Virus record (IMG/VR): IMGVR_UViG_3300032268_000293
Location: 15,832-79,831 of that record
DNA from: a virus
Strand: one strand, 5' to 3'
DNA length: 64,000 nucleotides
In this document: positions 1 through 64,000 of the stretch, one piece after another
Layout: each line of letters begins with the position of its first letter
How positions within the stretch are numbered: position 1 is the first letter of the stretch
Notes under the pieces: model-generated
Databases searched by the model: none
Seen by the model: only the letters and a program-made list of their open reading frames with translations
Told to the model about the DNA's origin: nothing
Program-made: the position numbers and the translations under genes

Positions 1-320
1 GCACAGTGAATGCAGGGAGCATGAGTTAGGAACATAGTTGCGTCATTACCAGATTCGCCATCTCTAGCGAGTTTACTTATCGCATTGGCTTCTGCGTGAA
101 TAACTTCGTCTTTAGTTTTTGTAACAACCCCACCATCTTCGTGAACTTCGATAACTTCTTCGCAGGAATTATCCCAACCTTCTGGCGTTCCGTTGTACCC
201 GATAGAGATAACTCTATGGTTTTTGACCACGATTGCTCCAACTTGGAGACGCTTTGCGTGGCTGAGTTCGGCGAACCTCTCAGCCATGTCCAAATACGCA
301 TCAACCCACTTTCTCTGCAC
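1..320 (-). CDS. cd: dCMP deaminase (3' end runs off the window)
   Basis: Translated by hand from GTG at 320: MQRKWVDAYLDMAERFAELSHAKRLQVGAIVVK...GYNGTPEGWDNSCE...IHAEANAI...THAPCIHC, with HAE and PCxxC zinc motifs. Not in the ORF track. Confidence 0.95.
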   Translation of the reverse strand, partial: MQRKWVDAYLDMAERFAELSHAKRLQVGAIVVKNHRVISIGYNGTPEGWDNSCEEVIEVHEDGGVVTKTKDEVIHAEANAISKLARDGESGNDATMFLTHAPCIHC

Positions 321-771
321 TTTTCACCTTCGATTTTTTTGATGGTTCTGCTACCACCACACCCTCTGGCAAAACATCAGGAAAGTTTTTCTTGACAAAC
401 TCTGCCGTAATTTTTGGATAGAGAGCATCTAGTTTCTGATCTTTTATCGCATTAATGATTTTAACTTCTGATGCATGTAAAGACTCAAGCAATTGAACAT
501 ATAACTGTTCACGACGCAGACGTTTAACATCACTGAATTTTGTGAAAATGTAAAACTTCTTAGTCTCCATTCGAAGATTCGCTGCAGTCATTCCTATTGG
601 TTGGGGCGCAGGTTTAAATGGCGGTGATCCTTCGGGAAGAACGAATTTATACTCTGTGTCAAAAGCGCATTTCAACACAGTCTTAAATGCGAAATCGTCT
701 TTATAATTTGCTACTTTAGATGGATCTTTAACAATCTCATCAAAGACTTCGGTAATGTATTTTGTTGCCAT
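301..771 (-). CDS. conserved T4-like phage protein (DUF6433-like)
   Basis: LPEGSPPFKP...REQLYVQLLESLH motif typical of the ORF next to rnh in T4-like phages. Confidence 0.65.
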   Translation of the reverse strand: MATKYITEVFDEIVKDPSKVANYKDDFAFKTVLKCAFDTEYKFVLPEGSPPFKPAPQPIGMTAANLRMETKKFYIFTKFSDVKRLRREQLYVQLLESLHASEVKIINAIKDQKLDALYPKITAEFVKKNFPDVLPEGVVVAEPSKKSKVKSAEKVG

Positions 772-1643
772 TAGAACTCCTCCACTTCGTCTAGTAATAG
801 TTTACAGCGATGTTCAGTCAGATATTTAAAAACTGACATTTTATCGCCCTTTGGTTTAGTATTTAGAAACACTTGGTGTACCTCTTTCTGAATCTCTTCA
901 GGAATATGTTTGAAATCTACAAGAAGAGTATTTCGTCCCCAGTTACGACGCTCTTCATCAGTCTTACACGCAATAAAACCATTGTCGAAAAATTCTTGTA
1001 GACGTTTTGCTGTAACAGACTTTTGTTTCGTTCCAGTTATAAATGTATCATCAGGAGAAAATATATTGGGAATACCATCACCTGAATCACCACGAACAAC
1101 GTGTTCAATAATCTGACGAGTAATTTCAGAATGCTTGCTAGTTACTGCTTTCTTCTGAATCGGCGACCATTGTTTCACGTTATCGAACACATGAAGTTGT
1201 TTGAAGTCTTTATCGCTGGAGATAATCATAACTTTATCGTTGTGACCAAACTCTTGTGTAAGAAATGTCAATGATGCGATAATGTCATCTGCCTCAGCAC
1301 GATCCATGTGAATAACTTTCCAAGGAAAGTGTTCTTGAATCTCAAGACGAATATCGTTTAGAGTATCAAAGATTAAATTCCAATCAAGATCTGAGTTCTC
1401 TCTATGTTTTTTACGCCCAGCTTTGTAGTTTGGGAACACATCGCGACGCCAGTAACGACGACCATCACAACAAATAACAACCTCACCATATTCTTTTCCG
1501 TATTTCTTTTTGTAGTACTTGATCGTTGATAGAGTTGAGTGGCGAATCAGATTCTTAATATCTGCTGGCGAACCCTTCTTCAGATCGCTTTGAAACGCAA
1601 GGATGTTACTCAATGCAACTTGACTATAATCTATTAGAATCAT
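771..1643 (-). CDS. rnh: T4-type RNase H / 5'-3' exonuclease
   Basis: ILIDYSQ, YWRRDVFPNYKAGR, EADDII, SSDKDFKQL and GDSGDGIPNI motifs. Confidence 0.95.
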   Translation of the reverse strand: MILIDYSQVALSNILAFQSDLKKGSPADIKNLIRHSTLSTIKYYKKKYGKEYGEVVICCDGRRYWRRDVFPNYKAGRKKHRENSDLDWNLIFDTLNDIRLEIQEHFPWKVIHMDRAEADDIIASLTFLTQEFGHNDKVMIISSDKDFKQLHVFDNVKQWSPIQKKAVTSKHSEITRQIIEHVVRGDSGDGIPNIFSPDDTFITGTKQKSVTAKRLQEFFDNGFIACKTDEERRNWGRNTLLVDFKHIPEEIQKEVHQVFLNTKPKGDKMSVFKYLTEHRCKLLLDEVEEF

Positions 1644-2737
1644 TTAAATGCTCTCACTAAAATTGTTTCTTCGTTGATACGACCATTTGGTTGGGCTTCT
1701 TTCGTTTTGATATTACGAAACTCTGGAGTGAGACTGCGCTTCGGAGTTGACAACACTTTTGGTAGGAACTCTTCAGGTTTTCTGAGAGTCTTCATACTAG
1801 AACCTTTAACAGTGTAGTTGATAATGGTTGTACCTTTAACACCAAGTCCATTACTATCAGCAGAACGATAAACTGCTAGACGACGATACTTCGTGCTATA
1901 AACCCACAACTCATCAGCACCAATAATGTCGGCAGGATTAATACTCTTAAGTTTTAACTCTGCGAACTCTTTTAGGTATTTCATCTTAGCAACCTGAACT
2001 GAAGCAGGTTTTGCTTTACGAGCACGTGGTTTACGAATTGCTTTAGCAGCAACTTTCTGCTCTTCGCATTGTTCAACTAATGACTCGAGAAGAGTAATAA
2101 AACGCTTGAGTTCTATTTTCTTAAAATTACTGTATCCCTCAACAAGTTGTTCATCTGTACCTTCGTACGCTTCTTGCATTTCAGCGATACGTGGTTTGAT
2201 AAATGAAGCAATGTGTTTTACAATCTGTGCATTGTAGGATTTGATTGGTGTTTTAAATTTGAAATCTTTCGGGCAACCAGAAAGAACAAACTCATCAATC
2301 TCACCTTCAATCTCACCACCAACCTCACGTGCTTTCTCAAGAATACGATCTTGAATATTGACAACAACAGTTGGTGCTGCTACCTTTGCTTTTGGTTTAT
2401 TGATTTTTTTTGTGGTGAGTTCTTTGATTTTGTTGTTTAGAAACAACTGTTCAGATTCTTGGAGTTTGCCACCAAGGTCAACTGAACGAATAAGAACACC
2501 GATAGTGTGAAAGTCAAAATCAGGCAACGAGTCAAGATGCTCTGCTAGTTGCGCATGCTTTTGCTTTTTGTAATGTTTGACGACCCATGATTTACGAGAT
2601 TTCGAATCTGTGTTTTTGGCATGCCAATTCAACACAGCATTCAAATCGTAATCATCATCAGACAAGAATGGTTCGTCGCTTTTGCCAGAAACTCGATCAA
2701 TGAGTTTCTGACGCTTTTCTGCTTTATCACTAGACAT
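1640..2737 (-). CDS. conserved hypothetical phage protein
   Basis: 365-aa ORF overlapping the rnh start, directly downstream of a consensus early promoter. Confidence 0.75.
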   Translation of the reverse strand: MSSDKAEKRQKLIDRVSGKSDEPFLSDDDYDLNAVLNWHAKNTDSKSRKSWVVKHYKKQKHAQLAEHLDSLPDFDFHTIGVLIRSVDLGGKLQESEQLFLNNKIKELTTKKINKPKAKVAAPTVVVNIQDRILEKAREVGGEIEGEIDEFVLSGCPKDFKFKTPIKSYNAQIVKHIASFIKPRIAEMQEAYEGTDEQLVEGYSNFKKIELKRFITLLESLVEQCEEQKVAAKAIRKPRARKAKPASVQVAKMKYLKEFAELKLKSINPADIIGADELWVYSTKYRRLAVYRSADSNGLGVKGTTIINYTVKGSSMKTLRKPEEFLPKVLSTPKRSLTPEFRNIKTKEAQPNGRINEETILVRAFK

Positions 2738-2759
2738 AGAAGTCTCCTTTCAAGTATAT

Positions 2760-2788
2760 ATTATACCTGAAAACATAATAATTGTCAA
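2760..2788 (-). promoter_or_regulatory. sigma70-type early promoter
   Basis: TTGACA-N17-TATAAT on the minus strand. Confidence 0.85.
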
Positions 2789-2791
2789 GCA

Positions 2792-2983
2792 TTATTTACT
2801 GCCAGAAATCCTCAGTCCAGAGACTCCTGCAAAGAGAATTGCTGCTGCAGCCCAAGTCTCAATTGTGTATTGGATTGCCAATACTGGGAACAGAGTATTA
2901 AGAGACCAGATTGTAAGAATCGGTCCAATAACAACAAGAAAGATAATAAACGCAATTAGAAACAACACTTTAGTCATAATCAC
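2792..2983 (-). CDS. small membrane protein
   Basis: 63 aa, two hydrophobic segments. Confidence 0.65.
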   Translation of the reverse strand: MIMTKVLFLIAFIIFLVVIGPILTIWSLNTLFPVLAIQYTIETWAAAAILFAGVSGLRISGSK

Positions 2984-3210
2984 TTCCCTTTAATAATTGC
3001 CATTTTCTCACAAGTAGAACGAACATCTTTATTACCAGTAGATAATTGAGATGCACATGCTGCGACAGTTGGATCAATACCACGTGCAATCGCAGCATTA
3101 ACAATCTCTTTAGAATTATTACTCTCAATCACATTGTAGTATGTCACACAACCAATCAAAGTTGTAGCGATAATACCCAACACACTAATAAACATATTAC
3201 CTTCATTCAT
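2980..3210 (-). CDS. small membrane-anchored protein
   Basis: Likely start MNEGNMF at 3210, followed by an N-terminal TM segment; the upstream part of the track ORF overlaps the previous gene. Confidence 0.6.
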   Translation of the reverse strand: MNEGNMFISVLGIIATTLIGCVTYYNVIESNNSKEIVNAAIARGIDPTVAACASQLSTGNKDVRSTCEKMAIIKGK

Positions 3211-3592
3211 TTTCTTTTTCCTCTTCAAGAACAACTGGGTCTGGATGTGGTGGATAATCTTCTGTAAGTTCTCCACTGAATTCAATAATCGATTCGTAAC
3301 GGAAAGATCTCCAATCTTGTTTATCAAGATCAAAAACTGCGATTGAATCTTCAGGAGATTTTCTTTTACCGTTTCCAGTAGACTTCTTATCTTCTGGGAT
3401 AAGTTCTTCATTTAACGTACACCTCATCTTTCTAATTTCACCATTCACTTTCTTGAATGTGAGATTAACCTCAATCTCTTTCAACAATCCAGCGAACCAT
3501 TTTTTAAAGTTGGGATGATTAAGTTCTTCTTTGCGTCTCTTCTCTTCCTCAACATCTATAACGTCTATAACATCAATAATATCATTTGTCAT
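3203..3592 (-). CDS. WYL-2 / Sm-like SH3 beta-barrel protein (DUF2693-like)
   Basis: TFKKVNGEIRKMRCTL...VFDLDKQDWRSFR signature. Confidence 0.8.
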   Translation of the reverse strand: MTNDIIDVIDVIDVEEEKRRKEELNHPNFKKWFAGLLKEIEVNLTFKKVNGEIRKMRCTLNEELIPEDKKSTGNGKRKSPEDSIAVFDLDKQDWRSFRYESIIEFSGELTEDYPPHPDPVVLEEEKENE

Positions 3593-3920
3593 TTACTTCT
3601 CTCCATAAATCAGTACCCTCAAGAATAACACCCTTCTTTTGCGGATATGCTACACTAAATCTTTCACTCAATTCGTCTTTTGTCCCACCTTGGCAAATGA
3701 ATGCTTGGTTAGTTGTGTTGTATAAGAAATATTCGCTGTTGTGTTTCTCAACACGCATAGGAACAACGTTCTCTTTAAACTGTTCTTGTATTTCAGCAAG
3801 ATCGTTCGATAATTCATTATGTAATTGTTTTACAAGATATTTCGCATAAAGTTCTCTAAGAACCCAACCAGTATGAACTGCACCAATAATGATGGCAACT
3901 AAAAATAACAGATCAATCAT
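3582..3920 (-). CDS. hypothetical protein with N-terminal TM
   Basis: Tightly packed ORF in the operon. Confidence 0.6.
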   Translation of the reverse strand: MIDLLFLVAIIIGAVHTGWVLRELYAKYLVKQLHNELSNDLAEIQEQFKENVVPMRVEKHNSEYFLYNTTNQAFICQGGTKDELSERFSVAYPQKKGVILEGTDLWREVNDK

Positions 3921-4585
3921 AACAACTTATCTTGTTTGTACTCAGACAGGTCAACTTCCATAGGAACAACCTTCCAACCAATTGCGTTCAAGTCGTTCTG
4001 AACTTCATCATCAATATTACCTTCACCACCAGAGCAGTACCAATTCAAGTAGTCGCCTTCGCCGAGGATATCAGCAATCAAACCACCAGTAGCACGCCAG
4101 CTGTAACCTGTAGTGTAGTCGCCGTATACTAAGTCGTTATTACACAAAGTTGCGTAGAAACGGACACAGTAGTTTCTACTATTACGCATCTTAGTTTTGA
4201 TGGTATCGGAGTCTTGAATATTGCGTATAAGATTTGGTTGTTGAAGATCGATATGATCTTTGTCATCAGTAATGAAGTCTGTTTGCTTTTCAAAATCAGC
4301 CATCCACTCTTGACGTAGTTTCTCAAGAGTACCTGCTCGATCGCGTAGATAAACCTTGCTATGAACAGTAGAGAAAAAACTACTGAATGTGTTAAATTGT
4401 TCTTCAGTTAAAAACATCTCAAGTTTGTTAAAATCCAACTTACCAGAGTTGTCAGTCTTACCAATCATCACATGAATGTAATCAGGATGAGCATCGAACA
4501 CATTAATATATGTGGTTACGTCGCCATGGTCGATCTCCAAGTGTTCATGAATTTCAGTCTCAAGTTTATCAATTTGACTGTCCAC
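3917..4585 (-). CDS. hypothetical phage protein
   Basis: 222 aa; C-terminal SWRATGG...DYLNWYCSG motif; overlaps its neighbours. Confidence 0.7.
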   Translation of the reverse strand: MDSQIDKLETEIHEHLEIDHGDVTTYINVFDAHPDYIHVMIGKTDNSGKLDFNKLEMFLTEEQFNTFSSFFSTVHSKVYLRDRAGTLEKLRQEWMADFEKQTDFITDDKDHIDLQQPNLIRNIQDSDTIKTKMRNSRNYCVRFYATLCNNDLVYGDYTTGYSWRATGGLIADILGEGDYLNWYCSGGEGNIDDEVQNDLNAIGWKVVPMEVDLSEYKQDKLL

Positions 4586-4724
4586 GATGCTTCTCCTTGC
4601 GTGTGTATTTCTTTTTGTTTAACTCAACTCGACAACGATATTTTGGTGTGCGCAAATCCTTAGCAATCCAATTTCTTGGTTTACTTACGGGAATAACCAG
4701 CGCACATCGAGTATCCATCATCAT
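4569..4724 (-). CDS. ArfA-like (alternative ribosome rescue factor A-like) small basic protein
   Basis: Translated by hand: MMMDTRCALVIPVSKPRNWIAKDLRTPKYRCRVELNKKKYTRKEKHRGQSN. Aligns by eye with the ArfA core. AAGGA SD upstream. Confidence 0.6.
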   Translation of the reverse strand: MMMDTRCALVIPVSKPRNWIAKDLRTPKYRCRVELNKKKYTRKEKHRGQSN

Positions 4725-4866
4725 GTCCTTGTGTATATTGTTGCATACCTAGAGTATTTAAATAACTCTCCAACTCTTTATATTTTACCTCGGAAATATC
4801 ATTAATGTCAACCCCCAAGATTTGCAGGACTCGAACAGTGGCAAAATCAAGTTCGCTCTGATACAT
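4681..4866 (-). CDS. hypothetical protein
   Basis: 61-aa ORF in the operon. Confidence 0.5.
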   Translation of the reverse strand: MYQSELDFATVRVLQILGVDINDISEVKYKELESYLNTLGMQQYTQGHDDGYSMCAGYSRK

Positions 4867-5095
4867 CTTCGCGATCTTTCTTATTCATTGACCATGGTTT
4901 ATTTTTTGCGTCACGTTCTGCAAGTTCTGCTTGAATCATCTGTCGTTTAAATGTATTTCTTTCATCTTGAGATTTGAAAGGCATTAAAGCCAACAGTCTC
5001 TTTACTGTTTTCGACATAACATATGTTGATGTTGGTTTCTGTGTCCAAGAAATAAATTCAACATGCTCTGTTTTTCTAACTTTCTTTTTAGCCAT
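4847..5095 (-). CDS. hypothetical basic protein
   Basis: 82 aa, GAGGAG SD. Confidence 0.65.
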   Translation of the reverse strand: MAKKKVRKTEHVEFISWTQKPTSTYVMSKTVKRLLALMPFKSQDERNTFKRQMIQAELAERDAKNKPWSMNKKDREDVSERT

Positions 5096-5104
5096 AATTT
5101 CTCC

Positions 5105-5389
5105 TCATAGCATTCTTATTAAACCAATAGTATCAATTGTTGTTAGCAGGATGTAGTTAGCCAACATGCCAAATGATTTCCGAGTATAACTAGCCCAAGC
5201 ATACATAGCACAACCAAAGATCCAGATAGGATATAAAACAAGTAAGGGAGGATTAGGGACTGTGAGTGCCATAGTGATCGAACACCCGATAGAGATCGCC
5301 CAAGCCAAAACCTCAACAACGAAACGTAATTTGTTACTTTTCCAATCATCTTTTATCCATGCAAATGTATTTATCAAAAATCCTAACAT
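5105..5389 (-). CDS. small 3-TM membrane protein
   Basis: Three hydrophobic helices in 94 aa. Confidence 0.7.
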   Translation of the reverse strand: MLGFLINTFAWIKDDWKSNKLRFVVEVLAWAISIGCSITMALTVPNPPLLVLYPIWIFGCAMYAWASYTRKSFGMLANYILLTTIDTIGLIRML

Positions 5390-6264
5390 ACTTCCACCAC
5401 TTTTAGTTCAAAGGTATTAGAGATACCTTCGTAACCGAGATATCCACGAGGATTACACACAACACGTGTGTTCCCGATCATATAATCATATCGCTCATGC
5501 GTATGACCATGTGTCCACAATTTAATTTGGGGGTGATCTAAAATATATTCTACATAGTCGTTGTGATAACCACCATTCATGTACTCATCGTCAGAGTAAC
5601 GAGGATGCATAGATTGCCTTGATGGGGTGTGATGTCCAACAACAACTACTTTATCGTTTTCAGAAACAATGTGTTTGATGTAATCAAAACATTTTTTGTT
5701 TTCTTCAACAGCATCTTCAGGACAAAACGTCGCGACACGTGTTTTGAATGATGGGATTTGACGCCCATCTTCCGTAACCTCAAATGTTTTGTAACTTACC
5801 TCACGATTGCTGTTTTTTACACAGTTAAAATCGTTCATCATACTTTTGATGTGATACATTGTCATTGGATCTTCATTGTTCATGTTAGTCCACAATGTAC
5901 CACCAACAAATGTAATGTCATCAATCTTCAAAAGTTCTTTATCAAGAACATGAACATTCGTCAAGTATTTGAATTTGTGCTTCAACGAAGACAACGTATA
6001 TCTGAAGTCGCCATGGTAATGTTCATGATTACCAGCTACATAGATAACATGTGGAAACTCAGAAGCGCAATCCTGAAAGAATCTATGATACATGTTCGAT
6101 TTGTTTCTTGCGAAACCAGTCTCGACTTGTTGTTCGTTCCATTCATCAAGATCGTTCTCAACTAGAATGTCACCAGAGAGGATGAGTACATCAACATCTC
6201 CAGGATTCTTTAGGATAAGTGGTCCGAACTCTAAATGAACATCGGAACATACTGCAATTTTCAT
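5383..6264 (-). CDS. calcineurin-like metallophosphoesterase
   Basis: DVH, GD, GNHE, HH and GHTH motifs. Confidence 0.92.
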   Translation of the reverse strand: MKIAVCSDVHLEFGPLILKNPGDVDVLILSGDILVENDLDEWNEQQVETGFARNKSNMYHRFFQDCASEFPHVIYVAGNHEHYHGDFRYTLSSLKHKFKYLTNVHVLDKELLKIDDITFVGGTLWTNMNNEDPMTMYHIKSMMNDFNCVKNSNREVSYKTFEVTEDGRQIPSFKTRVATFCPEDAVEENKKCFDYIKHIVSENDKVVVVGHHTPSRQSMHPRYSDDEYMNGGYHNDYVEYILDHPQIKLWTHGHTHERYDYMIGNTRVVCNPRGYLGYEGISNTFELKVVEVC

Positions 6265-6267
6265 AAA

Positions 6268-6645
6268 TTAACCTCTACGCATTCTTGAAATATCTTTCGC
6301 TTCCTCTTCGCTAAAAACAGGAACAGCGTTAGACTTATGTAAAGTGCCGATACCAATAATTTTGGTACCAGTGTAAACTGGATTTGGTTTTAAAGTGCCA
6401 CCATGAGAATTACCAGTGCTGACGCTAGGATAGTGGACAGATTCTCCCCGAGGTGGAGTACTACGATTTGACTTGTAAGTGTCACTGACTGATACAGTTG
6501 TTTTAGGTTTGACATCGTATTTCCTTTTCAAAATTTCCCATGATTCTTGTTGAGCAAAAAATCTGCGTTTTTCCTCAGCAGATTTAAATTTCTGCTTACG
6601 TTTCTTGGTAGAAGTGGTGGTAAAAAAAGCAGGCATCATACCCAT
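6268..6645 (-). CDS. conserved hypothetical basic protein
   Basis: C-terminal GIGTLHKSNAVPVF...ISRMRR motif; has its own promoter. Confidence 0.75.
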   Translation of the reverse strand: MGMMPAFFTTTSTKKRKQKFKSAEEKRRFFAQQESWEILKRKYDVKPKTTVSVSDTYKSNRSTPPRGESVHYPSVSTGNSHGGTLKPNPVYTGTKIIGIGTLHKSNAVPVFSEEEAKDISRMRRG

Positions 6646-6665
6646 AAGTTTCTCCTTGTAAGGAT

Positions 6666-6723
6666 ATTATACTTTAGATTCGTATTATTGTCAAGCATTA
6701 ACCCTACTGTAAGTAAGGTTATT
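6666..6723 (-). promoter_or_regulatory. early promoter with upstream CCCTAC-N5-GTAGGG-type palindrome
   Basis: TTGACA-N17-TATAAT at 6666-6694; imperfect palindrome at 6697-6723. Confidence 0.8.
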
Positions 6724-7744
6724 TTACCTCAATACTGTAAGACGCTACACGAGTAGCAAGAGAATTGTCCAGCAGAAATTCTATATTAGCTGGAGTTTTT
6801 TTGTTTGTTTGTATTACAACTGTATCTGTTTCAAAATAATTGTTCGTATTGAAAAATACGTAGTTGTTTTTTCTAGATGAACCAGCAGGATAAAACTCAA
6901 TCATCTTAAGATCGTGTGACGTATGTTTCATTTGTTTCAAAACAGAACCATTGGAATCTTTCAATGTTATAATAAAATAATTTACGTTATACTTAGAAAT
7001 ATTCTCTAAGTCAAACCCAACATCATGGCAATCTTTTGAGTCGACTTGTTTACTTTCAGTAAAACAGTATGTATTTCCATTTCTTGTTTTTGTTTTTGCA
7101 GGATTCATGAATATCGATCCAGCAATTAGAACAGGATGATAAAACGAACTTCCATAATAAACATTACTTTGAAAATCTCTGTCTACTGATTCTTTACCAG
7201 CGTATTTTGCGAAATTCTGAAAATCATTTACCCACTTATGTTGCCATGAAACAAAACCATTAATCGAAACTCTAGTGCTAATGTCGTGAGGATAAACGTC
7301 AATCTTGTTTGTTGAGAAATGATAAGCAGATGTTTGAGAGATTTTTTCAATCATAGTTCTACGATTGTTCATCTCATCAATCTTAGATTTAATTCTGTCA
7401 TCAAATAATGGTTTATCACGTTCGATTTGAAATACACTCGGTTTCGTTTCATCAACAACAGCACGAATAGTTACTATCCAATGCTGGTGAGTTCTTTGAG
7501 AACGCAAAACTTCTGACTCGAGTATAATTCCTGAAACATAATCATCTATTTCTTCGGAATACTGTTTACCATCAGTTTTTCTATGACCAAGATTAAAAGA
7601 ACCTGTCACTTTCTCAACTGCTTCAATTTTTGCTCTGCGTATTGCTTCTTCTTGGGTATCGCCTTTACCTGTTGTCTCAACAGTCACGGCAGCAAATGTT
7701 ACATTAGTAAAAAATAAACAAGCAATCAAGAAATGTGGTTTCAT
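6719..7744 (-). CDS. exported protein with LPP20/FlgT-N-like N-terminal domain
   Basis: Signal peptide, then VETTGKG...EEAIRRAKIEAVEKVTG. Confidence 0.6.
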   Translation of the reverse strand: MKPHFLIACLFFTNVTFAAVTVETTGKGDTQEEAIRRAKIEAVEKVTGSFNLGHRKTDGKQYSEEIDDYVSGIILESEVLRSQRTHQHWIVTIRAVVDETKPSVFQIERDKPLFDDRIKSKIDEMNNRRTMIEKISQTSAYHFSTNKIDVYPHDISTRVSINGFVSWQHKWVNDFQNFAKYAGKESVDRDFQSNVYYGSSFYHPVLIAGSIFMNPAKTKTRNGNTYCFTESKQVDSKDCHDVGFDLENISKYNVNYFIITLKDSNGSVLKQMKHTSHDLKMIEFYPAGSSRKNNYVFFNTNNYFETDTVVIQTNKKTPANIEFLLDNSLATRVASYSIEVK

Positions 7745-7863
7745 TTGGATTTAACCCAGTCTCCGACTTTCTTAAGATCTTCGCCAGCACCCGAAAGGGT
7801 GCCACCTACTGTTCCGCACCCAATCAATGCAGTAGTCAAAACAAGCATAACAAGTTTTTTCAT
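7741..7863 (-). CDS. entericidin EcnA/B-like small lipoprotein
   Basis: Translated by hand: MKKLVMLVLTTALIGCGTVGGTLSGAGEDLKKVGDWVKSK, with lipobox LIGC and a GAGEDL motif. Confidence 0.7.
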   Translation of the reverse strand: MKKLVMLVLTTALIGCGTVGGTLSGAGEDLKKVGDWVKSK

Positions 7864-8531
7864 TATCGTAATCCCTCAATCATTGCTTTTAGTTGATGCG
7901 AAGCAGCAATAGAATGTTTAGAAACACGAACTTCCACTGATACTAGGTTGCTATCTTTCTCAATGTTTCGATTTGTAATGACAAGACCACGCAAAAGAGC
8001 AGCAGAATTGTCTGTCATTTGTTCTTTAACATAAGTAGCAACACGCTGACCACGATTACGTTCTTCAGCTGTCATAGTTTCTGAATTGCCACCACCATCT
8101 TCAAGATCATCAAGATTTGATGCTTTATCATTTCCCTCAGTCTTATTGGATTTTAAAGATTCATTTGCGTCAGTTTTGAGCAAAGTCTTTGTGATTGTTT
8201 TTGAGAATTTATTTGAACTTACATCGTTTGATAAAAACTCAGCAACATTTCGTTTAGCACGCATCAATGCAATATTATATGCGTCTTCACGTGAAGATGT
8301 GTGATTTGTTTGGATGTAAGCAGTGCCTGTAGAAACAAGACCAAAGAAATTCCCCTGTTCGTCAAACTCAACTTTAATGAGTCCGTTCGATTTTAAGAAT
8401 TGGGCTTCTTTCTTTTCCAGTTTAGCAACTGGAGCAGGTGCTTCGGGTGGGAGTTGTGTGACAGTTTTGGTTGACGAACAACCAGCAACGAACAGCGCAC
8501 AAACTGACATAACAATAACACTTCGTTTCAT
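7863..8531 (-). CDS. LPP20-like lipoprotein
   Basis: Lipobox VAGC; A-x-x-x-A-x-M-R-A-K-x-x-V-A-E helix. Confidence 0.7.
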   Translation of the reverse strand: MKRSVIVMSVCALFVAGCSSTKTVTQLPPEAPAPVAKLEKKEAQFLKSNGLIKVEFDEQGNFFGLVSTGTAYIQTNHTSSREDAYNIALMRAKRNVAEFLSNDVSSNKFSKTITKTLLKTDANESLKSNKTEGNDKASNLDDLEDGGGNSETMTAEERNRGQRVATYVKEQMTDNSAALLRGLVITNRNIEKDSNLVSVEVRVSKHSIAASHQLKAMIEGLR

Positions 8532-8563
8532 AATTTAGATCCTTTTCAAGTTAAGGTAGAATA

Positions 8564-8592
8564 ATTATACCTTACATACTATTTTTTGTCAA
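8564..8592 (-). promoter_or_regulatory. sigma70-type early promoter
   Basis: TTGACA-N17-TATAAT. Confidence 0.85.
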
Positions 8593-9758
8593 GCATTATC
8601 TTGTGATCTTCTTGAGTTTGGGCGAACAGGAACAGGTTGCTTTACAGTTTCTTCAGTTTTTTGTTCGTTTTCGTTCCAAGGATTTTTCGGATCAAAGTCT
8701 TCTTCCTTCTTTTTAAAGAAATCTTTGACTACTTTGAAAAATTCTTTTGGTGGTTCTTCGGCTGGTGGTCCCTGTAAAATTGAGGGATCCCATTCTTGCG
8801 TTTTTGGTTCTGTTGGTTGATAGACTGCAGTAATTCCAGTGTATGGATCGTAATTCAAATCTCCTGGTTTCATCTCAGAACCTTGGATCGAAGAAACAAT
8901 TTTATTCCATCTGTTCTCAGATTTTTGTTCATCAACTTCTTCGTCTAGCAAACGAGCACGTTCTTTACCCTTCTTAAACCAATTGGTAATTTCTTCGTCT
9001 TCAGATTTCGTTTTATTTAATAAAGATTCCCTATTCGCTGCAATTAATAATAAAACGGCAAGTGGATCAAACACGAAAACAATCATGAGGATGACGATAC
9101 GCACAGCAGACTCAAGTAAAGAGTCGTCCATCGTATCGCCATACATCAATGCTGCGATGTATTTTATTGGTCCGACTTCGGCTTCGACTTTACGGACTTC
9201 GCTGGCGATTGGCGCACGCTCTTGGTTGAGACTTGCGATTTCGGTTTGGGACCTCTGGATTTCGTTGATGAGGTTGGTTCGCTCTTTGGCTTGTCGCTGT
9301 CTGATGGAGACTGCGTTTGCGGCTCCTCGTTCGTCGCTACTTCTTGCGAGGGTTTGGTCGACTTGCGCATCCAGTTGAGTAATTGCTTTACGAGCTGCAT
9401 CTATATTCTCCTTTTGTGTTTTTATTTTCTCATCGATGAGGGATAATTTAGATACAATATCACCTGTTGGCACTGCTTGGTCTAAATGTGCTTTTGACAA
9501 ATAACCAAAGATACCCATTGATGTGAGTATCATTAACACAACAACAGCAGTTGTGAAATATGTTTTAAGTAGTGTTGGGATTGTTGACCAGCTTCTATAC
9601 AGCCATGATGCTGCAACAAGTTTGCTTACTTCAAGAGCAGTTCCCATTATTGCGATGGGCACAACAGCAGTTGAGAAAATAGCAATAAGACCCATCACAG
9701 AATAATACGCTGCTATTGCAGACAATAATAGTCCGCAACCAAATAGTAGGTATATCAT
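8589..9758 (-). CDS. multi-TM coiled-coil membrane protein
   Basis: Three N-terminal TMs, a coiled coil, a fourth TM (IVFVFDPLAV) and a low-complexity tail. Confidence 0.75.
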   Translation of the reverse strand: MIYLLFGCGLLLSAIAAYYSVMGLIAIFSTAVVPIAIMGTALEVSKLVAASWLYRSWSTIPTLLKTYFTTAVVVLMILTSMGIFGYLSKAHLDQAVPTGDIVSKLSLIDEKIKTQKENIDAARKAITQLDAQVDQTLARSSDERGAANAVSIRQRQAKERTNLINEIQRSQTEIASLNQERAPIASEVRKVEAEVGPIKYIAALMYGDTMDDSLLESAVRIVILMIVFVFDPLAVLLLIAANRESLLNKTKSEDEEITNWFKKGKERARLLDEEVDEQKSENRWNKIVSSIQGSEMKPGDLNYDPYTGITAVYQPTEPKTQEWDPSILQGPPAEEPPKEFFKVVKDFFKKKEEDFDPKNPWNENEQKTEETVKQPVPVRPNSRRSQDNA

Positions 9759-10144
9759 TTCTTTATATGTTTCCTGTGAGTTTTAATCATAATCCATTCA
9801 TTATAATAATTGTCTTCTAAAAGTACATTATTGTCAAATTGGAATTTCGCTTCCCAATAATTAGTGTTACCTCTAGTCGGACACAACATCAAAATTTTGC
9901 GTGTGAAACTTTCCTTACCATATTTATCAATATCTGCAAGTAGTTCTTTGTTCGAACCCCAGTAGTCACGCCAATCACTCTCAACTCTTGTTCGTTTTTT
10001 CTTACCTTTTACTTGCCTAGTTTTTGCTTGGCTAAAGTATTTACGACCAATGTATTTTTTTCCTGTTGTATTGTTTGTAATTTCGTATATGAACCCATAC
10101 CAATCTTCAGGGTCATTCAGGGGTTGGTTGTTGTATATCCACAT
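9755..10144 (-). CDS. GIY-YIG nuclease (endonuclease II/DenA-like)
   Basis: GFIY...KYIG...YWGS...E...YYN motifs; catalytic domain only. Confidence 0.8.
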   Translation of the reverse strand: MWIYNNQPLNDPEDWYGFIYEITNNTTGKKYIGRKYFSQAKTRQVKGKKKRTRVESDWRDYWGSNKELLADIDKYGKESFTRKILMLCPTRGNTNYWEAKFQFDNNVLLEDNYYNEWIMIKTHRKHIKK

Positions 10145-10254
10145 TTTCTGGTTTCTTGTCAGTCAATCCTTCTACTTGAGAAGTGTCTAATGATTGACCT
10201 TGTGGATTTTTAAGTTTACTGAACCAGTCGTCGCCTTGTAGTTCTGATGTGTTT

Positions 10255-10410
10255 TCAGGCATCTTCTTCCTCCTCAAAGTCTTCCTCTTCATATATATCA
10301 CCACCACAGAATGGGCAATATACAACATCGGTTGACTGAAGATCGTCTACCTTAAATGAGATTTTTCCATGCGATCCGCATGATTCACAATCAAAATATT
10401 TAACTGCCAT
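10255..10410 (-). CDS. rubredoxin/zinc-ribbon-like small protein
   Basis: Translated by hand: MAVKYFDCESCGSHGKISFKVDDLQSTDVVYCPFCGGDIYEEEDFEEEEDA, with two CxxCG knuckles. Confidence 0.7.
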   Translation of the reverse strand: MAVKYFDCESCGSHGKISFKVDDLQSTDVVYCPFCGGDIYEEEDFEEEEDA

Positions 10411-11110
10411 CTCTTACCTTCGTTAATCCGAGTTTATTAAAAACCTTAAACCACATCCAACCAATATCAAACTCTACTGGTTTTCTACTTAATTTTGGGT
10501 TTGCTGGATCACCATGATGGTTATTGTGTAATTCTTCACCACCTATGATAATTCCCCACGGAATTATGTTAGTCGATTTTTCTTTGGTGTCATAATTTCT
10601 ATAACCATAATAATGTCCCATACCATTTATAACACCTGCTGCCCAGAATGGAATCCATACCATTTGAACTGCCCAGAACCAAATTCCCCACCAACCGAAC
10701 AGAATTAAACTAATTACCAACATTAAAACAATTCCAGCATATGGAAATTTTGAATAAACATTTCTTTCCATCCAGTCATCTGGAGTTCCAACACCATACT
10801 TCTGAATCATTTCTTTATCTCTTGCGGATTGAACATAGCAAGAAACCCCAGCGAATAAAACAAACCAGATACCCTCATTGTGAGGACTATGAGGATCGCC
10901 CTCTTTGTCCGAGTTCTGATGATGTTTACGATGTATCGCAACCCATTCTTTTGTTACCATGCCAGTTGTTAACCACAACCAAAAGCGCATGAAATGGGAT
11001 AGAACTGGATCAAACTCTATACCTCTATGTGTTTGTCCTCTGTGTAAATACAGTGTAACACAAACAATGGTAATGTGTGTCATTACCAACAGATAAATTA
11101 TTTCAATCAT
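10400..11110 (-). CDS. membrane fatty acid (delta-9-type) desaturase
   Basis: Three His boxes (HRGQTH, HRKHH, ELHNNHH) plus TM segments. Confidence 0.92.
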   Translation of the reverse strand: MIEIIYLLVMTHITIVCVTLYLHRGQTHRGIEFDPVLSHFMRFWLWLTTGMVTKEWVAIHRKHHQNSDKEGDPHSPHNEGIWFVLFAGVSCYVQSARDKEMIQKYGVGTPDDWMERNVYSKFPYAGIVLMLVISLILFGWWGIWFWAVQMVWIPFWAAGVINGMGHYYGYRNYDTKEKSTNIIPWGIIIGGEELHNNHHGDPANPKLSRKPVEFDIGWMWFKVFNKLGLTKVRDGS

Positions 11111-11741
11111 CTTGCCTTTCGTACATTACGGTATTGGTATCTCCCAATGACCATTTTGCATTTGTTTCGACAGACCAGCGTTTAGTAGCCACTCTAAAAT
11201 CTGGCGTCTTAAGTTCTTTAGGATTACTGCTTGGCTCTAATATAATTAAACGATTATTAGGCTGAGCAGCAAACTGCCCATTATCACACTGAATGAAATT
11301 ATAAGACTTGTGATCTTCGGGGTCTTCAGAAAACCCTGTATCAAGTATGTTAAAATCAGGATGAGCACTATCAACTGTAAAAAGATAAACACCATGCTGC
11401 CAATCTCCATTCTTTAATTTAAACTTACAACGCATTGATTGTAGTTGTGCTTTCTTTATGACAGTTATATCGTAAGAAAGGCAATCCCACAACTGTAGAT
11501 AATCTAGTGGTAATGGCTCACCCTCAATAGGTTTCCAGCAGTAAGCATGTAGTGGTAGCTTATCGTATAATGCACCATAATTATTCAAGTAAGATTCAAT
11601 ACGAAATGCTTGCCCTCTTAGCGACTTAATACTTACCCACCAACATGGTTCAAGTTCTCCGTGACCCTTTTCAAAGTCATAGAGAAACTCTCTACGAACA
11701 AAACATTTTACTGGTGGTAAGTTGGCTAGAATATGTGACAT
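11103..11741 (-). CDS. conserved hypothetical phage protein
   Basis: Likely start MSHILANLPP at 11741; EDHKS...GQFAAQPNNR motif. Confidence 0.75.
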   Translation of the reverse strand: MSHILANLPPVKCFVRREFLYDFEKGHGELEPCWWVSIKSLRGQAFRIESYLNNYGALYDKLPLHAYCWKPIEGEPLPLDYLQLWDCLSYDITVIKKAQLQSMRCKFKLKNGDWQHGVYLFTVDSAHPDFNILDTGFSEDPEDHKSYNFIQCDNGQFAAQPNNRLIILEPSSNPKELKTPDFRVATKRWSVETNAKWSLGDTNTVMYERQDD

Positions 11742-12064
11742 TAAAACCCCACCGATGAACCACAACCACAAGAAGTTTTTGTTTTAGGATTAGTAATTAC
11801 AAATCGAGACTCAAAGGGTTGCTCTTTATAATCAAGTGTTGCTTCGTTCAAATATTCCATTGACATGTAATCTACAATCAATTTAACATCCGATGCTTCA
11901 AAAACAAAATCACCATCATCTATTGTGTTTTCAAAAGTAAACACATACTCGAAACCATTACAACCACCACCACGAACAGCAACCCTAAGACCTTTAAGTG
12001 ATGAGTCATTTTCTTCAATAATTAAATCGCGGATTCGTTCAGAGGCATTAGATGTCAATTGCAT
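11741..12064 (-). CDS. erpA: A-type Fe-S cluster carrier (ErpA/IscA/HesB)
   Basis: GGGCNGFEY and SCGCGSS motifs. Confidence 0.9.
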   Translation of the reverse strand: MQLTSNASERIRDLIIEENDSSLKGLRVAVRGGGCNGFEYVFTFENTIDDGDFVFEASDVKLIVDYMSMEYLNEATLDYKEQPFESRFVITNPKTKTSCGCGSSVGF

Positions 12065-13059
12065 TAAGCAGCCTTACCCCATACGTCGCCCCAGTCACCA
12101 GACAACGCACCCTTGGCATAATCAGTAGCACGATTTTCGAAGAAGTTGGTATGGGTTGGGGCATTAATCATTTCCTCTACCCATGGTAGAGGATTCTTTT
12201 TAACTTTGAAGATTCCCTTCAAGCCAAGAGAGATAAGACGACGATCTGCGATGTAACGAATATACTTCTTGACTTCTTCAGCCGACAGGTCTCTCATGTC
12301 ACCCATACTGAATGCGAGATCAATAAACTTATCTTCAAGTTCAACCATCTTTTCAGCAATAGCATAAATCTTGCTCTTCAAATCATCATTCCACAATTCT
12401 CTGTTTTCTTCTACATATGTTCTGAACAATTTAATCATTGACTCTGCGTGCATTGTTTCATCAACAATAGACCATGTAACGATTTGTCCCATACCCTTCA
12501 TCATACCATGACGTGGGAAGTTCAACAACATAATGAAAGAACTAAACAACTGCATACCTTCAGTGAATGCTGAGAATGCTGCGATGTTTGTTGCTACTGA
12601 TTCTGCTGTTCCATTTGCTTTAGACAAAGCCATAAAGTAATCATGCTTGTCTCTCATTTGCGCATATTCTAGAAACTCGTTATAGGTTGCTTCTGGCATA
12701 CCAACTGTTTCAATCAGATGAGAATACGCAGCAACGTGCAATGCTTCTCTAGCAGAGAAACCAAGCAACATCATACGCACTTCTGGTTGCTTAAAATATG
12801 GTAAGTAATTATTTACGTAACCACCAGCAACATCAACGTCACCTTGAACAAAGAATCTGAAAATGTTTGTCAGGAAATGTTTTTCATGTTCTGTCAGTTT
12901 TTTCTTCCAGTCCTTCACATCTTCCATCATCGGCACTTCTGTATGAAGCCAGTGCGCTTGCTCATGTTTTAACCAAGCATCATATGCCCATGGATAATTA
13001 AATGGTTTAAACGAATTTCTATCGTCTGTTAATTTTAGTTTTTCTTTCTTCGACACCAT
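12064..13059 (-). CDS. nrdB: ribonucleotide reductase class I beta subunit
   Basis: Di-iron motifs EALHVAAY, EGMQLFSSF and DETMH; NFFENRATDY. Confidence 0.95.
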   Translation of the reverse strand: MVSKKEKLKLTDDRNSFKPFNYPWAYDAWLKHEQAHWLHTEVPMMEDVKDWKKKLTEHEKHFLTNIFRFFVQGDVDVAGGYVNNYLPYFKQPEVRMMLLGFSAREALHVAAYSHLIETVGMPEATYNEFLEYAQMRDKHDYFMALSKANGTAESVATNIAAFSAFTEGMQLFSSFIMLLNFPRHGMMKGMGQIVTWSIVDETMHAESMIKLFRTYVEENRELWNDDLKSKIYAIAEKMVELEDKFIDLAFSMGDMRDLSAEEVKKYIRYIADRRLISLGLKGIFKVKKNPLPWVEEMINAPTHTNFFENRATDYAKGALSGDWGDVWGKAA

Positions 13060-13083
13060 CTGTGTTTCCTTTAGTTTCTAGTA

Positions 13084-14880
13084 TTATCCCTCGCAAGCAA
13101 GGCACTCATTTCCTTCAGCAAGAGATTTTAAATCGATCTCCTGTATTACTTCTCGTTCTATCTTCTTAGATACTTTATCTGCCTTGCCAATCTTTTCGGA
13201 TCTGCAGTAGTAAAGTGTTTTTAATCCTTGTTTCCATGCTTGGAAGTGCACTGCGTGAACATATTTAATGTTTGAGTCAGGTCTGAAGAATAAGTTAAGC
13301 GACTGGGCTTGATCAATATATTCTTGTCTGTCTGCTGCATGCTGTACAAGCCATCGTTGGTCGAGTTCCATTGAAGTTTTGAAAACATCTTTTGTCCATT
13401 CATCAAGGAACTCGAGATGTTGAACACTTCCATCGTTGGCGATAATACTTGACCAGATTTCGTTATAATCCAACTTACTTTCTGCATCACACTTCTCCTT
13501 AATAATTTTATCAAGCCACTTGTTTTTATTCAGCGAAGAACCCGAAAGAGTATCCTGCCTATAAGCATTGGCACGATAAGGTTCAATACTAGGACTAGTG
13601 TTGCCCATAAGAATGGAAGAAGAAGCATTGGGAGCAATAGCCATGAGATGACTAAAACGATTCCCAGTGCCCACTGCATCAGGTGCTTCACCACGCTCCA
13701 ATCCGAGTTCTTTATTTGCACGATCTAACCCTTCTCTAATGTGTTTAAAGATTTGTCTGTTTCTTCCGACGGAGAGTGCTGATTCCCACGGCATGTTATT
13801 TCGTTGTAGATAAGCATGCCAACCCAAAGCACCGACACCAATGCTGCGCTCACGTATGGCACTATACCTTGCACGCTCAATGGAGGTAGGAGCATTAAGA
13901 ATGAAATACTCCAAAACATTGTCAAGCATTTCAGCAACATCACGAAGAAAGTTAGGATCTGTTCTCCATTCATCATAGTACTCCAAATTTAAAGAAGATA
14001 AGCAACACACTGCAGTGCGTTCTTCGTTGGTTGGTAAAATAATTTCAGAACACAAGTTTGACTGGTGAACTTTAAGACCTTTGTCTTTTAACCACTGTGG
14101 TAAATGGCGATTTGATGTATCAACGAAGTGAAGATATGGCTCACCTGTCATCATACGCAACTCTAAAATTTGTTGCCATAATGCACGAGCAGAAACCACT
14201 TCTCTTATGTCACCACTGTGTGGATCTTTCAATTCCCATGAATCATCTGCTTCTGGGTCTAACATACACTTTTCAATAATCTGCATAAATGCGTCAGGAA
14301 TATTGATTGCGTGATGTAGATTTAAACAACGGAGATTCTGATCTCCTGTTGGTTTGCGCATTTCTAGGAAAGGAATAATATCTGGATGGCTAATGTCGAG
14401 ATAAGCAGCATAACTGCCACGACGAGTGCGTCCCTGACGGTAAGCCAAAGAACTCGCATCGTAAATCTTGAGGTGTGGCATAACACCAGTCGATTTATCA
14501 TCTGCCGAACGAATGCCAAAACCAATACCGACACCGCCACCGAGCATACTAAGCCAATTAGTTTCACTAAGATTATCAACTAAACCCTCCGCTGTGTCTT
14601 CAATATAATTTAAAAAACAAGAGATAGGCATACCCCTCTTGCTTCTCCCAAAGGATAGAATTGGTGTTGAATATGACAACCAATGCTTGGATGAATAGTC
14701 GTACAACCTTTGAGCATGAGCAGGATTACTGCCAAATGCATTCGATACATACGCAAATCTTTCTTGTGGGGATTGTTCTTCTTCTTTCATGTAAGATTCA
14801 CGTAGACGTTTAACACCTAATGAATCAAATAAACTGTCTCTACTATAATCTACTACCAGACCATTAATGGTATCTTGCAT
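13084..14880 (-). CDS. nrdA: ribonucleotide reductase class I alpha subunit (short, no evident ATP cone)
   Basis: ISCF, QSNLCSEI, APNASSS, KTLYY and C-terminal CLAC motifs. Confidence 0.95.
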   Translation of the reverse strand: MQDTINGLVVDYSRDSLFDSLGVKRLRESYMKEEEQSPQERFAYVSNAFGSNPAHAQRLYDYSSKHWLSYSTPILSFGRSKRGMPISCFLNYIEDTAEGLVDNLSETNWLSMLGGGVGIGFGIRSADDKSTGVMPHLKIYDASSLAYRQGRTRRGSYAAYLDISHPDIIPFLEMRKPTGDQNLRCLNLHHAINIPDAFMQIIEKCMLDPEADDSWELKDPHSGDIREVVSARALWQQILELRMMTGEPYLHFVDTSNRHLPQWLKDKGLKVHQSNLCSEIILPTNEERTAVCCLSSLNLEYYDEWRTDPNFLRDVAEMLDNVLEYFILNAPTSIERARYSAIRERSIGVGALGWHAYLQRNNMPWESALSVGRNRQIFKHIREGLDRANKELGLERGEAPDAVGTGNRFSHLMAIAPNASSSILMGNTSPSIEPYRANAYRQDTLSGSSLNKNKWLDKIIKEKCDAESKLDYNEIWSSIIANDGSVQHLEFLDEWTKDVFKTSMELDQRWLVQHAADRQEYIDQAQSLNLFFRPDSNIKYVHAVHFQAWKQGLKTLYYCRSEKIGKADKVSKKIEREVIQEIDLKSLAEGNECLACEG

Positions 14881-14898
14881 TTAACACTCCAATTATTA

Positions 14899-15552
14899 TT
14901 ATTGTACAAATTCCTTAGACAAAGGAAATATCTTTGCGATGACCTCGGCACATGCTTTGGCGATGAGTGTGTGTTCTTTTTGTGTTCCGTTTGCTGAGCG
15001 TAACTGTATATAGTGTATCCAAGATCTCAGTGTTCCATTCATGTAAAGTTTAGACTCAATAAGACCTTCTGGCAAAACAGCACGAGCCTGTTCTTTAGCA
15101 ATACCATTTGCGATCGCCCACTCATATTCCCTCTTTGCTGCATAAATCACTCTTTGTTGAGCACGTTCCCACTCAATTTGAATCATTTTATCCTCAGTTT
15201 CCACACTATTTTGTCTATTTTTTTCATCTTGAAGACGTGCCTCACGAATGACAAAATTAAGATCTTTTGTAGGATCAGCATAGCGTTGAGAGAATTCTTG
15301 GAAAGAGAAACTACGGTGGCGTAACATTTGTCTAGCAATATCACGTGTTGTAGTAATTTCCAAACATACGTTCACCATCTCAAGTGGTGACCAATGTTGA
15401 TTTTTAATTAGATACTTAATTAGTTTTTCACTTGTATCTTTGTTACTTTGATTGCTTGGATTACTAACACGTGCGCAGAATGCCACAAGATCCGTCATGT
15501 TTTCAGCAAAGTATTCGGCAGGTTGCGAATATGAGATTAATTCTACTTTCAT
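14899..15552 (-). CDS. thyX: flavin-dependent thymidylate synthase
   Basis: HWSPLE and RHRSFSFQEFSQRY motifs; likely start MKVELISYSQ. Confidence 0.95.
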   Translation of the reverse strand: MKVELISYSQPAEYFAENMTDLVAFCARVSNPSNQSNKDTSEKLIKYLIKNQHWSPLEMVNVCLEITTTRDIARQMLRHRSFSFQEFSQRYADPTKDLNFVIREARLQDEKNRQNSVETEDKMIQIEWERAQQRVIYAAKREYEWAIANGIAKEQARAVLPEGLIESKLYMNGTLRSWIHYIQLRSANGTQKEHTLIAKACAEVIAKIFPLSKEFVQ

Positions 15553-15614
15553 TTTGTTTCCTTCATCAATAACTCTTTGAGCCCACATTTCCTCATTCTC
15601 AAGAATAGGAATAT

Positions 15615-16628
15615 TCAAATTTTCTTCCATACAGTATATCTCGCTTTCGCTTCTAAACCACTAACAGTGTATTCATCGATAAGTTTCAAAACCTTTTCTT
15701 GCGTGTAACCAGCAAGAATTAATTCATTTATATCTTTATATCCTGTCTCTGGCATTAAGGAAACAGTGTAACCAAGATCAATACACTTCTCAATTTGCTT
15801 ACACAGTTCTTTATTTCTTGGTTCGTTATCAAAAACTACAACGAGATTAGTAGAAAGACCGCGAAGATAGAGACTATCAAAACTTGCTCCTGCAACAGCA
15901 ATGGTGTTTGATAGAAAAAGAGAGTCAATCGGTCCTTCAACCGCATAAACTTTTTCAGCAAAATTGACACGTTCAAGTCCATAAATTCTCTCCATATCAT
16001 CATCAAGTTTGATTGTCATATATCTCGGTTGTTCATCGCCGAAAGCTCTACCCTGAAAAGCAAAAACTTTTCCGTGTTCATTAAAGAAGGGGATTACTAA
16101 TCGAGGATGATCATTATCTTCTGAGGTGTATGTATATTTAACTCTGTTAACATACTTCTTCCACTTTGGCGCATAAAAAAGATTTTCATAATGTGTGCGT
16201 GGAATTTTACGTTTCTCAACATATAACACAGCAGGATGATCTGCTGGCATTGTATCAATCCGTCTAAGACCACTAAGAGTATCATCTTGTAACTCGACAA
16301 AAACTGGCTTTGTGTCAGCAATTTCTATCGTTTTATGCGCATTATATCTCTTTGGACCCGACTTATAACGCTCCATTACATACTGCTCATAAAGGTATGG
16401 GTCAACGTGTTTAATCAGATTGCCTGCGTTTGTTGACACTCCACAATTATGACACTTGTAAAACAAGTCATTTTTTGAGGGATATGCGTATCCTCTTGCC
16501 TTCAGTTTGTTCTTGGTGCTATCGCCACAGAAGGGACAGGAGAAATTGAAGGTGTTGTCTTTCTTCTCCTTGAAATTTCGAAGGCGAGAAGAAAGTTGGG
16601 TGATGTATTTTAGATCAATGTATAGCAT
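15615..16628 (-). CDS. 61: DNA primase gp61
   Basis: CPFCGDS...CHNC zinc finger; Toprim EGPIDS and FDNE. Confidence 0.95.
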   Translation of the reverse strand: MLYIDLKYITQLSSRLRNFKEKKDNTFNFSCPFCGDSTKNKLKARGYAYPSKNDLFYKCHNCGVSTNAGNLIKHVDPYLYEQYVMERYKSGPKRYNAHKTIEIADTKPVFVELQDDTLSGLRRIDTMPADHPAVLYVEKRKIPRTHYENLFYAPKWKKYVNRVKYTYTSEDNDHPRLVIPFFNEHGKVFAFQGRAFGDEQPRYMTIKLDDDMERIYGLERVNFAEKVYAVEGPIDSLFLSNTIAVAGASFDSLYLRGLSTNLVVVFDNEPRNKELCKQIEKCIDLGYTVSLMPETGYKDINELILAGYTQEKVLKLIDEYTVSGLEAKARYTVWKKI

Positions 16629-16635
16629 ATTGTAT

Positions 16636-16664
16636 ATTATACCCCGAATGGGGTTAAAGAGCAA
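16636..16664 (-). promoter_or_regulatory. probable early/middle promoter for primase
   Basis: TTGCTC-N17-TATAAT. Confidence 0.55.
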
Positions 16665-16700
16665 ATTTTATTTTAGAATTTTATACTGCTGTAAACGATG

Positions 16701-17954
16701 TTACCAAGTACCAGCACTATACGCTGTACGTTTCCATATATCAGTTGAATTATTTACATAATTCGCTACGCAATAGTATATGTAAGAAGTATCAAAGGCT
16801 ATCATACCTGTTTTATCACCAGCTGCGCCATAACTATGAGTAGGAGGATTAGTTGATAAAATTAATCTATCAGCATTGATATACTGACTGTATGAAATAG
16901 CTGCCAGTGAAATGCCACCAAATGTAGAGTTTGCTTTATCATAAACAGAGTGTAGGATAGAATAATATCCACCGAAACTGTTTCTTGACACATCTGTTAA
17001 AGTAGGTATCAATGTCTGACTATTGTTTACTGTTATTATTGAACCAGCACTTTGTGTTATGGCATTAGAAGTATTAGTAGCAGAATACACAAGTGTATCA
17101 GAAAGTTGTAGTGTTCCCGCTGTTAAAACTACTGGTCCCATTGTAATAACACCTTTAACTAAAACTCCAGCAGAAGCATTATTTACAGTCACAGTACCAT
17201 AATTACCACCAACCATAATAGTTGTACCACTACCAGTAATGCTTAATGTAGATGAAGATAAATCGCATCCTCTAAATACTGTGTATGCAGATGATGTTTT
17301 TGTAGCTGCTGTTGTTACTGTACAACCAATAAGATCAACTGTTCCTGTTGTATTATCTGCTGAGATAACAAGATTTGTCATCTTTAGACCATCAATGGTA
17401 CAACCTTTTGTAATGGTCAAAGTACCAGACAGTGTAGTATTTTTACCCACCAATTCATGTGTGGTTAAAACAGTAAACTGAGTATTAATTGTTACATTTT
17501 CTGTATAGTCGCCTGGATGTAAAATAATTGTTTTTCTTTGTCCGACACCAGTTGTTTCAAATGCCAAGGCTGCTAATACTTGTGCTTGAGCAATAGTCTT
17601 AACTGGATCACCAATAGTTCCATTACCACTATTATCAAAAGCAACAGGGCTAACATGGATTTCTGGACCATATCCTGTAATGTATGGACTTACAGCATCT
17701 AATTTATTGCTATATGTAATCGCACCAGTTGATTCGTTATATTGTAAAACTCGTTTAGTTGCATATGCGCTCGTACCACCACTTTGAGTAATAGCTCCAG
17801 TTGTGATTGCTATACCACCTGGTGTTACACCGTCGGATATTTTTAATGCACCAATTTCTGGATCATAGAACAATTCACCAGTTACACCAATATGAGAGGC
17901 AGCAGGATTGCCACCCATTTTATCGGCGAATAGTTTATATGTTTTATTTGACAT
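16701..17954 (-). CDS. fibre-like virion protein (Mtd-N-like N-terminus, beta-helix core)
   Basis: GELFYD..LKISDGVTPGG; P.KTI..A...LHPGDYTE beta-helix start; C-terminal IAFD..YIYYC..WKR; T/S/G rich. Confidence 0.6.
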   Translation of the reverse strand: MSNKTYKLFADKMGGNPAASHIGVTGELFYDPEIGALKISDGVTPGGIAITTGAITQSGGTSAYATKRVLQYNESTGAITYSNKLDAVSPYITGYGPEIHVSPVAFDNSGNGTIGDPVKTIAQAQVLAALAFETTGVGQRKTIILHPGDYTENVTINTQFTVLTTHELVGKNTTLSGTLTITKGCTIDGLKMTNLVISADNTTGTVDLIGCTVTTAATKTSSAYTVFRGCDLSSSTLSITGSGTTIMVGGNYGTVTVNNASAGVLVKGVITMGPVVLTAGTLQLSDTLVYSATNTSNAITQSAGSIITVNNSQTLIPTLTDVSRNSFGGYYSILHSVYDKANSTFGGISLAAISYSQYINADRLILSTNPPTHSYGAAGDKTGMIAFDTSYIYYCVANYVNNSTDIWKRTAYSAGTW

Positions 17955-18011
17955 TTTATTTCCCTTGTTATAAGATAATGTCCTTTTTCAAGGGAAATTA
18001 AATTGTTAGTT

Positions 18012-18338
18012 TTAGTTTATGAACTTTGCAAAGAAATCTGAATGGCCAATAACATATCCAAGAACTACTGCACCGCCAATGAGCATCCATCGCCACTTCT
18101 CAAGAACATCAACACGATTGTCAATCTTATGCATCTGATCTGACAGAGATTGATGTTGAGTAGTAGCGTCATGTTTAATTGATGCTGTCGAAGCATCAAT
18201 TTTGTCAACGATTTCTCTTGTGGTAGTTGTAATTCTAGAATGCACTTCTTTTACATCGGAACGAATTTCGGAAATATCCTCTTTTAGATTTTCGACATTC
18301 GTCTCAAGAGAAGCGACTCTCTCTTCTACTGGACTCAT
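18012..18338 (-). CDS. coiled-coil protein with C-terminal TM (XhlA/holin-like)
   Basis: ERVASLE coiled coil, LEKWRW followed by a TM; adjacent to the spanins. Confidence 0.5.
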   Translation of the reverse strand: MSPVEERVASLETNVENLKEDISEIRSDVKEVHSRITTTTREIVDKIDASTASIKHDATTQHQSLSDQMHKIDNRVDVLEKWRWMLIGGAVVLGYVIGHSDFFAKFIN

Positions 18339-18949
18339 TTTACTTCCTCGTATATTTGCTTTTGAGTTCGATACCATTCTTGCCATCCCTTCAACTTGCT
18401 TCTTACTTCGTAGCAGGTTGCGTAGTTGTCGACGACGACTTCAAGGACTTGACTGGCTTTAACATCGGAGGTTCCTCCATCAGTTCCTTGGGTGCTTCTG
18501 GAAACTTGATTTTGACTGGCACTGTCGTGGAGCACGACTGCAGAGTTAGGCAAGCTGCACTGATTATCGAGATCTTTAGCAACGACATCTTTAATGATTT
18601 GTTTGTTTTCATTAGCAGTTTCCCTTACTATTTCTATTTGTTTTACAACCTTTTCAACAATCTTTACATTCTGTTGCTTTGACTTTTCTTCAGCAACTTG
18701 AACTTTTCTCTCAAACTCTTTCGTTGCTTCTATCCAAGTTTTAGAAGCATAGTGATAGCCTTCTAAGAATAAACCAGCAACTAAAAATATTCCAGCAATT
18801 GCCTTAACAATATTTCCATATAATGATATGAATGGAAGTTTGGAACCAACTGTTCCAATTATAATACCGATAATACCAATACTAAAAATAGCATGAATTG
18901 CATAGGCAATCCACTCGGCAGGAATAAACGATAACATCCAAATACTCAT
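18335..18949 (-). CDS. i-spanin (Rz-like)
   Basis: N-terminal TMs, periplasmic coiled coil, C.LP...V.LHDSA and NY..C....KL.GWQ.W motifs. Confidence 0.75.
   Translation of the reverse strand: MSIWMLSFIPAEWIAYAIHAIFSIGIIGIIIGTVGSKLPFISLYGNIVKAIAGIFLVAGLFLEGYHYASKTWIEATKEFERKVQVAEEKSKQQNVKIVEKVVKQIEIVRETANENKQIIKDVVAKDLDNQCSLPNSAVVLHDSASQNQVSRSTQGTDGGTSDVKASQVLEVVVDNYATCYEVRSKLKGWQEWYRTQKQIYEEVK
18403..18588 (-). CDS. o-spanin (Rz1-like lipoprotein) embedded in Rz
   Basis: Different frame inside the i-spanin; lipobox LQSC followed by Pro-rich FPEAPKELMEEPPML. Confidence 0.75.
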   Translation of the reverse strand: MSLLKISIISAACLTLQSCSTTVPVKIKFPEAPKELMEEPPMLKPVKSLKSSSTTTQPATK

Positions 18950-18950
18950 G

Positions 18951-19448
18951 TTATACTTTCTTTATTCTCTTTAACATTCTTATCTGCTTCACTTTCTTTC
19001 TTACGATAGGTTCGTCAGTGGAAACGGCAGAACCAGTGGCATTTGTTGGCACTTCTTCTGATAAGAACTTCTCTACTAGTAGAAACTCTTCACAGAGAAT
19101 TATATCTTCTCTTCTAATTTTTGTCAAAAGATTATCGTAATCTTCTTCCAAATTTACCATTGATCTTTTATTCTCAACACATTCTCTCACAAGAAAATAT
19201 GCAGTGGCTAATGTCCCAAGTTTTGATCCAAGACCTGGAACTTTTTCCATAATTCGTTTAATTCTAAAGACCATTCTATGTAACATAGAATACTGATCTT
19301 TCTCAGTCCATGTCATATCTTTCAGTTTCTTTAAAGGATTTCCCTTTTGATCGATGATGCCGAGTTGATATGCTTTTGTCTCTTCGAATGGAGTAACAAG
19401 CATACTTAGAATTCTAAACGCAATTAAATTATCAACTAACTGTGACAT
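18951..19448 (-). CDS. conserved hypothetical late protein
   Basis: TPFEETKAYQLGIID..G motif; EEVPTNATG tail. Confidence 0.7.
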   Translation of the reverse strand: MSQLVDNLIAFRILSMLVTPFEETKAYQLGIIDQKGNPLKKLKDMTWTEKDQYSMLHRMVFRIKRIMEKVPGLGSKLGTLATAYFLVRECVENKRSMVNLEEDYDNLLTKIRREDIILCEEFLLVEKFLSEEVPTNATGSAVSTDEPIVRKKVKQIRMLKRIKKV

Positions 19449-19819
19449 TAAATTTTCCTTAACTCTGAAATGATATTTTCATCAAGTTTTATATCAGAGG
19501 AAATGATGTTTGTTCCTGGTATAACTTCTGGCATTTTATTTAAAAAAACTAAAAATGTTACTAGTAAATTCCAATCGTTTTTCTCTATTTTATAGAACAG
19601 CATTTTTATTGCTGATTCTCCAAATATGTTAAAAAGAACGATAAGGTGATTAAGAATTAATCTTTCTTTTAACTCATCGTTCTTTTTATATCGTGTAAAT
19701 AATTTTTTAATGTATAGAAATTTCTTCAGATCTTCCTCAAACTCTGTAACAGTAGAGCATTGAGGATTATCGTAATTATGCATTGCATATTGAAGAAATT
19801 CAGCATCACTTTTAAACAT
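19448..19819 (-). CDS. conserved T4-like hypothetical protein
   Basis: YAMHNYDNPQC...EDLK...RLILNH motif. Confidence 0.75.
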   Translation of the reverse strand: MFKSDAEFLQYAMHNYDNPQCSTVTEFEEDLKKFLYIKKLFTRYKKNDELKERLILNHLIVLFNIFGESAIKMLFYKIEKNDWNLLVTFLVFLNKMPEVIPGTNIISSDIKLDENIISELRKI

Positions 19820-19838
19820 AATGTATTAAAAAAATCAA

Positions 19839-20777
19839 TTACGCATTTGTAAATGTAATACCTTGAGTTGGTGCTGATGTAGAACCAGAGGAACTTGTCG
19901 CTGCTCCAGCAGAAGCAACAGGAATCCACTTACCGTTACCGTCAGCATATGCCCAAGCCCACTGAGTCATATACAATCCAGCTACTGCAGCTGTTCTTGC
20001 TTTATAGTATAATGATCCTCTTTCGCCTGAGTTAGCTGGCTCAATTGACATTGTGTTAGCTGAAGTTACGTTCATAATAAACGTAAATACTTTACCAGAA
20101 TCACCTGCTGTCATTGATGGAAGTGTTACGTTCCATGCGCCACCAGACATGTTAAGTTGGATAAGAGAGTTAACAGCCAACTGAGATGTGTTCAATGAAG
20201 TGTTAGCAGAAATAGTAATAATTTGTGTATTATTTGTAATACCACCTGTTGTTCCTACGAATCCTAGAGAAACAAACTTAGGATAGTGGAAATTGTGGAA
20301 TACGTTACCAGAAACGTCAACAGAAGCTACTGGAGTGCCACCAACACGTAGACTTAATAATCTACTTGATGCATTCGACAATGTATTTGTAATATTTAAA
20401 TCGAGTGCTGTGTGAATAACAGAAGAACTGTTCCATGTCTCAACCAACGCTAGTGATGTTCCACCAACTGTTGCTAAATCACCAATCTGGAATGTAAACT
20501 TAGTTGCGCCAACATTACTTAATGTTAATGATGGTAAGTTAGATCCACTTCCAGATATACGGAAAGCTCCATTAGTAGCATTACCACCAGACGCTTTAAC
20601 AATAAAAGAGTTTGTTGTTAAAGTGAGAGTTGGGTTTACAGAATTACTGCATGTTAAACCACCAAGCAGAGAATCTAATGTGAGTTTTCTATTGTCACCA
20701 GATTGGACAATTAAAAACAACTCTGCGCCAGTCAAAGCTGACGCTGAGTTTAATTCAGATATCTTTTTAGATGCCAT
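19839..20777 (-). CDS. putative virion structural/fibre protein
   Basis: KKISEL...IVQSG..RK N-terminal fibre motif; S/T/G rich. Confidence 0.6.
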   Translation of the reverse strand: MASKKISELNSASALTGAELFLIVQSGDNRKLTLDSLLGGLTCSNSVNPTLTLTTNSFIVKASGGNATNGAFRISGSGSNLPSLTLSNVGATKFTFQIGDLATVGGTSLALVETWNSSSVIHTALDLNITNTLSNASSRLLSLRVGGTPVASVDVSGNVFHNFHYPKFVSLGFVGTTGGITNNTQIITISANTSLNTSQLAVNSLIQLNMSGGAWNVTLPSMTAGDSGKVFTFIMNVTSANTMSIEPANSGERGSLYYKARTAAVAGLYMTQWAWAYADGNGKWIPVASAGAATSSSGSTSAPTQGITFTNA

Positions 20778-20812
20778 TTTTTATTCCTTATAAGGTTATC
20801 TCAATGTATTTA

Positions 20813-22063
20813 TTAACTATCTGGGAACTCGATATCATCAGCAGCATCGCCAGTGATTAGAGAACGACCAGCAACTAATGTTTCATACTGAACACGACCA
20901 GCACGACCACCAGTTCCCTCAGTTCTTAGTACCCATCCTGGAGACATAACTGCTGCTGGCTCACCAGAACCAAGATCAGCAACGGCAGTAGCTTGATCAG
21001 CTGCAGCTTGGATTTCAAAGTACTGAGCATTGTTACCAGTACCAGAAATGTCAATAATAGTTTCTGTTGTATATGTAAGACCAGTCAATGTACCAGCAGT
21101 TGTAACAATCGCAGAACCAGCGTTAGTTTGTAAAGTAAAACCAGTTACGTTTGGTGATGTGCCAGTTACTGCAGATACTTTATATGTTGTTCCACTTGTA
21201 TATCCAGTAATAGTTCCTGTTCCACCTAATGTCCCAGTAATAGTAACACGATCGCCAGCAGCTAATGAAGAATTACCGCAAGTAAATTGACCACCAGTTC
21301 CTGAAGTAGCAACAGTTGCTGCAATAGTACCAGTTGTATTTGCAGCTTTTACGCTAAACACACCAGTTGCGAAATTAGCAGTAGCAACATAATATGATGT
21401 ATTGTTTGTTAGTCCAGTTGCGGCAGTACCACCACCATGGAAATATTTAACTTCTTCTCCAGCAACTAAACCATGAGTTGCATATGTAACAGTATCAGCA
21501 GCAGTTGTTATTCCAGATGTTGGAATGATGCGAGCAGGTTTAGCGATAGCAACTGTTGGCACTGATGTGTAAGAAGAACCTACGTTTGTCACAGCGATTG
21601 CTGTTACTGCGCCACCAGAAATAGTTGCTGTTGCTGCAGCTGATGAACCACCACCACCAGAGAATGTTACTGCTGGTGCAGTTCCGAGATATCTTGTACC
21701 AGCAAAAGAAATGTTAACATCAACAACATTGTCGCCACCAGCTTGCGCTTCTGTAGCATCAACACCGTATGTATTTCTCTTGTCTGCCAGAGACAAATTC
21801 TTAGGTGATTGCTGAACACGAACTGGCTCGGAAGCGATCGTTAGCGTTGCATTCGATCCTTCAAAATTACTTGTTAGTGTTAGAGCAGTATTGCTTGTGA
21901 TAGATAATACTTTATATTTTACTGTTCCGATAATTAATGTATCGCCAGCGTCGATGTCGGTAAGGAACGTTGTTCCTGAACCTGTTACTGCTGCTGATCC
22001 GTTGGTTACATCAATCGATGTTCCTGTTGGCGTCGCAGCGTCTTGTTTTCCCCAAAGTGCCAT
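20813..22063 (-). CDS. putative virion structural protein
   Basis: MALWG N-terminus and GWV...GRAGRVQYETLVA C-terminus; T/G/A-rich beta repeats. Confidence 0.7.
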   Translation of the reverse strand: MALWGKQDAATPTGTSIDVTNGSAAVTGSGTTFLTDIDAGDTLIIGTVKYKVLSITSNTALTLTSNFEGSNATLTIASEPVRVQQSPKNLSLADKRNTYGVDATEAQAGGDNVVDVNISFAGTRYLGTAPAVTFSGGGGSSAAATATISGGAVTAIAVTNVGSSYTSVPTVAIAKPARIIPTSGITTAADTVTYATHGLVAGEEVKYFHGGGTAATGLTNNTSYYVATANFATGVFSVKAANTTGTIAATVATSGTGGQFTCGNSSLAAGDRVTITGTLGGTGTITGYTSGTTYKVSAVTGTSPNVTGFTLQTNAGSAIVTTAGTLTGLTYTTETIIDISGTGNNAQYFEIQAAADQATAVADLGSGEPAAVMSPGWVLRTEGTGGRAGRVQYETLVAGRSLITGDAADDIEFPDS

Positions 22064-22080
22064 TTTAGTTTTCTCCTTGT

Positions 22081-24165
22081 TTATCTAGAATTAGGAAGAT
22101 GTAATGGATAACCTGTCATCTCTACACCACTTCCTTTTTTCTTTGGTGTTGACCCCTTTTGTCTTGCGCCAGATGCAGAACCTTTCGGTCTACCACGCCC
22201 ACGTTTTTCTGTTGATGATTCTTTTTCATCATCAGCATCATATCCCTTTTCATCCTTATCCTTTTCACCCTTATAGTATTCTGTACCATATTTACCAGTT
22301 ACTTTACGAGAAGGAAGATCTGACATTTTAATTTCATCAAGATTAAATCCTTTAAATGAAACCAACTCTACTTCTTCTTTCTTGGTTCCAAGATCTGCTG
22401 ATAATTTTGCAGCGATTGCCATCTGGCGACGCTTTTCCATAGATTTGCCAGCAAATTGTGGAGCATCTGATTTCTTAAAGTCTTTAATAACATCGCCCAT
22501 AGATGCTTTTGTCATATTCATTTTTTCGGCGATCTCGATGAACTGCTCGATTAACGCCAATTCTTCTTGGGTAAATTCCATCTCTATTTCCTCGTTAGTA
22601 GGTTTTGGTAAGTGTGGGGTTACTTTGAACTTATGTAGTTTACCATCACCCAACTCTTTATGAGCCTGGATATGTACATTCTTACCATCGTTCTTAGTTA
22701 CTTTTCCTTGCATCTTGTCACCAGTCTTACTGGCGTAGAAGTCGACATGCTGATCAGATACTTTATGAATATCCATCTTAGCGTGGTCAGGATGCATAAC
22801 ACCTTGTGATGCGTATTCGCGACCATTAATACGAGCTTCTTCTATCTGAACTTCTTCAGACCACTCTCTGCGTTTTCTCATAAACTCAGAACGACCTCTT
22901 CCAACAGTACCACCGATTCTATCTGTTTTCTTTGCTGCAGTTTGAGCATTGTTGAAATGGCGGTCTTCTCCATCCATGTCGCCTTTAGCATTTGCTTTTG
23001 CTGCTTTTTTCATGTGACCCATAACTACATCACCATGAACTTTTCTGACTACCTTTTCAGTTGACTTAGTGTCATTACCATTGACATGTGCATTTGCAAA
23101 TTTGTTGTAGAGAGTTCGAACTGTTAAATCGCCTTCTTCTAGTTCAACTTCTTCTTTCATTTTCTTTTTCGCTAATGCCTGTTTAGCAAGTTCACGTGCA
23201 CGGCTCATTGGCGATTGCGTTGTTCCATCTGAATTTTTAACAGGTTTAGATTTTGTATATGGACCATCAAATGGTACATTATCTTTACGACTTAATGTTG
23301 CTCGTGAATTTGGTGAGAAGTTTGTTGAAGAACCGCCACCGATTTCATCACCTTTACGACGATAAGCAGATGCTGGCTTTTCGTAGTATCCTTCTTCTAC
23401 TTGTTCAGCTTCTTCTTTTTTCATTAGACCCTTAACAGCACCCTTTACCATGTTGATCTGCTTTTGACCAACTTTATGGAAGAAACCTTTTTTACTGTCT
23501 TCTTTGTCTGACTTCAATTTTGCAATTCTGTCATCAGATTGTTTATCGATAGATTTCTTTGCATGATCTGCAGCATCAGAACGCAATTTCTTAATCTGAT
23601 CGTCTGTTAATTCATTAATCTCTTCTTCTTTTACTGGAACGCAGTTAGGAACTTTCTTTCCGTTCTTCATTTTCATACCAACTGCAGTGTAACCTTTCCA
23701 GCAAGCATCCTTTAAATCTCCAGTTGCTTTTTCAACTTCATCGATTTGCTCAACTTCTTCTTTATACGCTAGTTTCGATGCTGCCTTCAAAACACCACTA
23801 AGACGCTTTGCTGACTTCTTAGATGCATCAGCAGACTTACCCATCTCGTGTTTTTGAACAGCTTGATTTGCTGACTTAGCAAACGCCAACTTAGGATCTT
23901 TAGCACGTTTCTCTGCATCTTTTGCTGAAGAAGCACGTCTCTCTGACTCACGTGCTTTATCTGTAGCATCGCCAGCAGCTTTATAAGCATAAGAAGCAAG
24001 AGTCTTTTTATCTAACTCATCTAATTCTTCAACTTCTTCTTTCATTTTCTTCGCACGCAGCTTGGCCAGATCTTCACCTTCGATCTTTCCGTCTTTATCT
24101 ACATCGATTTTTTGCTGTCCGCCTTTTAACGCTTCCAGGTATACTTGTCTAAATGGGTTGCTCAT
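22081..24165 (-). CDS. highly charged internal-head-like protein with AT-hook
   Basis: Repeated KEEVE/L-x-E junctions, CWKGY...VPNCVP module and KRGRGRPKG. Confidence 0.6.
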   Translation of the reverse strand: MSNPFRQVYLEALKGGQQKIDVDKDGKIEGEDLAKLRAKKMKEEVEELDELDKKTLASYAYKAAGDATDKARESERRASSAKDAEKRAKDPKLAFAKSANQAVQKHEMGKSADASKKSAKRLSGVLKAASKLAYKEEVEQIDEVEKATGDLKDACWKGYTAVGMKMKNGKKVPNCVPVKEEEINELTDDQIKKLRSDAADHAKKSIDKQSDDRIAKLKSDKEDSKKGFFHKVGQKQINMVKGAVKGLMKKEEAEQVEEGYYEKPASAYRRKGDEIGGGSSTNFSPNSRATLSRKDNVPFDGPYTKSKPVKNSDGTTQSPMSRARELAKQALAKKKMKEEVELEEGDLTVRTLYNKFANAHVNGNDTKSTEKVVRKVHGDVVMGHMKKAAKANAKGDMDGEDRHFNNAQTAAKKTDRIGGTVGRGRSEFMRKRREWSEEVQIEEARINGREYASQGVMHPDHAKMDIHKVSDQHVDFYASKTGDKMQGKVTKNDGKNVHIQAHKELGDGKLHKFKVTPHLPKPTNEEIEMEFTQEELALIEQFIEIAEKMNMTKASMGDVIKDFKKSDAPQFAGKSMEKRRQMAIAAKLSADLGTKKEEVELVSFKGFNLDEIKMSDLPSRKVTGKYGTEYYKGEKDKDEKGYDADDEKESSTEKRGRGRPKGSASGARQKGSTPKKKGSGVEMTGYPLHLPNSR

Positions 24166-24596
24166 TTAAGGTGACTCCTTATCATCCATCCGTGTTTTTC
24201 GTGAGTATCTATTCTGCCAGCGAGAAAATCAGCCAAACCTTGCTTGTTTTCTCTCGTAGCGATCTCCATTGATTTATTTAGGGATTCTAAAACTCCATCA
24301 TTCGCATTTTGAAGATCTTGGAGCATTTGTTCAACTGTAACCGACACATTTCCCTCATTTAATGTCTTATATTCGTATATTTCGGAAATAGTCCTTGGAG
24401 CATATTCCCTCATAGCACGAATTTCTTCTGCGATATGGTCAATAGAACCATAAACATCTTCATACAACTTACCAAAGAAATCGTGAAACTGGGAAAAGTT
24501 TATTCCTTCTACATTCCAATGGTGTGATTGCGCTTTAAAATACATAACAAATGTATTTCCAAGTAAAACTCTAAGCGACATTACTAATTCATTCAT
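24162..24596 (-). CDS. dps: Dps/ferritin-like DNA protection protein
   Basis: HHWNVEG..F..FHDFF..LY...IDHIAEEIR; HEKHGWM. Confidence 0.92.
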   Translation of the reverse strand: MNELVMSLRVLLGNTFVMYFKAQSHHWNVEGINFSQFHDFFGKLYEDVYGSIDHIAEEIRAMREYAPRTISEIYEYKTLNEGNVSVTVEQMLQDLQNANDGVLESLNKSMEIATRENKQGLADFLAGRIDTHEKHGWMIRSHLK

Positions 24597-24878
24597 TTAA
24601 CAATCCCATGCTTTTCTAGACCAATAATTTGCGCTAGTCTTATCATTAGTATTTCCCTGTCCAGCTGATCTTGCGCAGTAAGATTTTTTGCGAGCAGGAA
24701 TATGTTTTTTAATGGAAAGGTTTTTATCCCCAAAATTTACCTTTTGTGCTTTACCATCTCCGTCTGGGTCAACGTAAACCTTTGACTTTTTTACATCACC
24801 AGACATAGGTTTATTAAGTGTAACGTTCTTTCCCTGATATGTAGCTTCGTTTAACAAGTATTCTTTGAAGGGAATCAT
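24597..24878 (-). CDS. conserved T4-like protein (DUF6321-like) with capsid-targeting-like N-terminus
   Basis: MIPFKEYLLNE; KVNFGD...RKKSYCAR...YWSRKAW. Confidence 0.65.
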   Translation of the reverse strand: MIPFKEYLLNEATYQGKNVTLNKPMSGDVKKSKVYVDPDGDGKAQKVNFGDKNLSIKKHIPARKKSYCARSAGQGNTNDKTSANYWSRKAWDC

Positions 24879-27800
24879 TTCGTGAACCTCTTGTGTTGTA
24901 ATCTTGATTTTTCGATTTGACGAATTCTCGGAGCAACTCTACGTGCTAGTCTATCAACCAACGCTTTTCTAGTTTGCAAGAATCTCTCAACTCTTTCTTT
25001 TTCTGGTAATGTTGCTTTGTTTGGATCTTTACGGAGCATTCTGCGCTTGATCATTGATGTAGCCAAACGACGAGCACGCTTGTTTATTGTAGATTGATTT
25101 GATGTTTTTCTCAATGCGATTTGCGCACGAACCTCACGTTTTGATTTGGTTCTAGCAAAACGCTGTTTACGACGGATGCGTTCCATACGAGAGATCTCGA
25201 GAATGACAATCTTATCTTCTTTGAGTTTTGCTTCTTCTTCATCATCTTCGTAACCATCAGTATCTAATTCTTCACCAGTCTCGTCATCAACGATTGCTAT
25301 CTCATCGTCTTCATATGCGTCAATGATATGCTCTGGTTCTGACATTCCAGTAATTTCGTCTTCAAAATCATCGTCCTCGAAATCTTCTTCTTCACTTTCT
25401 TTCTCTTCTTCTTCAGTCATATGTCTTTTTTGCATTGCAGTAAAAGAAGACTTTTTATTAAGATCATCTAATTGAGAAATATTTTGAATACCAAGGAATC
25501 TCTTTATACTTTCGTAGGACATTTTTCCTGTGTCGCCTACCTTAAATTTATCATCCTCTTCGCAGCCACAATCTTCATCTAATTGAGATTCTTCTTTAAC
25601 TTGTTTCTTTTGCTCTGCTTCTTTTTTCTCACGTGCTTGACGTTCTTGTTTAGCAAGACGTGACATCTTCTTTAGGAAAGATGGTTTGTTGTAGTATGCA
25701 GTAGCCTCGCCAAGTTCTTCTCTTGACTGCAAATAATCTCTAACAGTAGTGATGTAATCTTGCGCTAGTGTAATTTTAGATTGAACCCACTCTGGCATAT
25801 TCTCATCATCTTCGATCATGTCGATCAAATCTTCGCAATTACGTAGAGTAGTTTGTAGTTGCGTGCGAGCCATTTGACCTTCATAGTCATACTCGCCTTT
25901 GTCGATTGTTTTTGCTGCTTCTTCTAGAATATCAAAGTCTTCTTTTAAACCAAACGCTGCGGCAACTTTCTTGTCGCCATGCTTAGTGCGCAGATAGTGA
26001 GAGATAGCGTGGTCTTTAGTTTTGAATTCAGAAGTATCTATAATCTTATGTTGAGTCTTGATTAATCCACGTAGAGACTTAATATCATGATTCTTCTTAA
26101 GAGAGTCGTACTCTGCCTTAATATCTTCATCGATCTCTTCAGCTTCTTCTTTAATGTTTGTTGGCTTGTCTTTATATACTGTACCAAGATGCTTTGCGCC
26201 AGACTTATGTAACGAATTACGTCCATTGGCATTCATGGTGTGGTTGACATCATAACCACCAGATTTATGCTTATACACTTCAATACCATCTAAGTTATCG
26301 CGATGTGTTTTAACTTTGTCAGTAGCATAAGAAACTGCTTGATCTAGTTTTTTGAATGGAGCATTTTCGCTTAGTTCAGTTTCTTCTCGCATCTGCTTGT
26401 ATTTATCGAGGAGATCTTTGTTCTTAGCATAATCTTTTGTTGGCATAGCATAACGAGCAGTCTTAGCATTATCTAAATGATACAGTGATTTTTTTGAGTC
26501 ACCTTTCATATGCGCAGCAACTGCCTTATCCATATGGTACTTAAAAGTGCCTTCTTCTAAGTCATCTTCTTTTGAAGCATTCTTAAAACGCAATTTATGT
26601 GCACGAATCTTTCTACCATGTTTGTCTAACTTAGTGTCAGAAGTCGAAACCTCATCATATCCCTCAGTTACTTTTTGTGGTAGTAATTTCTCGTCGTAGT
26701 TAATACCAGCTTCTCTTGCTGTTTGAAGCATGTTTTTTACAACTGAAAGATATTCAGCACGCATTGGTTTGTTTCTAATTTTTCTTAATGCATTATTAAC
26801 AAGCTGGTCAGCAGAAGAAGACTTCTCGACATCTGTAACACCAAGAGCATCAGCAATAATTCTTGCCACTTTTATTTTATCTGATGAACTAAACTTCATC
26901 TCTATTAGTTCTTTAAAAGTTTTCATAGATTCTTCCATGCCCTCTTCTTTTTCCATGTGATATTGTGCTCGAACTTGGTCAATATCGTGTATTGCGTGAT
27001 TGATATAATCTGCGTGGTGATGTAGAACACCGAGTTTAGCAAGATATTCTTGTGCTTTCTGAGCAGAAATGTTAAATTGCTCAAATTCTTCGTCTGTCAT
27101 CTCATCATTGCCAACTGCTTTATTTAAAATACCGTAATAATCATCAGTTGCTTTCAATGCATTTAAAATAGCAACTGGGTCTAAATCTTCTTGTTTAGTT
27201 AAATGATGAAAAGCATCCAACACTTGTGGATGCTGTAAATTTTTTGGTGTGTAGTTTTTATAAGAGAACTTTGTTGGCTCATCTGCTACTGTGTAATCCT
27301 CAACCAACGTCACATCGTGCAACCACTTACGATGTGTATTACCATCAGAATCAACGACAGTAAGATAATTACTACCTCTATTAAGTATTTCATATTTGTG
27401 ATCATTAGACTCAACGATCTGACCAACTTTAAACACTTCACCTCTATAATAGGACTCTCTCAACCAATCTGTTACTGTAACTTGTTCTTTTACTGCGTCA
27501 AGACCCATTGCTTGTCTCAACTCATTCATCAGTCTGCGACCATCAGCTGTGGTCAATGTGGTTGGAAGACCTTTCTTAAATGTATCAAAATCGCCTTTTT
27601 TAGCAGCATCACGCATTTTGGTACCAGACATTCCAGATGCGTCATCGCTATCTGGATCACGCTCTCCAGCCGAAACTACTTGTATGGTGTTGAAATTGAA
27701 CTCTTTACCGTTGTACTGATTCAACAGTTTTGTATATTCCATAACACGATCGCTTCCTGCGACCATGATAATGTCTTTGTATTTTTTGTTGAGTTCTTTG

Positions 27801-28084
27801 GCGACTTCGATAAATGTTCTTGTGGTTGGACCAGCAGCCATAAAATTGGCTGTTGGGAACATTCTTTTTAGGAAATAGACTTTGCGGTCTACTGGGAGAG
27901 GGTTTTTGGTTTTGTCCTGAGTTCTGGACGCATAGATTACATGAGAAGCATTATGTGTAGATGCAAGACGCTCTACAGCACGAACCAACAGTTCGTGACC
28001 TGTCGTTGGTGGCTGGAAGCGACCAAACGCAAAAACTACTTTTTTGGAAGGGAGTTCCTTCAGAAATTGGGTATATGCTTTCAT
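24875..28084 (-). CDS. HIGH-superfamily (cytidyltransferase-like) nucleotidyltransferase fused to internal-protein-like modules
   Basis: FGRFQPPTTGH, VAGSDR, SAGERDPD and MSGTKMR motifs in about the first 200 aa; long charged remainder; basic C-terminus. Confidence 0.85.
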   Translation of the reverse strand: MKAYTQFLKELPSKKVVFAFGRFQPPTTGHELLVRAVERLASTHNASHVIYASRTQDKTKNPLPVDRKVYFLKRMFPTANFMAAGPTTRTFIEVAKELNKKYKDIIMVAGSDRVMEYTKLLNQYNGKEFNFNTIQVVSAGERDPDSDDASGMSGTKMRDAAKKGDFDTFKKGLPTTLTTADGRRLMNELRQAMGLDAVKEQVTVTDWLRESYYRGEVFKVGQIVESNDHKYEILNRGSNYLTVVDSDGNTHRKWLHDVTLVEDYTVADEPTKFSYKNYTPKNLQHPQVLDAFHHLTKQEDLDPVAILNALKATDDYYGILNKAVGNDEMTDEEFEQFNISAQKAQEYLAKLGVLHHHADYINHAIHDIDQVRAQYHMEKEEGMEESMKTFKELIEMKFSSSDKIKVARIIADALGVTDVEKSSSADQLVNNALRKIRNKPMRAEYLSVVKNMLQTAREAGINYDEKLLPQKVTEGYDEVSTSDTKLDKHGRKIRAHKLRFKNASKEDDLEEGTFKYHMDKAVAAHMKGDSKKSLYHLDNAKTARYAMPTKDYAKNKDLLDKYKQMREETELSENAPFKKLDQAVSYATDKVKTHRDNLDGIEVYKHKSGGYDVNHTMNANGRNSLHKSGAKHLGTVYKDKPTNIKEEAEEIDEDIKAEYDSLKKNHDIKSLRGLIKTQHKIIDTSEFKTKDHAISHYLRTKHGDKKVAAAFGLKEDFDILEEAAKTIDKGEYDYEGQMARTQLQTTLRNCEDLIDMIEDDENMPEWVQSKITLAQDYITTVRDYLQSREELGEATAYYNKPSFLKKMSRLAKQERQAREKKEAEQKKQVKEESQLDEDCGCEEDDKFKVGDTGKMSYESIKRFLGIQNISQLDDLNKKSSFTAMQKRHMTEEEEKESEEEDFEDDDFEDEITGMSEPEHIIDAYEDDEIAIVDDETGEELDTDGYEDDEEEAKLKEDKIVILEISRMERIRRKQRFARTKSKREVRAQIALRKTSNQSTINKRARRLATSMIKRRMLRKDPNKATLPEKERVERFLQTRKALVDRLARRVAPRIRQIEKSRLQHKRFTK

Positions 28085-28113
28085 TTAATCCATCTATATG
28101 AGTAATAATCAAT

Positions 28114-28120
28114 TATTTAG
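28114..28120 (-). promoter_or_regulatory. possible T4-type late promoter variant
   Basis: CTAAATA about 30 nt upstream of the nucleotidyltransferase start. Confidence 0.45.
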
Positions 28121-28192
28121 TCATCTTTTATTCTCATAGTACCTTTACAGGCGATACCGTTAATACTACAGATGCTGTACCTTTTAAATCGC

Positions 28193-28429
28193 TCATACTA
28201 TTGCTAGCAATCCTTGTGCTGCTGCTACAATCCAACGGCAAGCAACTTCGTCGTTAGCCAATTCTTGTTGCGCTCTGATCTCGGCGACTTCTTTAACAAG
28301 AAAATCATATTCTTCTTTAGTTAATTGACCACTTGTATATTGCTCGTAAAATGAGATCAAATCATTAGCAAGAACTCCTGCTGCTCCACCCATTCCTGCT
28401 TGTTGCTGTAGTTGTTCTAATAGATTCAT
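28193..28429 (-). CDS. hypothetical protein
   Basis: Coupled to the upstream lipoprotein by an ATGA overlap. Confidence 0.65.
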   Translation of the reverse strand: MNLLEQLQQQAGMGGAAGVLANDLISFYEQYTSGQLTKEEYDFLVKEVAEIRAQQELANDEVACRWIVAAAQGLLAIV

Positions 28430-28770
28430 CTTCCTCTCCATACATTAGTAATTATTTCTACTCTTGTTTTCTGTAGTTTTAATACACCTTCGCAGAATTT
28501 TTCATTGCTAGATGCTTGGGCTTTTTTCAACGCTTCTTCTAAATCACCCAACGCTTGTGCTTGCGGGTCTTTTCTTAAAGTAGCATAGGTTTTTAATTGC
28601 TCAACTTTCGAAAATGTTGTTTTCCAATCTCTATCAACGCAATTTAGTTTATCGACTGACAATTTTACTTCAACTAATCTATCGAACATAACTGGATCGT
28701 GTGGTTTTGGCATTATGAAAGAGCAACCTGTTAGCACAACTAATGCTATACCTGCTATTAGTTTCTTCAT
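28426..28770 (-). CDS. lipoprotein
   Basis: Lipobox LTGC. Confidence 0.75.
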   Translation of the reverse strand: MKKLIAGIALVVLTGCSFIMPKPHDPVMFDRLVEVKLSVDKLNCVDRDWKTTFSKVEQLKTYATLRKDPQAQALGDLEEALKKAQASSNEKFCEGVLKLQKTRVEIITNVWRGR

Positions 28771-28772
28771 GT

Positions 28773-29984
28773 TTACCTCGGTCTATTTAAAAAGTTATTT
28801 CTAGAAAATTCAAGACGATCAACCAATTTAACAACACGATCTCCCTGAACAGCTACGAATCCTTCTGGTGTTGTAGGAACAAGAGAATTACCTCGCTCAA
28901 CAAAACCAGAAACCCCTGTCTCTAATTTATTTAATTTGTTTACAATTATCATTTTACATGTAACAATCAAAGAAAACGCTTCATACGCTTTCTCAAGAAC
29001 AACTCTGTTCTTATCGAGAAAGTCAATTATCTGCTGTCTCTCATCATTCTTCTTTTGTTTGGTGGCAGCTGTTTTAACTTTATCAATATCTTTTTGCAGT
29101 TCATCATGAACATACTGAGCAAACCCATGCGCCTGAGAGACACCAACGTAACTACCAGCACGAACATTAGCATTATTGTATTTTGCCATCAATGGATACA
29201 GCTGCTTATGTGTTGAGAGATAAGATAAGAATGATGTTGGTATTGCTACTTTAAGTTTCTCTAACTGAGCATGTGCTTTTAGAATAGTGGCTTGCTCTGA
29301 TGCAGAGAGCGATAGATCCTTTGTTTTGTCTTTAAGGATAGCGTCATCAACAAACACATTCTTTGATTTCTTTAATCCAGCAATAGAATAACCGAAATTG
29401 GCTTTCATTGTAGCAGGATCAGAGCCAGTGTAGTAAGTATGAAAAATAATACCCATTTTACTTGCGATGATTCTTCTACCAAGATCACTATCAGCAACGA
29501 CAGCATATACAATAGTATTGGGTTTGAAAGTAACATGTTTTACTCCATCAATTGTTTGTGGCTTTAGATCGCCTTCAGTATAAAGAAAATCGCCCTGAAC
29601 AGTTCCATTAATACCAAGATCTCTGCAGTATTTTAAAGCATACTTCATTTTCTCAACAAGACCTGGAGAATGTCCATGGTTTGCGATAATATCTGCTTCT
29701 GTTCTGTTAAGTTTCGGATTCGCATTGAATGCTGACTTTGAAGCGACCCAATAATCTGTTCCTGAATCGTGAACAATAATTGAAGGAGAACCATCCCACT
29801 TCGTAGTAATTAATGTTCCTGATGGTTTATTATACAAAGCATTGACATAAATCTGAATACTCTCTATGGCAAAATCTAAACCTGCCTTACCTTCCTCGAA
29901 CATCAAATCTTCTAGATGCGAGAGATGTTTTAAACGAGTAGTATCGTTTACTGCTTCTGCTATGTAACCTTTTAAATTATACAT
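28773..29984 (-). CDS. DUF6267-like protein with ATP-dependent ligase/capping-type motifs
   Basis: TKWDGSP (motif I), QGDFL, PEGFVA (IV), VKLVDRLEFS (V). Confidence 0.65.
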   Translation of the reverse strand: MYNLKGYIAEAVNDTTRLKHLSHLEDLMFEEGKAGLDFAIESIQIYVNALYNKPSGTLITTKWDGSPSIIVHDSGTDYWVASKSAFNANPKLNRTEADIIANHGHSPGLVEKMKYALKYCRDLGINGTVQGDFLYTEGDLKPQTIDGVKHVTFKPNTIVYAVVADSDLGRRIIASKMGIIFHTYYTGSDPATMKANFGYSIAGLKKSKNVFVDDAILKDKTKDLSLSASEQATILKAHAQLEKLKVAIPTSFLSYLSTHKQLYPLMAKYNNANVRAGSYVGVSQAHGFAQYVHDELQKDIDKVKTAATKQKKNDERQQIIDFLDKNRVVLEKAYEAFSLIVTCKMIIVNKLNKLETGVSGFVERGNSLVPTTPEGFVAVQGDRVVKLVDRLEFSRNNFLNRPR

Positions 29985-29992
29985 TTCTTGCC

Positions 29993-31294
29993 TTATTTGA
30001 TTACGATGTATAGAGAACTATCAGTGCTCAACTTCTTAGAACTAAAATAACAGAATGTCATATTCTCCTGAAATTTGGTTTTCGGTGAAATCATGAAACT
30101 ATAAAGATATGAGATCAAGTTCGCGAATCTATCTTTAGTTAATTTATCTGCCTTACTGAACAATGCTTCTGCTTGCTTGTAGTCTTTAATCGTATTTGAT
30201 AAACGTGGGAATTTGGTAAACATCTCTTTTAATTCTGTTTTGGCTTTGGTATAATCGCTTGCTGATACACCAACACCACTACGAACAGTATAACCATACT
30301 TCTGCTTTTGATGTGGTCCATACTGTTTAGCATCAACAGCACCAAGTTGATAACCTGCACCAATAAATCTACCTTCTAGAGATACATTTAATGTTGTGGC
30401 AGATGCTTTAAAACCACAACGAACAGCAAAACCAGATTTCGTTTGGACAATAAAATTAGCAAAAGTATCTGACAAATCTACTTTAGAAAATGTCATGTCA
30501 TAATCTAATTTCTGATTCATTTGAGATGCTGGGTCAGTTATCTCGAGAACAGCTTTATCTTCAGTAACTTGCTTTAAAGAAATAGGAATAAGATCTTTCT
30601 TCTTGAATGCTGCAGCAATACCATTATTCAGTTCTTCAATAGAAGTTGCATTTACAAGTTTCTTAATGTCGTATGTTTTCTTAATCATCCAAACGTCAGC
30701 TGGATTCCAGTTGTCATTTGCTTTACCAGATAATTTTCTGCCAGTCTTATACAAGTTATCAGTTAGATTTGACGCTTGTCTTTCATAATGATACCCTTTG
30801 TTACTGCCCATAAACTTCTTTATAACAACTGTTTGTTTTGCAGCGGATTCATAATAAATTGATTGGTATAAGTTTTTCTTGCTACCAATTTTCTGCATAA
30901 TCTGTTCTTCAGTTAAGGTTTTGTTCGATTCAATTGCTGCCTCAAACATATACATGCTAATCAATTCTTTTAACTCAGTAAGAGCACCTGTGTTGCTCTT
31001 GGAATTTTCGCTGAAATGATTAAAACAATTATTGATTGAACTTTCAGAACCTTTTATAAGAACAACTTTTTTATTGGCATCAATTAGAGTTATAGTATCT
31101 TTACCAGATGCTAATTCAATTACAAGACTTATGTCTTTTGTCTTTGCTGTTTTTGTGATGGTGAACACCGATTCACCAAGTTTATACTTGTTATCAGTAA
31201 ACTTCTTTCCTGTTGATGGTGGAATCTTATCTGATTCCTTTAGAACTATTTTATGTCCCTCACCATACTTTGAACTACCAACAATTGATGCCAT
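29993..31294 (-). CDS. hypothetical protein, possible PD-(D/E)xK-like nuclease fold
   Basis: WNPADVW...IPISLKQ. Confidence 0.5.
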   Translation of the reverse strand: MASIVGSSKYGEGHKIVLKESDKIPPSTGKKFTDNKYKLGESVFTITKTAKTKDISLVIELASGKDTITLIDANKKVVLIKGSESSINNCFNHFSENSKSNTGALTELKELISMYMFEAAIESNKTLTEEQIMQKIGSKKNLYQSIYYESAAKQTVVIKKFMGSNKGYHYERQASNLTDNLYKTGRKLSGKANDNWNPADVWMIKKTYDIKKLVNATSIEELNNGIAAAFKKKDLIPISLKQVTEDKAVLEITDPASQMNQKLDYDMTFSKVDLSDTFANFIVQTKSGFAVRCGFKASATTLNVSLEGRFIGAGYQLGAVDAKQYGPHQKQKYGYTVRSGVGVSASDYTKAKTELKEMFTKFPRLSNTIKDYKQAEALFSKADKLTKDRFANLISYLYSFMISPKTKFQENMTFCYFSSKKLSTDSSLYIVIK

Positions 31295-31306
31295 ATTTTT
31301 CCAAAA

Positions 31307-32026
31307 TTAACTCTGTTTTTTTCTTTGCTTACAAAGAACTCTCTCATATTTATTGTTCCATTTAATGACTTGTTTAAACAACTTGGGTATTGCTTGGTTG
31401 TTGTGAGCATCGTAATTAAATGTTCTGAGATAGTATCGTAGAGTTTTTGAATCTCGACTTTTTCTGGCTCTAGAAAGTAATTGAGTTATTGGAACATTTG
31501 GTCGATTTCTTTTAAAGTCCAAGTATATACAATGGGCATATGCTTGTATTTCATCAAACTCCGAAAGATATTTTCTTTCTTCGTTCTTTTTAAGCTGTTT
31601 TACTTTTTTGTAGGGAAGAACATAATTTGACCACTCATCACATCTTCTATCAAACTGCATAAAATGCACAAGTTCATGCATAGCAATTTGAATGAGTCTG
31701 AATTTAAATTTATTCCACGTTGTTTCTGTAAACGGGAATTTGTCAAAGTAATCTGTATAAATGTGTATAGCACACTGTCGTTCTTGTGGGTCATATTCAC
31801 CACCCATTGCGACGTTTGTTAAATAGAATTTCGACTTCAGTTTCTCTGGGCGATACTCAACTTTAGTGCGCCATTTTTTGAAGTAGTTTGATAGACCCTT
31901 AGAATCGTTGCGATACAGGTCTAAATCGTTCCAAATTTTTGATGGAATGAATTTTGCTCTGAACGGACGTTCAGAGAAAGGTAGAAAATCTATGAAATCG
32001 ATATTTACTTGTTTGAGATGTTCCAT
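31307..32026 (-). CDS. putative HExxH zinc metalloprotein
   Basis: AMHELVHFMQ with downstream DEIQAYA. Confidence 0.6.
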   Translation of the reverse strand: MEHLKQVNIDFIDFLPFSERPFRAKFIPSKIWNDLDLYRNDSKGLSNYFKKWRTKVEYRPEKLKSKFYLTNVAMGGEYDPQERQCAIHIYTDYFDKFPFTETTWNKFKFRLIQIAMHELVHFMQFDRRCDEWSNYVLPYKKVKQLKKNEERKYLSEFDEIQAYAHCIYLDFKRNRPNVPITQLLSRARKSRDSKTLRYYLRTFNYDAHNNQAIPKLFKQVIKWNNKYERVLCKQRKKQS

Positions 32027-32060
32027 AGCAACCCCATAAGGTCAGGAATATTTATCCTTT

Positions 32061-32089
32061 ATTATACCTTATGGGTTGTTCGGTGTCAA
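32061..32089 (-). promoter_or_regulatory. sigma70-type early promoter
   Basis: TTGACA-N17-TATAAT. Confidence 0.8.
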
Positions 32090-32094
32090 ACAGT

Positions 32095-33444
32095 TTATCC
32101 GAAAAATTCGTCTAAACTCTGGGTTTCTTGCGTTTCGAAGTGTTCATCGAACATATTTCGCGAATTTTTAGCCAAGTTTGGATCGAAATTCGTTTTTGTA
32201 AGAAGTTCGTTTAGATACCCAGTTGGCTTTTGTTCAGCCAAATCAACATAATGCTGGGCAATACGCTTACGATCAAACTGCTGGATTAACTCATAGTTGT
32301 TGTTGACGATACGCATATACTCAGTCTCTGGCATATCGCAGTACTCAGCGATCTTTTCGCCATATTCTTTTGGTGTATAGGACTTCTTAAGCATACAGTA
32401 GTTGACCCCTGCTTTCAGAAGAACACCATTACCTTCTTCGTTGTTGGAAACGCCATAGTTCACAGCGATGGGCACAGTCCCGATACGCATAGCATCCACG
32501 ACAACCCGATTGAAATGCTCACCAAAAGTGTTAGACCAACTAGAATCAATAAGAAATCTAGAAGTTGATAAAATCTCGTCACGTTTTCCTCCAGAAATAA
32601 AACCAAGATACTCGAAGTTGCCTGAGTTTTCGGCATTTTCCCAAATACGTTTACCTTCCCTATCAGGTGTTACGTCTGGGTCATATTGCCTAGTAGCAAA
32701 ATAATCTTCTTTACATTTTTCCTTCGACATCATGTATGCTGCTTCAATACCATAACCACCAACAAGGGTTTTGACATTTTTCATGTAAGGTACTGCACGA
32801 ATAAGGTCGTCCACACGCTTCCAGCGTTTAAATGTCTGTATTGACAGGATTTTGTTCTCGCGACCAGCAAACTGCGGAGTAGGTGGTACGCCAGCGATAT
32901 CCTGAGGGTTTAAAATTAACGCTCGAGGTGTGGACATAAAATCAGCTGAGTCATACGCAGCAGGGTGTACGCATGCGAGACCAGCAAAATGTTTTTCAAA
33001 TATACTAATCCAAGGATAGAGTTTCTTTAGATTTGCGTCATGAATAATTACAATTTGTTTTGCTTTGACATTCTCAATCATTGGCAACCAATCTTTATAT
33101 TTCTCGGTGTCCTTGTTTTTAAAACCGAAAATAGATTGCCAAATAATAATATCGTGTTTGTTTGCGTCTTCAACAAATTTGTCGATGGACTCTTTTACTT
33201 TATAAGAATAATATGGTGCCATCCAACCATCACCTTGATGAACAGGATAACCAGAACCAATACCAATCTCCCATCCTTCCTTCAATTCAGAAGGAATCTC
33301 AACAGGACGAACTGTCTTTGTGCCTTTAAGGTAGGCAAAATTTACTTCATGACCAAGTTCTTTTAATCCTGCCATTAGATGTTCGCAGTGATTAATGATT
33401 CCACCAAAGTTGTTGAAGGTGTGCATTACCATTAAAATTCTCAT
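32095..33444 (-). CDS. GT-B fold glycosyltransferase, probably acting on DNA
   Basis: MRILMV...GGI N-terminus, FKRWKRVDDLIRAV, GEHFNRVVVDAM; in an operon with the TET/JBP gene. Confidence 0.85.
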   Translation of the reverse strand: MRILMVMHTFNNFGGIINHCEHLMAGLKELGHEVNFAYLKGTKTVRPVEIPSELKEGWEIGIGSGYPVHQGDGWMAPYYSYKVKESIDKFVEDANKHDIIIWQSIFGFKNKDTEKYKDWLPMIENVKAKQIVIIHDANLKKLYPWISIFEKHFAGLACVHPAAYDSADFMSTPRALILNPQDIAGVPPTPQFAGRENKILSIQTFKRWKRVDDLIRAVPYMKNVKTLVGGYGIEAAYMMSKEKCKEDYFATRQYDPDVTPDREGKRIWENAENSGNFEYLGFISGGKRDEILSTSRFLIDSSWSNTFGEHFNRVVVDAMRIGTVPIAVNYGVSNNEEGNGVLLKAGVNYCMLKKSYTPKEYGEKIAEYCDMPETEYMRIVNNNYELIQQFDRKRIAQHYVDLAEQKPTGYLNELLTKTNFDPNLAKNSRNMFDEHFETQETQSLDEFFG

Positions 33445-34271
33445 GTCCAAAGTCCTTGTCTAATTTTAATCAAACGAATCATCATGTCTTCGTCTTCTTG
33501 TTCATAGCGTTGCTCAATTTCAGTGCACAAGTCAAGTGCTTTTTTAGTTTCTTCTTTTTCTTCTTCGGTACGATCCTCAAAGTCAAGGAATCCTTTATCA
33601 GCCTCGCGACGTTTATCGCAAATAGCAGACCAACCAGATGCTTCGTGGGCATCAACACGTTTTGGTCGCTCAACTGTCCACCAAGTATATAGATCTAGAA
33701 TTTCTTGCGCTTTAATTGCTTGGTGAGTTAATTTACCAAAACCCTCATCATCGGGTTTGAGACCCCAATCTTCACCAGCTGTCAATTTACGTTGCCATTC
33801 TAGATTAGCAAGTCCGCACTCTGGATTGCGCCAAGTGCGCCAACGGAACCATCCTGTGGCATACCAAGGTGATTTAAACTTCTTGCGTGACTCTTCATCC
33901 CAAACAACATGCCACCACGCAAGTTCTACTTCCACAAAATCGACAAGTTCATTGAAGAGGCATGGTAGGAAGCGATTTCCGACATCACACCAGTTTCCTG
34001 GCTTAATGTCACGAGGGTGGGCAGTAAGAGAATGAGTGCGAGTAACCCAGCGATTATTGATGTAGTATTTAACAGAGTAAATCGCATCAGGAATGTATAG
34101 AATTGCTCCCTGAATCGCATCAAGACCTTCTTCGGCAAGCCAGTATCGAAATTTGTGTGCTTCTTTTGCAGCTGCATTCCAGTTTCTCCATCCCTTTGAT
34201 GTTTCTGCGTGTGGCTTTGGTGTCCCACGAAGCCAGTCGGCGAATTTAGTGCATGACCAATAGTTGCGCAT
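33441..34271 (-). CDS. Trp-rich conserved hypothetical protein
   Basis: 276 aa, coupled to the glycosyltransferase. Confidence 0.75.
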   Translation of the reverse strand: MRNYWSCTKFADWLRGTPKPHAETSKGWRNWNAAAKEAHKFRYWLAEEGLDAIQGAILYIPDAIYSVKYYINNRWVTRTHSLTAHPRDIKPGNWCDVGNRFLPCLFNELVDFVEVELAWWHVVWDEESRKKFKSPWYATGWFRWRTWRNPECGLANLEWQRKLTAGEDWGLKPDDEGFGKLTHQAIKAQEILDLYTWWTVERPKRVDAHEASGWSAICDKRREADKGFLDFEDRTEEEKEETKKALDLCTEIEQRYEQEDEDMMIRLIKIRQGLWT

Positions 34272-34274
34272 GTT

Positions 34275-34490
34275 TTACCTCTTTAAATTTATGTATTCTT
34301 TAAAATAATTATCAAATTTGTTAATTAAGCTCTCAATGTCACTGCTGTTTGTAAGATCCTCAACTATGCGCTTCTCATCCATATTAAACTGTTTCGCATA
34401 TCTTCTTGCGATACTTAGAAGAGTCGCAACTCTCATGTTAGGACTCTTCAAATTTAATGAAAGTTTTTGTCTTTCTTCACGAAAACTCAT
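34275..34490 (-). CDS. hypothetical protein
   Basis: 71 aa, coupled to the dioxygenase. Confidence 0.6.
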   Translation of the reverse strand: MSFREERQKLSLNLKSPNMRVATLLSIARRYAKQFNMDEKRIVEDLTNSSDIESLINKFDNYFKEYINLKR

Positions 34491-35800
34491 ACAAAGAATT
34501 CATCAATATCAGCCTTTACCGCATTGGGATGATACTTCGCCAAATCTTCTTCACCAAGTTTGTTGCGAAGGTAATCATACCACTCTTGTTCTTCCCACAT
34601 TCCTGGGGAAACACCATTCCATAGTTTTTTCCATAGAGGGTGTTCTTTGTTCAATCTACGAGACTCAACATATTCATATCTAGTATTTTCGTATTCGTAC
34701 GATCCAAGTTCTAACATGTTTTCACGCAAATAAACAACAAGCGAAACACGCTCAGAACCTTCTTCGCATACGATTGGTGTGTTACCATGAATAACCTCAT
34801 GATTGTTTACCAACAACAAATCTCCTGGACGAACATTTACGGCAATACGAATTTCAGGGAAAATCAAATAACCACCTGTGTATCTACCATCATTAGAAAG
34901 TGTCAACAGATTTGAAAGACCATCAGAAAAGTCGCCAGCATCACGATGAGCAGCAGTTCTAAATGTTTTATTTACTGTTACTGTAGTAAAAGGTGTCTCA
35001 GGAATAACAAATCTTGGATCAATTTTATCTGTTGCTACTTTCTGAGCGGAATATCTTGTTGGTAATAGTGTCTCAAAACCTCTAGCCAAATGCTGAAGGA
35101 AGGGATACGCCATCTTAAACTTCTCAAAATTATCACGAGTATATGTAGTCGCACGACCAAACGGAATACGAGGATAACGATCGAACCAACCTGCGATACC
35201 AGAATCAACTGGATTACCATAGGATGTTTCACTAACCATCTTCATAGTTTCTTGTGTTGATTCTGCTCTCTGCGCAGGTGTCAACGGAATAATACTGTCA
35301 ACCCACTCATCAAAATTAAATTTGTTGCGGAAACGTGAGATAACCCAAACATTATTCTTACCCGAACCCAATGCTTTCAAACGTGACTCTGGTGTTGGAT
35401 AACGTGAACGAATTTCTTCAATAACATCCTCATCTCCGAGTTTGGCTTTTTCTGCGTTGAGTAAAGCAAGCATTAGTTCTTCCTGATAATTTGTTACCCA
35501 CTCACGACCTTCGCCTGTTACCGATGTCCCTTCTTTGATACCAGAAGCAAGTCCACGATTTTCAGTACGAACAGCAGCCTCACGCAATCCAGCATATGCT
35601 GCGTCTTGTTCTTCCTTTGAGAAAAAGTTTTTTCTAAACTTAAAGGCAATATGCCTTTCGTCTGGATCAACTCCATAACCAGATGGAAGATAACAATCCG
35701 TATCCTCTTCAATCAAAATATCATAATTGGACTCATCAACAAACATACCAAGTAAATGTTCGCAGTCATGTTTTTGTTCTAGTTTAATTACACGTGTCAT
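34487..35800 (-). CDS. TET/JBP-family 2OG-Fe(II) 5-methylpyrimidine dioxygenase
   Basis: TPFTTVTVN..FRTAAHRDAGD (HxD), HEVIHGNTP (distal H), RVSLVVYLRE (2OG-binding R). Confidence 0.85.
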   Translation of the reverse strand: MTRVIKLEQKHDCEHLLGMFVDESNYDILIEEDTDCYLPSGYGVDPDERHIAFKFRKNFFSKEEQDAAYAGLREAAVRTENRGLASGIKEGTSVTGEGREWVTNYQEELMLALLNAEKAKLGDEDVIEEIRSRYPTPESRLKALGSGKNNVWVISRFRNKFNFDEWVDSIIPLTPAQRAESTQETMKMVSETSYGNPVDSGIAGWFDRYPRIPFGRATTYTRDNFEKFKMAYPFLQHLARGFETLLPTRYSAQKVATDKIDPRFVIPETPFTTVTVNKTFRTAAHRDAGDFSDGLSNLLTLSNDGRYTGGYLIFPEIRIAVNVRPGDLLLVNNHEVIHGNTPIVCEEGSERVSLVVYLRENMLELGSYEYENTRYEYVESRRLNKEHPLWKKLWNGVSPGMWEEQEWYDYLRNKLGEEDLAKYHPNAVKADIDEFFV

Positions 35801-37191
35801 ACTTTAAACCCTTCGAAATTGTTTTCTTCTATTCTTTTACCAAAAGAACTTTGATCAAATAGAGGAACATCATTATCAACTTTACCCATACCACCCAAAT
35901 TACTTTGAGCACTCATCTCAACATCATATAGACGCATATGTTTACGATCAACTCCAACAATAAATCTCTTATAGAAATTTGGATCAGAATAACGATTCTT
36001 CAACTGTTTCACCATAATCTGATTCAACTCCGCAAGTTCCTCTGTACTAATTAGAGCAATCATTAAGTCTGCTGTTGCTGGCAAACCGAAAGATTCAGAA
36101 GTATCTTCAAGACCAACATCAGTGTTACTATAACCAGAACGTGTAGTTTGTGTAGCAGAAACAATTGGCACTTTATACTCAACAGCCAAACCACGAAGTT
36201 CTTCTGCGATTGCTTTAATATATGTATAAGAGTTTACATTTCCACTCAGTTTCAAACGCTGACTTGCACAAATATTAATATAATCGATAAAGATAATGTC
36301 TGGCGTAAAGTCTTTCTTCAATCTCAACTCTTCAAGCAAAGCACGGAAATGACCAGCATGAGCAGAAGTGGTAGGATATTCTTTTACGACCAATTTACCA
36401 TTCGTCTTTTCTTTCAACTTCTCAACACGAGAATCAAAGACCCTACGCTCAACCATCTTCAATCCTTCCATAGAAAGATCAAGTAGGTTTGCGTCAATAC
36501 GTTCTGCAATCTTTTCCTCAGCCATCTCCATGGTTATGTATAAAACATTAACACCCTTCATCAACATAGACGAAGCAAAATGACACATTGCCAAAGATTT
36601 ACCAACACCAGTACCAGCAAGAATAATGTTCAGCGTTTTCTTACTGACTCCTCCGTTCGTGATTTTATTGAGAAGTTCAATGTCGAAAGGAATCTTCTCT
36701 TCAACCCTGTGATAAAAATCATAACGATCAGCAGCATTTTCAAGATAGTCATGACCAACATGATTATCAAATGAAACGGCAAGAGCATCGCTAAGAATAG
36801 AAACAATCGCATCTTGGTTACGGTTTTTATCTTTTCCATCAATTATTTTGATTGAACTGAGAATAGCATTATAAACTGCTTTATCTTTACAGAATTTTTC
36901 TGTTGATTCAACCAACCACTCCTCATTAGAATGTTCATCCGCAAAATCTTCAACAAGTTCGTTAATGTTTTTTACTTGTTCGTCAGTAACATCAGTTCTA
37001 TTACTTACTTCAATTTTAACAATATCTTTACTTGGAACCTTACCATACTTGTTAAAGAATTTATCAATTTCCTCAAAAACAATACGATCTGTTCTCTCAG
37101 TAAAATACTCAGGAACCAGAAAGGGCATAACCTTTCTGGAATATTCCTCATTAGAAATTAGATTTGAAAAAATCTGATTTTCAATTCTCAT
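35797..37191 (-). CDS. 41: replicative helicase gp41
   Basis: [21 protein letters not shown] and KQLKNRY motifs. Confidence 0.97.
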
Positions 37192-38239
37192 TCAATTCTT
37201 CCTCTAGTTCTTCAATTTCTTGCTCAACGTCACTACCATAATTATACTTTGATTTACAATATTTGTCAAGTTGAGTTAAGATATCCTCAGTGAAGAAATT
37301 AGAGGGATTGCTTGCAATGTTTTTACCGAATACTTTTCTACCATCATGAACCTCGATACGACCACCCTGCGCTTTCCAGATTCCTGCTTCAACAGCAAGA
37401 TCGGTTAGACCATGATGACGATCTAGACCTTTAGTGAAAGACAATTTTGTTTCAACCATAGATTTCTCTCTTGTGAAACGAGACTTCTCAAGTTTACACT
37501 TGATAATATTACCAACAACTTCAGTTCCGTCTTTATCTTGCGACTTAGAAAGGAACACGATTGTTGATGCTGCATATTTCAAGCCATCGCCACCACCCAT
37601 AACTTTAGTTGGAATGTAAGCACCAACTGCTGCGTAAGTATGATTAGTCACAACCATAGCAATATCGAGTTTAGCCAACTTCAAAGATAGCACCCTGAAA
37701 GCACCTCGAATCAACTGCGCACGAGTCATATCTCGTGTATCTTTCCCCTCAAGCGTATCTTCCATTTCTTTAGCAGTTGAAAGCATACCCAATGAATCAA
37801 GGAACAACATCAAAGGTGGGCGATCTTTCTTTGGTGTCTTTTCATAAGCATCTAGAATCTTAGATGCTTGAGTGCGGAATTCTTGAATCGTAGAAACAGG
37901 AACAATAACAAAACGCTTGGTGTCAATACCACGTTCCTGAAGCATGTCCTTCGTCAACGCACCTTCTGTTTCAAAGTAAACGACTCCAGCTTGTTCATTA
38001 GTTCGAAGAAAATTTCCCGCAATGCCAAGAGCATAAAAGGTTTTTCCTGTGGAAGACTCACCAGCCAAAGCTGTAACTTTGTTGCTAGGTAAACCACCAT
38101 AGATGCTACCACTGATAAGAGCATTAAAGGCATAAGAACCAGTATCGATAAAACTGCCAGTATCACCAACCACACCATCATCAGCCAATCCCGCATATTC
38201 ATTATCAAGTTCCTTTACAATATTTTTTAAAAAACTCAT
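37181..38239 (-). CDS. uvsX: RecA-like recombinase UvsX
   Basis: [18 protein letters not shown] and GGGDG motifs. Confidence 0.96.
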
Positions 38240-38448
38240 TCTTTTGTCTCCTCTTCATCTTGTTTCACATACTGAATCTCCTGCGCAATCATTGCCAAAT
38301 ATTCGACAGCGCAAACTAAACAATATGATAATTTTTCGTAACCAAATTCGGGCATGTTTACACGAAACACGTAGTCATCTCTAACTTCACCATGTTTCGG
38401 ACATACACACTTTGGTGGTTTTTCTAGTTGTATATTTTCAGTTTCCAT
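38236..38448 (-). CDS. small zinc-binding protein
   Basis: CPKH...CLVC. Confidence 0.6.
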
Positions 38449-38454
38449 AATAAG

Positions 38455-38483
38455 ATTATACCTCTTTTCTGTTTAAATGTAAA
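38455..38483 (-). promoter_or_regulatory. early promoter for the uvsX-41-TET-GT operon
   Basis: TTTACA-N17-TATAAT. Confidence 0.7.
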
Positions 38484-38487
38484 GTAA

Positions 38488-40968
38488 TCATGCGAAGAAT
38501 TCATCTAGATCGTTTTTCTCAACAATACTCCAGTCAATTGCCTCAAGAATTATTGAAAGTGGATCAAGAAACACCTTCTCAAACTGTTTATCATAATCTA
38601 TGTATTTATGTAGATTCAGCTCATTTGGTAAAGTACCAACAAACGAAATAATGTTTTCGTGTATTGTGTTTGGTTCACGCAAGTAAACGAATTTAATTTT
38701 ATCACCATTCTTAATCAATTGATATTTGTTTAAGAGATTCATTTCTTTCATGTAGTGATTATATAACAAAGCACCACGGACATGAATTGGCGTAGCCTTT
38801 TTATAGATTGTTGATGAAGATTTATAATCATTCAAGTCATTTACGCCACGTGGGAAAGCAATCTCTTCCACACTCATCGTATTAAATTTCTTTTGAAAGT
38901 CAAGAACGAACTTCCTTAGTTCTTTCTCATCACCACCCATAATCACTTTAATGGCATCTTTTAAAGTCTCACGAATAGTAGCAGGTGTTGACGACTTAAC
39001 CACCTCAAGACCCATAATCTTCATCTTGGGTTGCGCATACTGAACACCCTCAGAGTTATGGACATTGAGAACGTAGCGTTTCTTAGCAGTCCATATACCT
39101 TTGTCGGCGATAGACTCACGCTTCATAATCATTTTTTGATCATAAGCATTCTGTCTTCGAGCAAGTTCTTGATAACATTTATCGATGAATGGTTGAACCT
39201 TGTCTTCGCATATCTTGTCGATTGTAACTATTACTTTTTGGGTGTCTTTTTGTTGTTCTTCTGTGAAGATAGAATCAACAAGCGGAGCCATATTAATATA
39301 CACAGAGTCAGTATCAACAGCAATAACATAGTCTGCTCCTTCAGTCTTTAACAATTTGTTGAAATATTCATTGAGTCTATCGTGGATCCAACGAATAGAA
39401 AGTTGACCAGAAAGTGTAATACCTTCTGATAATCGTTTATCGTAGTATCGGAAATATTGATTAGCCAAAGCACCATAAGCAGAGTTAAGAGCAATCTTTA
39501 ATGCCATCTGTAGGTTGTTGAGTCTAGATATCTCATTAGTCAATGCATGATTCTTTGTGTTCTCATATTCCTGCTGCACTTTCAGCATCTGCTTCTTTGA
39601 CTTGCTTCGATCAGTATACATTTTCTCCATCAACTCAGGGAGGAAACCACGTACGTCTTTACGATAACACCATCCATTCGCAGAAACAGCAAGTCCATTA
39701 TTATCTGGCTCTTCTTTCAGAAACAAATCTACTCCACCAGAAACGCTTTTAACAATAGTCTCGGGAGACATATTATACTGCATAATCAAATGCGGATACA
39801 GACTATTCAAGTCAAACGAAACTACCCACTTATGAAATCCAATCAGAGGATCTTTAACATACGCACCTTCAATTGCTGTGTCTTTAGAGTTACCAGTCTT
39901 TGGTGGTATAACAATCTTTTTTGCACGCAAATGATTGTAGATTATAGTATCCCACATGCGAACCTGCGAAAACACATCTTCGTAGTTCACCTTTGCGTTA
40001 TAAGCCATAACAATCGCCAACTCGACAAGTTTCATCTTGTCTTCAAGCATGTCAACAAGAGAGGTGTCATGAATATTATAGTCAACGAAATCACGCCAGT
40101 GGTTTGTATAGAAATCTTTGAAAGAATCTCCTGGGTTTTCTTTCTTACGCTCACCAAGTTCCACAAAAGCAATATGGTCAAGACGATACGATTCCTGCAT
40201 CGTATAAGTAAACTTCTTATAGAGATCGATGTAGTCAAGAACACTTACGCCAATAATATCATACGCAATTTCTTTATTGCCTTTGATGTAGATTTCTCTG
40301 CGTGTGATCATATTCCAAGGCGACATCTTCTTAGAGTCATCTTCGCCGAGAACGTTGTGAATACGTTGAATCAGATATGGGATATCGAACAGATTGATGT
40401 TCCAACCTGTAACAATATCTGGTGTGTTCTTACGCCAAAATGTTAAGAACTCGCGAAGCAGTTTTGCTTCCGAGTCACAGTGAATGTAGAAAGGACATTG
40501 ACCATCGTAAGGTTTGCGACCAAACACAGTTAGACGTTTGGTCTTGTTGTCCATCAACGAGATTAGAAGTATTTCCTCATTCGCCGTTTCGATGTTAGGA
40601 AAACCATCCTCAGTCTCAGTTTCAATATCAATAGAGAAACACCTAATCTTGTCCTTGTCGTAAACAATTTCTGACGGATAATTATCCGAGATGTATTGGT
40701 AAGCATAATTTAAATTTCCATAAATTTTAAAACCCTCAACACCCTCGTACTTCTCGATAAAGTCTCGTGTGTCTTTAATATTACCTGGAGAGAATGAATA
40801 CACAACTTCGCCATCAAGTGTGCGCATCATCTCTTTTGAATTTTTATGTTTTGATGTTACGTAGAGAGTTGGGTGGAAATCTATCTTCTCTTTAAATGTC
40901 TCACCATTCTCATAACCTCGAACGAGAATTTTATTCCCGATAGAACAAATGTTCGTATAAAACTGCAT
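38488..40968 (-). CDS. 43: family B DNA polymerase gp43
   Basis: DIET exonuclease motif, FDLNSLYP, KIALNSAYG, DTDS, KKRY. Confidence 0.98.
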   Translation of the reverse strand: MQFYTNICSIGNKILVRGYENGETFKEKIDFHPTLYVTSKHKNSKEMMRTLDGEVVYSFSPGNIKDTRDFIEKYEGVEGFKIYGNLNYAYQYISDNYPSEIVYDKDKIRCFSIDIETETEDGFPNIETANEEILLISLMDNKTKRLTVFGRKPYDGQCPFYIHCDSEAKLLREFLTFWRKNTPDIVTGWNINLFDIPYLIQRIHNVLGEDDSKKMSPWNMITRREIYIKGNKEIAYDIIGVSVLDYIDLYKKFTYTMQESYRLDHIAFVELGERKKENPGDSFKDFYTNHWRDFVDYNIHDTSLVDMLEDKMKLVELAIVMAYNAKVNYEDVFSQVRMWDTIIYNHLRAKKIVIPPKTGNSKDTAIEGAYVKDPLIGFHKWVVSFDLNSLYPHLIMQYNMSPETIVKSVSGGVDLFLKEEPDNNGLAVSANGWCYRKDVRGFLPELMEKMYTDRSKSKKQMLKVQQEYENTKNHALTNEISRLNNLQMALKIALNSAYGALANQYFRYYDKRLSEGITLSGQLSIRWIHDRLNEYFNKLLKTEGADYVIAVDTDSVYINMAPLVDSIFTEEQQKDTQKVIVTIDKICEDKVQPFIDKCYQELARRQNAYDQKMIMKRESIADKGIWTAKKRYVLNVHNSEGVQYAQPKMKIMGLEVVKSSTPATIRETLKDAIKVIMGGDEKELRKFVLDFQKKFNTMSVEEIAFPRGVNDLNDYKSSSTIYKKATPIHVRGALLYNHYMKEMNLLNKYQLIKNGDKIKFVYLREPNTIHENIISFVGTLPNELNLHKYIDYDKQFEKVFLDPLSIILEAIDWSIVEKNDLDEFFA

Positions 40969-40993
40969 GACACTCCTTCATGTTTATCTTACT

Positions 40994-41022
40994 ATTATAC
41001 TTAGAGCGGAGTTTTTTGTAAA
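40994..41022 (-). promoter_or_regulatory. early promoter for gene 43
   Basis: TTTACA-N17-TATAAT. Confidence 0.7.
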
Positions 41023-41023
41023 A

Positions 41024-41590
41024 TTATTTTCCATGCACCAACTGCATAATATCATATGCGCAGTCGTGAACAGGATGGTGCTTAATTACATTGGCACCTT
41101 TATCGAATGGAATCTTAAGATCGCAATATCCATTCTTCGTTGTTTCGCAAAGACAATCTAGAGCAGTTCGAACATCACGCCAACAGTTATATGGCGCAAG
41201 CAAATCAACATCTACTGCTTTACATAAACTATCAATTACCATCTGATCAAGAGAACCACGTGACCAGAATGTTGGGTTACTTGGTTTACCAATGTAGTCA
41301 CGCAACTTCTCAATCCCATCAAGAACAGAAATATCATTCTTTGACGGAACAAAACTCACTTCTCTAATCGAAGGATGAATTTTACTCCACCATTCAATAG
41401 TAGATTTGTCAATCGTGCGATTATAATTTTTTACTTGTTCCTCAACATTCAATTTAACGAACAACGCATCTTGTAGATAGTCGTCGTAAGTTTTTTCTGT
41501 ATTTGTTGGGTCAAATCTAATAATCGCAGCAGACAAAATAACACTGGTGGATTCTACACCAATAGTCTCTACGTCAAACATATACATCAT
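41024..41590 (-). CDS. dexA: DEDDh 3'-5' exonuclease (DexA-like)
   Basis: FDVET, TIEWW, WSRG, RDVRT and HHPVHDCAYD motifs. Confidence 0.85.
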   Translation of the reverse strand: MMYMFDVETIGVESTSVILSAAIIRFDPTNTEKTYDDYLQDALFVKLNVEEQVKNYNRTIDKSTIEWWSKIHPSIREVSFVPSKNDISVLDGIEKLRDYIGKPSNPTFWSRGSLDQMVIDSLCKAVDVDLLAPYNCWRDVRTALDCLCETTKNGYCDLKIPFDKGANVIKHHPVHDCAYDIMQLVHGK

Positions 41591-42300
41591 TCGATTTGTT
41601 CCTTCACTAATGTATCAAGTTCTTCTTCAGTAAGTTCTTGCATCAAACCGCACCACTGAGTAGGTTTAATTTTCTTACCATCCCAATACTCACCCCATGA
41701 TTTACCATCCCATGTGGCAAATTGATCATAGTCACGATCTTTAGTTTTAATGATATAGCGACCAATCTTTTCTGGTTTAATTTTACCATCAATCATTTCT
41801 GTTCTAGGTAATCCCCACAAAACATCAGTAGTAATATTATCTATGTAGTCTTCATGCGCATTCTCTAAACCTGCGAAATCTATTACATCACTAGGCAGCG
41901 AATCAATAGAATCTTTATCAGAAAGACTGTATTCATAACAATCGTCATGTCCCTCAATAAACTGCCCAGCATATCCCATTCCTGGCTCGTGGTAATATGC
42001 TTCCACATCCCACCCCTGCCCATCAAGATATTCATAAAGAGATGTTGGTGGGGACCATGCTGATTCGAAAGCAATCCAAATACAATTATCTTCCTGTCGT
42101 TCCCAGTCTATAATACCCATCTCCCATTTTGTTCCCCAATTATTGACTGACCAATCATACTCCCACTCACCAGAAGGATTTGGGCGCAAGTGCTGGAATA
42201 CTTGTTGATTTTCTTTATCTTCTAAAACCTTTTGTAAGGTATCAATTTTAGTTACATCATCATTGCGAAAATATGCGCTGTTATCACACCAATTAGGCAT
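41587..42300 (-). CDS. YubB/DUF1281-like ferredoxin-fold protein
   Basis: MPNWC...NWGTKW...FESAWSPP...YYHEPG. Confidence 0.75.
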   Translation of the reverse strand: MPNWCDNSAYFRNDDVTKIDTLQKVLEDKENQQVFQHLRPNPSGEWEYDWSVNNWGTKWEMGIIDWERQEDNCIWIAFESAWSPPTSLYEYLDGQGWDVEAYYHEPGMGYAGQFIEGHDDCYEYSLSDKDSIDSLPSDVIDFAGLENAHEDYIDNITTDVLWGLPRTEMIDGKIKPEKIGRYIIKTKDRDYDQFATWDGKSWGEYWDGKKIKPTQWCGLMQELTEEELDTLVKEQIE

Positions 42301-42448
42301 CTTGATTCTCCTGTTCAATAATCTTTACTTCATCATAAAATTCTAATTCGATTAATTCTGTAGCTTTTATTTCGGCTTCCATTATGTCCATACATGTCTC
42401 TGATCGGACAACTTTACTATTATTATAACATTTAACAAAAAAGATCAT
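42293..42448 (-). CDS. small hypothetical protein
   Basis: Translated by hand: MIFFVKCYNN...ENQDA; fills the gap and overlaps both neighbours. Confidence 0.45.
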   Translation of the reverse strand: MIFFVKCYNNSKVVRSETCMDIMEAEIKATELIELEFYDEVKIIEQENQDA

Positions 42449-42573
42449 TTAACATTCTCCTTGATAACTATTTGTGTTTGGTTAACAAATCCATCAAGGT
42501 ATCTAGCAATTCCAGTAAACCCCACAGTAGCAACAGCAATGCCAAGAAAAAATCCCACAATCAAATTAATCAT
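42445..42573 (-). CDS. small membrane protein
   Basis: Translated by hand: MINLIVGFFLGIAVATVGFTGIARYLD...; ATGA coupling. Confidence 0.55.
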   Translation of the reverse strand: MINLIVGFFLGIAVATVGFTGIARYLDGFVNQTQIVIKENVK

Positions 42574-43127
42574 GAGGAAAGTTCCTTTATTGTTTTTACT
42601 TCAAACTCTCCCCATCGTTTCTCAGCAGAGTTTGTCAATGAACCATCTTTACTCGAAAAAGAAAACGAAATACCTGTTTTGGTCATACGGTTTTTCCAGA
42701 TCGGAAATGGTAATACAAACATACGATAACCGATCTTATTAATATTCTCATCCATATATGTTATAAAAATACGCAACGCACCTTTCTTATTTCTAACAGA
42801 TGCTGGCGACAAACAGCACCATGTGCGTTGAACATCCTTACCTTTGTATTTACTGTGATTCAATGAACGAGCACGCATATACTTTGCGTCAGAATGATCA
42901 TTAAAATCTTCACCATCTTCATTACTACGTTTGAGTTGTTTGTTGTTGTCAGCAATAACCTGCTCAAGCAAATTAGAAACTGACAACAAACCTGTTTTGG
43001 TCAACTCAATGGCTTGCTGTTTTGTTACACCACCATTTTTCTTAAGATGTTCCCAAAGATATTCAACTGCGAGACCATCTGTTATTGCAGAATATTCGGT
43101 GTGATTCGCAGCCATTATTTGCTCCAA
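42570..43127 (-). CDS. hypothetical protein, possible PD-(D/E)xK nuclease
   Basis: LE helix followed by EDFNDHSDAK; basic C-terminal half. Confidence 0.5.
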   Translation of the reverse strand: MEQIMAANHTEYSAITDGLAVEYLWEHLKKNGGVTKQQAIELTKTGLLSVSNLLEQVIADNNKQLKRSNEDGEDFNDHSDAKYMRARSLNHSKYKGKDVQRTWCCLSPASVRNKKGALRIFITYMDENINKIGYRMFVLPFPIWKNRMTKTGISFSFSSKDGSLTNSAEKRWGEFEVKTIKELSS

Positions 43128-43309
43128 GCAGTTTTACGTGGGAATGAGGATGCGAAACCAGAAGTGCCAAGATTAAACCCACGGGAATTTTTTCCAGTCA
43201 TTTTAGACTTTGGGTTTTTGGTAGATTTATAGACAGTGACAGTGCAATTGAGCACAGGGTCAACATAAGTGGTCAGAACATTACGAGGTTTTTTCATCAC
43301 GATCTCCAT
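43115..43309 (-). CDS. hypothetical basic protein
   Basis: First ORF after the promoter at 43327. Confidence 0.5.
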   Translation of the reverse strand: MEIVMKKPRNVLTTYVDPVLNCTVTVYKSTKNPKSKMTGKNSRGFNLGTSGFASSFPRKTAWSK

Positions 43310-43326
43310 ATCAAGTTTATAGAATA

Positions 43327-43384
43327 ATTATACTATAAACCCGAATATTTGTCAAGTATTAACCCTACATTGCATAGGGGTATT
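43327..43384 (-). promoter_or_regulatory. early promoter with upstream palindrome
   Basis: TTGACA-N17-TATAAT at 43327-43355; palindrome at 43358-43384. Confidence 0.8.
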
Positions 43385-43618
43385 TTATTCGCCTGGAGGT
43401 GAGTGCAGACGGGACTCTTTTTCAACAAGCATCTCCAACCAATTAACAGCTTCGTTCTGATTCTTGAAATGTCTTGTGTGAAACTCGCAAGTTGCTGGAT
43501 TGATAGCAACGATCATAACATATTTGTCTCGATATACAGATGCTTTGAATACCCAGTCCCCTCTTCGGACTGGTATAAATGAAACAAGTTTACCGTATAT
43601 TTTTGATTTCTGCATCAA
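43385..43618 (-). CDS. hypothetical protein
   Basis: 77-aa ORF. Confidence 0.6.
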   Translation of the reverse strand: MMQKSKIYGKLVSFIPVRRGDWVFKASVYRDKYVMIVAINPATCEFHTRHFKNQNEAVNWLEMLVEKESRLHSPPGE

Positions 43619-43622
43619 AATA

Positions 43623-43648
43623 TTTAGGGGAACCGAAGTCCCCCTAAA
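43623..43648 (-). terminator. cUUCGg hairpin terminator after the hsp20 operon
   Basis: TTTAGGGGGAC-TTCG-GTTCCCCTAAA-TATTTT. Confidence 0.75.
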
Positions 43649-43658
43649 CAGTTTTATT

Positions 43659-43733
43659 TCACTTTACTGGCGTTGGTGTTTTACCATTCACCCAATCCCA
43701 ATCATCATCTGTCATTGGGATCCAGTTTGTCAT
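43659..43733 (-). CDS. 24-aa peptide MTNWIPMTDDDWDWVNGKTPTPVK
   Basis: ATGA coupling to the previous ORF; GGAG SD. Confidence 0.45.
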   Translation of the reverse strand: MTNWIPMTDDDWDWVNGKTPTPVK

Positions 43734-43867
43734 TTGCATTCTCCGTATTGTCGCATTAAGTCTTGCGCTTCTTTATACTTTCCATTTCTAGAAAGTTCAG
43801 CAGCAGCACGAGCATAGCCAATACCTTTCAACATGACATAAAATTTGCGGAAAAATGTTTTCATCAT
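43730..43867 (-). CDS. 45-aa protein
   Basis: MMKTFFRKFYVMLKGIGYARAAAELSR...; overlaps the hsp20 stop. Confidence 0.55.
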   Translation of the reverse strand: MMKTFFRKFYVMLKGIGYARAAAELSRNGKYKEAQDLMRQYGECK

Positions 43868-44340
43868 TTCCCCTCAGTCAATAACTGTTTCTCAGCTTTT
43901 GACTTAACTGCGATTTTCTTTGGTTGCTTTGCTTCTGGAACCAAACGCTCCAAAGCAATTTTAAGCATACCATTAAAAATCTCGGCATCTTTAACTTCTA
44001 CTTCATCATTCAATACGAATGAACGAGTGAAGGCACGATTGGCGATACCTTTGAACAAGAAACCATCTTCTTGGTCTTCAGCTTTAATATTACCACGAAC
44101 AACCAATTTACCACCATCAATTTCAATATCAATGTCTTGCTGAGCAAAACCTGCGACAGCAATCTCGATCGTGTAATGATTCTCACCATTCTTGCGAATG
44201 TTATATGGTGGATAATTAGGAATGTTTTTGGCTACATCATCATGTAGTTTTTGTAAACGATGCCAATGTTCATCGAAACCTACAAAAAATTTGTCAATGT
44301 CTTTAGTGCCCCAGAAAGTGGGGATAAAATCGTGTCCCAT
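43864..44340 (-). CDS. hsp20: small heat shock protein Hsp20 (IbpA-like)
   Basis: NYPPYNI, IEIAVAGF, GIANRAFTRSF and NGMLKI motifs. Confidence 0.95.
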   Translation of the reverse strand: MGHDFIPTFWGTKDIDKFFVGFDEHWHRLQKLHDDVAKNIPNYPPYNIRKNGENHYTIEIAVAGFAQQDIDIEIDGGKLVVRGNIKAEDQEDGFLFKGIANRAFTRSFVLNDEVEVKDAEIFNGMLKIALERLVPEAKQPKKIAVKSKAEKQLLTEGK

Positions 44341-44350
44341 AATTTTCTCC

Positions 44351-44575
44351 TTACTTAGTTGCGAATGCTTTTTTGGCATCAAAAGAAGTTGCAGCTGAAC
44401 CCACTGTAGTGAAAAAATCTACAGAAGATTTGGCGACATTCTTAGCAAATGATTGCTGAGCATCGATATAAGTTTGGAGTTGTTTTGCGACTGCCTCGTT
44501 TTGAACGAATGTCTTAACGAATTGAGTCTTTGCACCAGAAATGGTGTCGATAGTTGTGTTGATTGCTTGTAACAT
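44351..44575 (-). CDS. small amphipathic helical protein (phasin-like?)
   Basis: 74 aa, AGGAG SD, Ala/Gln/Thr-rich amphipathic helices. Confidence 0.6.
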   Translation of the reverse strand: MLQAINTTIDTISGAKTQFVKTFVQNEAVAKQLQTYIDAQQSFAKNVAKSSVDFFTTVGSAATSFDAKKAFATK

Positions 44576-44579
44576 ATTT

Positions 44580-44726
44580 TCTCCTATTAAGCGAGTTAAA
44601 TTAAAAAATGCTACCCCGAAGGCATAGCGATCCTGCTTACTGTTTACAGGGACACCTTATCGTAGTGTCAGCCTTAAGACGCTCCTAAGGTAGTAGAGTC
44701 TTTACGTTCCCATCCCGATTGGGACA
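44580..44726 (-). ncRNA. structured 5' leader RNA (candidate cis-regulatory motif)
   Basis: Five consecutive hairpins between a late promoter and the SD. Confidence 0.55.
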
Positions 44727-44730
44727 AAAA

Positions 44731-44738
44731 TATTTATA
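44731..44738 (-). promoter_or_regulatory. T4-type late promoter
   Basis: TATAAATA. Confidence 0.7.
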
Positions 44739-44743
44739 ACAGG

Positions 44744-44926
44744 TTACTTCTTTTCTGCAGGTTTTTTATCATCTTTTTTCGCAGGTGCTGGCGCAGATGC
44801 TGCTGGCTTTGCGTCCTTAGCGACTGCTGCTGGCTTCGCTTCTTCTTTCTTAGCTGGTGCTGCTGCTTGAGCAAAAACGGATGTTGAGAAAACTGCTGCT
44901 GTAAACAATGTTGCGATTGATTTCAT
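44744..44926 (-). CDS. exported Ala/Lys/Pro-rich small protein
   Basis: Signal peptide ending VFA, then PAKK/AKPAA repeats. Confidence 0.7.
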   Translation of the reverse strand: MKSIATLFTAAVFSTSVFAQAAAPAKKEEAKPAAVAKDAKPAASAPAPAKKDDKKPAEKK

Positions 44927-44950
44927 AAGATATCTCCTATCATGTTAAAA

Positions 44951-45145
44951 TTACTCAGCTTTTGGAACCTCGGAATCTTTTTGAAGTTTCTCAAACTGAG
45001 GTACTGCTTGCGTCCTAATTTTATTAATTAGTTCTGCAACTTTGATGAAGGGTTGGTCACCCAATGCGCCAAGAATAACATCAATTTCTTCTGGCTTAAA
45101 TTTCAATTCAATATTCATATACTCTCCAATAATATAACGCTCCAA
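44951..45145 (-). CDS. hypothetical protein
   Basis: L.AL..QPF..VA.LI.KI..QA motif; true start may be MNIEL. Confidence 0.6.
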   Translation of the reverse strand: MERYIIGEYMNIELKFKPEEIDVILGALGDQPFIKVAELINKIRTQAVPQFEKLQKDSEVPKAE

Positions 45146-45158
45146 GTATTAATTTGGT

Positions 45159-45584
45159 TTACTTGTTTACGTTTTTTTTCCCAATATTATATTTTGGTAC
45201 TAGTTCCCATTCATCTTTCTCTTTAAAAGAAAGAACCTTTATTTGCGAAAGTGATGCTTCTGGTCTCGATTCTTTCGATTTTGTTACAGAAAGCAAACCC
45301 CAATCTTGCAGTAATACTGCAACTGTGTTTCTTCGCTCAATATCGCTGCTAGTTAGATTAGACTCTTTTCCGTCTAAAGCAAATAACTCTTTGAAATGCA
45401 CAATATAGTATCTACCTTGTTTGTGCAAAATATGACAGGATTGGTAAAGTTTCTTTTCTTTTCTTGACGCAATACCAATACGTGTCAATGTCTCCTTAAT
45501 TTTAAGGAAGTTATCTGGTTCGGGTAATGTCACCTCGAGCATGCTGTCTGGAGTCCAGTCATAGTAAACAGTCTCAACAGTCAT
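45159..45584 (-). CDS. regA: translational repressor RegA
   Basis: FLKIKETLTRIGIAS...LYQSCHILHKQGRYYIVHFKELF. Confidence 0.96.
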   Translation of the reverse strand: MTVETVYYDWTPDSMLEVTLPEPDNFLKIKETLTRIGIASRKEKKLYQSCHILHKQGRYYIVHFKELFALDGKESNLTSSDIERRNTVAVLLQDWGLLSVTKSKESRPEASLSQIKVLSFKEKDEWELVPKYNIGKKNVNK

Positions 45585-45958
45585 AATTTTCCACCTTTTT
45601 CGAATTTTTGTTTTATCATATTAAGTTGTTCTTCGGATAATATGGAAAGAGCAACTTTTGCCTTTTCTCTACTATAATTATAGTAGTTCATTACCATAGT
45701 CAAATCGTCTCCAGTTTCCAGCTTGTGCCATTTAGAGAATCGCTTTTTCTTGGTAATACTATTTAGCAAATAACGAAATTGCCACTTTTTTGGTATATAG
45801 TGGCGAACATTCATCTCATTTGCTTGTAGGCATGAGTCAACAAAAAATGAAAGACCTTTATTTACGATGTATGGATCGTAAAATTTTTGAAAAGATGGAT
45901 CGTCCGATAAATCGTCCTTTGTAATATTAATACAATTTAGATAGTCAAATGGCGACAT
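45581..45958 (-). CDS. 62: clamp loader small subunit gp62
   Basis: Sequence features and 45-44-62-regA synteny. Confidence 0.9.
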   Translation of the reverse strand: MSPFDYLNCINITKDDLSDDPSFQKFYDPYIVNKGLSFFVDSCLQANEMNVRHYIPKKWQFRYLLNSITKKKRFSKWHKLETGDDLTMVMNYYNYSREKAKVALSILSEEQLNMIKQKFEKGGKL

Positions 45959-45965
45959 CGCACCC

Positions 45966-46904
45966 TCACTTAAACTTACAGCCGACCATAATTTCAGTCA
46001 TTGCTGCGATATTATTAAGTTCTGGGTTTGCGACAAATGCTGCTTTGTATTGATAATCTGCTAAAATCAAAATAAGTTTTGGTACTGAACTTGCGTCCAT
46101 AAAATCAACTGCATTGTCGTAAAGAGTCTTAAACAACTGAGAGGTGTCAATATCAGAATTTTTAGCAATCCATTTGCGTGTGTTTGCGAAATCCTTATCT
46201 TTTAGATAACCAATGAGTTCTTTAAAAGAGTCATCAGAAAGATTGATAAGAATACCAGTGTCGATTCGACCATTCACCGAATAACGCTGAAGTTCGTTCA
46301 GAACTCTACGGAAATCGGGGAAATATGTCTCAACAAGTTTCGCGACTGCTTTACTATCTACATCAGCAACACCCTCTTGTGAGAGGATATCCATTACTCT
46401 GCGATAAAACGCAGCAGCAACTTTTGGTTTTTCTGCTGAGGGGATTTTAAATTCAATTACTGAACATCTTGACCAGAGTGGTTCGATGATTTTGTGCTTG
46501 AAGTTGCAGGTGAAGATAAATCGACAATTGTTGGAAAATTCTTCGATAAAAGAGCGCAGGGCTGCTTGGTTTGCTGTTGTGAGATTGTCTGCTTCGTCAA
46601 GGATGACAACTTTCGTTGATGATTCGAGACTAACAGACGAGGCAAAGCTCTTGATTTTTGTACGTAGGATGTCAATTCCGTTCTCCTCAGATCCATTAAT
46701 AAACATATATTCAGCACCGACTTCTCGGCACAATGCTTTTGCTATGGTAGTTTTACCTACACCTGCTCCACCTGAAAATAGGAACATAGGTAATTCACCA
46801 CCAGCAACAAAATTCTTAAATGTTTCTTTTAGTGATTCTGGAAGAATACACTCATCAATCGTTTGTGGGCGATACTTCTCTACCCAAAGAAAATGGTCTT
46901 TCAT
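45966..46904 (-). CDS. 44: clamp loader large subunit gp44
   Basis: WVEKYRP, GVGKTT, LDEAD, SRC. Confidence 0.96.
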   Translation of the reverse strand: MKDHFLWVEKYRPQTIDECILPESLKETFKNFVAGGELPMFLFSGGAGVGKTTIAKALCREVGAEYMFINGSEENGIDILRTKIKSFASSVSLESSTKVVILDEADNLTTANQAALRSFIEEFSNNCRFIFTCNFKHKIIEPLWSRCSVIEFKIPSAEKPKVAAAFYRRVMDILSQEGVADVDSKAVAKLVETYFPDFRRVLNELQRYSVNGRIDTGILINLSDDSFKELIGYLKDKDFANTRKWIAKNSDIDTSQLFKTLYDNAVDFMDASSVPKLILILADYQYKAAFVANPELNNIAAMTEIMVGCKFK

Positions 46905-46924
46905 AATATAGTCCTGAAGTAAAA

Positions 46925-47590
46925 TTATTCAGCAGTTGAGCCAGTCTCAACAGCAACGTAATATGCTAGTTCTGCGCTTGTGTTCTTAAAACGACAAATC
47001 TTCATTTTAGCAATAGTAACGTCATATGCTCCAGGAAGCATCTTAAGGTTTTCAACTTTCAGATATGCTGTAAAATTTCTATCAGTTGTACCAAGATCAA
47101 TTTCGAATTTATTACTTAGCGGATTCTTGTTGTCGAATACACGTGCAGTAACATTAGCACCATCACCAGAAATAGAAACATCGTTTACTTTCAAAATACC
47201 AGCAGAACGGATGACATGGTCTAGATCGCCTGATGTAAGTTTAAAAGAAATGTTTGTGTCATCCTCTGGGAATGCGATAGATTTGGTAGGTGCTTTCAAT
47301 GTATTAGTGTCTGCTGCTTTGTACTTGATAACATTCTTACCTTGTTTAACTTCGACGATGTCGTTATTAAATGTAAACTCTGGGTCTTCGAAGAGTGAAA
47401 CAACACCGAGGAATTCGTTTACATCATAGATACCAAAATCTTGTGGAAAAGATTCCTTTACAGTTGCTTCAGCAAAAACATTATTACCTTCGTTCTTTGT
47501 CGAAAGTTTATTACCCTGCTTAATTAGCAGATTCATGTTGATGGAGGCGAAGTTCTTCACGAGAGTTTGTGTTTCTTTAGTCAGTTTCAT
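46925..47590 (-). CDS. 45: sliding clamp gp45
   Basis: KNFASIN, FGIYDVNEFL, NLKMLPGAY, YYVAVE. Confidence 0.94.
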   Translation of the reverse strand: MKLTKETQTLVKNFASINMNLLIKQGNKLSTKNEGNNVFAEATVKESFPQDFGIYDVNEFLGVVSLFEDPEFTFNNDIVEVKQGKNVIKYKAADTNTLKAPTKSIAFPEDDTNISFKLTSGDLDHVIRSAGILKVNDVSISGDGANVTARVFDNKNPLSNKFEIDLGTTDRNFTAYLKVENLKMLPGAYDVTIAKMKICRFKNTSAELAYYVAVETGSTAE

Positions 47591-47619
47591 ATTTTCTCCT
47601 TGTCATAATATGTATAAAG

Positions 47620-47648
47620 ATTATACCGCAATTGTGTGTTTGTGTCAA
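47620..47648 (-). promoter_or_regulatory. early promoter for 45-44-62-regA
   Basis: TTGACA-N17-TATAAT. Confidence 0.85.
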
Positions 47649-48211
47649 ATAAAATTTCTACTGTTCGCGGAATGCTTTACACTCCAAGGAACATCGAAAA
47701 CGAAAGTGACTCTGTCAACAGAATCAATGTTTAATGCTGAATGTTGTTTCTTGTTATCAAACCAAAAGAACGTTCCTGGTTCAATTATATGAACTTCGCC
47801 ATCAACTTCATAACGATATCTTCCCTGAAGAGAAAGATGAAATCTATCTTTGTTGAGATAGTATGTTCCATCGTCTATGTGTTGACCAACACCATCTCCT
47901 GGTTTTAATCTGAAGAATGCTGCTCTAGCAGTTTGAGAAATACCCTGATCCCTCAACCAAAGTCGTATTTCTCTATACTTCTTGTAGAGTGGTGTCTTGT
48001 ATAAACCCTCCACATTTTTTGGATTCTGTCCTTCTGGAACAACAGCCATAACCAGAGGTAAGAACCCATATGGATTTTTATCACCACCAATATTTTTATA
48101 CGTGCTGACTGCTTGCCAATCTTGTTCATTAGCAAGAACCTTGTCTCGAATTTTACTTATGTCGAGATTCCTGTAAATAAATCTAAAATTTGATTCCAAA
48201 CAAAACTCCAA
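47645..48211 (-). CDS. Asp/Asn beta-hydroxylase-like 2OG-Fe(II) oxygenase
   Basis: QHID, RFHLSL, WFDNKKQHSA and RVTFVFD motifs. Confidence 0.8.
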   Translation of the reverse strand: MEFCLESNFRFIYRNLDISKIRDKVLANEQDWQAVSTYKNIGGDKNPYGFLPLVMAVVPEGQNPKNVEGLYKTPLYKKYREIRLWLRDQGISQTARAAFFRLKPGDGVGQHIDDGTYYLNKDRFHLSLQGRYRYEVDGEVHIIEPGTFFWFDNKKQHSALNIDSVDRVTFVFDVPWSVKHSANSRNFI

Positions 48212-48216
48212 ACAGT

Positions 48217-48555
48217 TTACTCAATACTATATTTAACATCGTGTTCATACAAAAACATCAGACAACACATCGCATGAGCCAAGTGATGCATACCAGATTC
48301 TGGGTCAATCTGTTCACCCTCTTTATATGACCACAGATGTCTTTGCATTGCGTCAAAGTATCTACGTTTTGAATCAGGAACATTCTTCCAATTATCTGGC
48401 TCATATTTCTCTGCGCCAAATGTAAGAACATCAACAGTAGCTCTCAAAGCAAGTGGAGGAAGCAAACCATATTGTGGTTTACCACCATCAAATTTACGAC
48501 CACCTGTGGTGGCATTTTGAGACTTCTTAACTTCTGATTGTAGTGGTATTGCCAT
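48217..48555 (-). CDS. DUF5664 dATP/dGTP diphosphohydrolase-like protein
   Basis: KFDGGK...GAEKY..DNW...RH...DPESGMHHLAHA. Confidence 0.85.
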   Translation of the reverse strand: MAIPLQSEVKKSQNATTGGRKFDGGKPQYGLLPPLALRATVDVLTFGAEKYEPDNWKNVPDSKRRYFDAMQRHLWSYKEGEQIDPESGMHHLAHAMCCLMFLYEHDVKYSIE

Positions 48556-48577
48556 ATCTTTCTCCAAATGAATGCAC

Positions 48578-48605
48578 AAATGAGCACTCCGAAGAATGCT
48601 CATTT
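48578..48605 (-). terminator. cUUCGg hairpin (terminator or stability element)
   Basis: AAATGAGCATTC-TTCG-GAGTGCTCATTT. Confidence 0.65.
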
Positions 48606-48618
48606 ATAACTCACTTAA

Positions 48619-48876
48619 TTAACGAGTAAATGCAGATGCACCAAGCATCTTAGTAGCCAAAGCAACCATTGCTCGTGATGGCTTGCCGAGACGGTACTTA
48701 ACTACACGCTCGCCTGTGCTCAAAGTCTTTGGATTGCTGTAGACGCAATAACCTTGTTCGCGCAAGTAATGAACAGCACGTGCAGGATTCTTGAAACCAA
48801 AAGTTCCAGTAATCTGTTTTGCTGTCAATTCTTTACCACCTTCTAGACATTGAATCAATTTTGCTGTCTTAGTCAT
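48619..48876 (-). CDS. winged-HTH-like small protein
   Basis: LTAKQI...V..LREQGY.VYSN...YRLG. Confidence 0.65.
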   Translation of the reverse strand: MTKTAKLIQCLEGGKELTAKQITGTFGFKNPARAVHYLREQGYCVYSNPKTLSTGERVVKYRLGKPSRAMVALATKMLGASAFTR

Positions 48877-48961
48877 AAATAACTCCATAAAAAAATTCAC
48901 CAATACGAAATGGGAAAATGGGATGCGCTGGTGAACACGCATCCCTCCCACAATTTAGAGA

Positions 48962-49336
48962 TTAAGAGTTAGCAACTTCTTGAATGGAAGTAACGATATC
49001 CGCTACTTCTTGGTCGTACTCAACAGCGACGTCAGAGTCGTCGATGATTTTCTCAAGACGAGTACGCTCATCAGTTGTTGCTTTCTTCGCCTTAGCAGTT
49101 GTTGCTTGAGGCATAGGAATCTGATAGACTCCACGAGAAACTTTATTTGGACCAGTCAACCAGTTGGGGAAACCAACCTTATCACCACCAGCATCACGTT
49201 TCTCATTGAGAACCCAGTAAAGGGACTCAATCTGTTTACGAGTGGCAGTACCAGTCTTAGCGATAGATGGGTCTTCTTTAAGAATAGCATCAACGAAACG
49301 CTTTTGGGCTTTGGTTAAATCAGAATATTTCAACAT
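48962..49336 (-). CDS. hypothetical protein
   Basis: First ORF after the promoter at 49373. Confidence 0.7.
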   Translation of the reverse strand: MLKYSDLTKAQKRFVDAILKEDPSIAKTGTATRKQIESLYWVLNEKRDAGGDKVGFPNWLTGPNKVSRGVYQIPMPQATTAKAKKATTDERTRLEKIIDDSDVAVEYDQEVADIVTSIQEVANS

Positions 49337-49372
49337 AATAATTTCCTTTCGGTTTTCAAGTTTACAATCAAT

Positions 49373-49401
49373 ATTATACTATAATTTACTATTTTTGTCA
49401 A
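49373..49401 (-). promoter_or_regulatory. early promoter
   Basis: TTGACA-N17-TATAAT. Confidence 0.85.
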
Positions 49402-49408
49402 ACACTTT

Positions 49409-50560
49409 TTAGGACGGGATCTCACCATCTACAGATTGTTCGGTTACATCCTGAACAGGTGCGGGTCCCACCTCCGCATTTGGGTCTGCCGAAACTTTGT
49501 CGAACAGATCCAAAAACGCATCTTTCGTCAACGGATCGAAACGATTGATAGCAAGATTCACTGACTTACGCTTGTCTTTGTAGATCGAAAAGTTCTTAAC
49601 GATATGAACCAAACGACGAGTCGTAATCACTTCATCAACACCACCATCCTCGAACGTGCGACGAATAGCATCTGCCCATTTAACGAGAGTAGCAGCAAAC
49701 TCGCCATCAAGGCAGTTATACTTCTGCATCAGATTCGTGACAATCTTCGTCTCAATCTTAGCGGAAGGATAATCTTGTTCAAATACAACAGCGAATCGCT
49801 CCAAGAATGCTTCGTTCAACACGTTGGTGCCGATATAGCGACCATCGTCTGAACCCTTACCCTTGGTGTTCGCAGTTGCGAAAATATTGAATCCTGCTTG
49901 AGGATAAACAATTTCATTCTTGGCTTTGATGTAGTAGGGTTTACCTTCAAGAATACCCTGCAAGCACATCAGCAAGTTGGCTGAACCAGCATCAATCTCA
50001 TCAACGAGAATAGGAATACCACGACGCATAGCAACAACCATCGGACCATCTTCAACGACAACGTTACCATCGATCAGAGTCTTAGACGCAATCAGTTTAT
50101 CTTCGTCATCAGTGCTGTTCAAGTTCACACGGATGAGAGGAATCTTATGCTTTGCGCAAATCTGCTCAATCATAGTTGACTTACCGTTACCAGTCGGACC
50201 AGTCACATAGACAGGGTGGAACAGGCGACTAGTGATAATCTTGTCGAGATCGGAGTGATTACCCCACGCAACGTAAGAAGGATCGACAAGGGGAGCAGCA
50301 ACTTCTGCTTCAGTTACATAGACAGGTTTACGCACATCACTCTCAATTTCTTGCGGAACAATTTTAGCAACAGCACCACCACCAGCGATAGCATAAAGAC
50401 CACGACCAACTTTATTGTTCATGAGCCAAGTAGGATATTTTGCGGTACCGAGAGCATCCATCGTGCTCATAATTTGCTGTCGACTCACAACACCTGACGA
50501 CTGAACATCAGGAAACATTTCGAACAGTTTGGTTTCAAAGACTTGCTGATTCATAATCAC
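49409..50560 (-). CDS. MoxR/CobS-like AAA+ ATPase
   Basis: GPTGNGKS, VDEID, ATANTKG, NEAFLERF. Confidence 0.92.
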   Translation of the reverse strand: MIMNQQVFETKLFEMFPDVQSSGVVSRQQIMSTMDALGTAKYPTWLMNNKVGRGLYAIAGGGAVAKIVPQEIESDVRKPVYVTEAEVAAPLVDPSYVAWGNHSDLDKIITSRLFHPVYVTGPTGNGKSTMIEQICAKHKIPLIRVNLNSTDDEDKLIASKTLIDGNVVVEDGPMVVAMRRGIPILVDEIDAGSANLLMCLQGILEGKPYYIKAKNEIVYPQAGFNIFATANTKGKGSDDGRYIGTNVLNEAFLERFAVVFEQDYPSAKIETKIVTNLMQKYNCLDGEFAATLVKWADAIRRTFEDGGVDEVITTRRLVHIVKNFSIYKDKRKSVNLAINRFDPLTKDAFLDLFDKVSADPNAEVGPAPVQDVTEQSVDGEIPS

Positions 50561-50581
50561 CTTTCATCATAATATAGATCA

Positions 50582-50610
50582 ATTATACAATAATTCTCAA
50601 TTAATGTCAA
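50582..50610 (-). promoter_or_regulatory. early promoter
   Basis: TTGACA-N17-TATAAT. Confidence 0.85.
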
Positions 50611-50615
50611 ACAGT

Positions 50616-51080
50616 TTACCAAGAAGATTGGTAATAAAAATCTGACTTTTCGAACGCAGGGTCGCTGAGGATTTTCTTAAAACGATCAACAGTAAACTGA
50701 ATATCACCCATGTAAAATTCATCATACTCAGTTGAACCGAAGAAAAACCCACTGCGAGTTGGCATCAATTCAATTGCTTGTTTCGGCTCAGCGATAATTT
50801 GCTCACAGAGTTTCAACAACTCCTGCAGTTGCTCACGTGAAACATGATATTCGCCACAGTCATCTGTGCCATTCTGCACGTTGTCAACAAACCACTGATG
50901 AATCGCATTTGCTTTGCGCCAGTAGGCAACACGGAAAGTTACTTCCTGAGCACCATAATCACCATCCTCATCGCCTTCAACACCGAACAGTTCGTTGATA
51001 GAATTGATTCGCTGGGAATCTTTCTCATCAAAATAACGACTCATGTATTTTTTGGCTGACAAGTACATATCCAAACCCAT
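50616..51080 (-). CDS. conserved phage protein
   Basis: MGLDMYL...YWRKANAIHQWF...GFFFGS...YYQSSW. Confidence 0.8.
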   Translation of the reverse strand: MGLDMYLSAKKYMSRYFDEKDSQRINSINELFGVEGDEDGDYGAQEVTFRVAYWRKANAIHQWFVDNVQNGTDDCGEYHVSREQLQELLKLCEQIIAEPKQAIELMPTRSGFFFGSTEYDEFYMGDIQFTVDRFKKILSDPAFEKSDFYYQSSW

Positions 51081-51091
51081 AGCAATTCTCC

Positions 51092-51466
51092 TTACGCTAC
51101 TTTACGAAAATAACCATACGACAAACCGAGCAAAAAGCACAGGTATTCGTCATCACCATCACTGCCTTCTGCTTCGTGAACCCAGCGCAATGCTTGTTCG
51201 CGAGACTTGGCACCACACATCATGAGATTCAGCATACGCATCTCGAAGTCATGCGAAGCACGATCTTCGTCGATTTGACGCTGTTTCTCGTTGCGCTCAA
51301 TTTCAGAGCAGCACAACTCAAGTTGTTCCTTGAGTTCTTCAACAGTCATTACTGACATGTTCATAAAACGAGGGCGAACACCATGCGCATCTTTATACGC
51401 ATCCCACAAAGAGCACTCAAGTTGCTCTTTCTCAGACATTTCTTCCCAAGACTTAAATTCGCTCAT
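51092..51466 (-). CDS. conserved phage early protein
   Basis: WDAYKDAHGVRPR motif; likely start MSEFKS. Confidence 0.7.
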   Translation of the reverse strand: MSEFKSWEEMSEKEQLECSLWDAYKDAHGVRPRFMNMSVMTVEELKEQLELCCSEIERNEKQRQIDEDRASHDFEMRMLNLMMCGAKSREQALRWVHEAEGSDGDDEYLCFLLGLSYGYFRKVA

Positions 51467-51499
51467 TTTTTCAGTTCCATTTTCAATCATCATAGAATA

Positions 51500-51565
51500 A
51501 TTATACGTCCAAACCGAATATTTGTCAAGCAATTCGAAAAATAACCCTACAAGTCGTAGGGGATT
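51500..51565 (-). promoter_or_regulatory. early promoter with upstream palindrome
   Basis: TTGACA-N17-TATAAT at 51500-51528; palindrome at 51540-51565. Confidence 0.8.
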
Positions 51566-51596
51566 GGTAAATTATTGATTTTTAAGGAAAAAAACG

Positions 51597-51640
51597 GAAA
51601 AAAAGGGTCTCCAAACCGAAAAAATCGGCTCGGAGACCTT
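51597..51640 (-). terminator. Rho-independent terminator
   Basis: AAGGTCTCCGAGCCGA-TTTT-TTCGGTTTGGAGACCC followed by a T run. Confidence 0.75.
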
Positions 51641-51648
51641 CAAGGTCG

Positions 51649-53949
51649 TCAAGCGACGACGCCAACAAACCTATTCAGAAGGATTCGGCTGGTTTTTTTC
51701 GCCGATAGGTGCTTTGTGAACTGTTTTGCGATCGCTGCAGCAGTCATTTTAGTCATATCCTCATTCAATTCCTCTTCAGCGACCTTGTGGTCAGCTTTCA
51801 GAAGGAAAAGTTCGTCATGACCAAAGACTTTTAGACCAGTGAACCCTTCTTTAATCATATCACGACGAGCATCGTAAACAATTTGGTCATTTGTTGACAG
51901 ATCGTAAGTCGCCATTGCGTAATTGATATCACGAGCACGTTTATCAGTGACATGGAAACCAATCGTACCGCAGTCATAACGATCTTTGATAAGTTGAGTA
52001 AGCATATTACCCCACTGAGTGTTGTTATCGATAGAATACACTTTCTTGGTAACAGGACAACGCAAGAAACGAACAAGACGGATTTTCTTATTACCATCCC
52101 AATCATAAGAACCATGCATACTCACAGTTCTACTACCGTAACGTTGTTCCATCTCAGTCGCAGTGCTATCGACAACTTTATTATAGTGGTTGACACGACC
52201 ACCATCGCCATCGGTCAATTTAATCAATGTAAACTTCTCAATATGATTAACACGAACAAACTTCTCGCTATAATCATACAAGAAACCAAGTGCTTCGTTC
52301 AGAGGTGTTCCACTCAAATTATAACCATCAGCACAAAAGCCACGAGACATAGAAAACAGAGTTCTACACATTTTTTGTAGATCGGTATTCGTCATCTTAT
52401 GACTAAAGAACTCGATAAGATTAAAATTAGTTTCAAGACCAAGTGTGTGCTCAGCTTGTTTAGATACTTCATTTTGATGACGAATTCGACGCAAATAAAC
52501 TTCCTCATCAGTCATACCTGCGTTGCGCACAGTACTATCATCGGTAAAGGCAAACACTTGGAACGGTATTTTAACACGATGGCAGAATAACACCAACGAA
52601 ATAAGTTGCTTGACCGTATCGTTGATGTAATCATACATCGAACCAGACCAATCAAGAATAAACAACATACCGTGTTTCTTACCATCCTTCGTGATAGCAA
52701 TAGACTTGAACAAATCTTCACGGATTTTAAATTGAGCCAACTTGCGAGTGTCAAGAACACCAGACTTAGCGATCTGAACACGTTTGTAGTCAGTTGCTGC
52801 TTTGCGCATCTCAAACTCTTTCACAAGATAAGCAACGACACGTTGTGTCTCAACCATGAAAGTATCAAAGTCGCCATTTAACTCTTTAGAGTAATGAGAT
52901 AGCATATCAACACGATGTTGATACCCAGATTCCACTGCTTTCTGAATTGTGGTTTCAATTGAGTTCTGATTATCAACAAGGACTTTCTTGTAAGGGATGA
53001 TAATATCATTTTCAAAAGAACCCAGACGCACCATATCAATGTAAGTATAGCGAGTGTTTACGTCAGCGGACTCAGCCAACTTTTCCTCGAACGAACGCAT
53101 CGTGATTGGGTCAAGTGGAGTGTCATCGTTGCGAACATTATCCGCATCAGTACCAGCACCACGACCAGTGTAATCATCGCGATCGTTACGCTCTTCATCT
53201 TTCTTTTCTTCTTCGACACCTTCATATTCATGGCGATTGGTCTCATCATCCATGGTATCATAATCATCGCCGAAGTCTTCGTTGTCGAAGTCAAGTTGTT
53301 CGTCTTCTTCCTGCTCTTGCTGACGTTCTTGCATCATGCGTTTAAAATCTTCGTCATTCGACAACTGTTTCAACAGATCCTGTTTTTGTTTCTTAGTGTA
53401 ATCGAAAACTTTACGAGCAAGGGTAACTACATCATCAATAGACTCGAGACGTGCGACTTGGTCAACCAGATATTTCTCAGCTGGTGTAAACTTCACACCA
53501 CAGTCAAACCCTGCTTTGTAGTACAGATTAATTTTATCAATCAGTTGCAGTTTGTTGACATCGTGCTTAGACAACTCAAAGAAATCTCGCTCATTCAGTT
53601 GCTTGTAACCTTTGTTGAAAACAGTACGCAGTCCAGGATACTTACGTTTCATCAACTTCTCAATACGAGCATCTTCAAGAACATTACAGAAACCATGGGG
53701 GATACCCTTGCGTTCTTCGTTTTGTTTGGCTTTTTCGAAGATGCTATAATCGGTATAGAGAGCATGAGCAACTTCGTGTGCTTTGAGCATCTCCTCAATC
53801 TCGGGAGTCATGTTTTGCCATTGCGGCAAAGTCAGCACACGATTAACCACATCGAATGATGCAGTAGAGACAGGTGCTCGCTGAATCAACAGGTTTTCCT
53901 GAGCAAGCAAGCGAGTAGTAATATCGTTAGTTTGAAATTGTTGGGTCAT
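51649..53949 (-). CDS. CobT-like protein: HExxH domain, acidic linker, vWA domain
   Basis: HEVAHAL, NVLEDARIE, MIDAS DWSGSM, GTPL, LTDG. Confidence 0.85.
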   Translation of the reverse strand: MTQQFQTNDITTRLLAQENLLIQRAPVSTASFDVVNRVLTLPQWQNMTPEIEEMLKAHEVAHALYTDYSIFEKAKQNEERKGIPHGFCNVLEDARIEKLMKRKYPGLRTVFNKGYKQLNERDFFELSKHDVNKLQLIDKINLYYKAGFDCGVKFTPAEKYLVDQVARLESIDDVVTLARKVFDYTKKQKQDLLKQLSNDEDFKRMMQERQQEQEEDEQLDFDNEDFGDDYDTMDDETNRHEYEGVEEEKKDEERNDRDDYTGRGAGTDADNVRNDDTPLDPITMRSFEEKLAESADVNTRYTYIDMVRLGSFENDIIIPYKKVLVDNQNSIETTIQKAVESGYQHRVDMLSHYSKELNGDFDTFMVETQRVVAYLVKEFEMRKAATDYKRVQIAKSGVLDTRKLAQFKIREDLFKSIAITKDGKKHGMLFILDWSGSMYDYINDTVKQLISLVLFCHRVKIPFQVFAFTDDSTVRNAGMTDEEVYLRRIRHQNEVSKQAEHTLGLETNFNLIEFFSHKMTNTDLQKMCRTLFSMSRGFCADGYNLSGTPLNEALGFLYDYSEKFVRVNHIEKFTLIKLTDGDGGRVNHYNKVVDSTATEMEQRYGSRTVSMHGSYDWDGNKKIRLVRFLRCPVTKKVYSIDNNTQWGNMLTQLIKDRYDCGTIGFHVTDKRARDINYAMATYDLSTNDQIVYDARRDMIKEGFTGLKVFGHDELFLLKADHKVAEEELNEDMTKMTAAAIAKQFTKHLSAKKTSRILLNRFVGVVA

Positions 53950-53982
53950 AGTTTTATTTAGAATTCAAGTTTCGATAGAGTA

Positions 53983-54011
53983 ATTATACACTGATTTTGA
54001 TTAAATGTCAA
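53983..54011 (-). promoter_or_regulatory. early promoter
   Basis: TTGACA-N17-TATAAT. Confidence 0.85.
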
Positions 54012-54273
54012 TCAACGACTGCAGTCTTCGTTTCGCATGGGAGACACCACCCATTTTCTCACCATTGATTCGAATATTGCGACCAGAGATAATCAGCTGC
54101 AAATTCGGAGCAGTATACGTATAAGTCAACTGTCCTCTGACTTGCGACTTCTCTCTAGTGTAATTAAAACCACCAAAGAACAAAGTGTCTCGCAGTTCTT
54201 CGCTGGCCATCTTAGCGAGAAAGGAATTATGCGCCATAGTAAAGAGCATCCTCATCGTATGATTGGCAAGCAT
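54001..54273 (-). CDS. hypothetical protein
   Basis: True start probably MAHNSF. Confidence 0.55.
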   Translation of the reverse strand: MLANHTMRMLFTMAHNSFLAKMASEELRDTLFFGGFNYTREKSQVRGQLTYTYTAPNLQLIISGRNIRINGEKMGGVSHAKRRLQSLIDI

Positions 54274-54424
54274 ACAACATGTTCATATGCTCAGCAAACA
54301 ACTGGTCAAGTGTTTCTTCTTCAAGCTGACTCAAGTAATCAGACATTCGCTGAGCAGCATTCTCAGCAGCAATTTCACAGCAAACTTCATTTACGTCATC
54401 AATCGTCATTATATATTTCTCCAT
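54227..54424 (-). CDS. small acidic protein
   Basis: Follows the promoter at 54450; ends SYDEDALYYG. Confidence 0.55.
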   Translation of the reverse strand: MEKYIMTIDDVNEVCCEIAAENAAQRMSDYLSQLEEETLDQLFAEHMNMLYACQSYDEDALYYGA

Positions 54425-54449
54425 GTTCTAGGACAAACCTTACATAGTA

Positions 54450-54477
54450 ATTATACTGGTTTTTGAATTAATGTCAA
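54450..54477 (-). promoter_or_regulatory. early promoter
   Basis: TTGACA-N16-TATAAT. Confidence 0.7.
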
Positions 54478-54478
54478 A

Positions 54479-55159
54479 TTAATTTTTCACGAAACCAGAA
54501 GTGTCTTTCTTCGCTTTACCTTTGGCTTTGAGACCCACAATCACATTCTTCGGATCCAAGAAACGAAGATCGGTATCATCGCCATTAACAACTGTTCGTC
54601 CGATATATGTCTCTGGAACTGTTCGGAAAACAGCAGCAACATTCATACCAGAAGATGCAGCCAGACGAGTATCCATGTCGTTACCATCAGCAGCAGAGAA
54701 AGTCAGGTGGTAGTTCTTTAGACTAGCAACTTTGCGATTGCGCATTTTCGTGTAGTCATAGAACTGAACCTGCGGAAACTTCTCGATGATACCATACTTT
54801 TCCCAAGCAATGTCGCTGGTACCATTAAGACGGAAGCAAGGAATCAACCCTTTCTTCTCTGCTTGTTTGATGCCGAGTTTGATATCTGCTTCGAGATCAA
54901 CAAGAAACTGTTCGCGACTCTCAAAGAACATGCGAGTTTTACGTTTGCGTGCTTCTTGAATCATGTTGGTGGTTTCACCTTTCTTGAACATGCCACCACG
55001 ACCAGCTGTATTCAGACAAGCAGAAGTGCAACCAGCAGTACGTTTTGGGCAGGTCTCGTAACCAGACACATCGGCAGGGGACAGGTGAAGGACGAAAGAC
55101 ATGTAACCTTTCTTTTCGCCTTTGAGCAGTTTCGGATTACCAGTAGAAAGTAATTTCAT
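54479..55159 (-). CDS. Gp88-like Cys-rich (radical-SAM-like) protein
   Basis: CPKRTAGCTSACL, RLNGTSDI, QFYDYTK, GD.TDLRFLD. Confidence 0.8.
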   Translation of the reverse strand: MKLLSTGNPKLLKGEKKGYMSFVLHLSPADVSGYETCPKRTAGCTSACLNTAGRGGMFKKGETTNMIQEARKRKTRMFFESREQFLVDLEADIKLGIKQAEKKGLIPCFRLNGTSDIAWEKYGIIEKFPQVQFYDYTKMRNRKVASLKNYHLTFSAADGNDMDTRLAASSGMNVAAVFRTVPETYIGRTVVNGDDTDLRFLDPKNVIVGLKAKGKAKKDTSGFVKN

Positions 55160-55168
55160 GTTATCTCC

Positions 55169-55405
55169 TCAAACAGTTCTGCAGAACCAACCATTGCGCT
55201 CAATTTTACGCTTGGCTGACATCATCGTTTTACGGAAAGACATAAACTCGGGAGTCGGATCAGCATTGATACCACCGAGAGCCATCATAGCCAACAGAGC
55301 AGCATCACGTTTGGCATAAGTTTCGACAGCATGCAGAGGAATCAACACTTGACGAGCCGAACCATTGGCATCTTTAAACACAGGGCTGGTATACAGAACC
55401 TTCAT
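55169..55405 (-). CDS. hypothetical protein
   Basis: Likely start MKVLYTSP after the promoter. Confidence 0.6.
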   Translation of the reverse strand: MKVLYTSPVFKDANGSARQVLIPLHAVETYAKRDAALLAMMALGGINADPTPEFMSFRKTMMSAKRKIERNGWFCRTV

Positions 55406-55435
55406 TTCGTTTTCCTTTTTAATCATCATAAGATA

Positions 55436-55502
55436 ATTATACATGAAATTCGAATTATTGTCAATACCCCAAAAAAATACCCCTACAAAGCGTAGGGGTA
55501 TT
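55436..55502 (-). promoter_or_regulatory. early promoter with perfect upstream palindrome
   Basis: TTGACA-N17-TATAAT; AATACCCCTAC-AAAGC-GTAGGGGTATT at 55476-55502. Confidence 0.85.
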
Positions 55503-55539
55503 TGGATCCTTATTGGATGGGGGCTGTAGGGGCGAAAAT

Positions 55540-55986
55540 TTAGAGTTTTTCCATGATGGTTTTGTGTTTCATGTCTTCGCCAAATGAAAGATTCTCATAG
55601 AACATCCTCACCAACCCTTTACGAGCAAGGGATACACCACAGATAATCATTGTCATGGCATTTGTTGCTTCATGTAAATCGTTGTCATCTGTTATGACCA
55701 ACCCCTCGGCAGTCATGAGCATCATGGTCAGAAGAATCAGATTCTCCATTGCATCTTCATCGTTCTCAGTATTATTGACCATCTCAATAAGTTCTTGAAT
55801 ACTACGATCGCTGGCATTCTTAAAGAAATCGCCAAGAGACAAGTATGGTGCTTTAATTAGATCAAAGGCAAGAAGTCTGATTGTTGCGGGAAGATGAGCC
55901 GAACTAGCGACCTGTTCGAAGTTTACATGGTACTCATTACTATCATCATATTCAAGTTTTAATTCCATCGATCCAGTCCTCCGCAT
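55540..55986 (-). CDS. hypothetical protein
   Basis: 148-aa ORF. Confidence 0.6.
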   Translation of the reverse strand: MRRTGSMELKLEYDDSNEYHVNFEQVASSAHLPATIRLLAFDLIKAPYLSLGDFFKNASDRSIQELIEMVNNTENDEDAMENLILLTMMLMTAEGLVITDDNDLHEATNAMTMIICGVSLARKGLVRMFYENLSFGEDMKHKTIMEKL

Positions 55987-56185
55987 AGTCTTCCGCTTCT
56001 TGTTGAGAAGTAAACATTGTTACAAACCATGTACCGAATTCAGATTTTACTCTTACGTAATAATTGCCTGTTTCGGTTTCTTTCTCAACGAGAGATTCTC
56101 GTTTACTATTTTCAGCGAAGTACTGGGAAAGAATAACTCTGTTATCCATATATTCTCCAGCTGTTATAAATTTAAGATCGTTCAT
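55952..56185 (-). CDS. hypothetical protein
   Basis: Ends AEDYAEDWI. Confidence 0.55.
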   Translation of the reverse strand: MNDLKFITAGEYMDNRVILSQYFAENSKRESLVEKETETGNYYVRVKSEFGTWFVTMFTSQQEAEDYAEDWIDGIKT

Positions 56186-56423
56186 TTTTTAACCACTCAT
56201 GCGCTTCAGTGTCACTGTCAAAATATGGACTTATAACTTTGTGTTTTTCATTCACCCAGAAGTAAGTATATGTATGCATACCTGCATCTCTGTATTTTAT
56301 CAGTTCTATTTTTTGTTCCATGAAGAGTGATGTCCCTTATTCAGAATGACTCCATTCCAAATCATATTTAGAGCAACACGGATTTGTTTAACCGCATGCT
56401 CCCAGTAGTATTGACGATACGTC

Positions 56424-56771
56424 TTAGCCATAAGTCAATGCCATAAAGTTTGTGTCCTCTGGCATCATTTCCATCGACACACCTTCAACACCAGTCAACT
56501 CTTCATGAAAATTCGCATAGATACCATGCGTGTAGCCAGTCATACCATACATTGCTTTGTGACAGCGATAGACACTGCCAGAAGAACCATGGAACAGATA
56601 GCACTGACCATCTTCCTCAATGCGTGTACAACCAGAGTTTAGTTTCCACGATTGACCATAAAGATAACTACCAGCCCAGCTGGCAAGAATCTTGTAAGTT
56701 GTTTGATCTTTGCTCTCAAACTTGAGCATTACCCACCTATCAGGATTGTATTCAGACATCGTCATCCTCAC
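56424..56771 (-). CDS. conserved phage protein
   Basis: YNPDRWV...W.GSYL.G.SWKLNSG...GSSGSVYRC. Confidence 0.75.
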   Translation of the reverse strand: MRMTMSEYNPDRWVMLKFESKDQTTYKILASWAGSYLYGQSWKLNSGCTRIEEDGQCYLFHGSSGSVYRCHKAMYGMTGYTHGIYANFHEELTGVEGVSMEMMPEDTNFMALTYG

Positions 56772-57330
56772 TCATATATTTTGCTTGCCTTGCTTGATAC
56801 TCTGCTTCATGCTTATTACACAGAGTGCGAATCCATCCACCATGACGAATCGTACCACGATCGCCACAAGTCTCACAGGTTACAGATGCCCATGACTCAG
56901 CCATACGAACCATACCAGAAATATGCTCATCCCCACCATGATAGTAGAAACGCAGTCCACCAAACTTTTCTTTGACTTGGTCAGCAACTGTCCAGTGAAC
57001 CTTGTCAGTGATATTATGTCCATTCTCCATAATTTCCTGAGCACGTTCTTCATGCCACTCTCGGGCAGGGCGACCAAGTGTCAAATGTTTCATTAGGGCA
57101 TCGTATCCTTTTTGGCGAGCACGTACAATGCGCAAGTCATTAGCACGCATATTACGTCGCCATTTGGTATAGGAATCAATATTTCCGCAGAGAGATTCCA
57201 GAATGTCAAACCATCCATCACCACACTCAAATCCCCAGCACATAGCAGTCTCGGTCATCGGAGCATAGCGATTCCGAAATATGCGAGGGTACTTCTCTAC
57301 AAGTTGCTTATCCAGTTCTTCTTTCATCAC
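56752..57330 (-). CDS. conserved phage protein
   Basis: ECGDGW...QVKEKFGGLRFY...CETCG...GWIRTLC. Confidence 0.8.
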   Translation of the reverse strand: MMKEELDKQLVEKYPRIFRNRYAPMTETAMCWGFECGDGWFDILESLCGNIDSYTKWRRNMRANDLRIVRARQKGYDALMKHLTLGRPAREWHEERAQEIMENGHNITDKVHWTVADQVKEKFGGLRFYYHGGDEHISGMVRMAESWASVTCETCGDRGTIRHGGWIRTLCNKHEAEYQARQAKYMSEDDDV

Positions 57331-57851
57331 GCCACCTTCCAGTAGTCATTCTCTTTATACTCAATGTTCTCAGAGCCATCATACTCATGGATCTTAAACA
57401 TAGTTCCCTGAGGAATCCACTCTACAACCAAATCATCTACCCCACCGCAATAACATTCGGGATACGTCTTGCGACAGTAATCCATAATATTATTGACCCA
57501 GTCCATACGACGAGAATCCTCAGAATCCAACTTATTCATCTCTTCTACCATATAGACAATAGACGGATCAAATAATAGGGCATCGCCTCCCTCGCGAATC
57601 GAATTCCAAGTACTCCATCCAGCACCGAATCCTGGAGAATACAACACAGCCACTCGACCATCGCGAATGGCTTTCTTCATACCATTATCCATTACAATAT
57701 CCATACCATTCCTCTTTGCATTAAATTCTAGAAACTCAACATCATCCAAGGGCACGACTCTGAAATCGCCATTCGCCAAAGTTTCAATCTTATTGTTCAT
57801 CTCTCCACTCCTACTATTAGCCATTGCTTTTTTACTTTGAAAACCTGTCAT
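57327..57851 (-). CDS. conserved phage protein
   Basis: VAVLYSPGFGAGWSTWN...EYDGSE. Confidence 0.75.
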   Translation of the reverse strand: MTGFQSKKAMANSRSGEMNNKIETLANGDFRVVPLDDVEFLEFNAKRNGMDIVMDNGMKKAIRDGRVAVLYSPGFGAGWSTWNSIREGGDALLFDPSIVYMVEEMNKLDSEDSRRMDWVNNIMDYCRKTYPECYCGGVDDLVVEWIPQGTMFKIHEYDGSENIEYKENDYWKVA

Positions 57852-58195
57852 CTCGAAATCCTTAACTCTGCTTCAGGTGTTTCCCTGCAAGCATTACAAT
57901 AATTATACACAAAATCCACCAATCCATCATAAGAACCCCAACCATTGCCAGGATTAAACTTCCTGTATTTGTCAGGATTGGATGTAAGTATATTCAATCC
58001 CTCATACAGTAACTCGGCAATTTCATTCGCTTTCGTGTAGGGAGGATTACATTCATCAGGTCGCCAAAGAATCTGATAGAGTGTAAGACCATTGTCTAAC
58101 TTCACTTCTGCAGCCATCTTGCCAAGGTTGTGAGTAATGTTACCCGAGTATACCTCAGTGGGTTGTTCGACCATTAGTGAAACATCAAGACTCAT
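57848..58195 (-). CDS. conserved phage protein
   Basis: MSLDV...NITHNLGKMA...NGWGSY. Confidence 0.75.
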   Translation of the reverse strand: MSLDVSLMVEQPTEVYSGNITHNLGKMAAEVKLDNGLTLYQILWRPDECNPPYTKANEIAELLYEGLNILTSNPDKYRKFNPGNGWGSYDGLVDFVYNYCNACRETPEAELRISR

Positions 58196-58229
58196 ACGTG
58201 TACTCCAATATTATACCCAATTATACTCA

Positions 58230-58258
58230 ATTATACCCCAACCATCCCTTTTTGTCAA
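58230..58258 (-). promoter_or_regulatory. early promoter
   Basis: TTGACA-N17-TATAAT, followed by two more TATAAT copies at 10-bp spacing. Confidence 0.8.
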
Positions 58259-58261
58259 ATT

Positions 58262-58437
58262 ATTTTTTTGCAGATAATTCGAGATAATTGATGACCCCCC
58301 CCCACCTTTGGTGCGAAGTTCGGAGACGGAGACAGAGATGGGTACCCACCTAGCCATAAGGGACCCGAGCCACAAAAGGGGACCCGAAAATACTAGTATT
58401 TTACAAACCCCTACCCCCCCATTCCTAAAACAAAAGT
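58262..58437. repeat. repeat-rich, C-run-rich intergenic block
   Basis: C9 run, AGATAATT x2, GGAGAC x2, GGGACCCGA x2, perfect palindrome AAAATACTAGTATTTT, CCCCTACCCCCCC. Confidence 0.7.
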
Positions 58438-58438
58438 T

Positions 58439-58696
58439 TTACATTCGGCTCAGCAGTTCTGTCACCTCATCACTCACTTCTGTCTCAGCATCCAGTTCAG
58501 CAGCAATCACTAGTGATTCAAGCACCTCTACAATTTTGCGAGTGTTTTCTTGTAGCTTCTCTTTCCACTCAGTGTACTCATCGTAGCCATCAATCTGCCA
58601 CATGGTATCCAGTAGTTGGACTTGGTACTCAGTAAGACCATCTATGCTAATCACTCGCTCATTATTGTTCATCATGTTCTCCATATGTATCATCAA
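58439..58696 (-). CDS. hypothetical protein
   Basis: IDGLTEYQV.LLD.MW motif. Confidence 0.6.
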   Translation of the reverse strand: MMIHMENMMNNNERVISIDGLTEYQVQLLDTMWQIDGYDEYTEWKEKLQENTRKIVEVLESLVIAAELDAETEVSDEVTELLSRM

Positions 58697-58816
58697 ACAA
58701 CATCATGACATGCTCATCAGCAATCATGATCTCTTCATCAATCACCATTGTCCTGACATTCAGATCCAACAGGGCACACACATCAGTGAGGCTCATAGTA
58801 GTACCCCCCCCCCCAC

Positions 58817-59023
58817 CTAGCGATTAATCTGTATATCGAACGAGTGCTTGCGCATCTTGTTGTCATACAGAGTCATTCTCGAAACGATCCCTGTTGCATT
58901 GAACATGTTGCTGTACAGTTGGAAAATCGCTTCATTCATGTTGCTGTTGTCACCAACTGAGCGACGCTTGATGCGAGACTCGGTTGTATAGAAAGAAACA
59001 CCATTCACAATTACTCTCATCAT
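58817..59023 (-). CDS. small protein, paralogue of 63536-63751
   Basis: RVIVNGVSFYTT...VGD...DIQI. Confidence 0.7.
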   Translation of the reverse strand: MMRVIVNGVSFYTTESRIKRRSVGDNSNMNEAIFQLYSNMFNATGIVSRMTLYDNKMRKHSFDIQINR

Positions 59024-59036
59024 TTTACTTCTCCTA

Positions 59037-59966
59037 TTAAGCAGTCAACATGTAGGTAGCGAGGTCTTTCCACTCTTTGTTGGAAGCACGAACCTTGCTC
59101 ACAGAGATCAGAGTGCGGAGGGATATCTCCTTGCACTCATCTTTGATTTCTTTGATCAACTCGATCGCATCGTTAACGATGGTCTTGTCATACTCAGGGA
59201 GAAACTCATCAGAAGCAGCGATGGTGGCCATGCGTTCGATTTTCTGGTCAACGTTCATGGACAGATCGATCATCATCGAGCGACTACGGATCGCTTGATC
59301 GATCTTGCCATCATCGAGGTTCGAGATGAAGATCACACGACCTTCGAAGTTGAACGAACGAGGCAGGTCGTCATCACGCATGTCAGAGTTCCAAGAGATG
59401 ATGCGCTTGCCGTAGCTGTCAAGAGCAGACTTGAGGATGTTCAGTGCAACTGGATCTTTTAGAACAGCGTCACAGTCATCGAACACAACGATGCCTTTGT
59501 TGTTCTCGAAGAGAGTACGATAGAGACCTTTGGGTGTTGAGTAACCCTTGACCATACGGAAGCACTTACGCATGTTCAGGATTGAGCCAGCTTGGAATTC
59601 AGCCAAGTCAGAGATATCTTTGAAACCCTTGGACTCGAGAGTCTTGGTCACAGTGTAGGTCTTACCCAAACCACCTTCGCCAGTGATAATCGCAGAGGGC
59701 TGTACACCATCAGCAACCATGGAGACCAACTGCTCAACAAATTCGAATCGCTTGTTGATACCGAATTTGTCAGACTTCGGCTCAAGAGCAGTGGTACCAA
59801 CGATCTGAGCAAAGTTCATTTTGGTGCCAGTGATCTTCTTATAGTGATACTCAACCACGTGCTCGAGATCAGTACCTGTTTTACCAGTCGAGACAATCTT
59901 ATCGCCAAGACGGATTTCAGATTTGCCGTTACGGAGGGTTTTTACAGAGACTTTCAGAGCATTCAT
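59037..59966 (-). CDS. AAA+/P-loop ATPase
   Basis: GEGGLGKT, VFDDCD, FISN, AIRSRS. Confidence 0.88.
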   Translation of the reverse strand: MNALKVSVKTLRNGKSEIRLGDKIVSTGKTGTDLEHVVEYHYKKITGTKMNFAQIVGTTALEPKSDKFGINKRFEFVEQLVSMVADGVQPSAIITGEGGLGKTYTVTKTLESKGFKDISDLAEFQAGSILNMRKCFRMVKGYSTPKGLYRTLFENNKGIVVFDDCDAVLKDPVALNILKSALDSYGKRIISWNSDMRDDDLPRSFNFEGRVIFISNLDDGKIDQAIRSRSMMIDLSMNVDQKIERMATIAASDEFLPEYDKTIVNDAIELIKEIKDECKEISLRTLISVSKVRASNKEWKDLATYMLTA

Positions 59967-59997
59967 TTTCATTTCCTTTTTCATATTCAATAATAGA

Positions 59998-60064
59998 ATT
60001 ATGCCTGAAATCCGAATATTCAGCAAGCACTTTCGTGCAAAACCCTACGTTGCATAGGGTTATT
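59998..60064 (-). promoter_or_regulatory. variant early promoter with upstream palindrome
   Basis: TTGCTG-AATATTCGG...-CATAAT (17-bp spacer); palindrome at about 60039-60064. Confidence 0.7.
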
Positions 60065-60092
60065 AGTGACTACAGTCTAAGTTAGTTAGTAC

Positions 60093-60431
60093 TTACTTAC
60101 TTGCTACAGTCCAGAGATCTCCAGCTGTGTCAATCTCGTAATCTACGATGCCTACTACAGCTGGGTCATGGGGTACCAGTGGATACATAGACTCGAGTTC
60201 TTCCTCAGTGGCATTCGGATGACTCTTTTGATGTGCGATAATCCATCTGCTCTTCTCAGCTGAATCACTGCCACTGTTCATAAATCGCTTAGTTGTCTGT
60301 CGCAGTTTCTCTTTGTGCTCATCTGTTAACACACGACCTTGCGTTGCGTGACTGCGAGAGCAGAATGGTCCACGTTTGCGATGTTCAACACCACACACAG
60401 GACAGTTCTTTTTTCTATAAACATTTGGCAT
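60093..60431 (-). CDS. zinc-finger / NUMOD3-like DNA-binding protein
   Basis: CPVC...FCSRSH; LTDEHKEKLR. Confidence 0.6.
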   Translation of the reverse strand: MPNVYRKKNCPVCGVEHRKRGPFCSRSHATQGRVLTDEHKEKLRQTTKRFMNSGSDSAEKSRWIIAHQKSHPNATEEELESMYPLVPHDPAVVGIVDYEIDTAGDLWTVASK

Positions 60432-60534
60432 TTTATCTTAGTTCCTTAGCGAATCTCTTAGAAAATCCATTGATGGACGCATTCGAACACACCACCATCA
60501 CTTTCTGCCCTTTACCAACACTACCAATCCAAGT

Positions 60535-60729
60535 TCACTGTATACCTTTATCCAATAGCAATTGTATCATCTTACGTTCATGCTGTAAGTCTGTAATACG
60601 CCCTCGAATGTCATGATATTCTTGGGTAAGTGTACTTTCGCCAATCATTGCATCTAAGTATTGATGTGCTGCTTTATCAGTTAGTCTGGTGATTTCTGCT
60701 TCTACTAATACTTTACGATCTTTTAACAT
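60535..60729 (-). CDS. hypothetical protein
   Basis: 64-aa helical ORF. Confidence 0.5.
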   Translation of the reverse strand: MLKDRKVLVEAEITRLTDKAAHQYLDAMIGESTLTQEYHDIRGRITDLQHERKMIQLLLDKGIQ

Positions 60730-60956
60730 TATTCTCTCTCTTCTTTAGAGTTATTCCATAGTTCAGCAATTGCAATAGGGATGATTATAATAGCAAAGTG
60801 TAGTATTTTATACGTTAGTATGATTGGACTGAGAGCAATGATAATTATACCTTTTAGCCAGAGTTTTATGTCATAGTTTATCATTGTTGTCCCCTGCCCA
60901 GATTAGTAGCCAGACTACCACTGCCACTAGGATTGTGAGTAATATTTGCCAGATGC

Positions 60957-61226
60957 TCATTCTTCGGATGGGACGTTGCCCTCGATTTCAACAACCACGT
61001 TGCCCACTTTCTCTGTTGTGCGAAGATTGTTTTTATTCACACCCTCGAGATATAGAAAGTTATAGACGGCAAGACCTTGGACTTCATCACCATAGAATAC
61101 ATTAACATCTTGTATATCCTCTGTGATGATTCGTTTGGCTAGTTGTTGTAGGTCAGAAATTGCTTGTGTTGAAAGGAAAGACTCACGACCTTCCTCGAAT
61201 GCGACTGTAAGTAGTTGTTCTGTCAT
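60957..61226 (-). CDS. hypothetical protein
   Basis: 89 aa, GGAG SD. Confidence 0.55.
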   Translation of the reverse strand: MTEQLLTVAFEEGRESFLSTQAISDLQQLAKRIITEDIQDVNVFYGDEVQGLAVYNFLYLEGVNKNNLRTTEKVGNVVVEIEGNVPSEE

Positions 61227-61229
61227 GTT

Positions 61230-61385
61230 TTACTCCCTTGTTGGACCGAAATACCATGTCTTTACTGGACCATACAACTGTTCTATTAGTTTTCTGGCTT
61301 GAAAGACGTCGTTTGCTTGTACTTTTATTTCAATGCTTGAGCCACCAATCTGCGGTACGACTGTTGCTTTATATGTAAAGTTCAC
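61230..61385 (-). CDS. small protein, tandem paralogue of 61382-61588
   Basis: Translated by hand from GTG: MNFTYKATVVPQIGGSSIEIKVQANDVFQARKLIEQLYGPVKTWYFGPTRE. Confidence 0.6.
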   Translation of the reverse strand: MNFTYKATVVPQIGGSSIEIKVQANDVFQARKLIEQLYGPVKTWYFGPTRE

Positions 61386-61588
61386 TCTGGTTCATCCTCT
61401 GGTTCTGGTTCTGCTATTGGTGTAGTATCTTCTTCGCACTTTGGAGCAGACCACCATGTGCGTAGTGGACCATAGCGATCCTTGATTTGTTGTACTGCTT
61501 CTTCAACGCTGTTAGCATGAGCAACAACTTCCTTTGCCCTTGTGCCATCCATGTCTTGTACGATTACTGCTTTGTATTTTTTGGTCAT
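61382..61588 (-). CDS. hypothetical protein
   Basis: AGGAG SD; YKA...AN...YGP..TW. Confidence 0.65.
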   Translation of the reverse strand: MTKKYKAVIVQDMDGTRAKEVVAHANSVEEAVQQIKDRYGPLRTWWSAPKCEEDTTPIAEPEPEDEPE

Positions 61589-61618
61589 ACCTATTCTCCT
61601 TTGCTGAATATGTACTAT

Positions 61619-61885
61619 TTATTCAACGCTACCTCCGAAGGCACGTATCAAAAGATTACAAGCAGCAATGTATTTGTGATTACCAACCACATCTTCAGGG
61701 TGTAGCCAGTAGCCATCAGGGTTCATTTCGTTCTTGGGATTGGCAGTCCACTGGTCCAGTTCTGACTGAAGATAGTCACGCCAGTCTTTTAGATTGGCAA
61801 CTGTAATGCTGTCTGCTGTTTCCTGAGGTATTTTAAAATCACCACTCACATTCGTACTCCTCTTCATAGGTTTCAGACATGTCAA
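61619..61885 (-). CDS. hypothetical protein
   Basis: ADSITV..LKD...WLHPEDV. Confidence 0.6.
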   Translation of the reverse strand: MTCLKPMKRSTNVSGDFKIPQETADSITVANLKDWRDYLQSELDQWTANPKNEMNPDGYWLHPEDVVGNHKYIAACNLLIRAFGGSVE

Positions 61886-62060
61886 TAATATCAGTCAAAT
61901 CCATAGCACCTCTGCGAATGTATGCCTTTCCACCATCAGTAAAAATAGCACCACACTTACATCTTACAAAGTCATGACGATGTGTACTTTCAATTATGTC
62001 TTCACATTTACGACATTGGCATTTATTCACCAACACTACCTCTCTCTTACGAATTGGCAT
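61839..62060 (-). CDS. zinc-ribbon protein
   Basis: CRKC..IIES.HRHDFV.CKCG....DGG..Y.RR. Confidence 0.75.
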   Translation of the reverse strand: MPIRKREVVLVNKCQCRKCEDIIESTHRHDFVRCKCGAIFTDGGKAYIRRGAMDLTDIIDMSETYEEEYECEW

Positions 62061-62469
62061 ATGACACTCCCATCGCTTTCATCATTTTGGATTTTACACG
62101 CAGGTTCGGCTGACGGTAGCGTTCAGTAGGTGTGAATCCCATCATCGAACCAATCTCAACAACAGCACCACTGCGACAGATACCAGCATGACAGTGTACC
62201 AACACATTCATATTGGTTTCTAATGCATGCTGTAGAAGCATCACAATTTCCTTTGCTTGGCTGTCGGTGATTTTAAAATCTTCATCAAACCCATCTTCGT
62301 CCTCGGCATCGAGAAACTCAAAACAGTAGACTTCTTTGAATGAATATTTGGTTGGACAAAACTCAGTTGCTGGATCCTGAATGCGTATAAGCATTGTGTT
62401 GGTGCCAAGATCACTGTGATGACCAAGATGTACGGCACTCATGCTTACGTTTTCAATCCAGCGTATCAT
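62047..62469 (-). CDS. dual-specificity / tyrosine phosphatase-like protein
   Basis: VHCHAGICRS (CX5R). Confidence 0.88.
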   Translation of the reverse strand: MIRWIENVSMSAVHLGHHSDLGTNTMLIRIQDPATEFCPTKYSFKEVYCFEFLDAEDEDGFDEDFKITDSQAKEIVMLLQHALETNMNVLVHCHAGICRSGAVVEIGSMMGFTPTERYRQPNLRVKSKMMKAMGVSYANS

Positions 62470-62690
62470 ACCAATTCTCTTTTATCAATCCAAATACACG
62501 TTCCATTGTACTGTGATGACCAGCTGTAGCCATCACTACCTTCGTCCTCTGGCAGTTCAGCATACTCAGCAATGTCTGCTGCTCGATCCTTACAGTTTTT
62601 CTCATCACGGAACACATCAATTAGTTCTGTATCTCCATCGACTACCATCAGTAACACATAGACAAACTCAACATTGCTTTCTGCGATCAT
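62466..62690 (-). CDS. hypothetical protein
   Basis: Start MIAESN after GAAGGAG SD. Confidence 0.6.
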   Translation of the reverse strand: MIAESNVEFVYVLLMVVDGDTELIDVFRDEKNCKDRAADIAEYAELPEDEGSDGYSWSSQYNGTCIWIDKRELV

Positions 62691-62711
62691 AACAACTCCT
62701 TCAAAAATTAG

Positions 62712-62875
62712 TGCTGGTTTTTCTTTATAGTCTGTAACCAGCAAAAATAGACTGCATCAGTTTATGACTCTTTCTTTATAGTCTCTCAGTCAAAGGACGC
62801 AACGACCTGTAGATATAGACTGCTGTTTTGGCTAGTTTAAAGTCTTGCCACGGATATCCCTCCATTAAGACTTTT
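62712..62875 (-). ncRNA. three tandem pseudoknot-like RNA modules
   Basis: AGTCT...stem...AGACT-(A/T)TAAA...stem', three times. Confidence 0.5.
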
Positions 62876-62876
62876 A

Positions 62877-63083
62877 TCATCGAATGTAAACTGAAAATTT
62901 TTCAGCGTCTCGTTTTAAACATGTCAATGCCATTACATCATACCTTGGACCACGAAACCTATAACGGAGTCCTTTAAAATTGTTTTTCAACTGTGCCTGC
63001 ACTTCTGCAAGTAAACTGATAGGAATGTTTTTGTACAGTGCTCGTTCGCCACGACACTGAAACTGTTGTAGGTTTATTCCCAT
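62877..63083 (-). CDS. hypothetical basic protein
   Basis: RYRFRGPR...CLK.DA..FSVY. Confidence 0.6.
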   Translation of the reverse strand: MGINLQQFQCRGERALYKNIPISLLAEVQAQLKNNFKGLRYRFRGPRYDVMALTCLKRDAEKFSVYIR

Positions 63084-63316
63084 GATTTCTTATCACCAAA
63101 CTGTTCGTTATATTCGTAACCCATGAAGTACGCACGCATCTCTGCGATACTCATGTCTTTGGGTTCAACTCGATCACCATTGTAACTTCCCTCAGGATAC
63201 CAATGTGGGTCTTCTGGACGACTGTAGTAACTATCAGCTGCACCACGATCAAAGGGACTACCATGAGTGCGATCAAAAGTTTGACCACGATATACAATTG
63301 TTTTATCAATAACCAT
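63074..63316 (-). CDS. conserved phage protein
   Basis: HGSPFDRGAADSYY.R..PH...AY..GY. Confidence 0.7.
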   Translation of the reverse strand: MVIDKTIVYRGQTFDRTHGSPFDRGAADSYYSRPEDPHWYPEGSYNGDRVEPKDMSIAEMRAYFMGYEYNEQFGDKKSWE

Positions 63317-63317
63317 T

Positions 63318-63533
63318 TTAATTTTCTCCATAATATTGAGCATCATCGTTTGCCACTTCATCGGCATAAGACAAGAACTCGTACTGTTTTTCAACTTCCA
63401 AATTTTCTCGTTGTTCAATCAACTGCTCAGCGAGATCAAAAGAGATACCAAAAGTTGCAACCAGATATTTGATTGACATACCTTGCTCAACGGCATCCAT
63501 AACATCAGCGTGTAAATCAGACATTTTACTCAT
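63318..63533 (-). CDS. hypothetical protein
   Basis: MSKMSDL; ends DAQYYG. Confidence 0.6.
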   Translation of the reverse strand: MSKMSDLHADVMDAVEQGMSIKYLVATFGISFDLAEQLIEQRENLEVEKQYEFLSYADEVANDDAQYYGEN

Positions 63534-63535
63534 AA

Positions 63536-63751
63536 TTATACCATTGAAATTTGAACATCATAAGAAACACGATTCATCTTGTGGTCATAGACATGCATAG
63601 TTGATGCGATGCCAATTCCATTATGTAAATTTTCAAACAACTGACGAACAACTGTATTCACACTAACAGAATCACCAACACCACGTTTGATAGCTGCACC
63701 TGTCGTATAGAAAGATACACCATTTACAATTACACGATATTTCATAATCAA
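63536..63751 (-). CDS. small protein, paralogue of 58817-59023
   Basis: RVIVNGVSFYTT...VGD...DVQI. Confidence 0.7.
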   Translation of the reverse strand: MIMKYRVIVNGVSFYTTGAAIKRGVGDSVSVNTVVRQLFENLHNGIGIASTMHVYDHKMNRVSYDVQISMV

Positions 63752-63754
63752 TCC

Positions 63755-64000
63755 TTATTTAAAAACAATCAAAGCCAACAAGATACTGTTGAAGAAGAAA
63801 CCGACTGCATTCGATACGATATACAGCGTATCTTTTTGCACGATTGCTCTAAACAAAAACAGCATCAAACCAGACCAAACAAGAATCACCATGCTAACAG
63901 GTGGAACATTGCTTGAATAACCTAAAATCACTCCAAGAGTCGTTGGGAGAGTAGCACCATGAATCAGTACCATTCCTAACCAACCACTAAGAGCACCAAA
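63755..64000 (-). CDS. small multi-TM membrane protein (SemiSWEET/PQ-loop-like?), 5' end outside the window
   Basis: Frame is open to the window edge (FGALSGWLGMVLIHGATLP...); three hydrophobic helices. Confidence 0.6.
   Translation of the reverse strand, partial: FGALSGWLGMVLIHGATLPTTLGVILGYSSNVPPVSMVILVWSGLMLFLFRAIVQKDTLYIVSNAVGFFFNSILLALIVFK

Follow-up and report, generated by a model that had tools for sequence, protein, structure and literature searches.

A short ArfA-like gene of the DUF7230 family in an uncultured T4-like phage and its putative role in ribosome rescue

Does an open reading frame (ORF) of only 51 codons give an uncultured phage its own relative of ArfA, a factor with which bacteria rescue stalled ribosomes? 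A sequence-only reading of the window (the whole 64,000-nucleotide stretch analyzed here, from IMG/VR record IMGVR_UViG_3300032268_000293) had proposed so, on the strength of a match to the core of Escherichia coli ArfA, and had considered either a constitutive rescue factor or a decoy. ArfA of E. coli (YhdL, PF03889; structures 5MDV, 5U4I, 5H5U, and 5MGP) is an RF2-dependent rescue factor. It is made from a stop-less message cut by RNase III, carries a hydrophobic degradation tail, and is repressed by transfer-messenger RNA (tmRNA). We therefore asked whether the phage ORF is a gene, whether it is related to ArfA, and what its product might do.

The phage record and the ArfA-like locus

The window lies within a 79.8-kb IMG/VR record with an estimated completeness of 49%, which encodes a T4-type DNA polymerase, a DnaB-like helicase, and a ribonucleotide reductase and belongs to an uncultured T4-like phage. 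Judged by the DNA polymerase, the nearest phages among those compared were cyanomyophages, with approximately 56% identity, and megablast found no match to the locus among the searchable GenBank phages. Public runs containing at least one-quarter of the words sampled from window positions 3500 to 6300 were labelled "metagenome," "fungus metagenome," freshwater, or wastewater, and not marine; no RNA run was listed for this stretch. Some 9.8 to 10.1 kb before the window start, the record carries a circularly permuted two-piece tmRNA on the minus strand (L039:5724-6078, in G000:C1), about 14 kb from the ArfA-like gene and on the same strand, with the tag ANDESYALAA (ARAGORN). Its best Rfam match was beta_tmRNA (RF01850, 175 bits) rather than an alpha type, followed by tmRNA_permuted (RF04321) with 154 bits. 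Two-piece tmRNAs have been described in Melnitz-like phages and pelagimyophages, in a study that does not mention ArfA (PMC9004378). The phage record thus holds parts of two rescue routes. Both would depend on host proteins, since no SmpB or release-factor gene was found in the 79.8-kb fragment. The RF-1 domain with its GGQ motif (PF00472) likewise had no match in the record, and the 51-amino-acid peptide, which lacks it, is not ArfB-like.

The ORF was found on the minus strand at positions 4569 to 4724 (51 codons from the first ATG, as in the ORF list), with the peptide quoted in the sequence-only reading. It is opened by three ATGs, and the real coding sequence is probably 4569 to 4718 or 4569 to 4721 (49 to 50 codons), starting at the third or the second of them, because a Shine-Dalgarno-like AAGGA (4726 to 4730, minus strand) precedes the third ATG by 7 nt, the relatives L044 and L045 have ACG in place of the first ATG, and database copies of the protein start at residue 3. 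The Shine-Dalgarno-like site reads AAGGA or AAGGG in the relatives L040 to L045. The conserved core (residues 18 to 46; 4587 to 4673, minus strand), which aligns to residues 14 to 45 of E. coli ArfA, spans the putative A-site mid-region (Pro, aromatic, R-x-R-V-E) and a basic tail (KKK-Y-x-RK-x-KH), and an in-frame TGA follows it directly.

Both neighboring genes overlap the ORF. The 61-codon gene upstream (4681 to 4866, minus strand) covers the start of the ArfA-like gene with its 3' end, in another frame, and keeps the same position in relatives with 51 to 87% identity. Downstream, a 222-codon gene (3917 to 4585, minus strand) has a GTG start preceded by GGAG and extends over the final 17 nt of the ORF, which leaves no room for a terminator or hairpin after it. 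Along these lines, we found no arfA-style 3' hairpin (the gene region folds no better than shuffles, z = −0.35) and no terminator-like site on the strand of the gene. A calcineurin-like metallophosphoesterase (window 5383 to 6264, minus strand; PF00149; phrog_1649, E value of 1.4e−55), also syntenic in relatives, is encoded four genes upstream of the ORF.

A candidate sigma-70-like promoter, TTGACA-18-TAAAAT (4782 to 4811, minus strand), matches the consensus at 11 of 12 positions and lies inside the upstream gene, some 60 nt ahead of the start codon. The element is kept in the relatives L040 to L045, a conservation that is ambiguous because it overlaps coding sequence. A perfect sigma-70 consensus, TTGACA-17-TATAAT (12/12; 6666 to 6694, minus strand), is found just upstream of a 125-codon gene (6268 to 6645). 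Both promoter-like elements suggest an early gene block read by the host RNA polymerase, and no T4-type late promoter (TATAAATA) was seen near the ArfA-like gene.

The ORF is a real, conserved gene. A word-indexed search retrieved 35 close homologues of the protein, an exhaustive search with the family profile matched 1,034 clusters at 50% identity (E values up to 0.001), and a motif scan found at least 213 viral contigs in IMG/VR with the family motif; NCBIfam contained no match for the protein. T4-like phages of Acinetobacter, such as 133 and ZZ1, also have a DUF7230 homologue. Lack of conservation in relatives, which the sequence-only reading had held to count against its proposal, is not what was found: the six closest IMG/VR contigs keep eleven genes around the ORF in the same order, and the ORF itself is 73 to 88% identical, with several of its neighbors at 35 to 57%. 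Pairwise dN/dS values ranged from 0.12 to 0.43 (44 codons, pairs with unsaturated dS).

Relationship to DUF7230 and ArfA

The protein falls into Pfam family DUF7230 (PF23876), to which Pfam assigns no function, with 32.2 bits and an E value of 1.2e−7 over residues 15 to 50 (gathering threshold of 27 bits). The ArfA family itself (PF03889; gathering threshold of 25.5 bits) gave no match to it even at an E value of 10; with the same tool, E. coli ArfA reaches 89.5 bits. A literature search found no mention of DUF7230. The hallmark of the family, N-x-[IV]-A-K-D-L-R-T-P-K-Y-R-x-R-[VI] followed by K-K-x-Y-x-R-K, is present in the phage protein, and A21, D23, L24, P27, K28, Y29, R30, K37, Y40, R42, and K43 are invariant columns of the family.

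The proposed match to the ArfA core was borne out. BLASTP against E. coli ArfA (NC_000913.3) gave 17 identities in 37 positions (46%) with one gap of three residues, at the GKG of KGKGS. Single-sequence phmmer against the PDB returned ArfA chains only marginally (E value of about 0.6), and a profile of 29 homologues had ArfA as all six of its best matches (E values of 0.002 to 0.003; profile positions 14 to 46 on ArfA residues 13 to 48). When 182 family members were compared by hhalign with an ArfA alignment from which phage copies had been removed, the two aligned over 41 columns with a probability of 91.5%, an E value of 8.5e−7, and a score of 42.4. Reversed ArfA columns scored 16.6 and 30 column shuffles no more than 13.2, so that basic composition, to which the sequence-only reading feared the likeness might be limited, does not account for the match. 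The ArfA comparison set consisted mostly of Enterobacteriaceae plus three others, since PF03889 gave just 3 hits in 201 sampled genomes of the class to which the SAR86 genome belongs. In the ESM Atlas, neighbors at the level of leads were DUF7230 (0.92) and an ArfA cluster (0.91).

Sequences that bridge both families exist in either direction. Scanning bacterial genomes for K-D-L-R-T-P-K-Y, we found single chromosomal genes of Pelagibacteraceae that join the KDLRTPKY hallmark to a K-K-G-K-G-S-F tail and score 31.6 to 32.1 bits with PF03889. Conversely, the "ArfA" of Pseudoalteromonas phage J2-1 (ATN93434.1, 51 amino acids) combines an N-terminal half of the ArfA type with a DUF7230-type tail devoid of GKGS. 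Taken together, profile matches and bridging sequences indicate that DUF7230 and ArfA are two ends of one family and that the phage gene is truly homologous to ArfA.

Two other resemblances were observed. The next PDB matches after ArfA were N-termini of the zinc-type ribosomal protein uS14, another 30S-binding peptide, with nonsignificant E values of 0.1 to 0.35 and the motif I-A-K-x-x-R-T-P-K-F-K-V (window 4632 to 4679, profile positions 14 to 29). In addition, the [IV]-A-K-D-L-R-T of the hallmark (window 4641 to 4667, residues 20 to 28) resembles a conserved segment of RF2 domain 4, where the Pelagibacterales consensus is V-K-D-L-R-T and K320, D321, and R323 are invariant in the RF2 alignment; this is a post hoc match of five residues that may be due to chance.

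Proposed function and alternative readings

The best explanation, and in our view a probable one, is that the gene encodes a short ribosome-rescue factor of the ArfA family belonging to the DUF7230 branch. The ArfA-like reading is supported by the profile homology and by the conserved, syntenic ORF, and its sequence details proved correct. To see which parts of ArfA are kept, we combined the hhalign register with the cryo-electron microscopy description of E. coli ArfA (Demo et al. 2017, PMC5378476). In that structure, Pro23 packs on A1492/A1493, and the backbone of residues 25 to 29 forms a strand that pairs with residues 213 to 217 of RF2, extending the sheet of domain 2. By sequence correspondence, P27, Y29, R30, R32, and V33 of the phage protein align to P23, F25, R26, R28, and V29 of ArfA, with P27, Y29, and R30 invariant in the family, so that Pro23, an aromatic residue at 25 (Phe to Tyr), Arg26, and Arg28-Val29-Glu30 are all kept. 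The same holds in the tail for Lys33/34, Tyr39, Arg41-Lys42, and Lys44-His45. Residues 31 to 48 of ArfA fill the mRNA tunnel, and truncation at Asn47 leaves an active protein while truncation after Met40 does not (PMC5378476). At the sequence level, residues 35 to 51 of the phage protein contain 7 Lys/Arg and a His, and its end aligns with ArfA residue 50. The ORF does stop right after the core, as had been noticed, close to the end of this shortest active truncation, and the phage protein is similar in size to the active form of ArfA, with a basic C-terminal half in both. The GKGS loop described as lacking corresponds to the alignment gap at G35-K36-G37, which makes the tunnel segment three residues shorter than that of ArfA; the residues of KGKGS are individually nonessential in ArfA (PMC6299226).

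The other half of the molecule is a different matter. The N-terminus of the phage protein is unrelated to that of ArfA, with no sequence counterpart of its N-terminal minidomain. In ArfA, a hydrophobic patch of Leu19, Leu24, and Phe25 binds RF2 Trp319 and explains the RF2 specificity (Demo et al., PMC5378476). The positions of Leu19 and Leu24 are D23 and K28 in the phage protein, both invariant in the family, and that of Ala18 is K22, where the family has an invariant or near-invariant Lys. Thus, the docking half looks ArfA-like from its sequence, while the half expected to activate the release factor is clearly different. A complex prediction with a Pelagibacterales RF2 as stand-in (18-row alignment) and the ORF (29-row alignment) scored 0.07, short of the mark of 0.32 for an answer in either direction; ArfA and RF2 make their contacts on the ribosome, and the isolated peptide is expected to be disordered away from it.

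These changes leave room for a peptide that docks on nonstop ribosomes in the same way but follows another partner logic, working with RF1 in addition to RF2 in the manner of ArfT, or contacting the release factor differently. With the patch that confers RF2 specificity converted into the charged, invariant A-K-D-L-R-T-P-K-Y and the minidomain missing or unrelated (many family members have only 4 to 8 residues before the motif), the clade may activate RF1 too, and the 40-amino-acid ArfT, which ends at an ordinary stop, is a precedent for the use of either factor (PMC6299226). However, the elements holding domain 2 of RF2, namely the strand and the Pro and aromatic positions, are retained, and we consider such an altered partnership distinctly unlikely. 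The distribution of the family does not discriminate RF1 use, since the sampled hosts have both RF1 and RF2.

A second alternative is that the peptide occupies the empty mRNA channel or A site without bringing about release, either blocking tmRNA-SmpB or the host ArfA or parking vacant ribosomes. The diverged RF2-contact residues would fit, as would the change at Ala18, a small residue in the N-terminal fold whose replacement in E. coli (A18T) blocks release but not RF2 binding (PMC5378476). The distribution of the motif in cells points the other way. The family profile matched 30 of 41 sampled Pelagibacterales genomes (G004 and G206 to G245), with one copy each and including forms with and without GKGS; RF2 was present in 39 of the 41. 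Genes with an RF-1 domain numbered at most two per genome (RF1 and RF2), all of full release-factor length, so that no ArfB was found in any of the 41. A published survey reported arfB in most Alphaproteobacteria, and arfA was found in none of the 2,376 Alphaproteobacteria of a 15,259-genome survey from 2024 (PMC11633108). On sequence grounds, those of the sampled Pelagibacterales genomes that have the short ArfA-like gene thus contain no other recognizable back-up to tmRNA. In SAR86 single-cell genomes, a short ArfA-like gene follows tatA-tatB-tatC on contigs of 180 to 320 kb, and PF03889 had no match elsewhere in these genomes. It overlaps the end of tatC and lies between ubiB and an acetyl-CoA synthetase gene (L004:2966-4141 in one of these genomes), a core chromosomal location and not a prophage.

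Since the motif is retained in free-living bacteria, on the chromosome and in a single copy, and neither ArfB nor another ArfA was found in those genomes, rescue fits better than self-inhibition, and the decoy put forward in the sequence-only reading is disfavored. The phage's own tmRNA also argues against shutting down trans-translation, and we judge mere occupation of the ribosome very unlikely. As for a chance open frame over real neighbors, with a likeness to ArfA due to Lys and Arg richness, the ORF is indeed very short, overlaps the ends of both adjacent genes, and gives ArfA an E value of only about 0.6 in single-sequence phmmer, but with more than 1,000 clusters at 50% identity matching the family profile, synteny, conservation above the neighbors, dN/dS far below 1, and reversed and shuffled profiles that fail to reproduce the match, this idea can safely be set aside.

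We return to the rescue reading. What speaks for it is the retention of the functional positions of ArfA, the presence of RF2 in nearly all of the Pelagibacterales sample, and a plausible cellular role. Against it stand, at the level of sequence, the failure of PF03889, the Asp and Lys in the RF2 patch, the Lys at the Ala18 position, and the shortened tunnel segment. If the protein works in this way, the mid-region (P27, Y29, R30, and R32-V33-E34) would lie in the A site and hold a class I release factor of the host (by comparison with ArfA, RF2), which would then hydrolyze the peptidyl-tRNA and make the ribosome recyclable. Given the normal stop right after the core, the product would not depend on a stop-less message, and any transcription of the gene would yield it, probably in the early phase and from a host-type promoter. 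Alongside the phage's permuted tmRNA, it could keep host ribosomes available while mRNA is degraded or cleaved during infection. Ribosome binding, release-factor recruitment, timing of expression, and benefit to the phage are steps that we infer.

A wider proposal would make DUF7230 a distinct and very large clade of mini-ArfA proteins (more than 1,000 clusters at 50% identity, from many phages and from chromosomes of streamlined bacteria, SAR11 and SAR86 among them) that effects rescue through the charged A-K-D-L-R-T-P-K-Y contact, possibly with RF1 too, and that phages deploy unregulated, together with a tmRNA of their own, against ribosome stalling that results from the breakdown of mRNA by the phages themselves or from host defenses that cleave mRNA or tRNA. 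As a whole, we regard this proposal as unlikely. If the phage protein is active, phages would bring an always-on back-up rescue factor besides tmRNA, and stalled ribosomes would be a real bottleneck, or a target of defense, in infection. The tie between DUF7230 and ArfA offers a testable function for more than 1,000 unnamed clusters of small proteins and would add Alphaproteobacteria (SAR11), as well as SAR86, to the bacteria with ArfA-type rescue. The changed residues at the release-factor contact could also serve as a natural experiment on the choice between RF1 and RF2.

Comparison with known rescue systems

Compared to E. coli arfA with its stop-less message, the phage gene has an ordinary stop codon and no hairpin. 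The genes of Pelagibacterales and SAR86 (35 to 47 residues) share with the phage protein the hallmark in the N-terminal part and an ordinary stop right after the core. Some of them pass PF03889 and others are DUF7230-like, and some have the GKGS loop. Their N-termini are much shorter, the phage copy having about 15 extra, partly hydrophobic residues.

Phage-borne ArfA homologues had already received that name in a few places. The description of the gene as unannotated holds for this record, but not for the family, as IMG gives the name "stalled ribosome alternative rescue factor ArfA" to proteins 83 to 90% identical to this one. In pelagiphage HTVC027P, gp30 was reported in 2025 as an ArfA with high expression both early and late (PMC12753301). 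Together with ATN93434.1 of phage J2-1, gp30 is, like the present gene, a short ArfA homologue carried by a phage and ending at a normal stop. The J2-1 protein also has 51 amino acids and no GKGS, but unlike the present one, it keeps the ArfA-type N-terminal half, and gp30 is reported to match PF03889, whereas the present protein matches DUF7230 only. Two further phage sequences came to our attention. The gp99c protein of Salmonella phage Arash (L038:1417-1641) carries the deposited name "ribosomal protein L2" and is a canonical homologue of ArfA, with KGKGS and 63% identity to residues 4 to 41 of E. coli ArfA. In Pseudomonas phage pf16, an ArfA-like ORF that lacks annotation (L036:1486-1638) lies on the strand opposite to the annotated pf16_199.

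Outside the ArfA family, ArfT of Francisella (40 amino acids, ordinary stop) accepts either RF1 or RF2 (PMC6299226), and BrfA of Bacillus subtilis is described as RF2-specific and produced from a stop-less message (PMC6881298). Neither has a detectable sequence relationship to the present protein. All of them are tiny basic proteins, and ArfT and BrfA are believed or known to act through the empty mRNA channel together with a class I release factor; ArfT, like the present gene, is not regulated via a stop-less message. With phage ArfA labels already present in IMG, in GenBank, and in one paper, the remaining interest lies at the level of the family, in a putative mini-ArfA clade with altered release-factor contacts.

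Follow-up and report, generated by a model that had tools for sequence, protein, structure and literature searches.

T4-type capsid targeting leaders on putative head-packaged enzymes of a marine myovirus

The window analysed here, a 64,000-nucleotide stretch of an IMG/VR virus record, contains a gene cluster that is probably a locus for leader-tagged cargo packaged into the phage head. The packaging reading is well supported because the leader motif is enriched and conserved, its genes cluster, it moves between unrelated proteins, relatives encode gp21, a late promoter motif is present, and homologues of tagged proteins occur in virions. This agrees with the sequence-only reading of the window, which held that T4-type capsid targeting leaders mark packaged cargo. 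The source phage is a marine T4-like myovirus, its closest kin being Pelagibacter phage HTVC008M, Methylophilales phage Melnitz and cyanomyoviruses.

A cluster of leader-bearing genes

The four ORFs whose N-termini had suggested such leaders were all located on the minus strand, together with a Dps/ferritin-like gene that lies within the cluster and keeps its position in relatives:

28773..29984, minus strand, 403-aa DUF6267 protein, start MYNLKGYIAE
24875..28084, minus strand, 1069-aa multi-module protein, start MKAYTQFLKE
24597..24878, minus strand, 93-aa basic protein, start MIPFKEYLLNE
24162..24596, minus strand, 144-aa Dps/ferritin-like protein, no leader
22081..24165, minus strand, 694-aa lysine-rich basic protein, start MSNPFRQVYLE

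We propose that this locus, which has the gp41/UvsX replication genes on one side and the nrd genes on the other, is expressed late. A late-promoter-like motif precedes the 1069-aa gene:

28114..28120, minus strand, CTAAATA, about 29 nt upstream of the start codon of the 1069-aa protein

In the complete relative G001 the adenylyltransferase gene has TATAAATA 31 nt upstream. One or other of TATAAATA and CTAAATA also precedes the presumed gp22 scaffold, tail sheath and tail tube genes, a presumed baseplate-region gene (these structural identities being read from position and size) and the gene directly upstream of DUF6267. A Peptidase_S77 (gp21) gene is encoded by the complete relatives G001 and G002; none was seen in the window's own contig, which is 49% complete.

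The leader as a peptide signal

The leaders were evaluated with a regular expression set beforehand according to the T4 rule (one of seven permitted hydrophobic residues at positions 4 and 7; L/I-type at 8; E at 10). Among the 128 ORFs of the contig it matched three N-termini against 0.4 expected, and a stricter form matched two against 0.03. In G001 there were six matches against 0.59 expected, four of them inside nine consecutive genes (permutation p = 0.002), and 80 related loci yielded 111 against 3.0. The motif is far commoner here than elsewhere in the genome, a difference on which the sequence-only reading had made itself depend.

A position-specific scoring matrix (PSSM) trained on 68 leaders from more distant relatives was also used to scan the contig, and the leaders of the 1069-aa (15.7 bits), 93-aa (8.1 bits) and 403-aa (6.4 bits) proteins rank first, second and third of the 128 contig ORFs, the fourth-best N-terminus scoring only 0.8 bits. 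The T4 capsid targeting sequence (CTS; string given in PMC8442874) scores 10.2 bits against this marine profile. The fourth protein to which a leader had been ascribed, of 694 aa, does not match the profile (−3.2 bits). Both proposed internal copies were located: the 1069-aa protein carries one at residue 387, and the 694-aa protein carries the other at residue 601. The former, MKTFKELIE, holds up well, ranking first with 9.2 bits among the contig's 21,920 internal positions, while the latter, LVSFKGFNLDE, does not (−5.6 bits). Neither it nor the 694-aa N-terminus scores better than the N-terminus of UvsX (−5.9 bits), which was treated as a chance match. Loose chance matches do occur, as the UvsX and 694-aa N-termini illustrate.

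Such loose matches lend something to the view that these short N-terminal peptides resemble the T4 CTS by coincidence. This explanation is nevertheless very improbable, being already contradicted by the regular expression and PSSM counts: Poisson tail probabilities range from 4e-4 to about 1e-129, the matches are clustered, and the leader is both retained across homologues of 30% identity and repeated on unrelated families (no fewer than 12 unrelated protein clusters across the 80 loci).

The leader consensus, M-[KLI]-x-F-[KS]-x-[FY]-[LI]-x-E, is narrower than the regular expression (F 78% at position 4, F/Y 85% at 7, L/I 86% at 8), and its conservation is at the level of amino acids. A module that forms a separate gene carries a leader of its own; where it is fused, only an x-[LI]-x-E|D remnant is present. 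The leaders fall in N-terminal extensions that AF2 models with low confidence and that are not part of the predicted folds, residues 2–11 being modelled as a short helix. This helix favours a rather unlikely alternative, in which the shared element has a non-targeting role (as an amphipathic helix that attaches the protein to membranes or complexes, as a signal for stability or degradation, or as a feature connected with translation) and homologues reach virion preparations as carry-over of abundant late proteins. Against it, synonymous codon choices in the leaders are near background ratios, which argues for selection on the peptide and not for a signal at the nucleotide level, and the T4 CTS, a proven head-targeting sequence, scores well on the marine profile.

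The tagged proteins and their modules

The 403-aa protein, which matches PF19782 at 289 bits, is predicted to be an RNA-ligase-like covalent nucleotidyltransferase:

29955–29984, minus strand, leader MYNLKGYIAE of the DUF6267 protein
29790–29801, minus strand, KxDG motif, aa 62–65 of the DUF6267 protein

Its AF2 model has a pLDDT of 87.8, residues 1–19 lying below 50, and the nine best VIA matches are all RNA ligases (9/9; Z 8.5–6.7). Like T4 Rnl1 and Rnl2 and the Naegleria and Trl1-type enzymes (Z 8.5–7.3 over 176–202 aligned residues), it combines a KxDG lysine motif with a nucleotidyltransferase fold; a sequence search against solved structures returned no match at the sequence level. K62, D64 and G65 are nearly invariant, and E374, G375, V377 and K386 are invariant. 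Fold and motifs together back the earlier label 'ligase-like'. The protein differs from these RNA ligases in a long helical insertion (aa 228–351), which separates the fold's N-terminal part from the EGxV...K motifs. The T4 ligases Rnl1 and Rnl2, unlike the putative DUF6267 cargo, are not known to be virion proteins. Homologues of 30–37% identity keep leader positions 4, 7, 8 and 10 while other positions vary, and cyanophage-type DUF6267 copies lack the leader wholly.

The 1069-aa protein is probably a polyprotein-like chain with internal cleavage sites:

28055–28084, minus strand, leader MKAYTQFLKE of the 1069-aa protein
27299..27310, minus strand, TLVE joint, aa 259–262, at the border between the adenylyltransferase and the next module
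26900..26926, minus strand, internal leader copy MKTFKELIE, aa 387–395

Residues 1–258 comprise a PPAT/NMNAT-type adenylyltransferase with a small beta domain. The description of this protein as a nucleotidyltransferase is borne out by fold and motifs, with a PF01467 match of 21.3 bits (cut-off 21), matches to phrog_3041 and phrog_395 'cytidyltransferase', and Foldseek hits to PPAT and NMNAT (E 4e-6, prob 1.0). In the HTVC008M adenylyltransferase Glu is absent at positions 9 and 10, a point against the leader reading. Beyond residue 258 lie modules that some relatives encode as a separate gene, and the C-terminal part has an acidic stretch (aa 901–950) followed by a basic tail (aa 951–1069). 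The whole chain corresponds to two ORFs, of 264 and 844 aa, in the related locus L034, and TLVE aligns with the leader end, MKSFKQTINE|D, of the 844-aa ORF. An independent ORF begins at the equivalent joint in five loci, with leaders MKSFKQTINE, MKSFKETIKE and MKTLKQLLE, making TLVE a candidate internal gp21-type cleavage site. The copy MKTFKELIE may be either an internal start or an internal cleavage site, a weak Shine-Dalgarno-like GGAAG standing 7 nt upstream.

The elements of the 93-aa and 694-aa proteins are as follows:

24846–24878, minus strand, 11-residue leader MIPFKEYLLNE of the 93-aa protein
23632–23709, minus strand, Cys-containing domain, aa 153–178 of the 694-aa protein
22333–22365, minus strand, internal leader-like element, aa 601–611 of the 694-aa protein
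22180–22203, minus strand, AT-hook-like RGRGRPKG, aa 655–662 of the 694-aa protein

The 93-aa protein (phrog_7595; pI 9.7) has homologues that start MISFKEYILNE or MITFKEFLLNE, and in Melnitz its domain is fused onto the adenylyltransferase ORF. The 144-aa protein matches PF00210 at 83.7 bits and phrog_3636. The lysine-rich 694-aa protein (pI 9.3) is a possible fourth cargo and the weaker candidate; its Cys domain occurs as a separate tagged protein of 122–128 aa (MISFKEYLRE and similar) in loci L034, L035, L037 and L038, and its internal leader-like element, which precedes the AT-hook module, is kept in diverged homologues.

Virion detection and the proposed packaging route

The expectation that such proteins would be present in virions of cultured relatives was upheld, tagged homologues having been found in purified virions of S-SM1, S-CREM2 and S-CRM01; among the window's tagged proteins this detection covers homologues of the adenylyltransferase only. 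Mass spectrometry of S-CREM2 virions detected five of six motif-bearing ORFs (a SAM hydrolase, a kinase, a cytidylyltransferase and two hypothetical proteins) compared with 47 of 213 untagged ORFs (Fisher p = 0.003). The tagged cytidylyltransferase of S-SM1 (T4-GC190) yielded 25 virion peptides, more than portal gp20 (18) or gp21 (8), and the S-CRM01 kinase, which starts MISFDQFLSE, is reported in virions. The S-CREM2 authors noted that virions purified on CsCl could contain abundant late proteins as contaminants, in line with the non-targeting explanation. That explanation is opposed by the tagged-versus-untagged difference in S-CREM2, by the cytidylyltransferase peptide counts, and by the untagged S-SM1 DUF6267 (T4-GC71), which does not appear among the detected proteins in the parts of Table S8 covered, although its gene adjoins a tagged, detected one. 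The leader-less S-SM1 locus proteins 188, 195 and 197 are also in virions, indicating that the tag is not the sole route into the particle.

In T4 the first 10 residues are enough for packaging, positions 4 and 7 governing targeting and 8 and 10 processing (PMC9026906). By analogy, the aromatics at positions 4 and 7 of the marine leader would dock the cargo to the scaffolding core during prohead assembly, a gp21-type prohead protease would cleave on the C-terminal side of the Glu in [LI]-x-E, and the mature protein would remain in the head and exit with the DNA on infection. The tagged cargo would comprise the RNA-ligase-like DUF6267 protein, the PPAT/NMNAT-type adenylyltransferase fused to further modules, and the 93-aa basic protein; once ejected, the enzymes may act in the host, possibly against its defences.

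Alternatively, the leader could direct these proteins to the prohead core as accessory scaffold or core parts that are degraded, expelled or kept un-ejected, with no injected enzyme kit. The T4 core proteins gp22, gp67 and gp68 are likewise gp21 substrates, and the large proteins here have many hydrophobic-x-E sites and scaffold-like charged low-complexity stretches, both of which fit such a role. It is, however, distinctly unlikely, as homologue peptides are recovered from mature virions and the cargo includes well-folded predicted enzymes whose active-site motifs (KxDG, TxGH, SxxxxR) are intact. In addition, T4 retains and delivers CTS-tagged proteins of similar size (PMC9026906).

Packaged cargo of the kind proposed shares with T4 a ten-residue N-terminal leader (aromatic or hydrophobic at 4 and 7, L/I at 8, Glu at 10), a gp21-family protease (in complete relatives), late promoter motifs, and varied cargo with the leader alone in common that, as with Alt, includes a large enzyme. 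It differs in host range and phage family, in cargo unrelated to the T4 internal proteins (in relatives also kinases and a SAM hydrolase), in the grouping of the cargo genes at a conserved, syntenic position between gp41 and nrd, and in the fusion of modules into chains of 0.7–1.1 kaa with internal leader copies. For the ejection and inner-body proteins of the giant phages phiKZ, 201phi2-1 and SPN3US the cleavage motif is S/A/G-x-E; the marine leader is a short T4-type decapeptide. In these giant phages a T4-like prohead protease acts at x-x-E sites on numerous proteins inside the head, enzymes among them, and propeptides are thought to direct incorporation (PMC5694885, PMC7411985). The phage P1 Dar proteins DarA, DarB, Hdf and Ulx, according to PMC9024508 and PMC12810830, are head-packaged and ejected with the DNA against host defence, their N-terminal regions being capsid targeting signals; by description P1 is of an unrelated lineage, lacks gp21-type protease logic and uses other signals.

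The known T4 system is hereby extended to Kyanoviridae-type marine myoviruses, the novelty being the enzyme cargo. Packaging, if true, would account for the recurrent finding of such enzymes in purified virions of related ocean phages.

A leader-bearing locus in a marine T4-like myovirus

DNA and protein searches group the phage with the marine T4-like myoviruses (Pelagibacter phage HTVC008M, Methylophilales phage Melnitz and the cyanomyoviruses), which are now classed as Kyanoviridae. The window belongs to a 79.8-kb IMG/VR contig that is rated 49% complete and carries nearly every gene on its minus strand. The gene order UvsX, gp41, DUF6267, cytidyltransferase, MALWG protein and gp61/nrd is common to Melnitz, HTVC008M, S-PM2, P-SSM4, S-CRM01 and S-SM1.

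Table. Features of the locus and its surroundings in the window
37181-38239, minus strand: UvsX, RecA family
35797-37191, minus strand: gp41 helicase
34487-35800, minus strand: Tet/JBP dioxygenase (2OG-Fe; PF12851, 80 bits)
32095-33444, minus strand: group-1 glycosyltransferase (PF00534)
31307-32026, minus strand: 239-aa HExxH protein with a zinc-protease-like HELVH motif
29993-31294, minus strand: 433-aa protein (phrog_1462; without Pfam match)
28773-29984, minus strand: DUF6267 protein, 403 aa
28426-28770, minus strand: 114-aa lipoprotein, signal peptide ending LTGC
28193-28441, minus strand: 82-aa acidic protein with a hydrophobic C-terminus
28114-28120, minus strand: CTAAATA, ~29 nt before the start of the 1069-aa gene
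24875-28084, minus strand: 1069-aa 'cytidyltransferase'
24597-24878, minus strand: 93-aa protein
24162-24596, minus strand: Dps/ferritin-like protein (PF00210, 84 bits)
22081-24165, minus strand: 694-aa protein
22180-22203, minus strand: AT-hook-like RGRGRPKG, residues 655-662 of the 694-aa protein, within its conserved C-terminal module
20813-22063: 416-aa protein starting MALWGK, resembling a cyanophage 'S-layer domain' virion protein
12064-16628: primase, thymidylate synthase and nrdAB-sized ORFs

In T4, ten N-terminal residues of IPIII are enough for packaging, positions 4 and 7 serving targeting and positions 8 and 10 processing (PMC9026906), and the capsid targeting sequence (CTS) of T4 is MKTYQEFIAE (PMC8442874). 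To avoid a test fitted to the data, a regular expression was fixed beforehand from this published rule (N-terminal M-x-x-hydrophobic-x-x-hydrophobic-[LIVMFY]-x-E), with the internal frequency of the pattern as the expectation. In the contig the loose form matched 3 of 128 ORFs against 0.4 expected, and a strict form gave 2 matches against 0.03. In G001, a complete 165-kb relative that shares the locus, 6 of 205 ORFs matched (0.59 expected), four of the six lying inside nine adjacent genes (p = 0.002), and 80 further related IMG/VR loci yielded matches in 111 of 1210 ORFs, where 3.0 were expected.

A position-specific matrix was built from 68 distinct leaders, with the close relatives of the window left out. 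It placed the N-termini of the 1069-aa protein (MKAYTQFLKE; Y4/F7; 15.7 bits), the 93-aa protein (MIPFKEYLLNE; F4/Y7; 8.1 bits) and the 403-aa DUF6267 protein (MYNLKGYIAE; L4/Y7; 6.4 bits) first to third among the 128 ORFs, the next best scoring 0.8 bits; the T4 CTS itself scored 10.2 bits and the 99.9th percentile of the null was 2.5 bits. These three proteins thus carry, in a leader of ~10 residues, the position-4 and position-7 targeting determinants and the sequence expected of a gp21 (prohead protease) processing site, with an L/I-type residue in position 8 and Glu in position 10 (FLKE, LLNE and YIAE, respectively). The internal MKTFKELIE of the 1069-aa protein scored 9.2 bits, the best of 21,920 internal positions. 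The N-terminus of the 694-aa protein (MSNPFRQVYLE) reached only -3.2 bits, lacking the targeting determinants, and its internal LVSFKGFNLDE -5.6 bits. Every peptide on which the sequence-only reading was built lies where it had been placed, and the profile scan upheld its description of these segments as CTS-like for the 1069-, 93- and 403-aa proteins and one internal copy, and not for either segment of the 694-aa protein. On these scores and ranks the observation stands firmly for the three N-termini and the single internal copy, but only weakly for the 694-aa protein.

The N-terminus of UvsX, which the loose expression also matched, is treated as a false positive: it scores -5.9 bits, and the S-CREM2 recombinase is absent from the virion list of that phage. 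This N-terminus is conserved in the UvsX of many relatives (MDFLKEIVKE in cyanophage-like ones) and provides a useful negative control in motif scans.

Several neighbouring genes merit separate description. Those for the Tet/JBP dioxygenase and the group-1 glycosyltransferase lie directly upstream of the locus and suggest that the phage DNA contains hydroxymethylated, glycosylated cytosine. T4 combines glucosyl-hmC DNA with the packaged inhibitor IPI*, and the parallel with a dioxygenase and glycosyltransferase beside candidate cargo may merit pursuit. The 433-aa and HELVH-motif genes are placed between the glycosyltransferase and DUF6267, with a late-like motif, AATAAATA, ~50 nt upstream of the 433-aa start. 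The lipoprotein gene overlaps that of the 82-aa protein, and the pair, which is kept within the cluster of relatives, could be spanin-like or act in superinfection exclusion. Many relatives have the Dps-like gene in the same place, between the tagged genes of what would be a late operon of virion cargo. The Dps-like, lipoprotein and 82-aa proteins, all without a leader, were not counted as cargo.

The leader as a portable signal and its occurrence in virion proteins

The logo of 79 distinct leaders is far narrower than the expression that found them. K, L or I fills position 2 in 89%, F fills position 4 in 78% (L and Y otherwise), F or Y position 7 in 85% and L or I position 8 in 86%, and A or E is frequent at position 11. 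Codon usage rules out an explanation of the motif at the nucleotide level: the two synonymous codons for the conserved residues are both used in roughly the proportions of the whole genome, indicating selection on the peptide rather than the mRNA. Clustering of the tagged proteins with the leader removed, at 60% mutual coverage, gave 31 clusters that represent at least 12 clearly unrelated families. These include the adenylyltransferase, DUF6267, a 205-aa family, small DUF6321-containing proteins and proteins of 215, 300, 321 and 413 aa; Pfam scans of ten other tagged families returned only DUF6321 and sub-threshold matches.

DUF6267 homologues at 30-37% identity keep leaders (MLNLKEYIRE, MKKLKDFIKE, MKTFKSFLVE and MLQFKNFIKE), whereas the cyanophage-type copies have none and begin at a conserved HLEHxED block, showing that the leader is a separable N-terminal add-on. 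In AlphaFold models both leaders form a short helix outside the domain, with pLDDT below 50 for residues 1-19 of DUF6267 and averaging 55 over the ten N-terminal residues of the adenylyltransferase.

Published virion mass spectrometry covers homologues in S-SM1, S-CREM2 and S-CRM01. In S-SM1 the cyanophage-core cytidylyltransferase T4-GC190 is represented in purified virions by 25 peptides, compared with 18 for the portal gp20 (Sullivan et al. 2010, PMC3037559), and its gene starts MKKFSAFLNE. The neighbouring gene encodes the S-SM1 DUF6267 protein (T4-GC71), which has no leader and does not appear in the portion of virion Table S8 that was covered (PMC3037559). In S-CREM2 (PMC10665884), whose whole genome was scanned with the regular expression, six ORFs bear a leader, ORF14 being counted from its annotated GTG start.

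Table. Leader-bearing ORFs of S-CREM2 and their presence in the virion proteome
ORF6, SAM hydrolase: tagged; in virion proteome, yes
ORF13, hypothetical: tagged; in virion proteome, yes
ORF14, kinase: tagged; in virion proteome, yes
ORF136, hypothetical: tagged; in virion proteome, yes
ORF154, cytidylyltransferase: tagged; in virion proteome, yes
ORF175, 55-aa protein: tagged; in virion proteome, no

Virion detection in S-CREM2 thus extends to 5 of 6 tagged ORFs, compared with 47 of 213 untagged ones (Fisher p = 0.003). In S-CRM01 a kinase reported in virions starts MISFDQFLSE, and the cytidyltransferase starts MKLFNQFFKE. The authors of the S-CREM2 study left open whether the virion enzymes were contaminants (PMC10665884); the leader that these enzymes share argues that they are not.

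Two further observations concern tagged or nearly tagged proteins. A family of 204-211 aa (positions 4573-5190 of the related locus L008, and cluster 5 of the clustering above), missing from the window and next to DUF6267 in certain relatives, carries near its N-terminus a TIFDID motif, possibly the signature of a HAD-type phosphatase; the sole Pfam match for this family was to DUF2608, below threshold. Leader-like elements also occur ~16 residues in from the annotated start, as LSLDSFIKE in S-CRM01 (5453-6004 of its related locus, L029) and as LRFASFMAE in S-CREM2 ORF12 (7704-10313), an annotated Cas9-like nuclease detected in the virion proteome. Both would reflect either mis-annotated starts or a longer propeptide.

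The tagged enzymes and their modules

A search of the AF2 model of DUF6267 (pLDDT 87.8) against 48,161 chains with VIA-align returned RNA ligases at all of the top nine places (Z 8.5-6.7), followed by DNA ligases. The Naegleria nick-sealing ligase scored 8.5, fungal Trl1 8.0, T4 Rnl2 7.8 and T4 Rnl1 7.3, Z values of a size that can also come from common arrangements. Foldseek gave no match at E <= 0.001 (E-values were 0.1 or worse), and phmmer found no match among PDB sequences for either DUF6267 or the adenylyltransferase domain. The motif I pattern KxDG is present as KWDG (aa 62-65), K62, D64 and G65 being kept in at least 90% of 24 homologues, and an EGxV...K block (aa 374-386) is invariant. 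The VIA result in combination with these two motifs points to an RNA-ligase-like fold, a coherent prediction of moderate strength.

Residues 1-260 of the 1069-aa protein are modelled as a nucleotidyltransferase fold of the HIGH type followed by a small beta domain, with Foldseek matches to PPAT (E 4e-6) and NMNAT (7e-6) at probability 1.0 and a PF01467 score of 21.3 bits against a cut-off of 21. The (H/T)xGH motif is TTGH (aa 27-30), in which H30 is invariant, and the SxxxxR motif is SGTKMR (aa 153-158), with S153, K156 and R158 kept in at least 90%. DUF6267 and this adenylyltransferase match different halves of phrog_455, a profile of 764 positions, implying that fused forms of the two exist and suggesting that they act together.

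The remainder of the 1069-aa protein, whose tail is strongly basic, and the 93- and 694-aa proteins are rich in charged residues and without recognisable function. The 1069-aa protein corresponds to two genes of the related locus L034, a 264-aa adenylyltransferase and an 844-aa ORF with a leader of its own, MKSFKQTINE|D, of which the joint in the fused protein retains only TLVE|D (aa 259-262); in five loci an independent tagged ORF begins at this joint. Four loci encode the Cys-containing domain (aa 153-178 of the 694-aa protein) as a tagged protein of its own, 122-128 aa long, and in Melnitz both this domain and the 93-aa domain lie within the adenylyltransferase ORF. Such shuffling is the pattern expected if the leader joins a docking part to a protease site and large chains are cut, and large chains are presumably divided into modules in this way.

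Diverged homologues of the 694-aa protein retain its internal element, with variations, directly before the conserved C-terminal module. This module, which bears the AT-hook-like motif and ends in GYPLHLPN, may be released inside the head as a small DNA-binding peptide. A search for homology between the 694- and 93-aa proteins and GC1454 and GC1455, two S-SM1 proteins detected in virions, found none. Context and module sharing keep the 694-aa protein as a weaker candidate, with the odds of its being packaged roughly even.

Predicted prohead processing and late expression, and implications

In the window's own 49%-complete contig neither a gp21-type protease nor a head module was found. Peptidase_S77 (gp21) exceeds the Pfam cut-off in both G001, which is complete with terminal repeats, and G002, relatives that share the locus at 81-86% identity. 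The G001 gp21 gene sits among ORFs that, by order and size, would be the portal, core, scaffold and major capsid genes, and an LFE|A site falls at residue 53 of the ORF of capsid size. G001 has seven copies of the canonical T4 late promoter, TATAAATA; one lies 31 nt before the adenylyltransferase gene and another 51 nt before the scaffold-sized ORF. CTAAATA stands ahead of the ORFs of sheath and tube size, a gene of the presumed baseplate region and the gene directly upstream of DUF6267. The CTAAATA before the 1069-aa gene of the window likewise predicts expression of that gene during prohead assembly.

The system would work as the T4 CTS system does, every feature of the latter that can be sought in sequence having been found (gp21 in the relatives G001 and G002). 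Cargo proteins made late would dock to the core via the leader, gp21 would trim the leader after the Glu, and the trimmed proteins would be retained in the head. Packaging of the three well-tagged proteins is, on this evidence, probable. The further proposal in the sequence-only reading, that the cargo is injected and acts, for example, against host defences, divides into parts of different strength. By analogy with T4 Alt and the internal proteins, the cargo is likely to be ejected with the DNA, and that it acts against host defences is no more than a plausible guess. That the tagged cargo constitutes an injected repair or counter-defence kit, in which RNA-ligase-like and PPAT/NMNAT-type enzymes act before phage gene expression, is a speculative proposal to which we give a low probability. 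If it were true, the enzymes might, for example, reseal RNAs cut by abortive-infection nucleases or restore a host-depleted nucleotide cofactor, and the decapeptide tag would read the injected proteome of ocean T4-like myoviruses from metagenomes.

The T4 literature remarks that related phages package varied proteins by the CTS (PMC9026906). New here are the extension of the system to Kyanoviridae-type marine phages, the cargo families with their conserved locus and fusion architecture, and an explanation of published, unexplained virion proteomics; a literature search with subscription journals outside its coverage returned no paper tying the CTS to virion enzymes of cyanophages or pelagiphages.

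T4-like myoviruses that infect cyanobacteria, SAR11 and methylotrophs rank among the sea's most abundant viruses, and the virion proteomes of several of them hold unplaced enzymes (cytidylyltransferase, kinases and SAM hydrolase) for which a shared T4-type leader provides a simple mechanism. DUF6267 gains a predicted fold and a likely setting. In uncultured phage genomes the ten-residue motif becomes a means of predicting which proteins are packaged, and probably injected, and it marks a conserved, fast-shuffling cargo locus in which counter-defence functions may occur.

Follow-up and report, generated by a model that had tools for sequence, protein, structure and literature searches.

Clamp Ligands and DNA Hypermodification in Known Systems

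The closest described systems are the T4 proteins that reach the sliding clamp gp45 through a short peptide. The C-terminal tails of T4 gp43, gp55 and gp33 are interchangeable gp45-binding epitopes that compete for gp45 (PMC2988020). Binding to gp45 was also demonstrated, by crystal structure and ITC, for the gp43 tail EKASLDFLFG and for a loop of the ligase, EPEGLDFLFD (PMC6212786). These studies bear out the initial annotation of the present locus, which had stated that the three T4 proteins dock on gp45 through C-terminal peptides. The window discussed here is a 64-kb stretch of viral DNA in which gp43, a TET/JBP dioxygenase and a glycosyltransferase (GT) end in much the same way. Like the T4 and RB69 epitopes (1b8h is the RB69 clamp-peptide entry) and the LDFLF loop of the ligase, these tails are short and hydrophobic/acidic. 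They follow a flexible linker, lie at or near the C-terminus and have an L-D-x-(F/L)-F core; gp55 of the same clade has the motif too. The core reads LDEFF here versus LDFLF in T4, and the binding of the window tails to the clamp is predicted. Unlike in T4, the epitope of this lineage sits on base-modifying enzymes (TET/JBP and GT-B; TAGT and Dam in relatives), and no enzyme of this group has been published as a T4 protein that binds the clamp through the motif.

The T4 α-glucosyltransferase (α-GT) is an enzymatic precedent. It is a GT-B DNA glycosyltransferase, as the window GT appears to be, and its structure (1y6f) is among the matches of the window GT. As the annotation had also stated, it associates physically with the clamp: α-GT binds and co-purifies with gp45 (Sommer 2004), which was re-confirmed later (PMC13216743). 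However, α-GT with a C-terminal His tag still bound gp45, so that a free polymerase-like tail is not needed, and no sequence motif common to α-GT and gp43 has been reported. T4 also differs from the window phage in that its 5hmC is made pre-replicatively and no dioxygenase is involved. It was further found that the α-GT-gp45 contact is not the main determinant of glucosylation ratios in T4 (PMC13216743), so that docking on the clamp may matter only modestly to the physiology of the phage.

The enzyme pair of the window, with the chemistry proposed for it, is known from phage 5mYOX and GT pathways of post-replicative hypermodification (PMC8256090; bioRxiv 2023.12.21.572611; PMC13229309). For the ParB-independent, GT-associated type without a C5-methyltransferase (C5-MT), 5hmU is the predicted product, and a ParB-like activator was described for another 5mYOX subclass. 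These papers remark on a neighbourhood with clamp, gp45 and polymerase genes; they make no mention of a clamp-binding tail. Their TET and GT enzymes bore C-terminal His tags in the assays, from which the clamp was absent. Compared with a ParB-like activator, the tail would offer another means of keeping the enzyme on DNA, one that relies on the clamp.

In eukaryotes, PIP-box clients of PCNA such as DNMT1 carry out DNA modification behind the fork by what would be the same logic: a short h-x-x-aromatic-aromatic peptide docks the modifying enzyme on the clamp, and modification follows replication. The canonical PIP box, however, begins with Gln, serves another clamp family and other enzymes, and has an origin independent of the window tails. 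No published report of a polymerase-type clamp tail on a phage TET or GT was found.

The Tail and Its Genetic Context

The features of the locus are collected in Table 1.

Table 1. Features of the locus, with positions in the window.
Feature	Position	Strand	Remarks
gp43 family-B DNA polymerase, 826 aa	38488..40968	-	Ends EKNDLDEFFA; Pfam PF00136 and PF03104
Predicted clamp-binding tail of gp43, LDEFFA	38491..38508	-	Position homology to T4 gp43 889-EKASLDFLFG-898
TET/JBP (5mYOX) Fe(II)/2OG DNA dioxygenase, 437 aa	34487..35800	-	Ends VKADIDEFFV
TET C-terminal tail, IDEFFV	34490..34507	-	Seen in translation
GT-B (GT4-like, Glycos_transf_1) glycosyltransferase	32095..33450	-	Ends ETQSLDEFFG
GT C-terminal tail, LDEFFG	32098..32115	-	Seen in translation
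UvsX (RecA-type recombinase)	37181..38239	-	PF00154; first large gene of the uvsX-gp41-TET-orf71-orf276-GT unit
gp41 DnaB-type replicative helicase	35797..37191	-	PF03796; stop overlaps TET start by 4 nt, junction ATGA
orf71, small ORF	34275..34490	-	Start overlaps TET stop by 4 nt
orf276, conserved Trp-rich protein between TET and GT, tail-less	33441..34271	-	13 unique homologues in related loci
Sigma70-consensus promoter-like site (12/12) inside uvsX, upstream of gp41-TET-GT	37241..37269	-	Consensus match only
Second Sigma70-consensus promoter-like site (11/12)	38455-38483	-	Consensus match only
gp45 sliding clamp, proposed docking platform	46925..47590	-	PF09116 and PF02916
Clamp loader: gp44 45966-46904; gp62 45581-45958	45581..46904	-	gp44: PF21328, PF00004; gp62: PF16790

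The near-identical endings of gp43, TET and GT that the initial annotation had pointed out are exactly as described. A six-frame scan of the window and of the full 79,831-base contig returned DEFF three times, always one residue before the stop, and the three proteins were gp43, TET/JBP and GT. The annotation's remark that no other ORF of the window has this tail thus extends to the whole contig, where the proposed search for further (L/I)DEFF endings gave none beyond these three. When the ending was relaxed to [DE][FWY][FWY], no further ORF of at least 40 aa was found except one plus-strand frame of 59 codons, which is probably not a gene. From the amino-acid frequencies of the contig, 1.4e-4 genes are expected to have [LI]DEFF in this position, which gives P(≥3) ~5e-13. 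Among 6,903 gene pairs, five of seven identical terminal residues were reached by the pairs gp43-GT and gp43-TET alone. The synonymous codons of the tail are unlike among the three genes, and chance or recent DNA copying was rejected as its source on this difference together with the P value.

The tail peptide can be written as (S/T/D)-L-(D/E)-x-F-F-(G/A). In a test against the canonical PIP box (Qxx[LIM]xx[FY][FY]), the first position was K in the polymerase, K in TET and T in GT instead of Gln. The motif is PIP-like in logic and no canonical PIP box, since the h-x-x-a-a half alone matches. RB69 and T4 gp43 are the top PDB matches for the window gp43 (E 5e-135), and EKNDLDEFFA can be aligned with EKASLDFLFG position for position; the T4 tail was taken from PMC6212786, as the phmmer alignment of gp43 with RB69 gp43 ended short of the tail.

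The clamp itself is encoded in the window as well, together with its gp44/62 loader. T4 and RB69 gp45 (1czd, 1b77) match the window gp45 over its full length, with E about 1e-24. The three tailed genes all lie within 9 kb, and the junctions of the uvsX-to-GT unit measure -4, -11, -4, -4, +3 and -10 nt. The real start of the glycosyltransferase is probably the ATG at 33444. Pfam and PHROG searches with orf71 gave no match, and neither did searches of Pfam, PHROG and PDB with orf276. The possibility that orf276 is a divergent TAGT was rejected (hhalign probability 0.3%). In the protein atlas, orf276 matches solely unnamed viral clusters.

The Two Modifying Enzymes and Their Probable Substrate

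The TET protein matches PF12851 at 80.2 bits (cut-off 34.9). H285, D287 and H338, which form the HxD...H iron triad, and R351, the Arg that binds 2OG, are invariant. The structure model has a TET-like double-stranded β-helix, with TET2, CcTet and NgTET1 as the best fold matches. The glycosyltransferase matches PF00534 at 39.5 bits (cut-off 26.4) and has the two-Rossmann GT-B fold; its model resembles BshA, PimA and HepE, and T4 α-glucosyltransferase is matched at E 3e-10. In both models the tail is of low pLDDT and lies past the last ordered helix. Residues 431-437 of TET have a pLDDT of ~48, while in GT the last ordered helix runs to residue 438 and is followed by coil and then by a short low-confidence helix on LDEFF.

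No match to the C5-methyltransferase family PF00145 was found in G000 or in the complete relatives G001, G002, G004 and G005. Because the complete relatives have no such enzyme, thymine is the likely TET substrate, more probably than 5-methylcytosine, the basis of this preference being the absent PF00145 match only. This agrees with a published figure, by which only 6% of such pathways have a C5-MT (PMC13229309). The acceptor of GT would be DNA (5hmU or 5hmC), as suggested by the operon linkage with TET and by the common tail.

Conservation of the Tail

The tail was followed through 131 related IMG/VR viral loci with 5,031 ORFs of at least 60 aa. Each of the 53 polymerases and each of the 68 GTs keeps it, as do about 108 of the 124 TETs; among unique TET sequences, 75 of 84 have the motif within the last 12 residues. 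In the polymerase tail, the Leu at -5 and the Phe-Phe are invariant over 33 unique relatives. A total of 235 ORFs of these loci end in the motif, and 226 of them code for gp43, TET or GT. Nine remain, among which are a Dam D12 methyltransferase, several TAGT glycosyltransferases and one 189-aa protein of unassigned family. The motif is no common ending of unrelated proteins, and close TET and GT homologues retain it; both results favour the annotation, which had named their opposites as refuting.

The linker positions -12 to -6 have an entropy of 2-3.2 bits, versus at most 0.18 bits for the Leu at -5 and the Phe at -1. This pattern of variable linker and conserved core is typical of short linear motifs. 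Proteins of as little as ~40% identity retain the tail, and it persists on unrelated folds. In some lineages the TET tail is decayed or variant (NLMEMDL, LGDEWFA, LGLEQTF, LGLEPAHQE), which indicates that it is dispensable on TET there. A profile search of 1.84 billion representatives showed that the tail follows the full-length TET sub-family, while TETs of ~300 aa are without it. P0017 and P0018 are tail-less, and P0023 and P0039 are tailed and distant. A search for related loci was successful when seeded with P0017, whereas P0023 gave none.

The annotation had proposed a survey of TET and GT homologues for tails that co-vary with their own gp43 tail. The survey gave a divided answer: close homologues keep the tail, but its co-variation with the polymerase tail within the clade is weak (TET, p = 0.13; GT, p = 0.03; no phylogenetic correction). 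Tight tracking of the polymerase tail by the TET and GT tails is thus unsupported within the clade. The TET and GT tails co-vary with each other at p = 0.0003, again without phylogenetic correction. Since the co-variation is weak, the argument for docking rests on the conservation of the common motif and not on co-evolution.

Other Carriers and Natural Controls

The late sigma factor gp55 (phrog_234, E 1e-61) was found in five complete relatives and in DLP_6. In these phages it ends with a basic linker, then (S/N/D)L(E/D)xF(F/L) and then an acidic extension. Neither gp55 nor gp33 was found in the window stretch 47645-55986 that was scanned, and tblastn of the whole contig with the DLP_6 gp55 gave no match. 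G001, one of the complete relatives, yielded no gp33-like protein with the motif. The tail is also found on unrelated folds in relatives, namely on TAGT glycosyltransferases and a Dam methylase.

Matching tails occur on the polymerase, TET and/or TAGT of the T4-like genomes DLP_6, Cr30, C48C1, Melnitz and G006. Stenotrophomonas phage DLP_6, Caulobacter phage Cr30, C48C1 and Methylophilales phage Melnitz are cultured phages that show the pattern. The TETs of HTVC112P, P12024L and S-CBWM1 are without the tail. A search for a T4-type PolB in S-CBWM1 found none; the genomes of HTVC112P and P12024L are ~32-36 kb, and their lack of a clamp is assumed from this small size. A baseplate hub protein (PF12322) in G001 ends in (I/M/L)xxFF, and similar 233-aa ORFs of DLP_6 and Cr30 have this kind of ending too. 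This ending was treated as a coincidence and not as a clamp tail, as the residues fall within the Pfam fold in G001.

Proposed Mechanism and Alternatives

The tail on gp43, TET/JBP and GT is probably this lineage's version of the T4 gp45-binding epitope. Chemical masking of the phage DNA, most likely of its thymine, would then probably take place on the clamp, on freshly copied DNA. What goes beyond the observed motif, its distribution and the enzyme folds is inferred, namely the binding to gp45, the link to replication, the substrate, the product and any self/non-self benefit. In the proposed mechanism, gp44/62 puts clamps at the primer-template junctions of replicating phage DNA, and clamps stay on the DNA behind the fork. 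TET/JBP would therefore be held on the nascent duplex, where it would oxidise a 5-methylpyrimidine, most probably thymine to 5-hydroxymethyluracil. GT, held by the clamp in the same manner, would then add a sugar to give a base-J-like product. Through translational coupling with uvsX and gp41, the enzymes would be made alongside the replisome and appear with it.

It is conceivable, though unlikely, that gp45 is indeed bound and that the selected role is another one: regulatory competition on the clamp, or mere processivity on any clamp-bearing DNA. In the regulatory version, TET, GT, polymerase and gp55 would vie for the three pockets of the clamp, and this contest could set when late transcription or replication occurs relative to modification. 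The motif on gp55 fits such a role, as does the finding that the T4 tails are interchangeable and compete for gp45. The clamp binding of α-GT, which barely alters the α/β glucosylation ratio in T4, points the same way. However, the motif turns up specifically on enzymes that modify DNA, across at least four unrelated folds, for which substrate delivery is the simplest account. Competition and clamp-borne modification overlap at the binding step.

Docking on a partner other than gp45, such as the host β-clamp, gp32, which binds ssDNA, or some other hub of the replisome, seems more improbable still. The binding to gp45 is a prediction, several replisome proteins use short acidic-aromatic tails, and the bacterial β-clamp motif QL[SD]LF loosely resembles the tail. 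Nevertheless, the gp43 tail is positionally homologous to a T4 tail whose complex with gp45 is characterised both biochemically and structurally, and the motif is shared by gp55, which is known to bind gp45. The TETs of phages without a T4-type polymerase and clamp also lack the motif, though these phages would still encounter the host β-clamp. Hydrophobic C-terminal peptides can serve as protease tags and the three genes are close neighbours, but a degron, a stability or solubility signal or a leftover of recent copying between these genes is highly implausible, considering the differing synonymous sites, the persistence of the tail to low identity and on unrelated folds, and its homology to a characterised clamp epitope, which accounts for it fully.

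Beyond the clamp-docked reading of this locus, a broader one is offered tentatively. T4-like phages may address post-replicative hypermodification by their own sliding clamp, using a portable polymerase-type tail gained independently by at least four folds (TET/JBP, GT-B, TAGT and Dam). Thymine oxidation and glycosylation would then be limited to DNA that bears the phage clamp, which would provide self/non-self discrimination without sequence specificity. Small phages without a sliding clamp would rely instead on a CTPase clamp of the ParB type as partner of 5mYOX.

Significance

Phage TET/JBP and GT pathways are under active biochemical study, and the question they raise is how a post-replicative oxidase able to act on ordinary thymine locates the proper DNA in time. 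A clamp tail is a concrete and cheap hypothesis in this respect, and it would add base modification to the replication and transcription roles of the gp45 toolbelt. The C-terminal His tags and the missing clamp in the published assays would mask the motif, and the activity on duplex DNA may thus be understated. As DLP_6, Cr30 and Melnitz carry the same arrangement in culture, the idea can be tested in vivo. The rationale for post-replicative modification has been called a mystery (PMC13229309). If true, clamp addressing would answer why and how phages afford post-replicative over pre-replicative hypermodification.

Three Proteins with One C-Terminal Tail

Three proteins encoded in the window, the family-B DNA polymerase gp43, a TET/JBP (5mYOX) DNA dioxygenase (TET) and a GT-B glycosyltransferase (GT), end almost identically (see table). 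The initial annotation had described this likeness and had seen the tail on no other open reading frame (ORF) of the window, and both observations are exact: DEFF occurs three times in six frames, each copy one residue ahead of a stop codon. The search suggested beyond the window, which covers the right-hand 64 kb of a 79,831-base contig and has nearly every gene on the minus strand, yielded no further copy across all six frames. Given the amino-acid composition of the contig, 1.4e-4 genes with [LI]DEFF at the same offset are expected against the three found (P(3 or more) ~5e-13), and only two of 6,903 gene pairs, gp43-GT and gp43-TET, share five of the seven terminal residues. The synonymous codons differ among the tails (CTA/ATT/TTA, GAT/GAC, TTC/TTT, GCA/GTA/GGA), which rules out recent DNA copying as their source and argues for selection on tail likeness at the protein level.

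The identities of the three proteins were established by Pfam and structure comparison. The polymerase matches RB69 and T4 gp43 best in the PDB (E 5e-135), the dioxygenase reaches 80.2 bits against PF12851 (cut-off 34.9) with invariant HxD...H...R residues, and the third is a Glycos_transf_1 enzyme. AlphaFold models of TET and GT, built from the natural-relative alignments A1 (46 sequences) and A2 (31), have a mean pLDDT of 80 and 87, respectively. The top fold matches are TET2, CcTet and NgTET1 for TET and GT4-type GT-B enzymes for GT, which also matches T4 alpha-glucosyltransferase (1y6f, E 3e-10). In both models the tail lies past the last confident helix (pLDDT ~47-51); that of GT is modelled as coil (439-445) followed by a short helix across LDEFF.

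Features of the window, of fetched loci (L-numbers), of the complete relative G001 and of two cultured phages
Feature	Sequence	Position	Strand	Remark
GT, 451 aa	window	32095-33450	minus	...ETQSLDEFFG
TET, 437 aa	window	34487-35800	minus	...VKADIDEFFV
gp43 polymerase, 826 aa	window	38488-40968	minus	...EKNDLDEFFA
gp45 sliding clamp	window	46925-47590		
sigma70 consensus promoter-like site	window	37241-37269	minus	perfect 12/12 (TTGACA, 17 nt, TATAAT); within uvsX, ahead of gp41-TET-GT
sigma70 consensus promoter-like site	window	32061-32089	minus	perfect 12/12 (TTGACA, 17 nt, TATAAT); just past GT, ahead of orf239
orf71 and orf276	window	33441-34490	minus	two conserved ORFs between TET and GT
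Dam-type D12 adenine methyltransferase	L036	7110-7985		...NLDDFF
TAGT-family glycosyltransferase	L074	12047-12844		...DLEEFFN
TAGT-family glycosyltransferase	L077	6547-7335		...TLESFFG
189-aa protein, no assigned function	L044	16139-16708		TLDHMFV
Baseplate hub protein (PF12322)	G001 (L133:5723-6433)	24723-25433	minus	IDSFF
Similar 233-aa ORF	DLP_6	135667-136368		MENFFV
Similar 233-aa ORF	Cr30	133694-134395		LKDFFL

Conservation of the Tail

With TET and GT as queries, 131 IMG/VR loci were fetched (51-96% identity). Close homologues might have lacked the tail, yet (S/T/D)-L-(D/E)-x-(F/L/M)-F-(G/A) is C-terminal in 53/53 polymerases, 68/68 GTs and ~108/124 TETs. These loci contain 5,031 ORFs of at least 60 aa; the motif closes 235 of them, of which 226 are gp43, TET or GT. 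The other nine are a Dam-type methyltransferase, five glycosyltransferases of the unrelated TAGT family and three copies of a 189-aa protein. When TET and GT are anchored on the motif, entropy is 2-3.2 bits in the linker (-12 to -6) and at most 0.18 bits at Leu -5 and Phe -1; a variable linker before near-invariant Leu and Phe is what typifies a short linear motif. When 1.84 billion representatives were searched with a profile, 1,929 TET relatives emerged; of the top 150, all those whose alignment reaches the end of the profile terminate in the motif or a near variant, and distant ~300-aa forms have no tail.

The proposed co-variation of the tails with that of their own gp43 was weak, with p = 0.13 for gp43-TET and p = 0.03 for gp43-GT when kinship is ignored. 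On the same terms, same-genome identity exceeded that of shuffled pairs more strongly for TET-GT (p = 0.0003).

In the 165-kb genome of G001, a relaxed motif was found only on the polymerase, TET, GT, the late sigma factor gp55 and a baseplate hub protein. The last was judged a coincidence, as its terminal residues lie inside the Pfam fold. In whole-genome scans of the cultured T4-like phages DLP_6 (Stenotrophomonas) and Cr30 (Caulobacter), the motif was confined to the polymerase, TET (DLP_6) or TAGT, a baseplate-hub-like ORF and a 69-aa ORF of Cr30 that is probably spurious.

Cultured Phages and Tail-Less Relatives

The polymerase, TET and TAGT of DLP_6 end in ...ATLDSFFA, ...ATLGDFFV and ...DLSSFFN, and those of Cr30 (TAGT-like) in ...ADLSSLFD, ...GATLF and ...SDLSKLF. 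Next to the latter two genes, Cr30 also encodes an amino acid:DNA transferase (PF18724, E 1e-52; L142, 9027-10256) with no clear tail (...TDKWFKVL); the hypermodified base of this phage may be more complex. In two further T4-like cultured phages, polymerase and TET end in ...ATLEDFFG and ...ISLEEFFV (C48C1) or ...TTLEDFFG and ...NLNDFLGE (the Methylophilales phage Melnitz, whose C5-methyltransferase is tail-less).

In a clade whose TET is ~40% identical to that of the window, the tail of this enzyme varies (...SLEDFFA, ...TLEDYFA) and can decay (...LGLEQTF and ...LGLEPAHQE; L188, L191), and the neighbouring TAGT retains ...NNLDSFFA or ...NNLEEFFG. The 90%-complete genome G006 has ...SSLEDFFS on its polymerase, ...TLEDYFA on TET and ...TLDSFFE on TAGT. 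Even where TET loses its tail, one or more enzymes of the module retain it, which may point to a TET-GT complex that docks through a single partner.

TET has no tail in Pelagibacter phage HTVC112P (302 aa), Nonlabens phage P12024L (288 aa) and Synechococcus phage S-CBWM1. A search of S-CBWM1 found no T4-type PolB; for the other two, absence of a T4-type replisome was assumed from their small genomes. In HTVC112P (L143, 3009-4543), a ParB-like gene lies directly upstream of the short TET, an arrangement already published for ParB-dependent 5mYOX; these enzymes may be kept on DNA either by a ParB partner or by a clamp tail. The DNA methyltransferase beside TET in P12024L (L144, 5445-6080) ends in QSQQTLF, resembling the bacterial beta-clamp motif QL[SD]LF. 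The TAGT of S-CBWM1 (L146, 5207-6061) ends in HELEDLLP, though the genome is without T4-type PolB, and this is possibly a motif for another clamp.

Likeness to Known Clamp-Binding Motifs

Full-text literature searches found no paper in which phage TET/5mYOX or DNA glycosyltransferases are tied to a clamp-binding motif. In the NEB papers, these genes are noted only as adjoining clamp, gp45 and polymerase genes, and the enzymes were C-terminally His-tagged. The idea has precedents in T4 alpha-glucosyltransferase and T4 ligase, which bind gp45, and in eukaryotic PIP-box enzymes.

T4 gp43 binds gp45 via its C-terminal segment 889-EKASLDFLFG-898 (PMC6212786), with which the gp43 tail of the window, EKNDLDEFFA, aligns residue by residue. 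In T4 ligase a crystal structure revealed binding to gp45 through EPEGLDFLFD (Kd ~10 uM), which is an internal loop (PMC6212786). T4 alpha-glucosyltransferase, also a phage DNA glycosyltransferase, binds gp45 despite a C-terminal His tag, and this interaction is not the main determinant of T4 glucosylation ratios (PMC13216743). The contig does not contain gp55; that of G001 (phrog_234, E 1e-61) ends in KKKPAKKKTKN-NLESFLG-DENGS, and a basic linker, (S/N/D)L(E/D)xF(F/L) and an acidic extension recur in four more complete relatives and DLP_6. A clamp binder known from T4 therefore has the lineage's version of the motif. On this sequence evidence, the tails of gp43, TET and GT are probably gp45-binding motifs, and FF, LF and MF would evidently all be accepted by the clamp.

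Genomic Setting, Product and Proposed Mechanism

The tailed genes are surrounded by a T4-type replication module (gp45, gp44, gp62, RegA, exonuclease, gp43, UvsX and gp41). UvsX, gp41, TET, orf71, orf276 and GT follow one another closely, their stop/start junctions measuring -4, -11, -4, -4, +3 and -10 nt. Sigma70-consensus promoter-like sites lie upstream, and the next perfect match only past GT. From this layout, TET and GT appear to be co-expressed with replisome genes. Orf71 and the Trp-rich orf276 (13 unique homologues) have neither a tail nor a Pfam, PHROG or PDB match and are possibly accessory factors of the modification pathway; orf276 was rejected as a TAGT (hhalign probability 0.3%). 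Directly upstream of gp45, a tail-less 188-aa cupin/Asp-Arg-hydroxylase-like protein (PF05118; 47645-48211, minus) is a possible second 2OG-type oxygenase in the module.

No PF00145 C5-methyltransferase was found on the contig or in four complete relatives, and control genomes do match. Published surveys place such a gene nearby in only ~6% of these pathways (20-30% in another survey) and describe the ParB-independent, GT-associated 5mYOX as thymine dioxygenases. The product is therefore likely glycosylated 5-hydroxymethyluracil, resembling base J.

In the proposed mechanism, the clamp loader gp44/62 would place gp45 on phage DNA undergoing replication. First the polymerase and then the co-expressed TET and GT of the uvsX-gp41 operon would bind the hydrophobic pockets of the clamp via their common tail, and the two enzymes would oxidise and glycosylate the new duplex as they slide with it. 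Such docking may, more tentatively, give the phage self/non-self discrimination.
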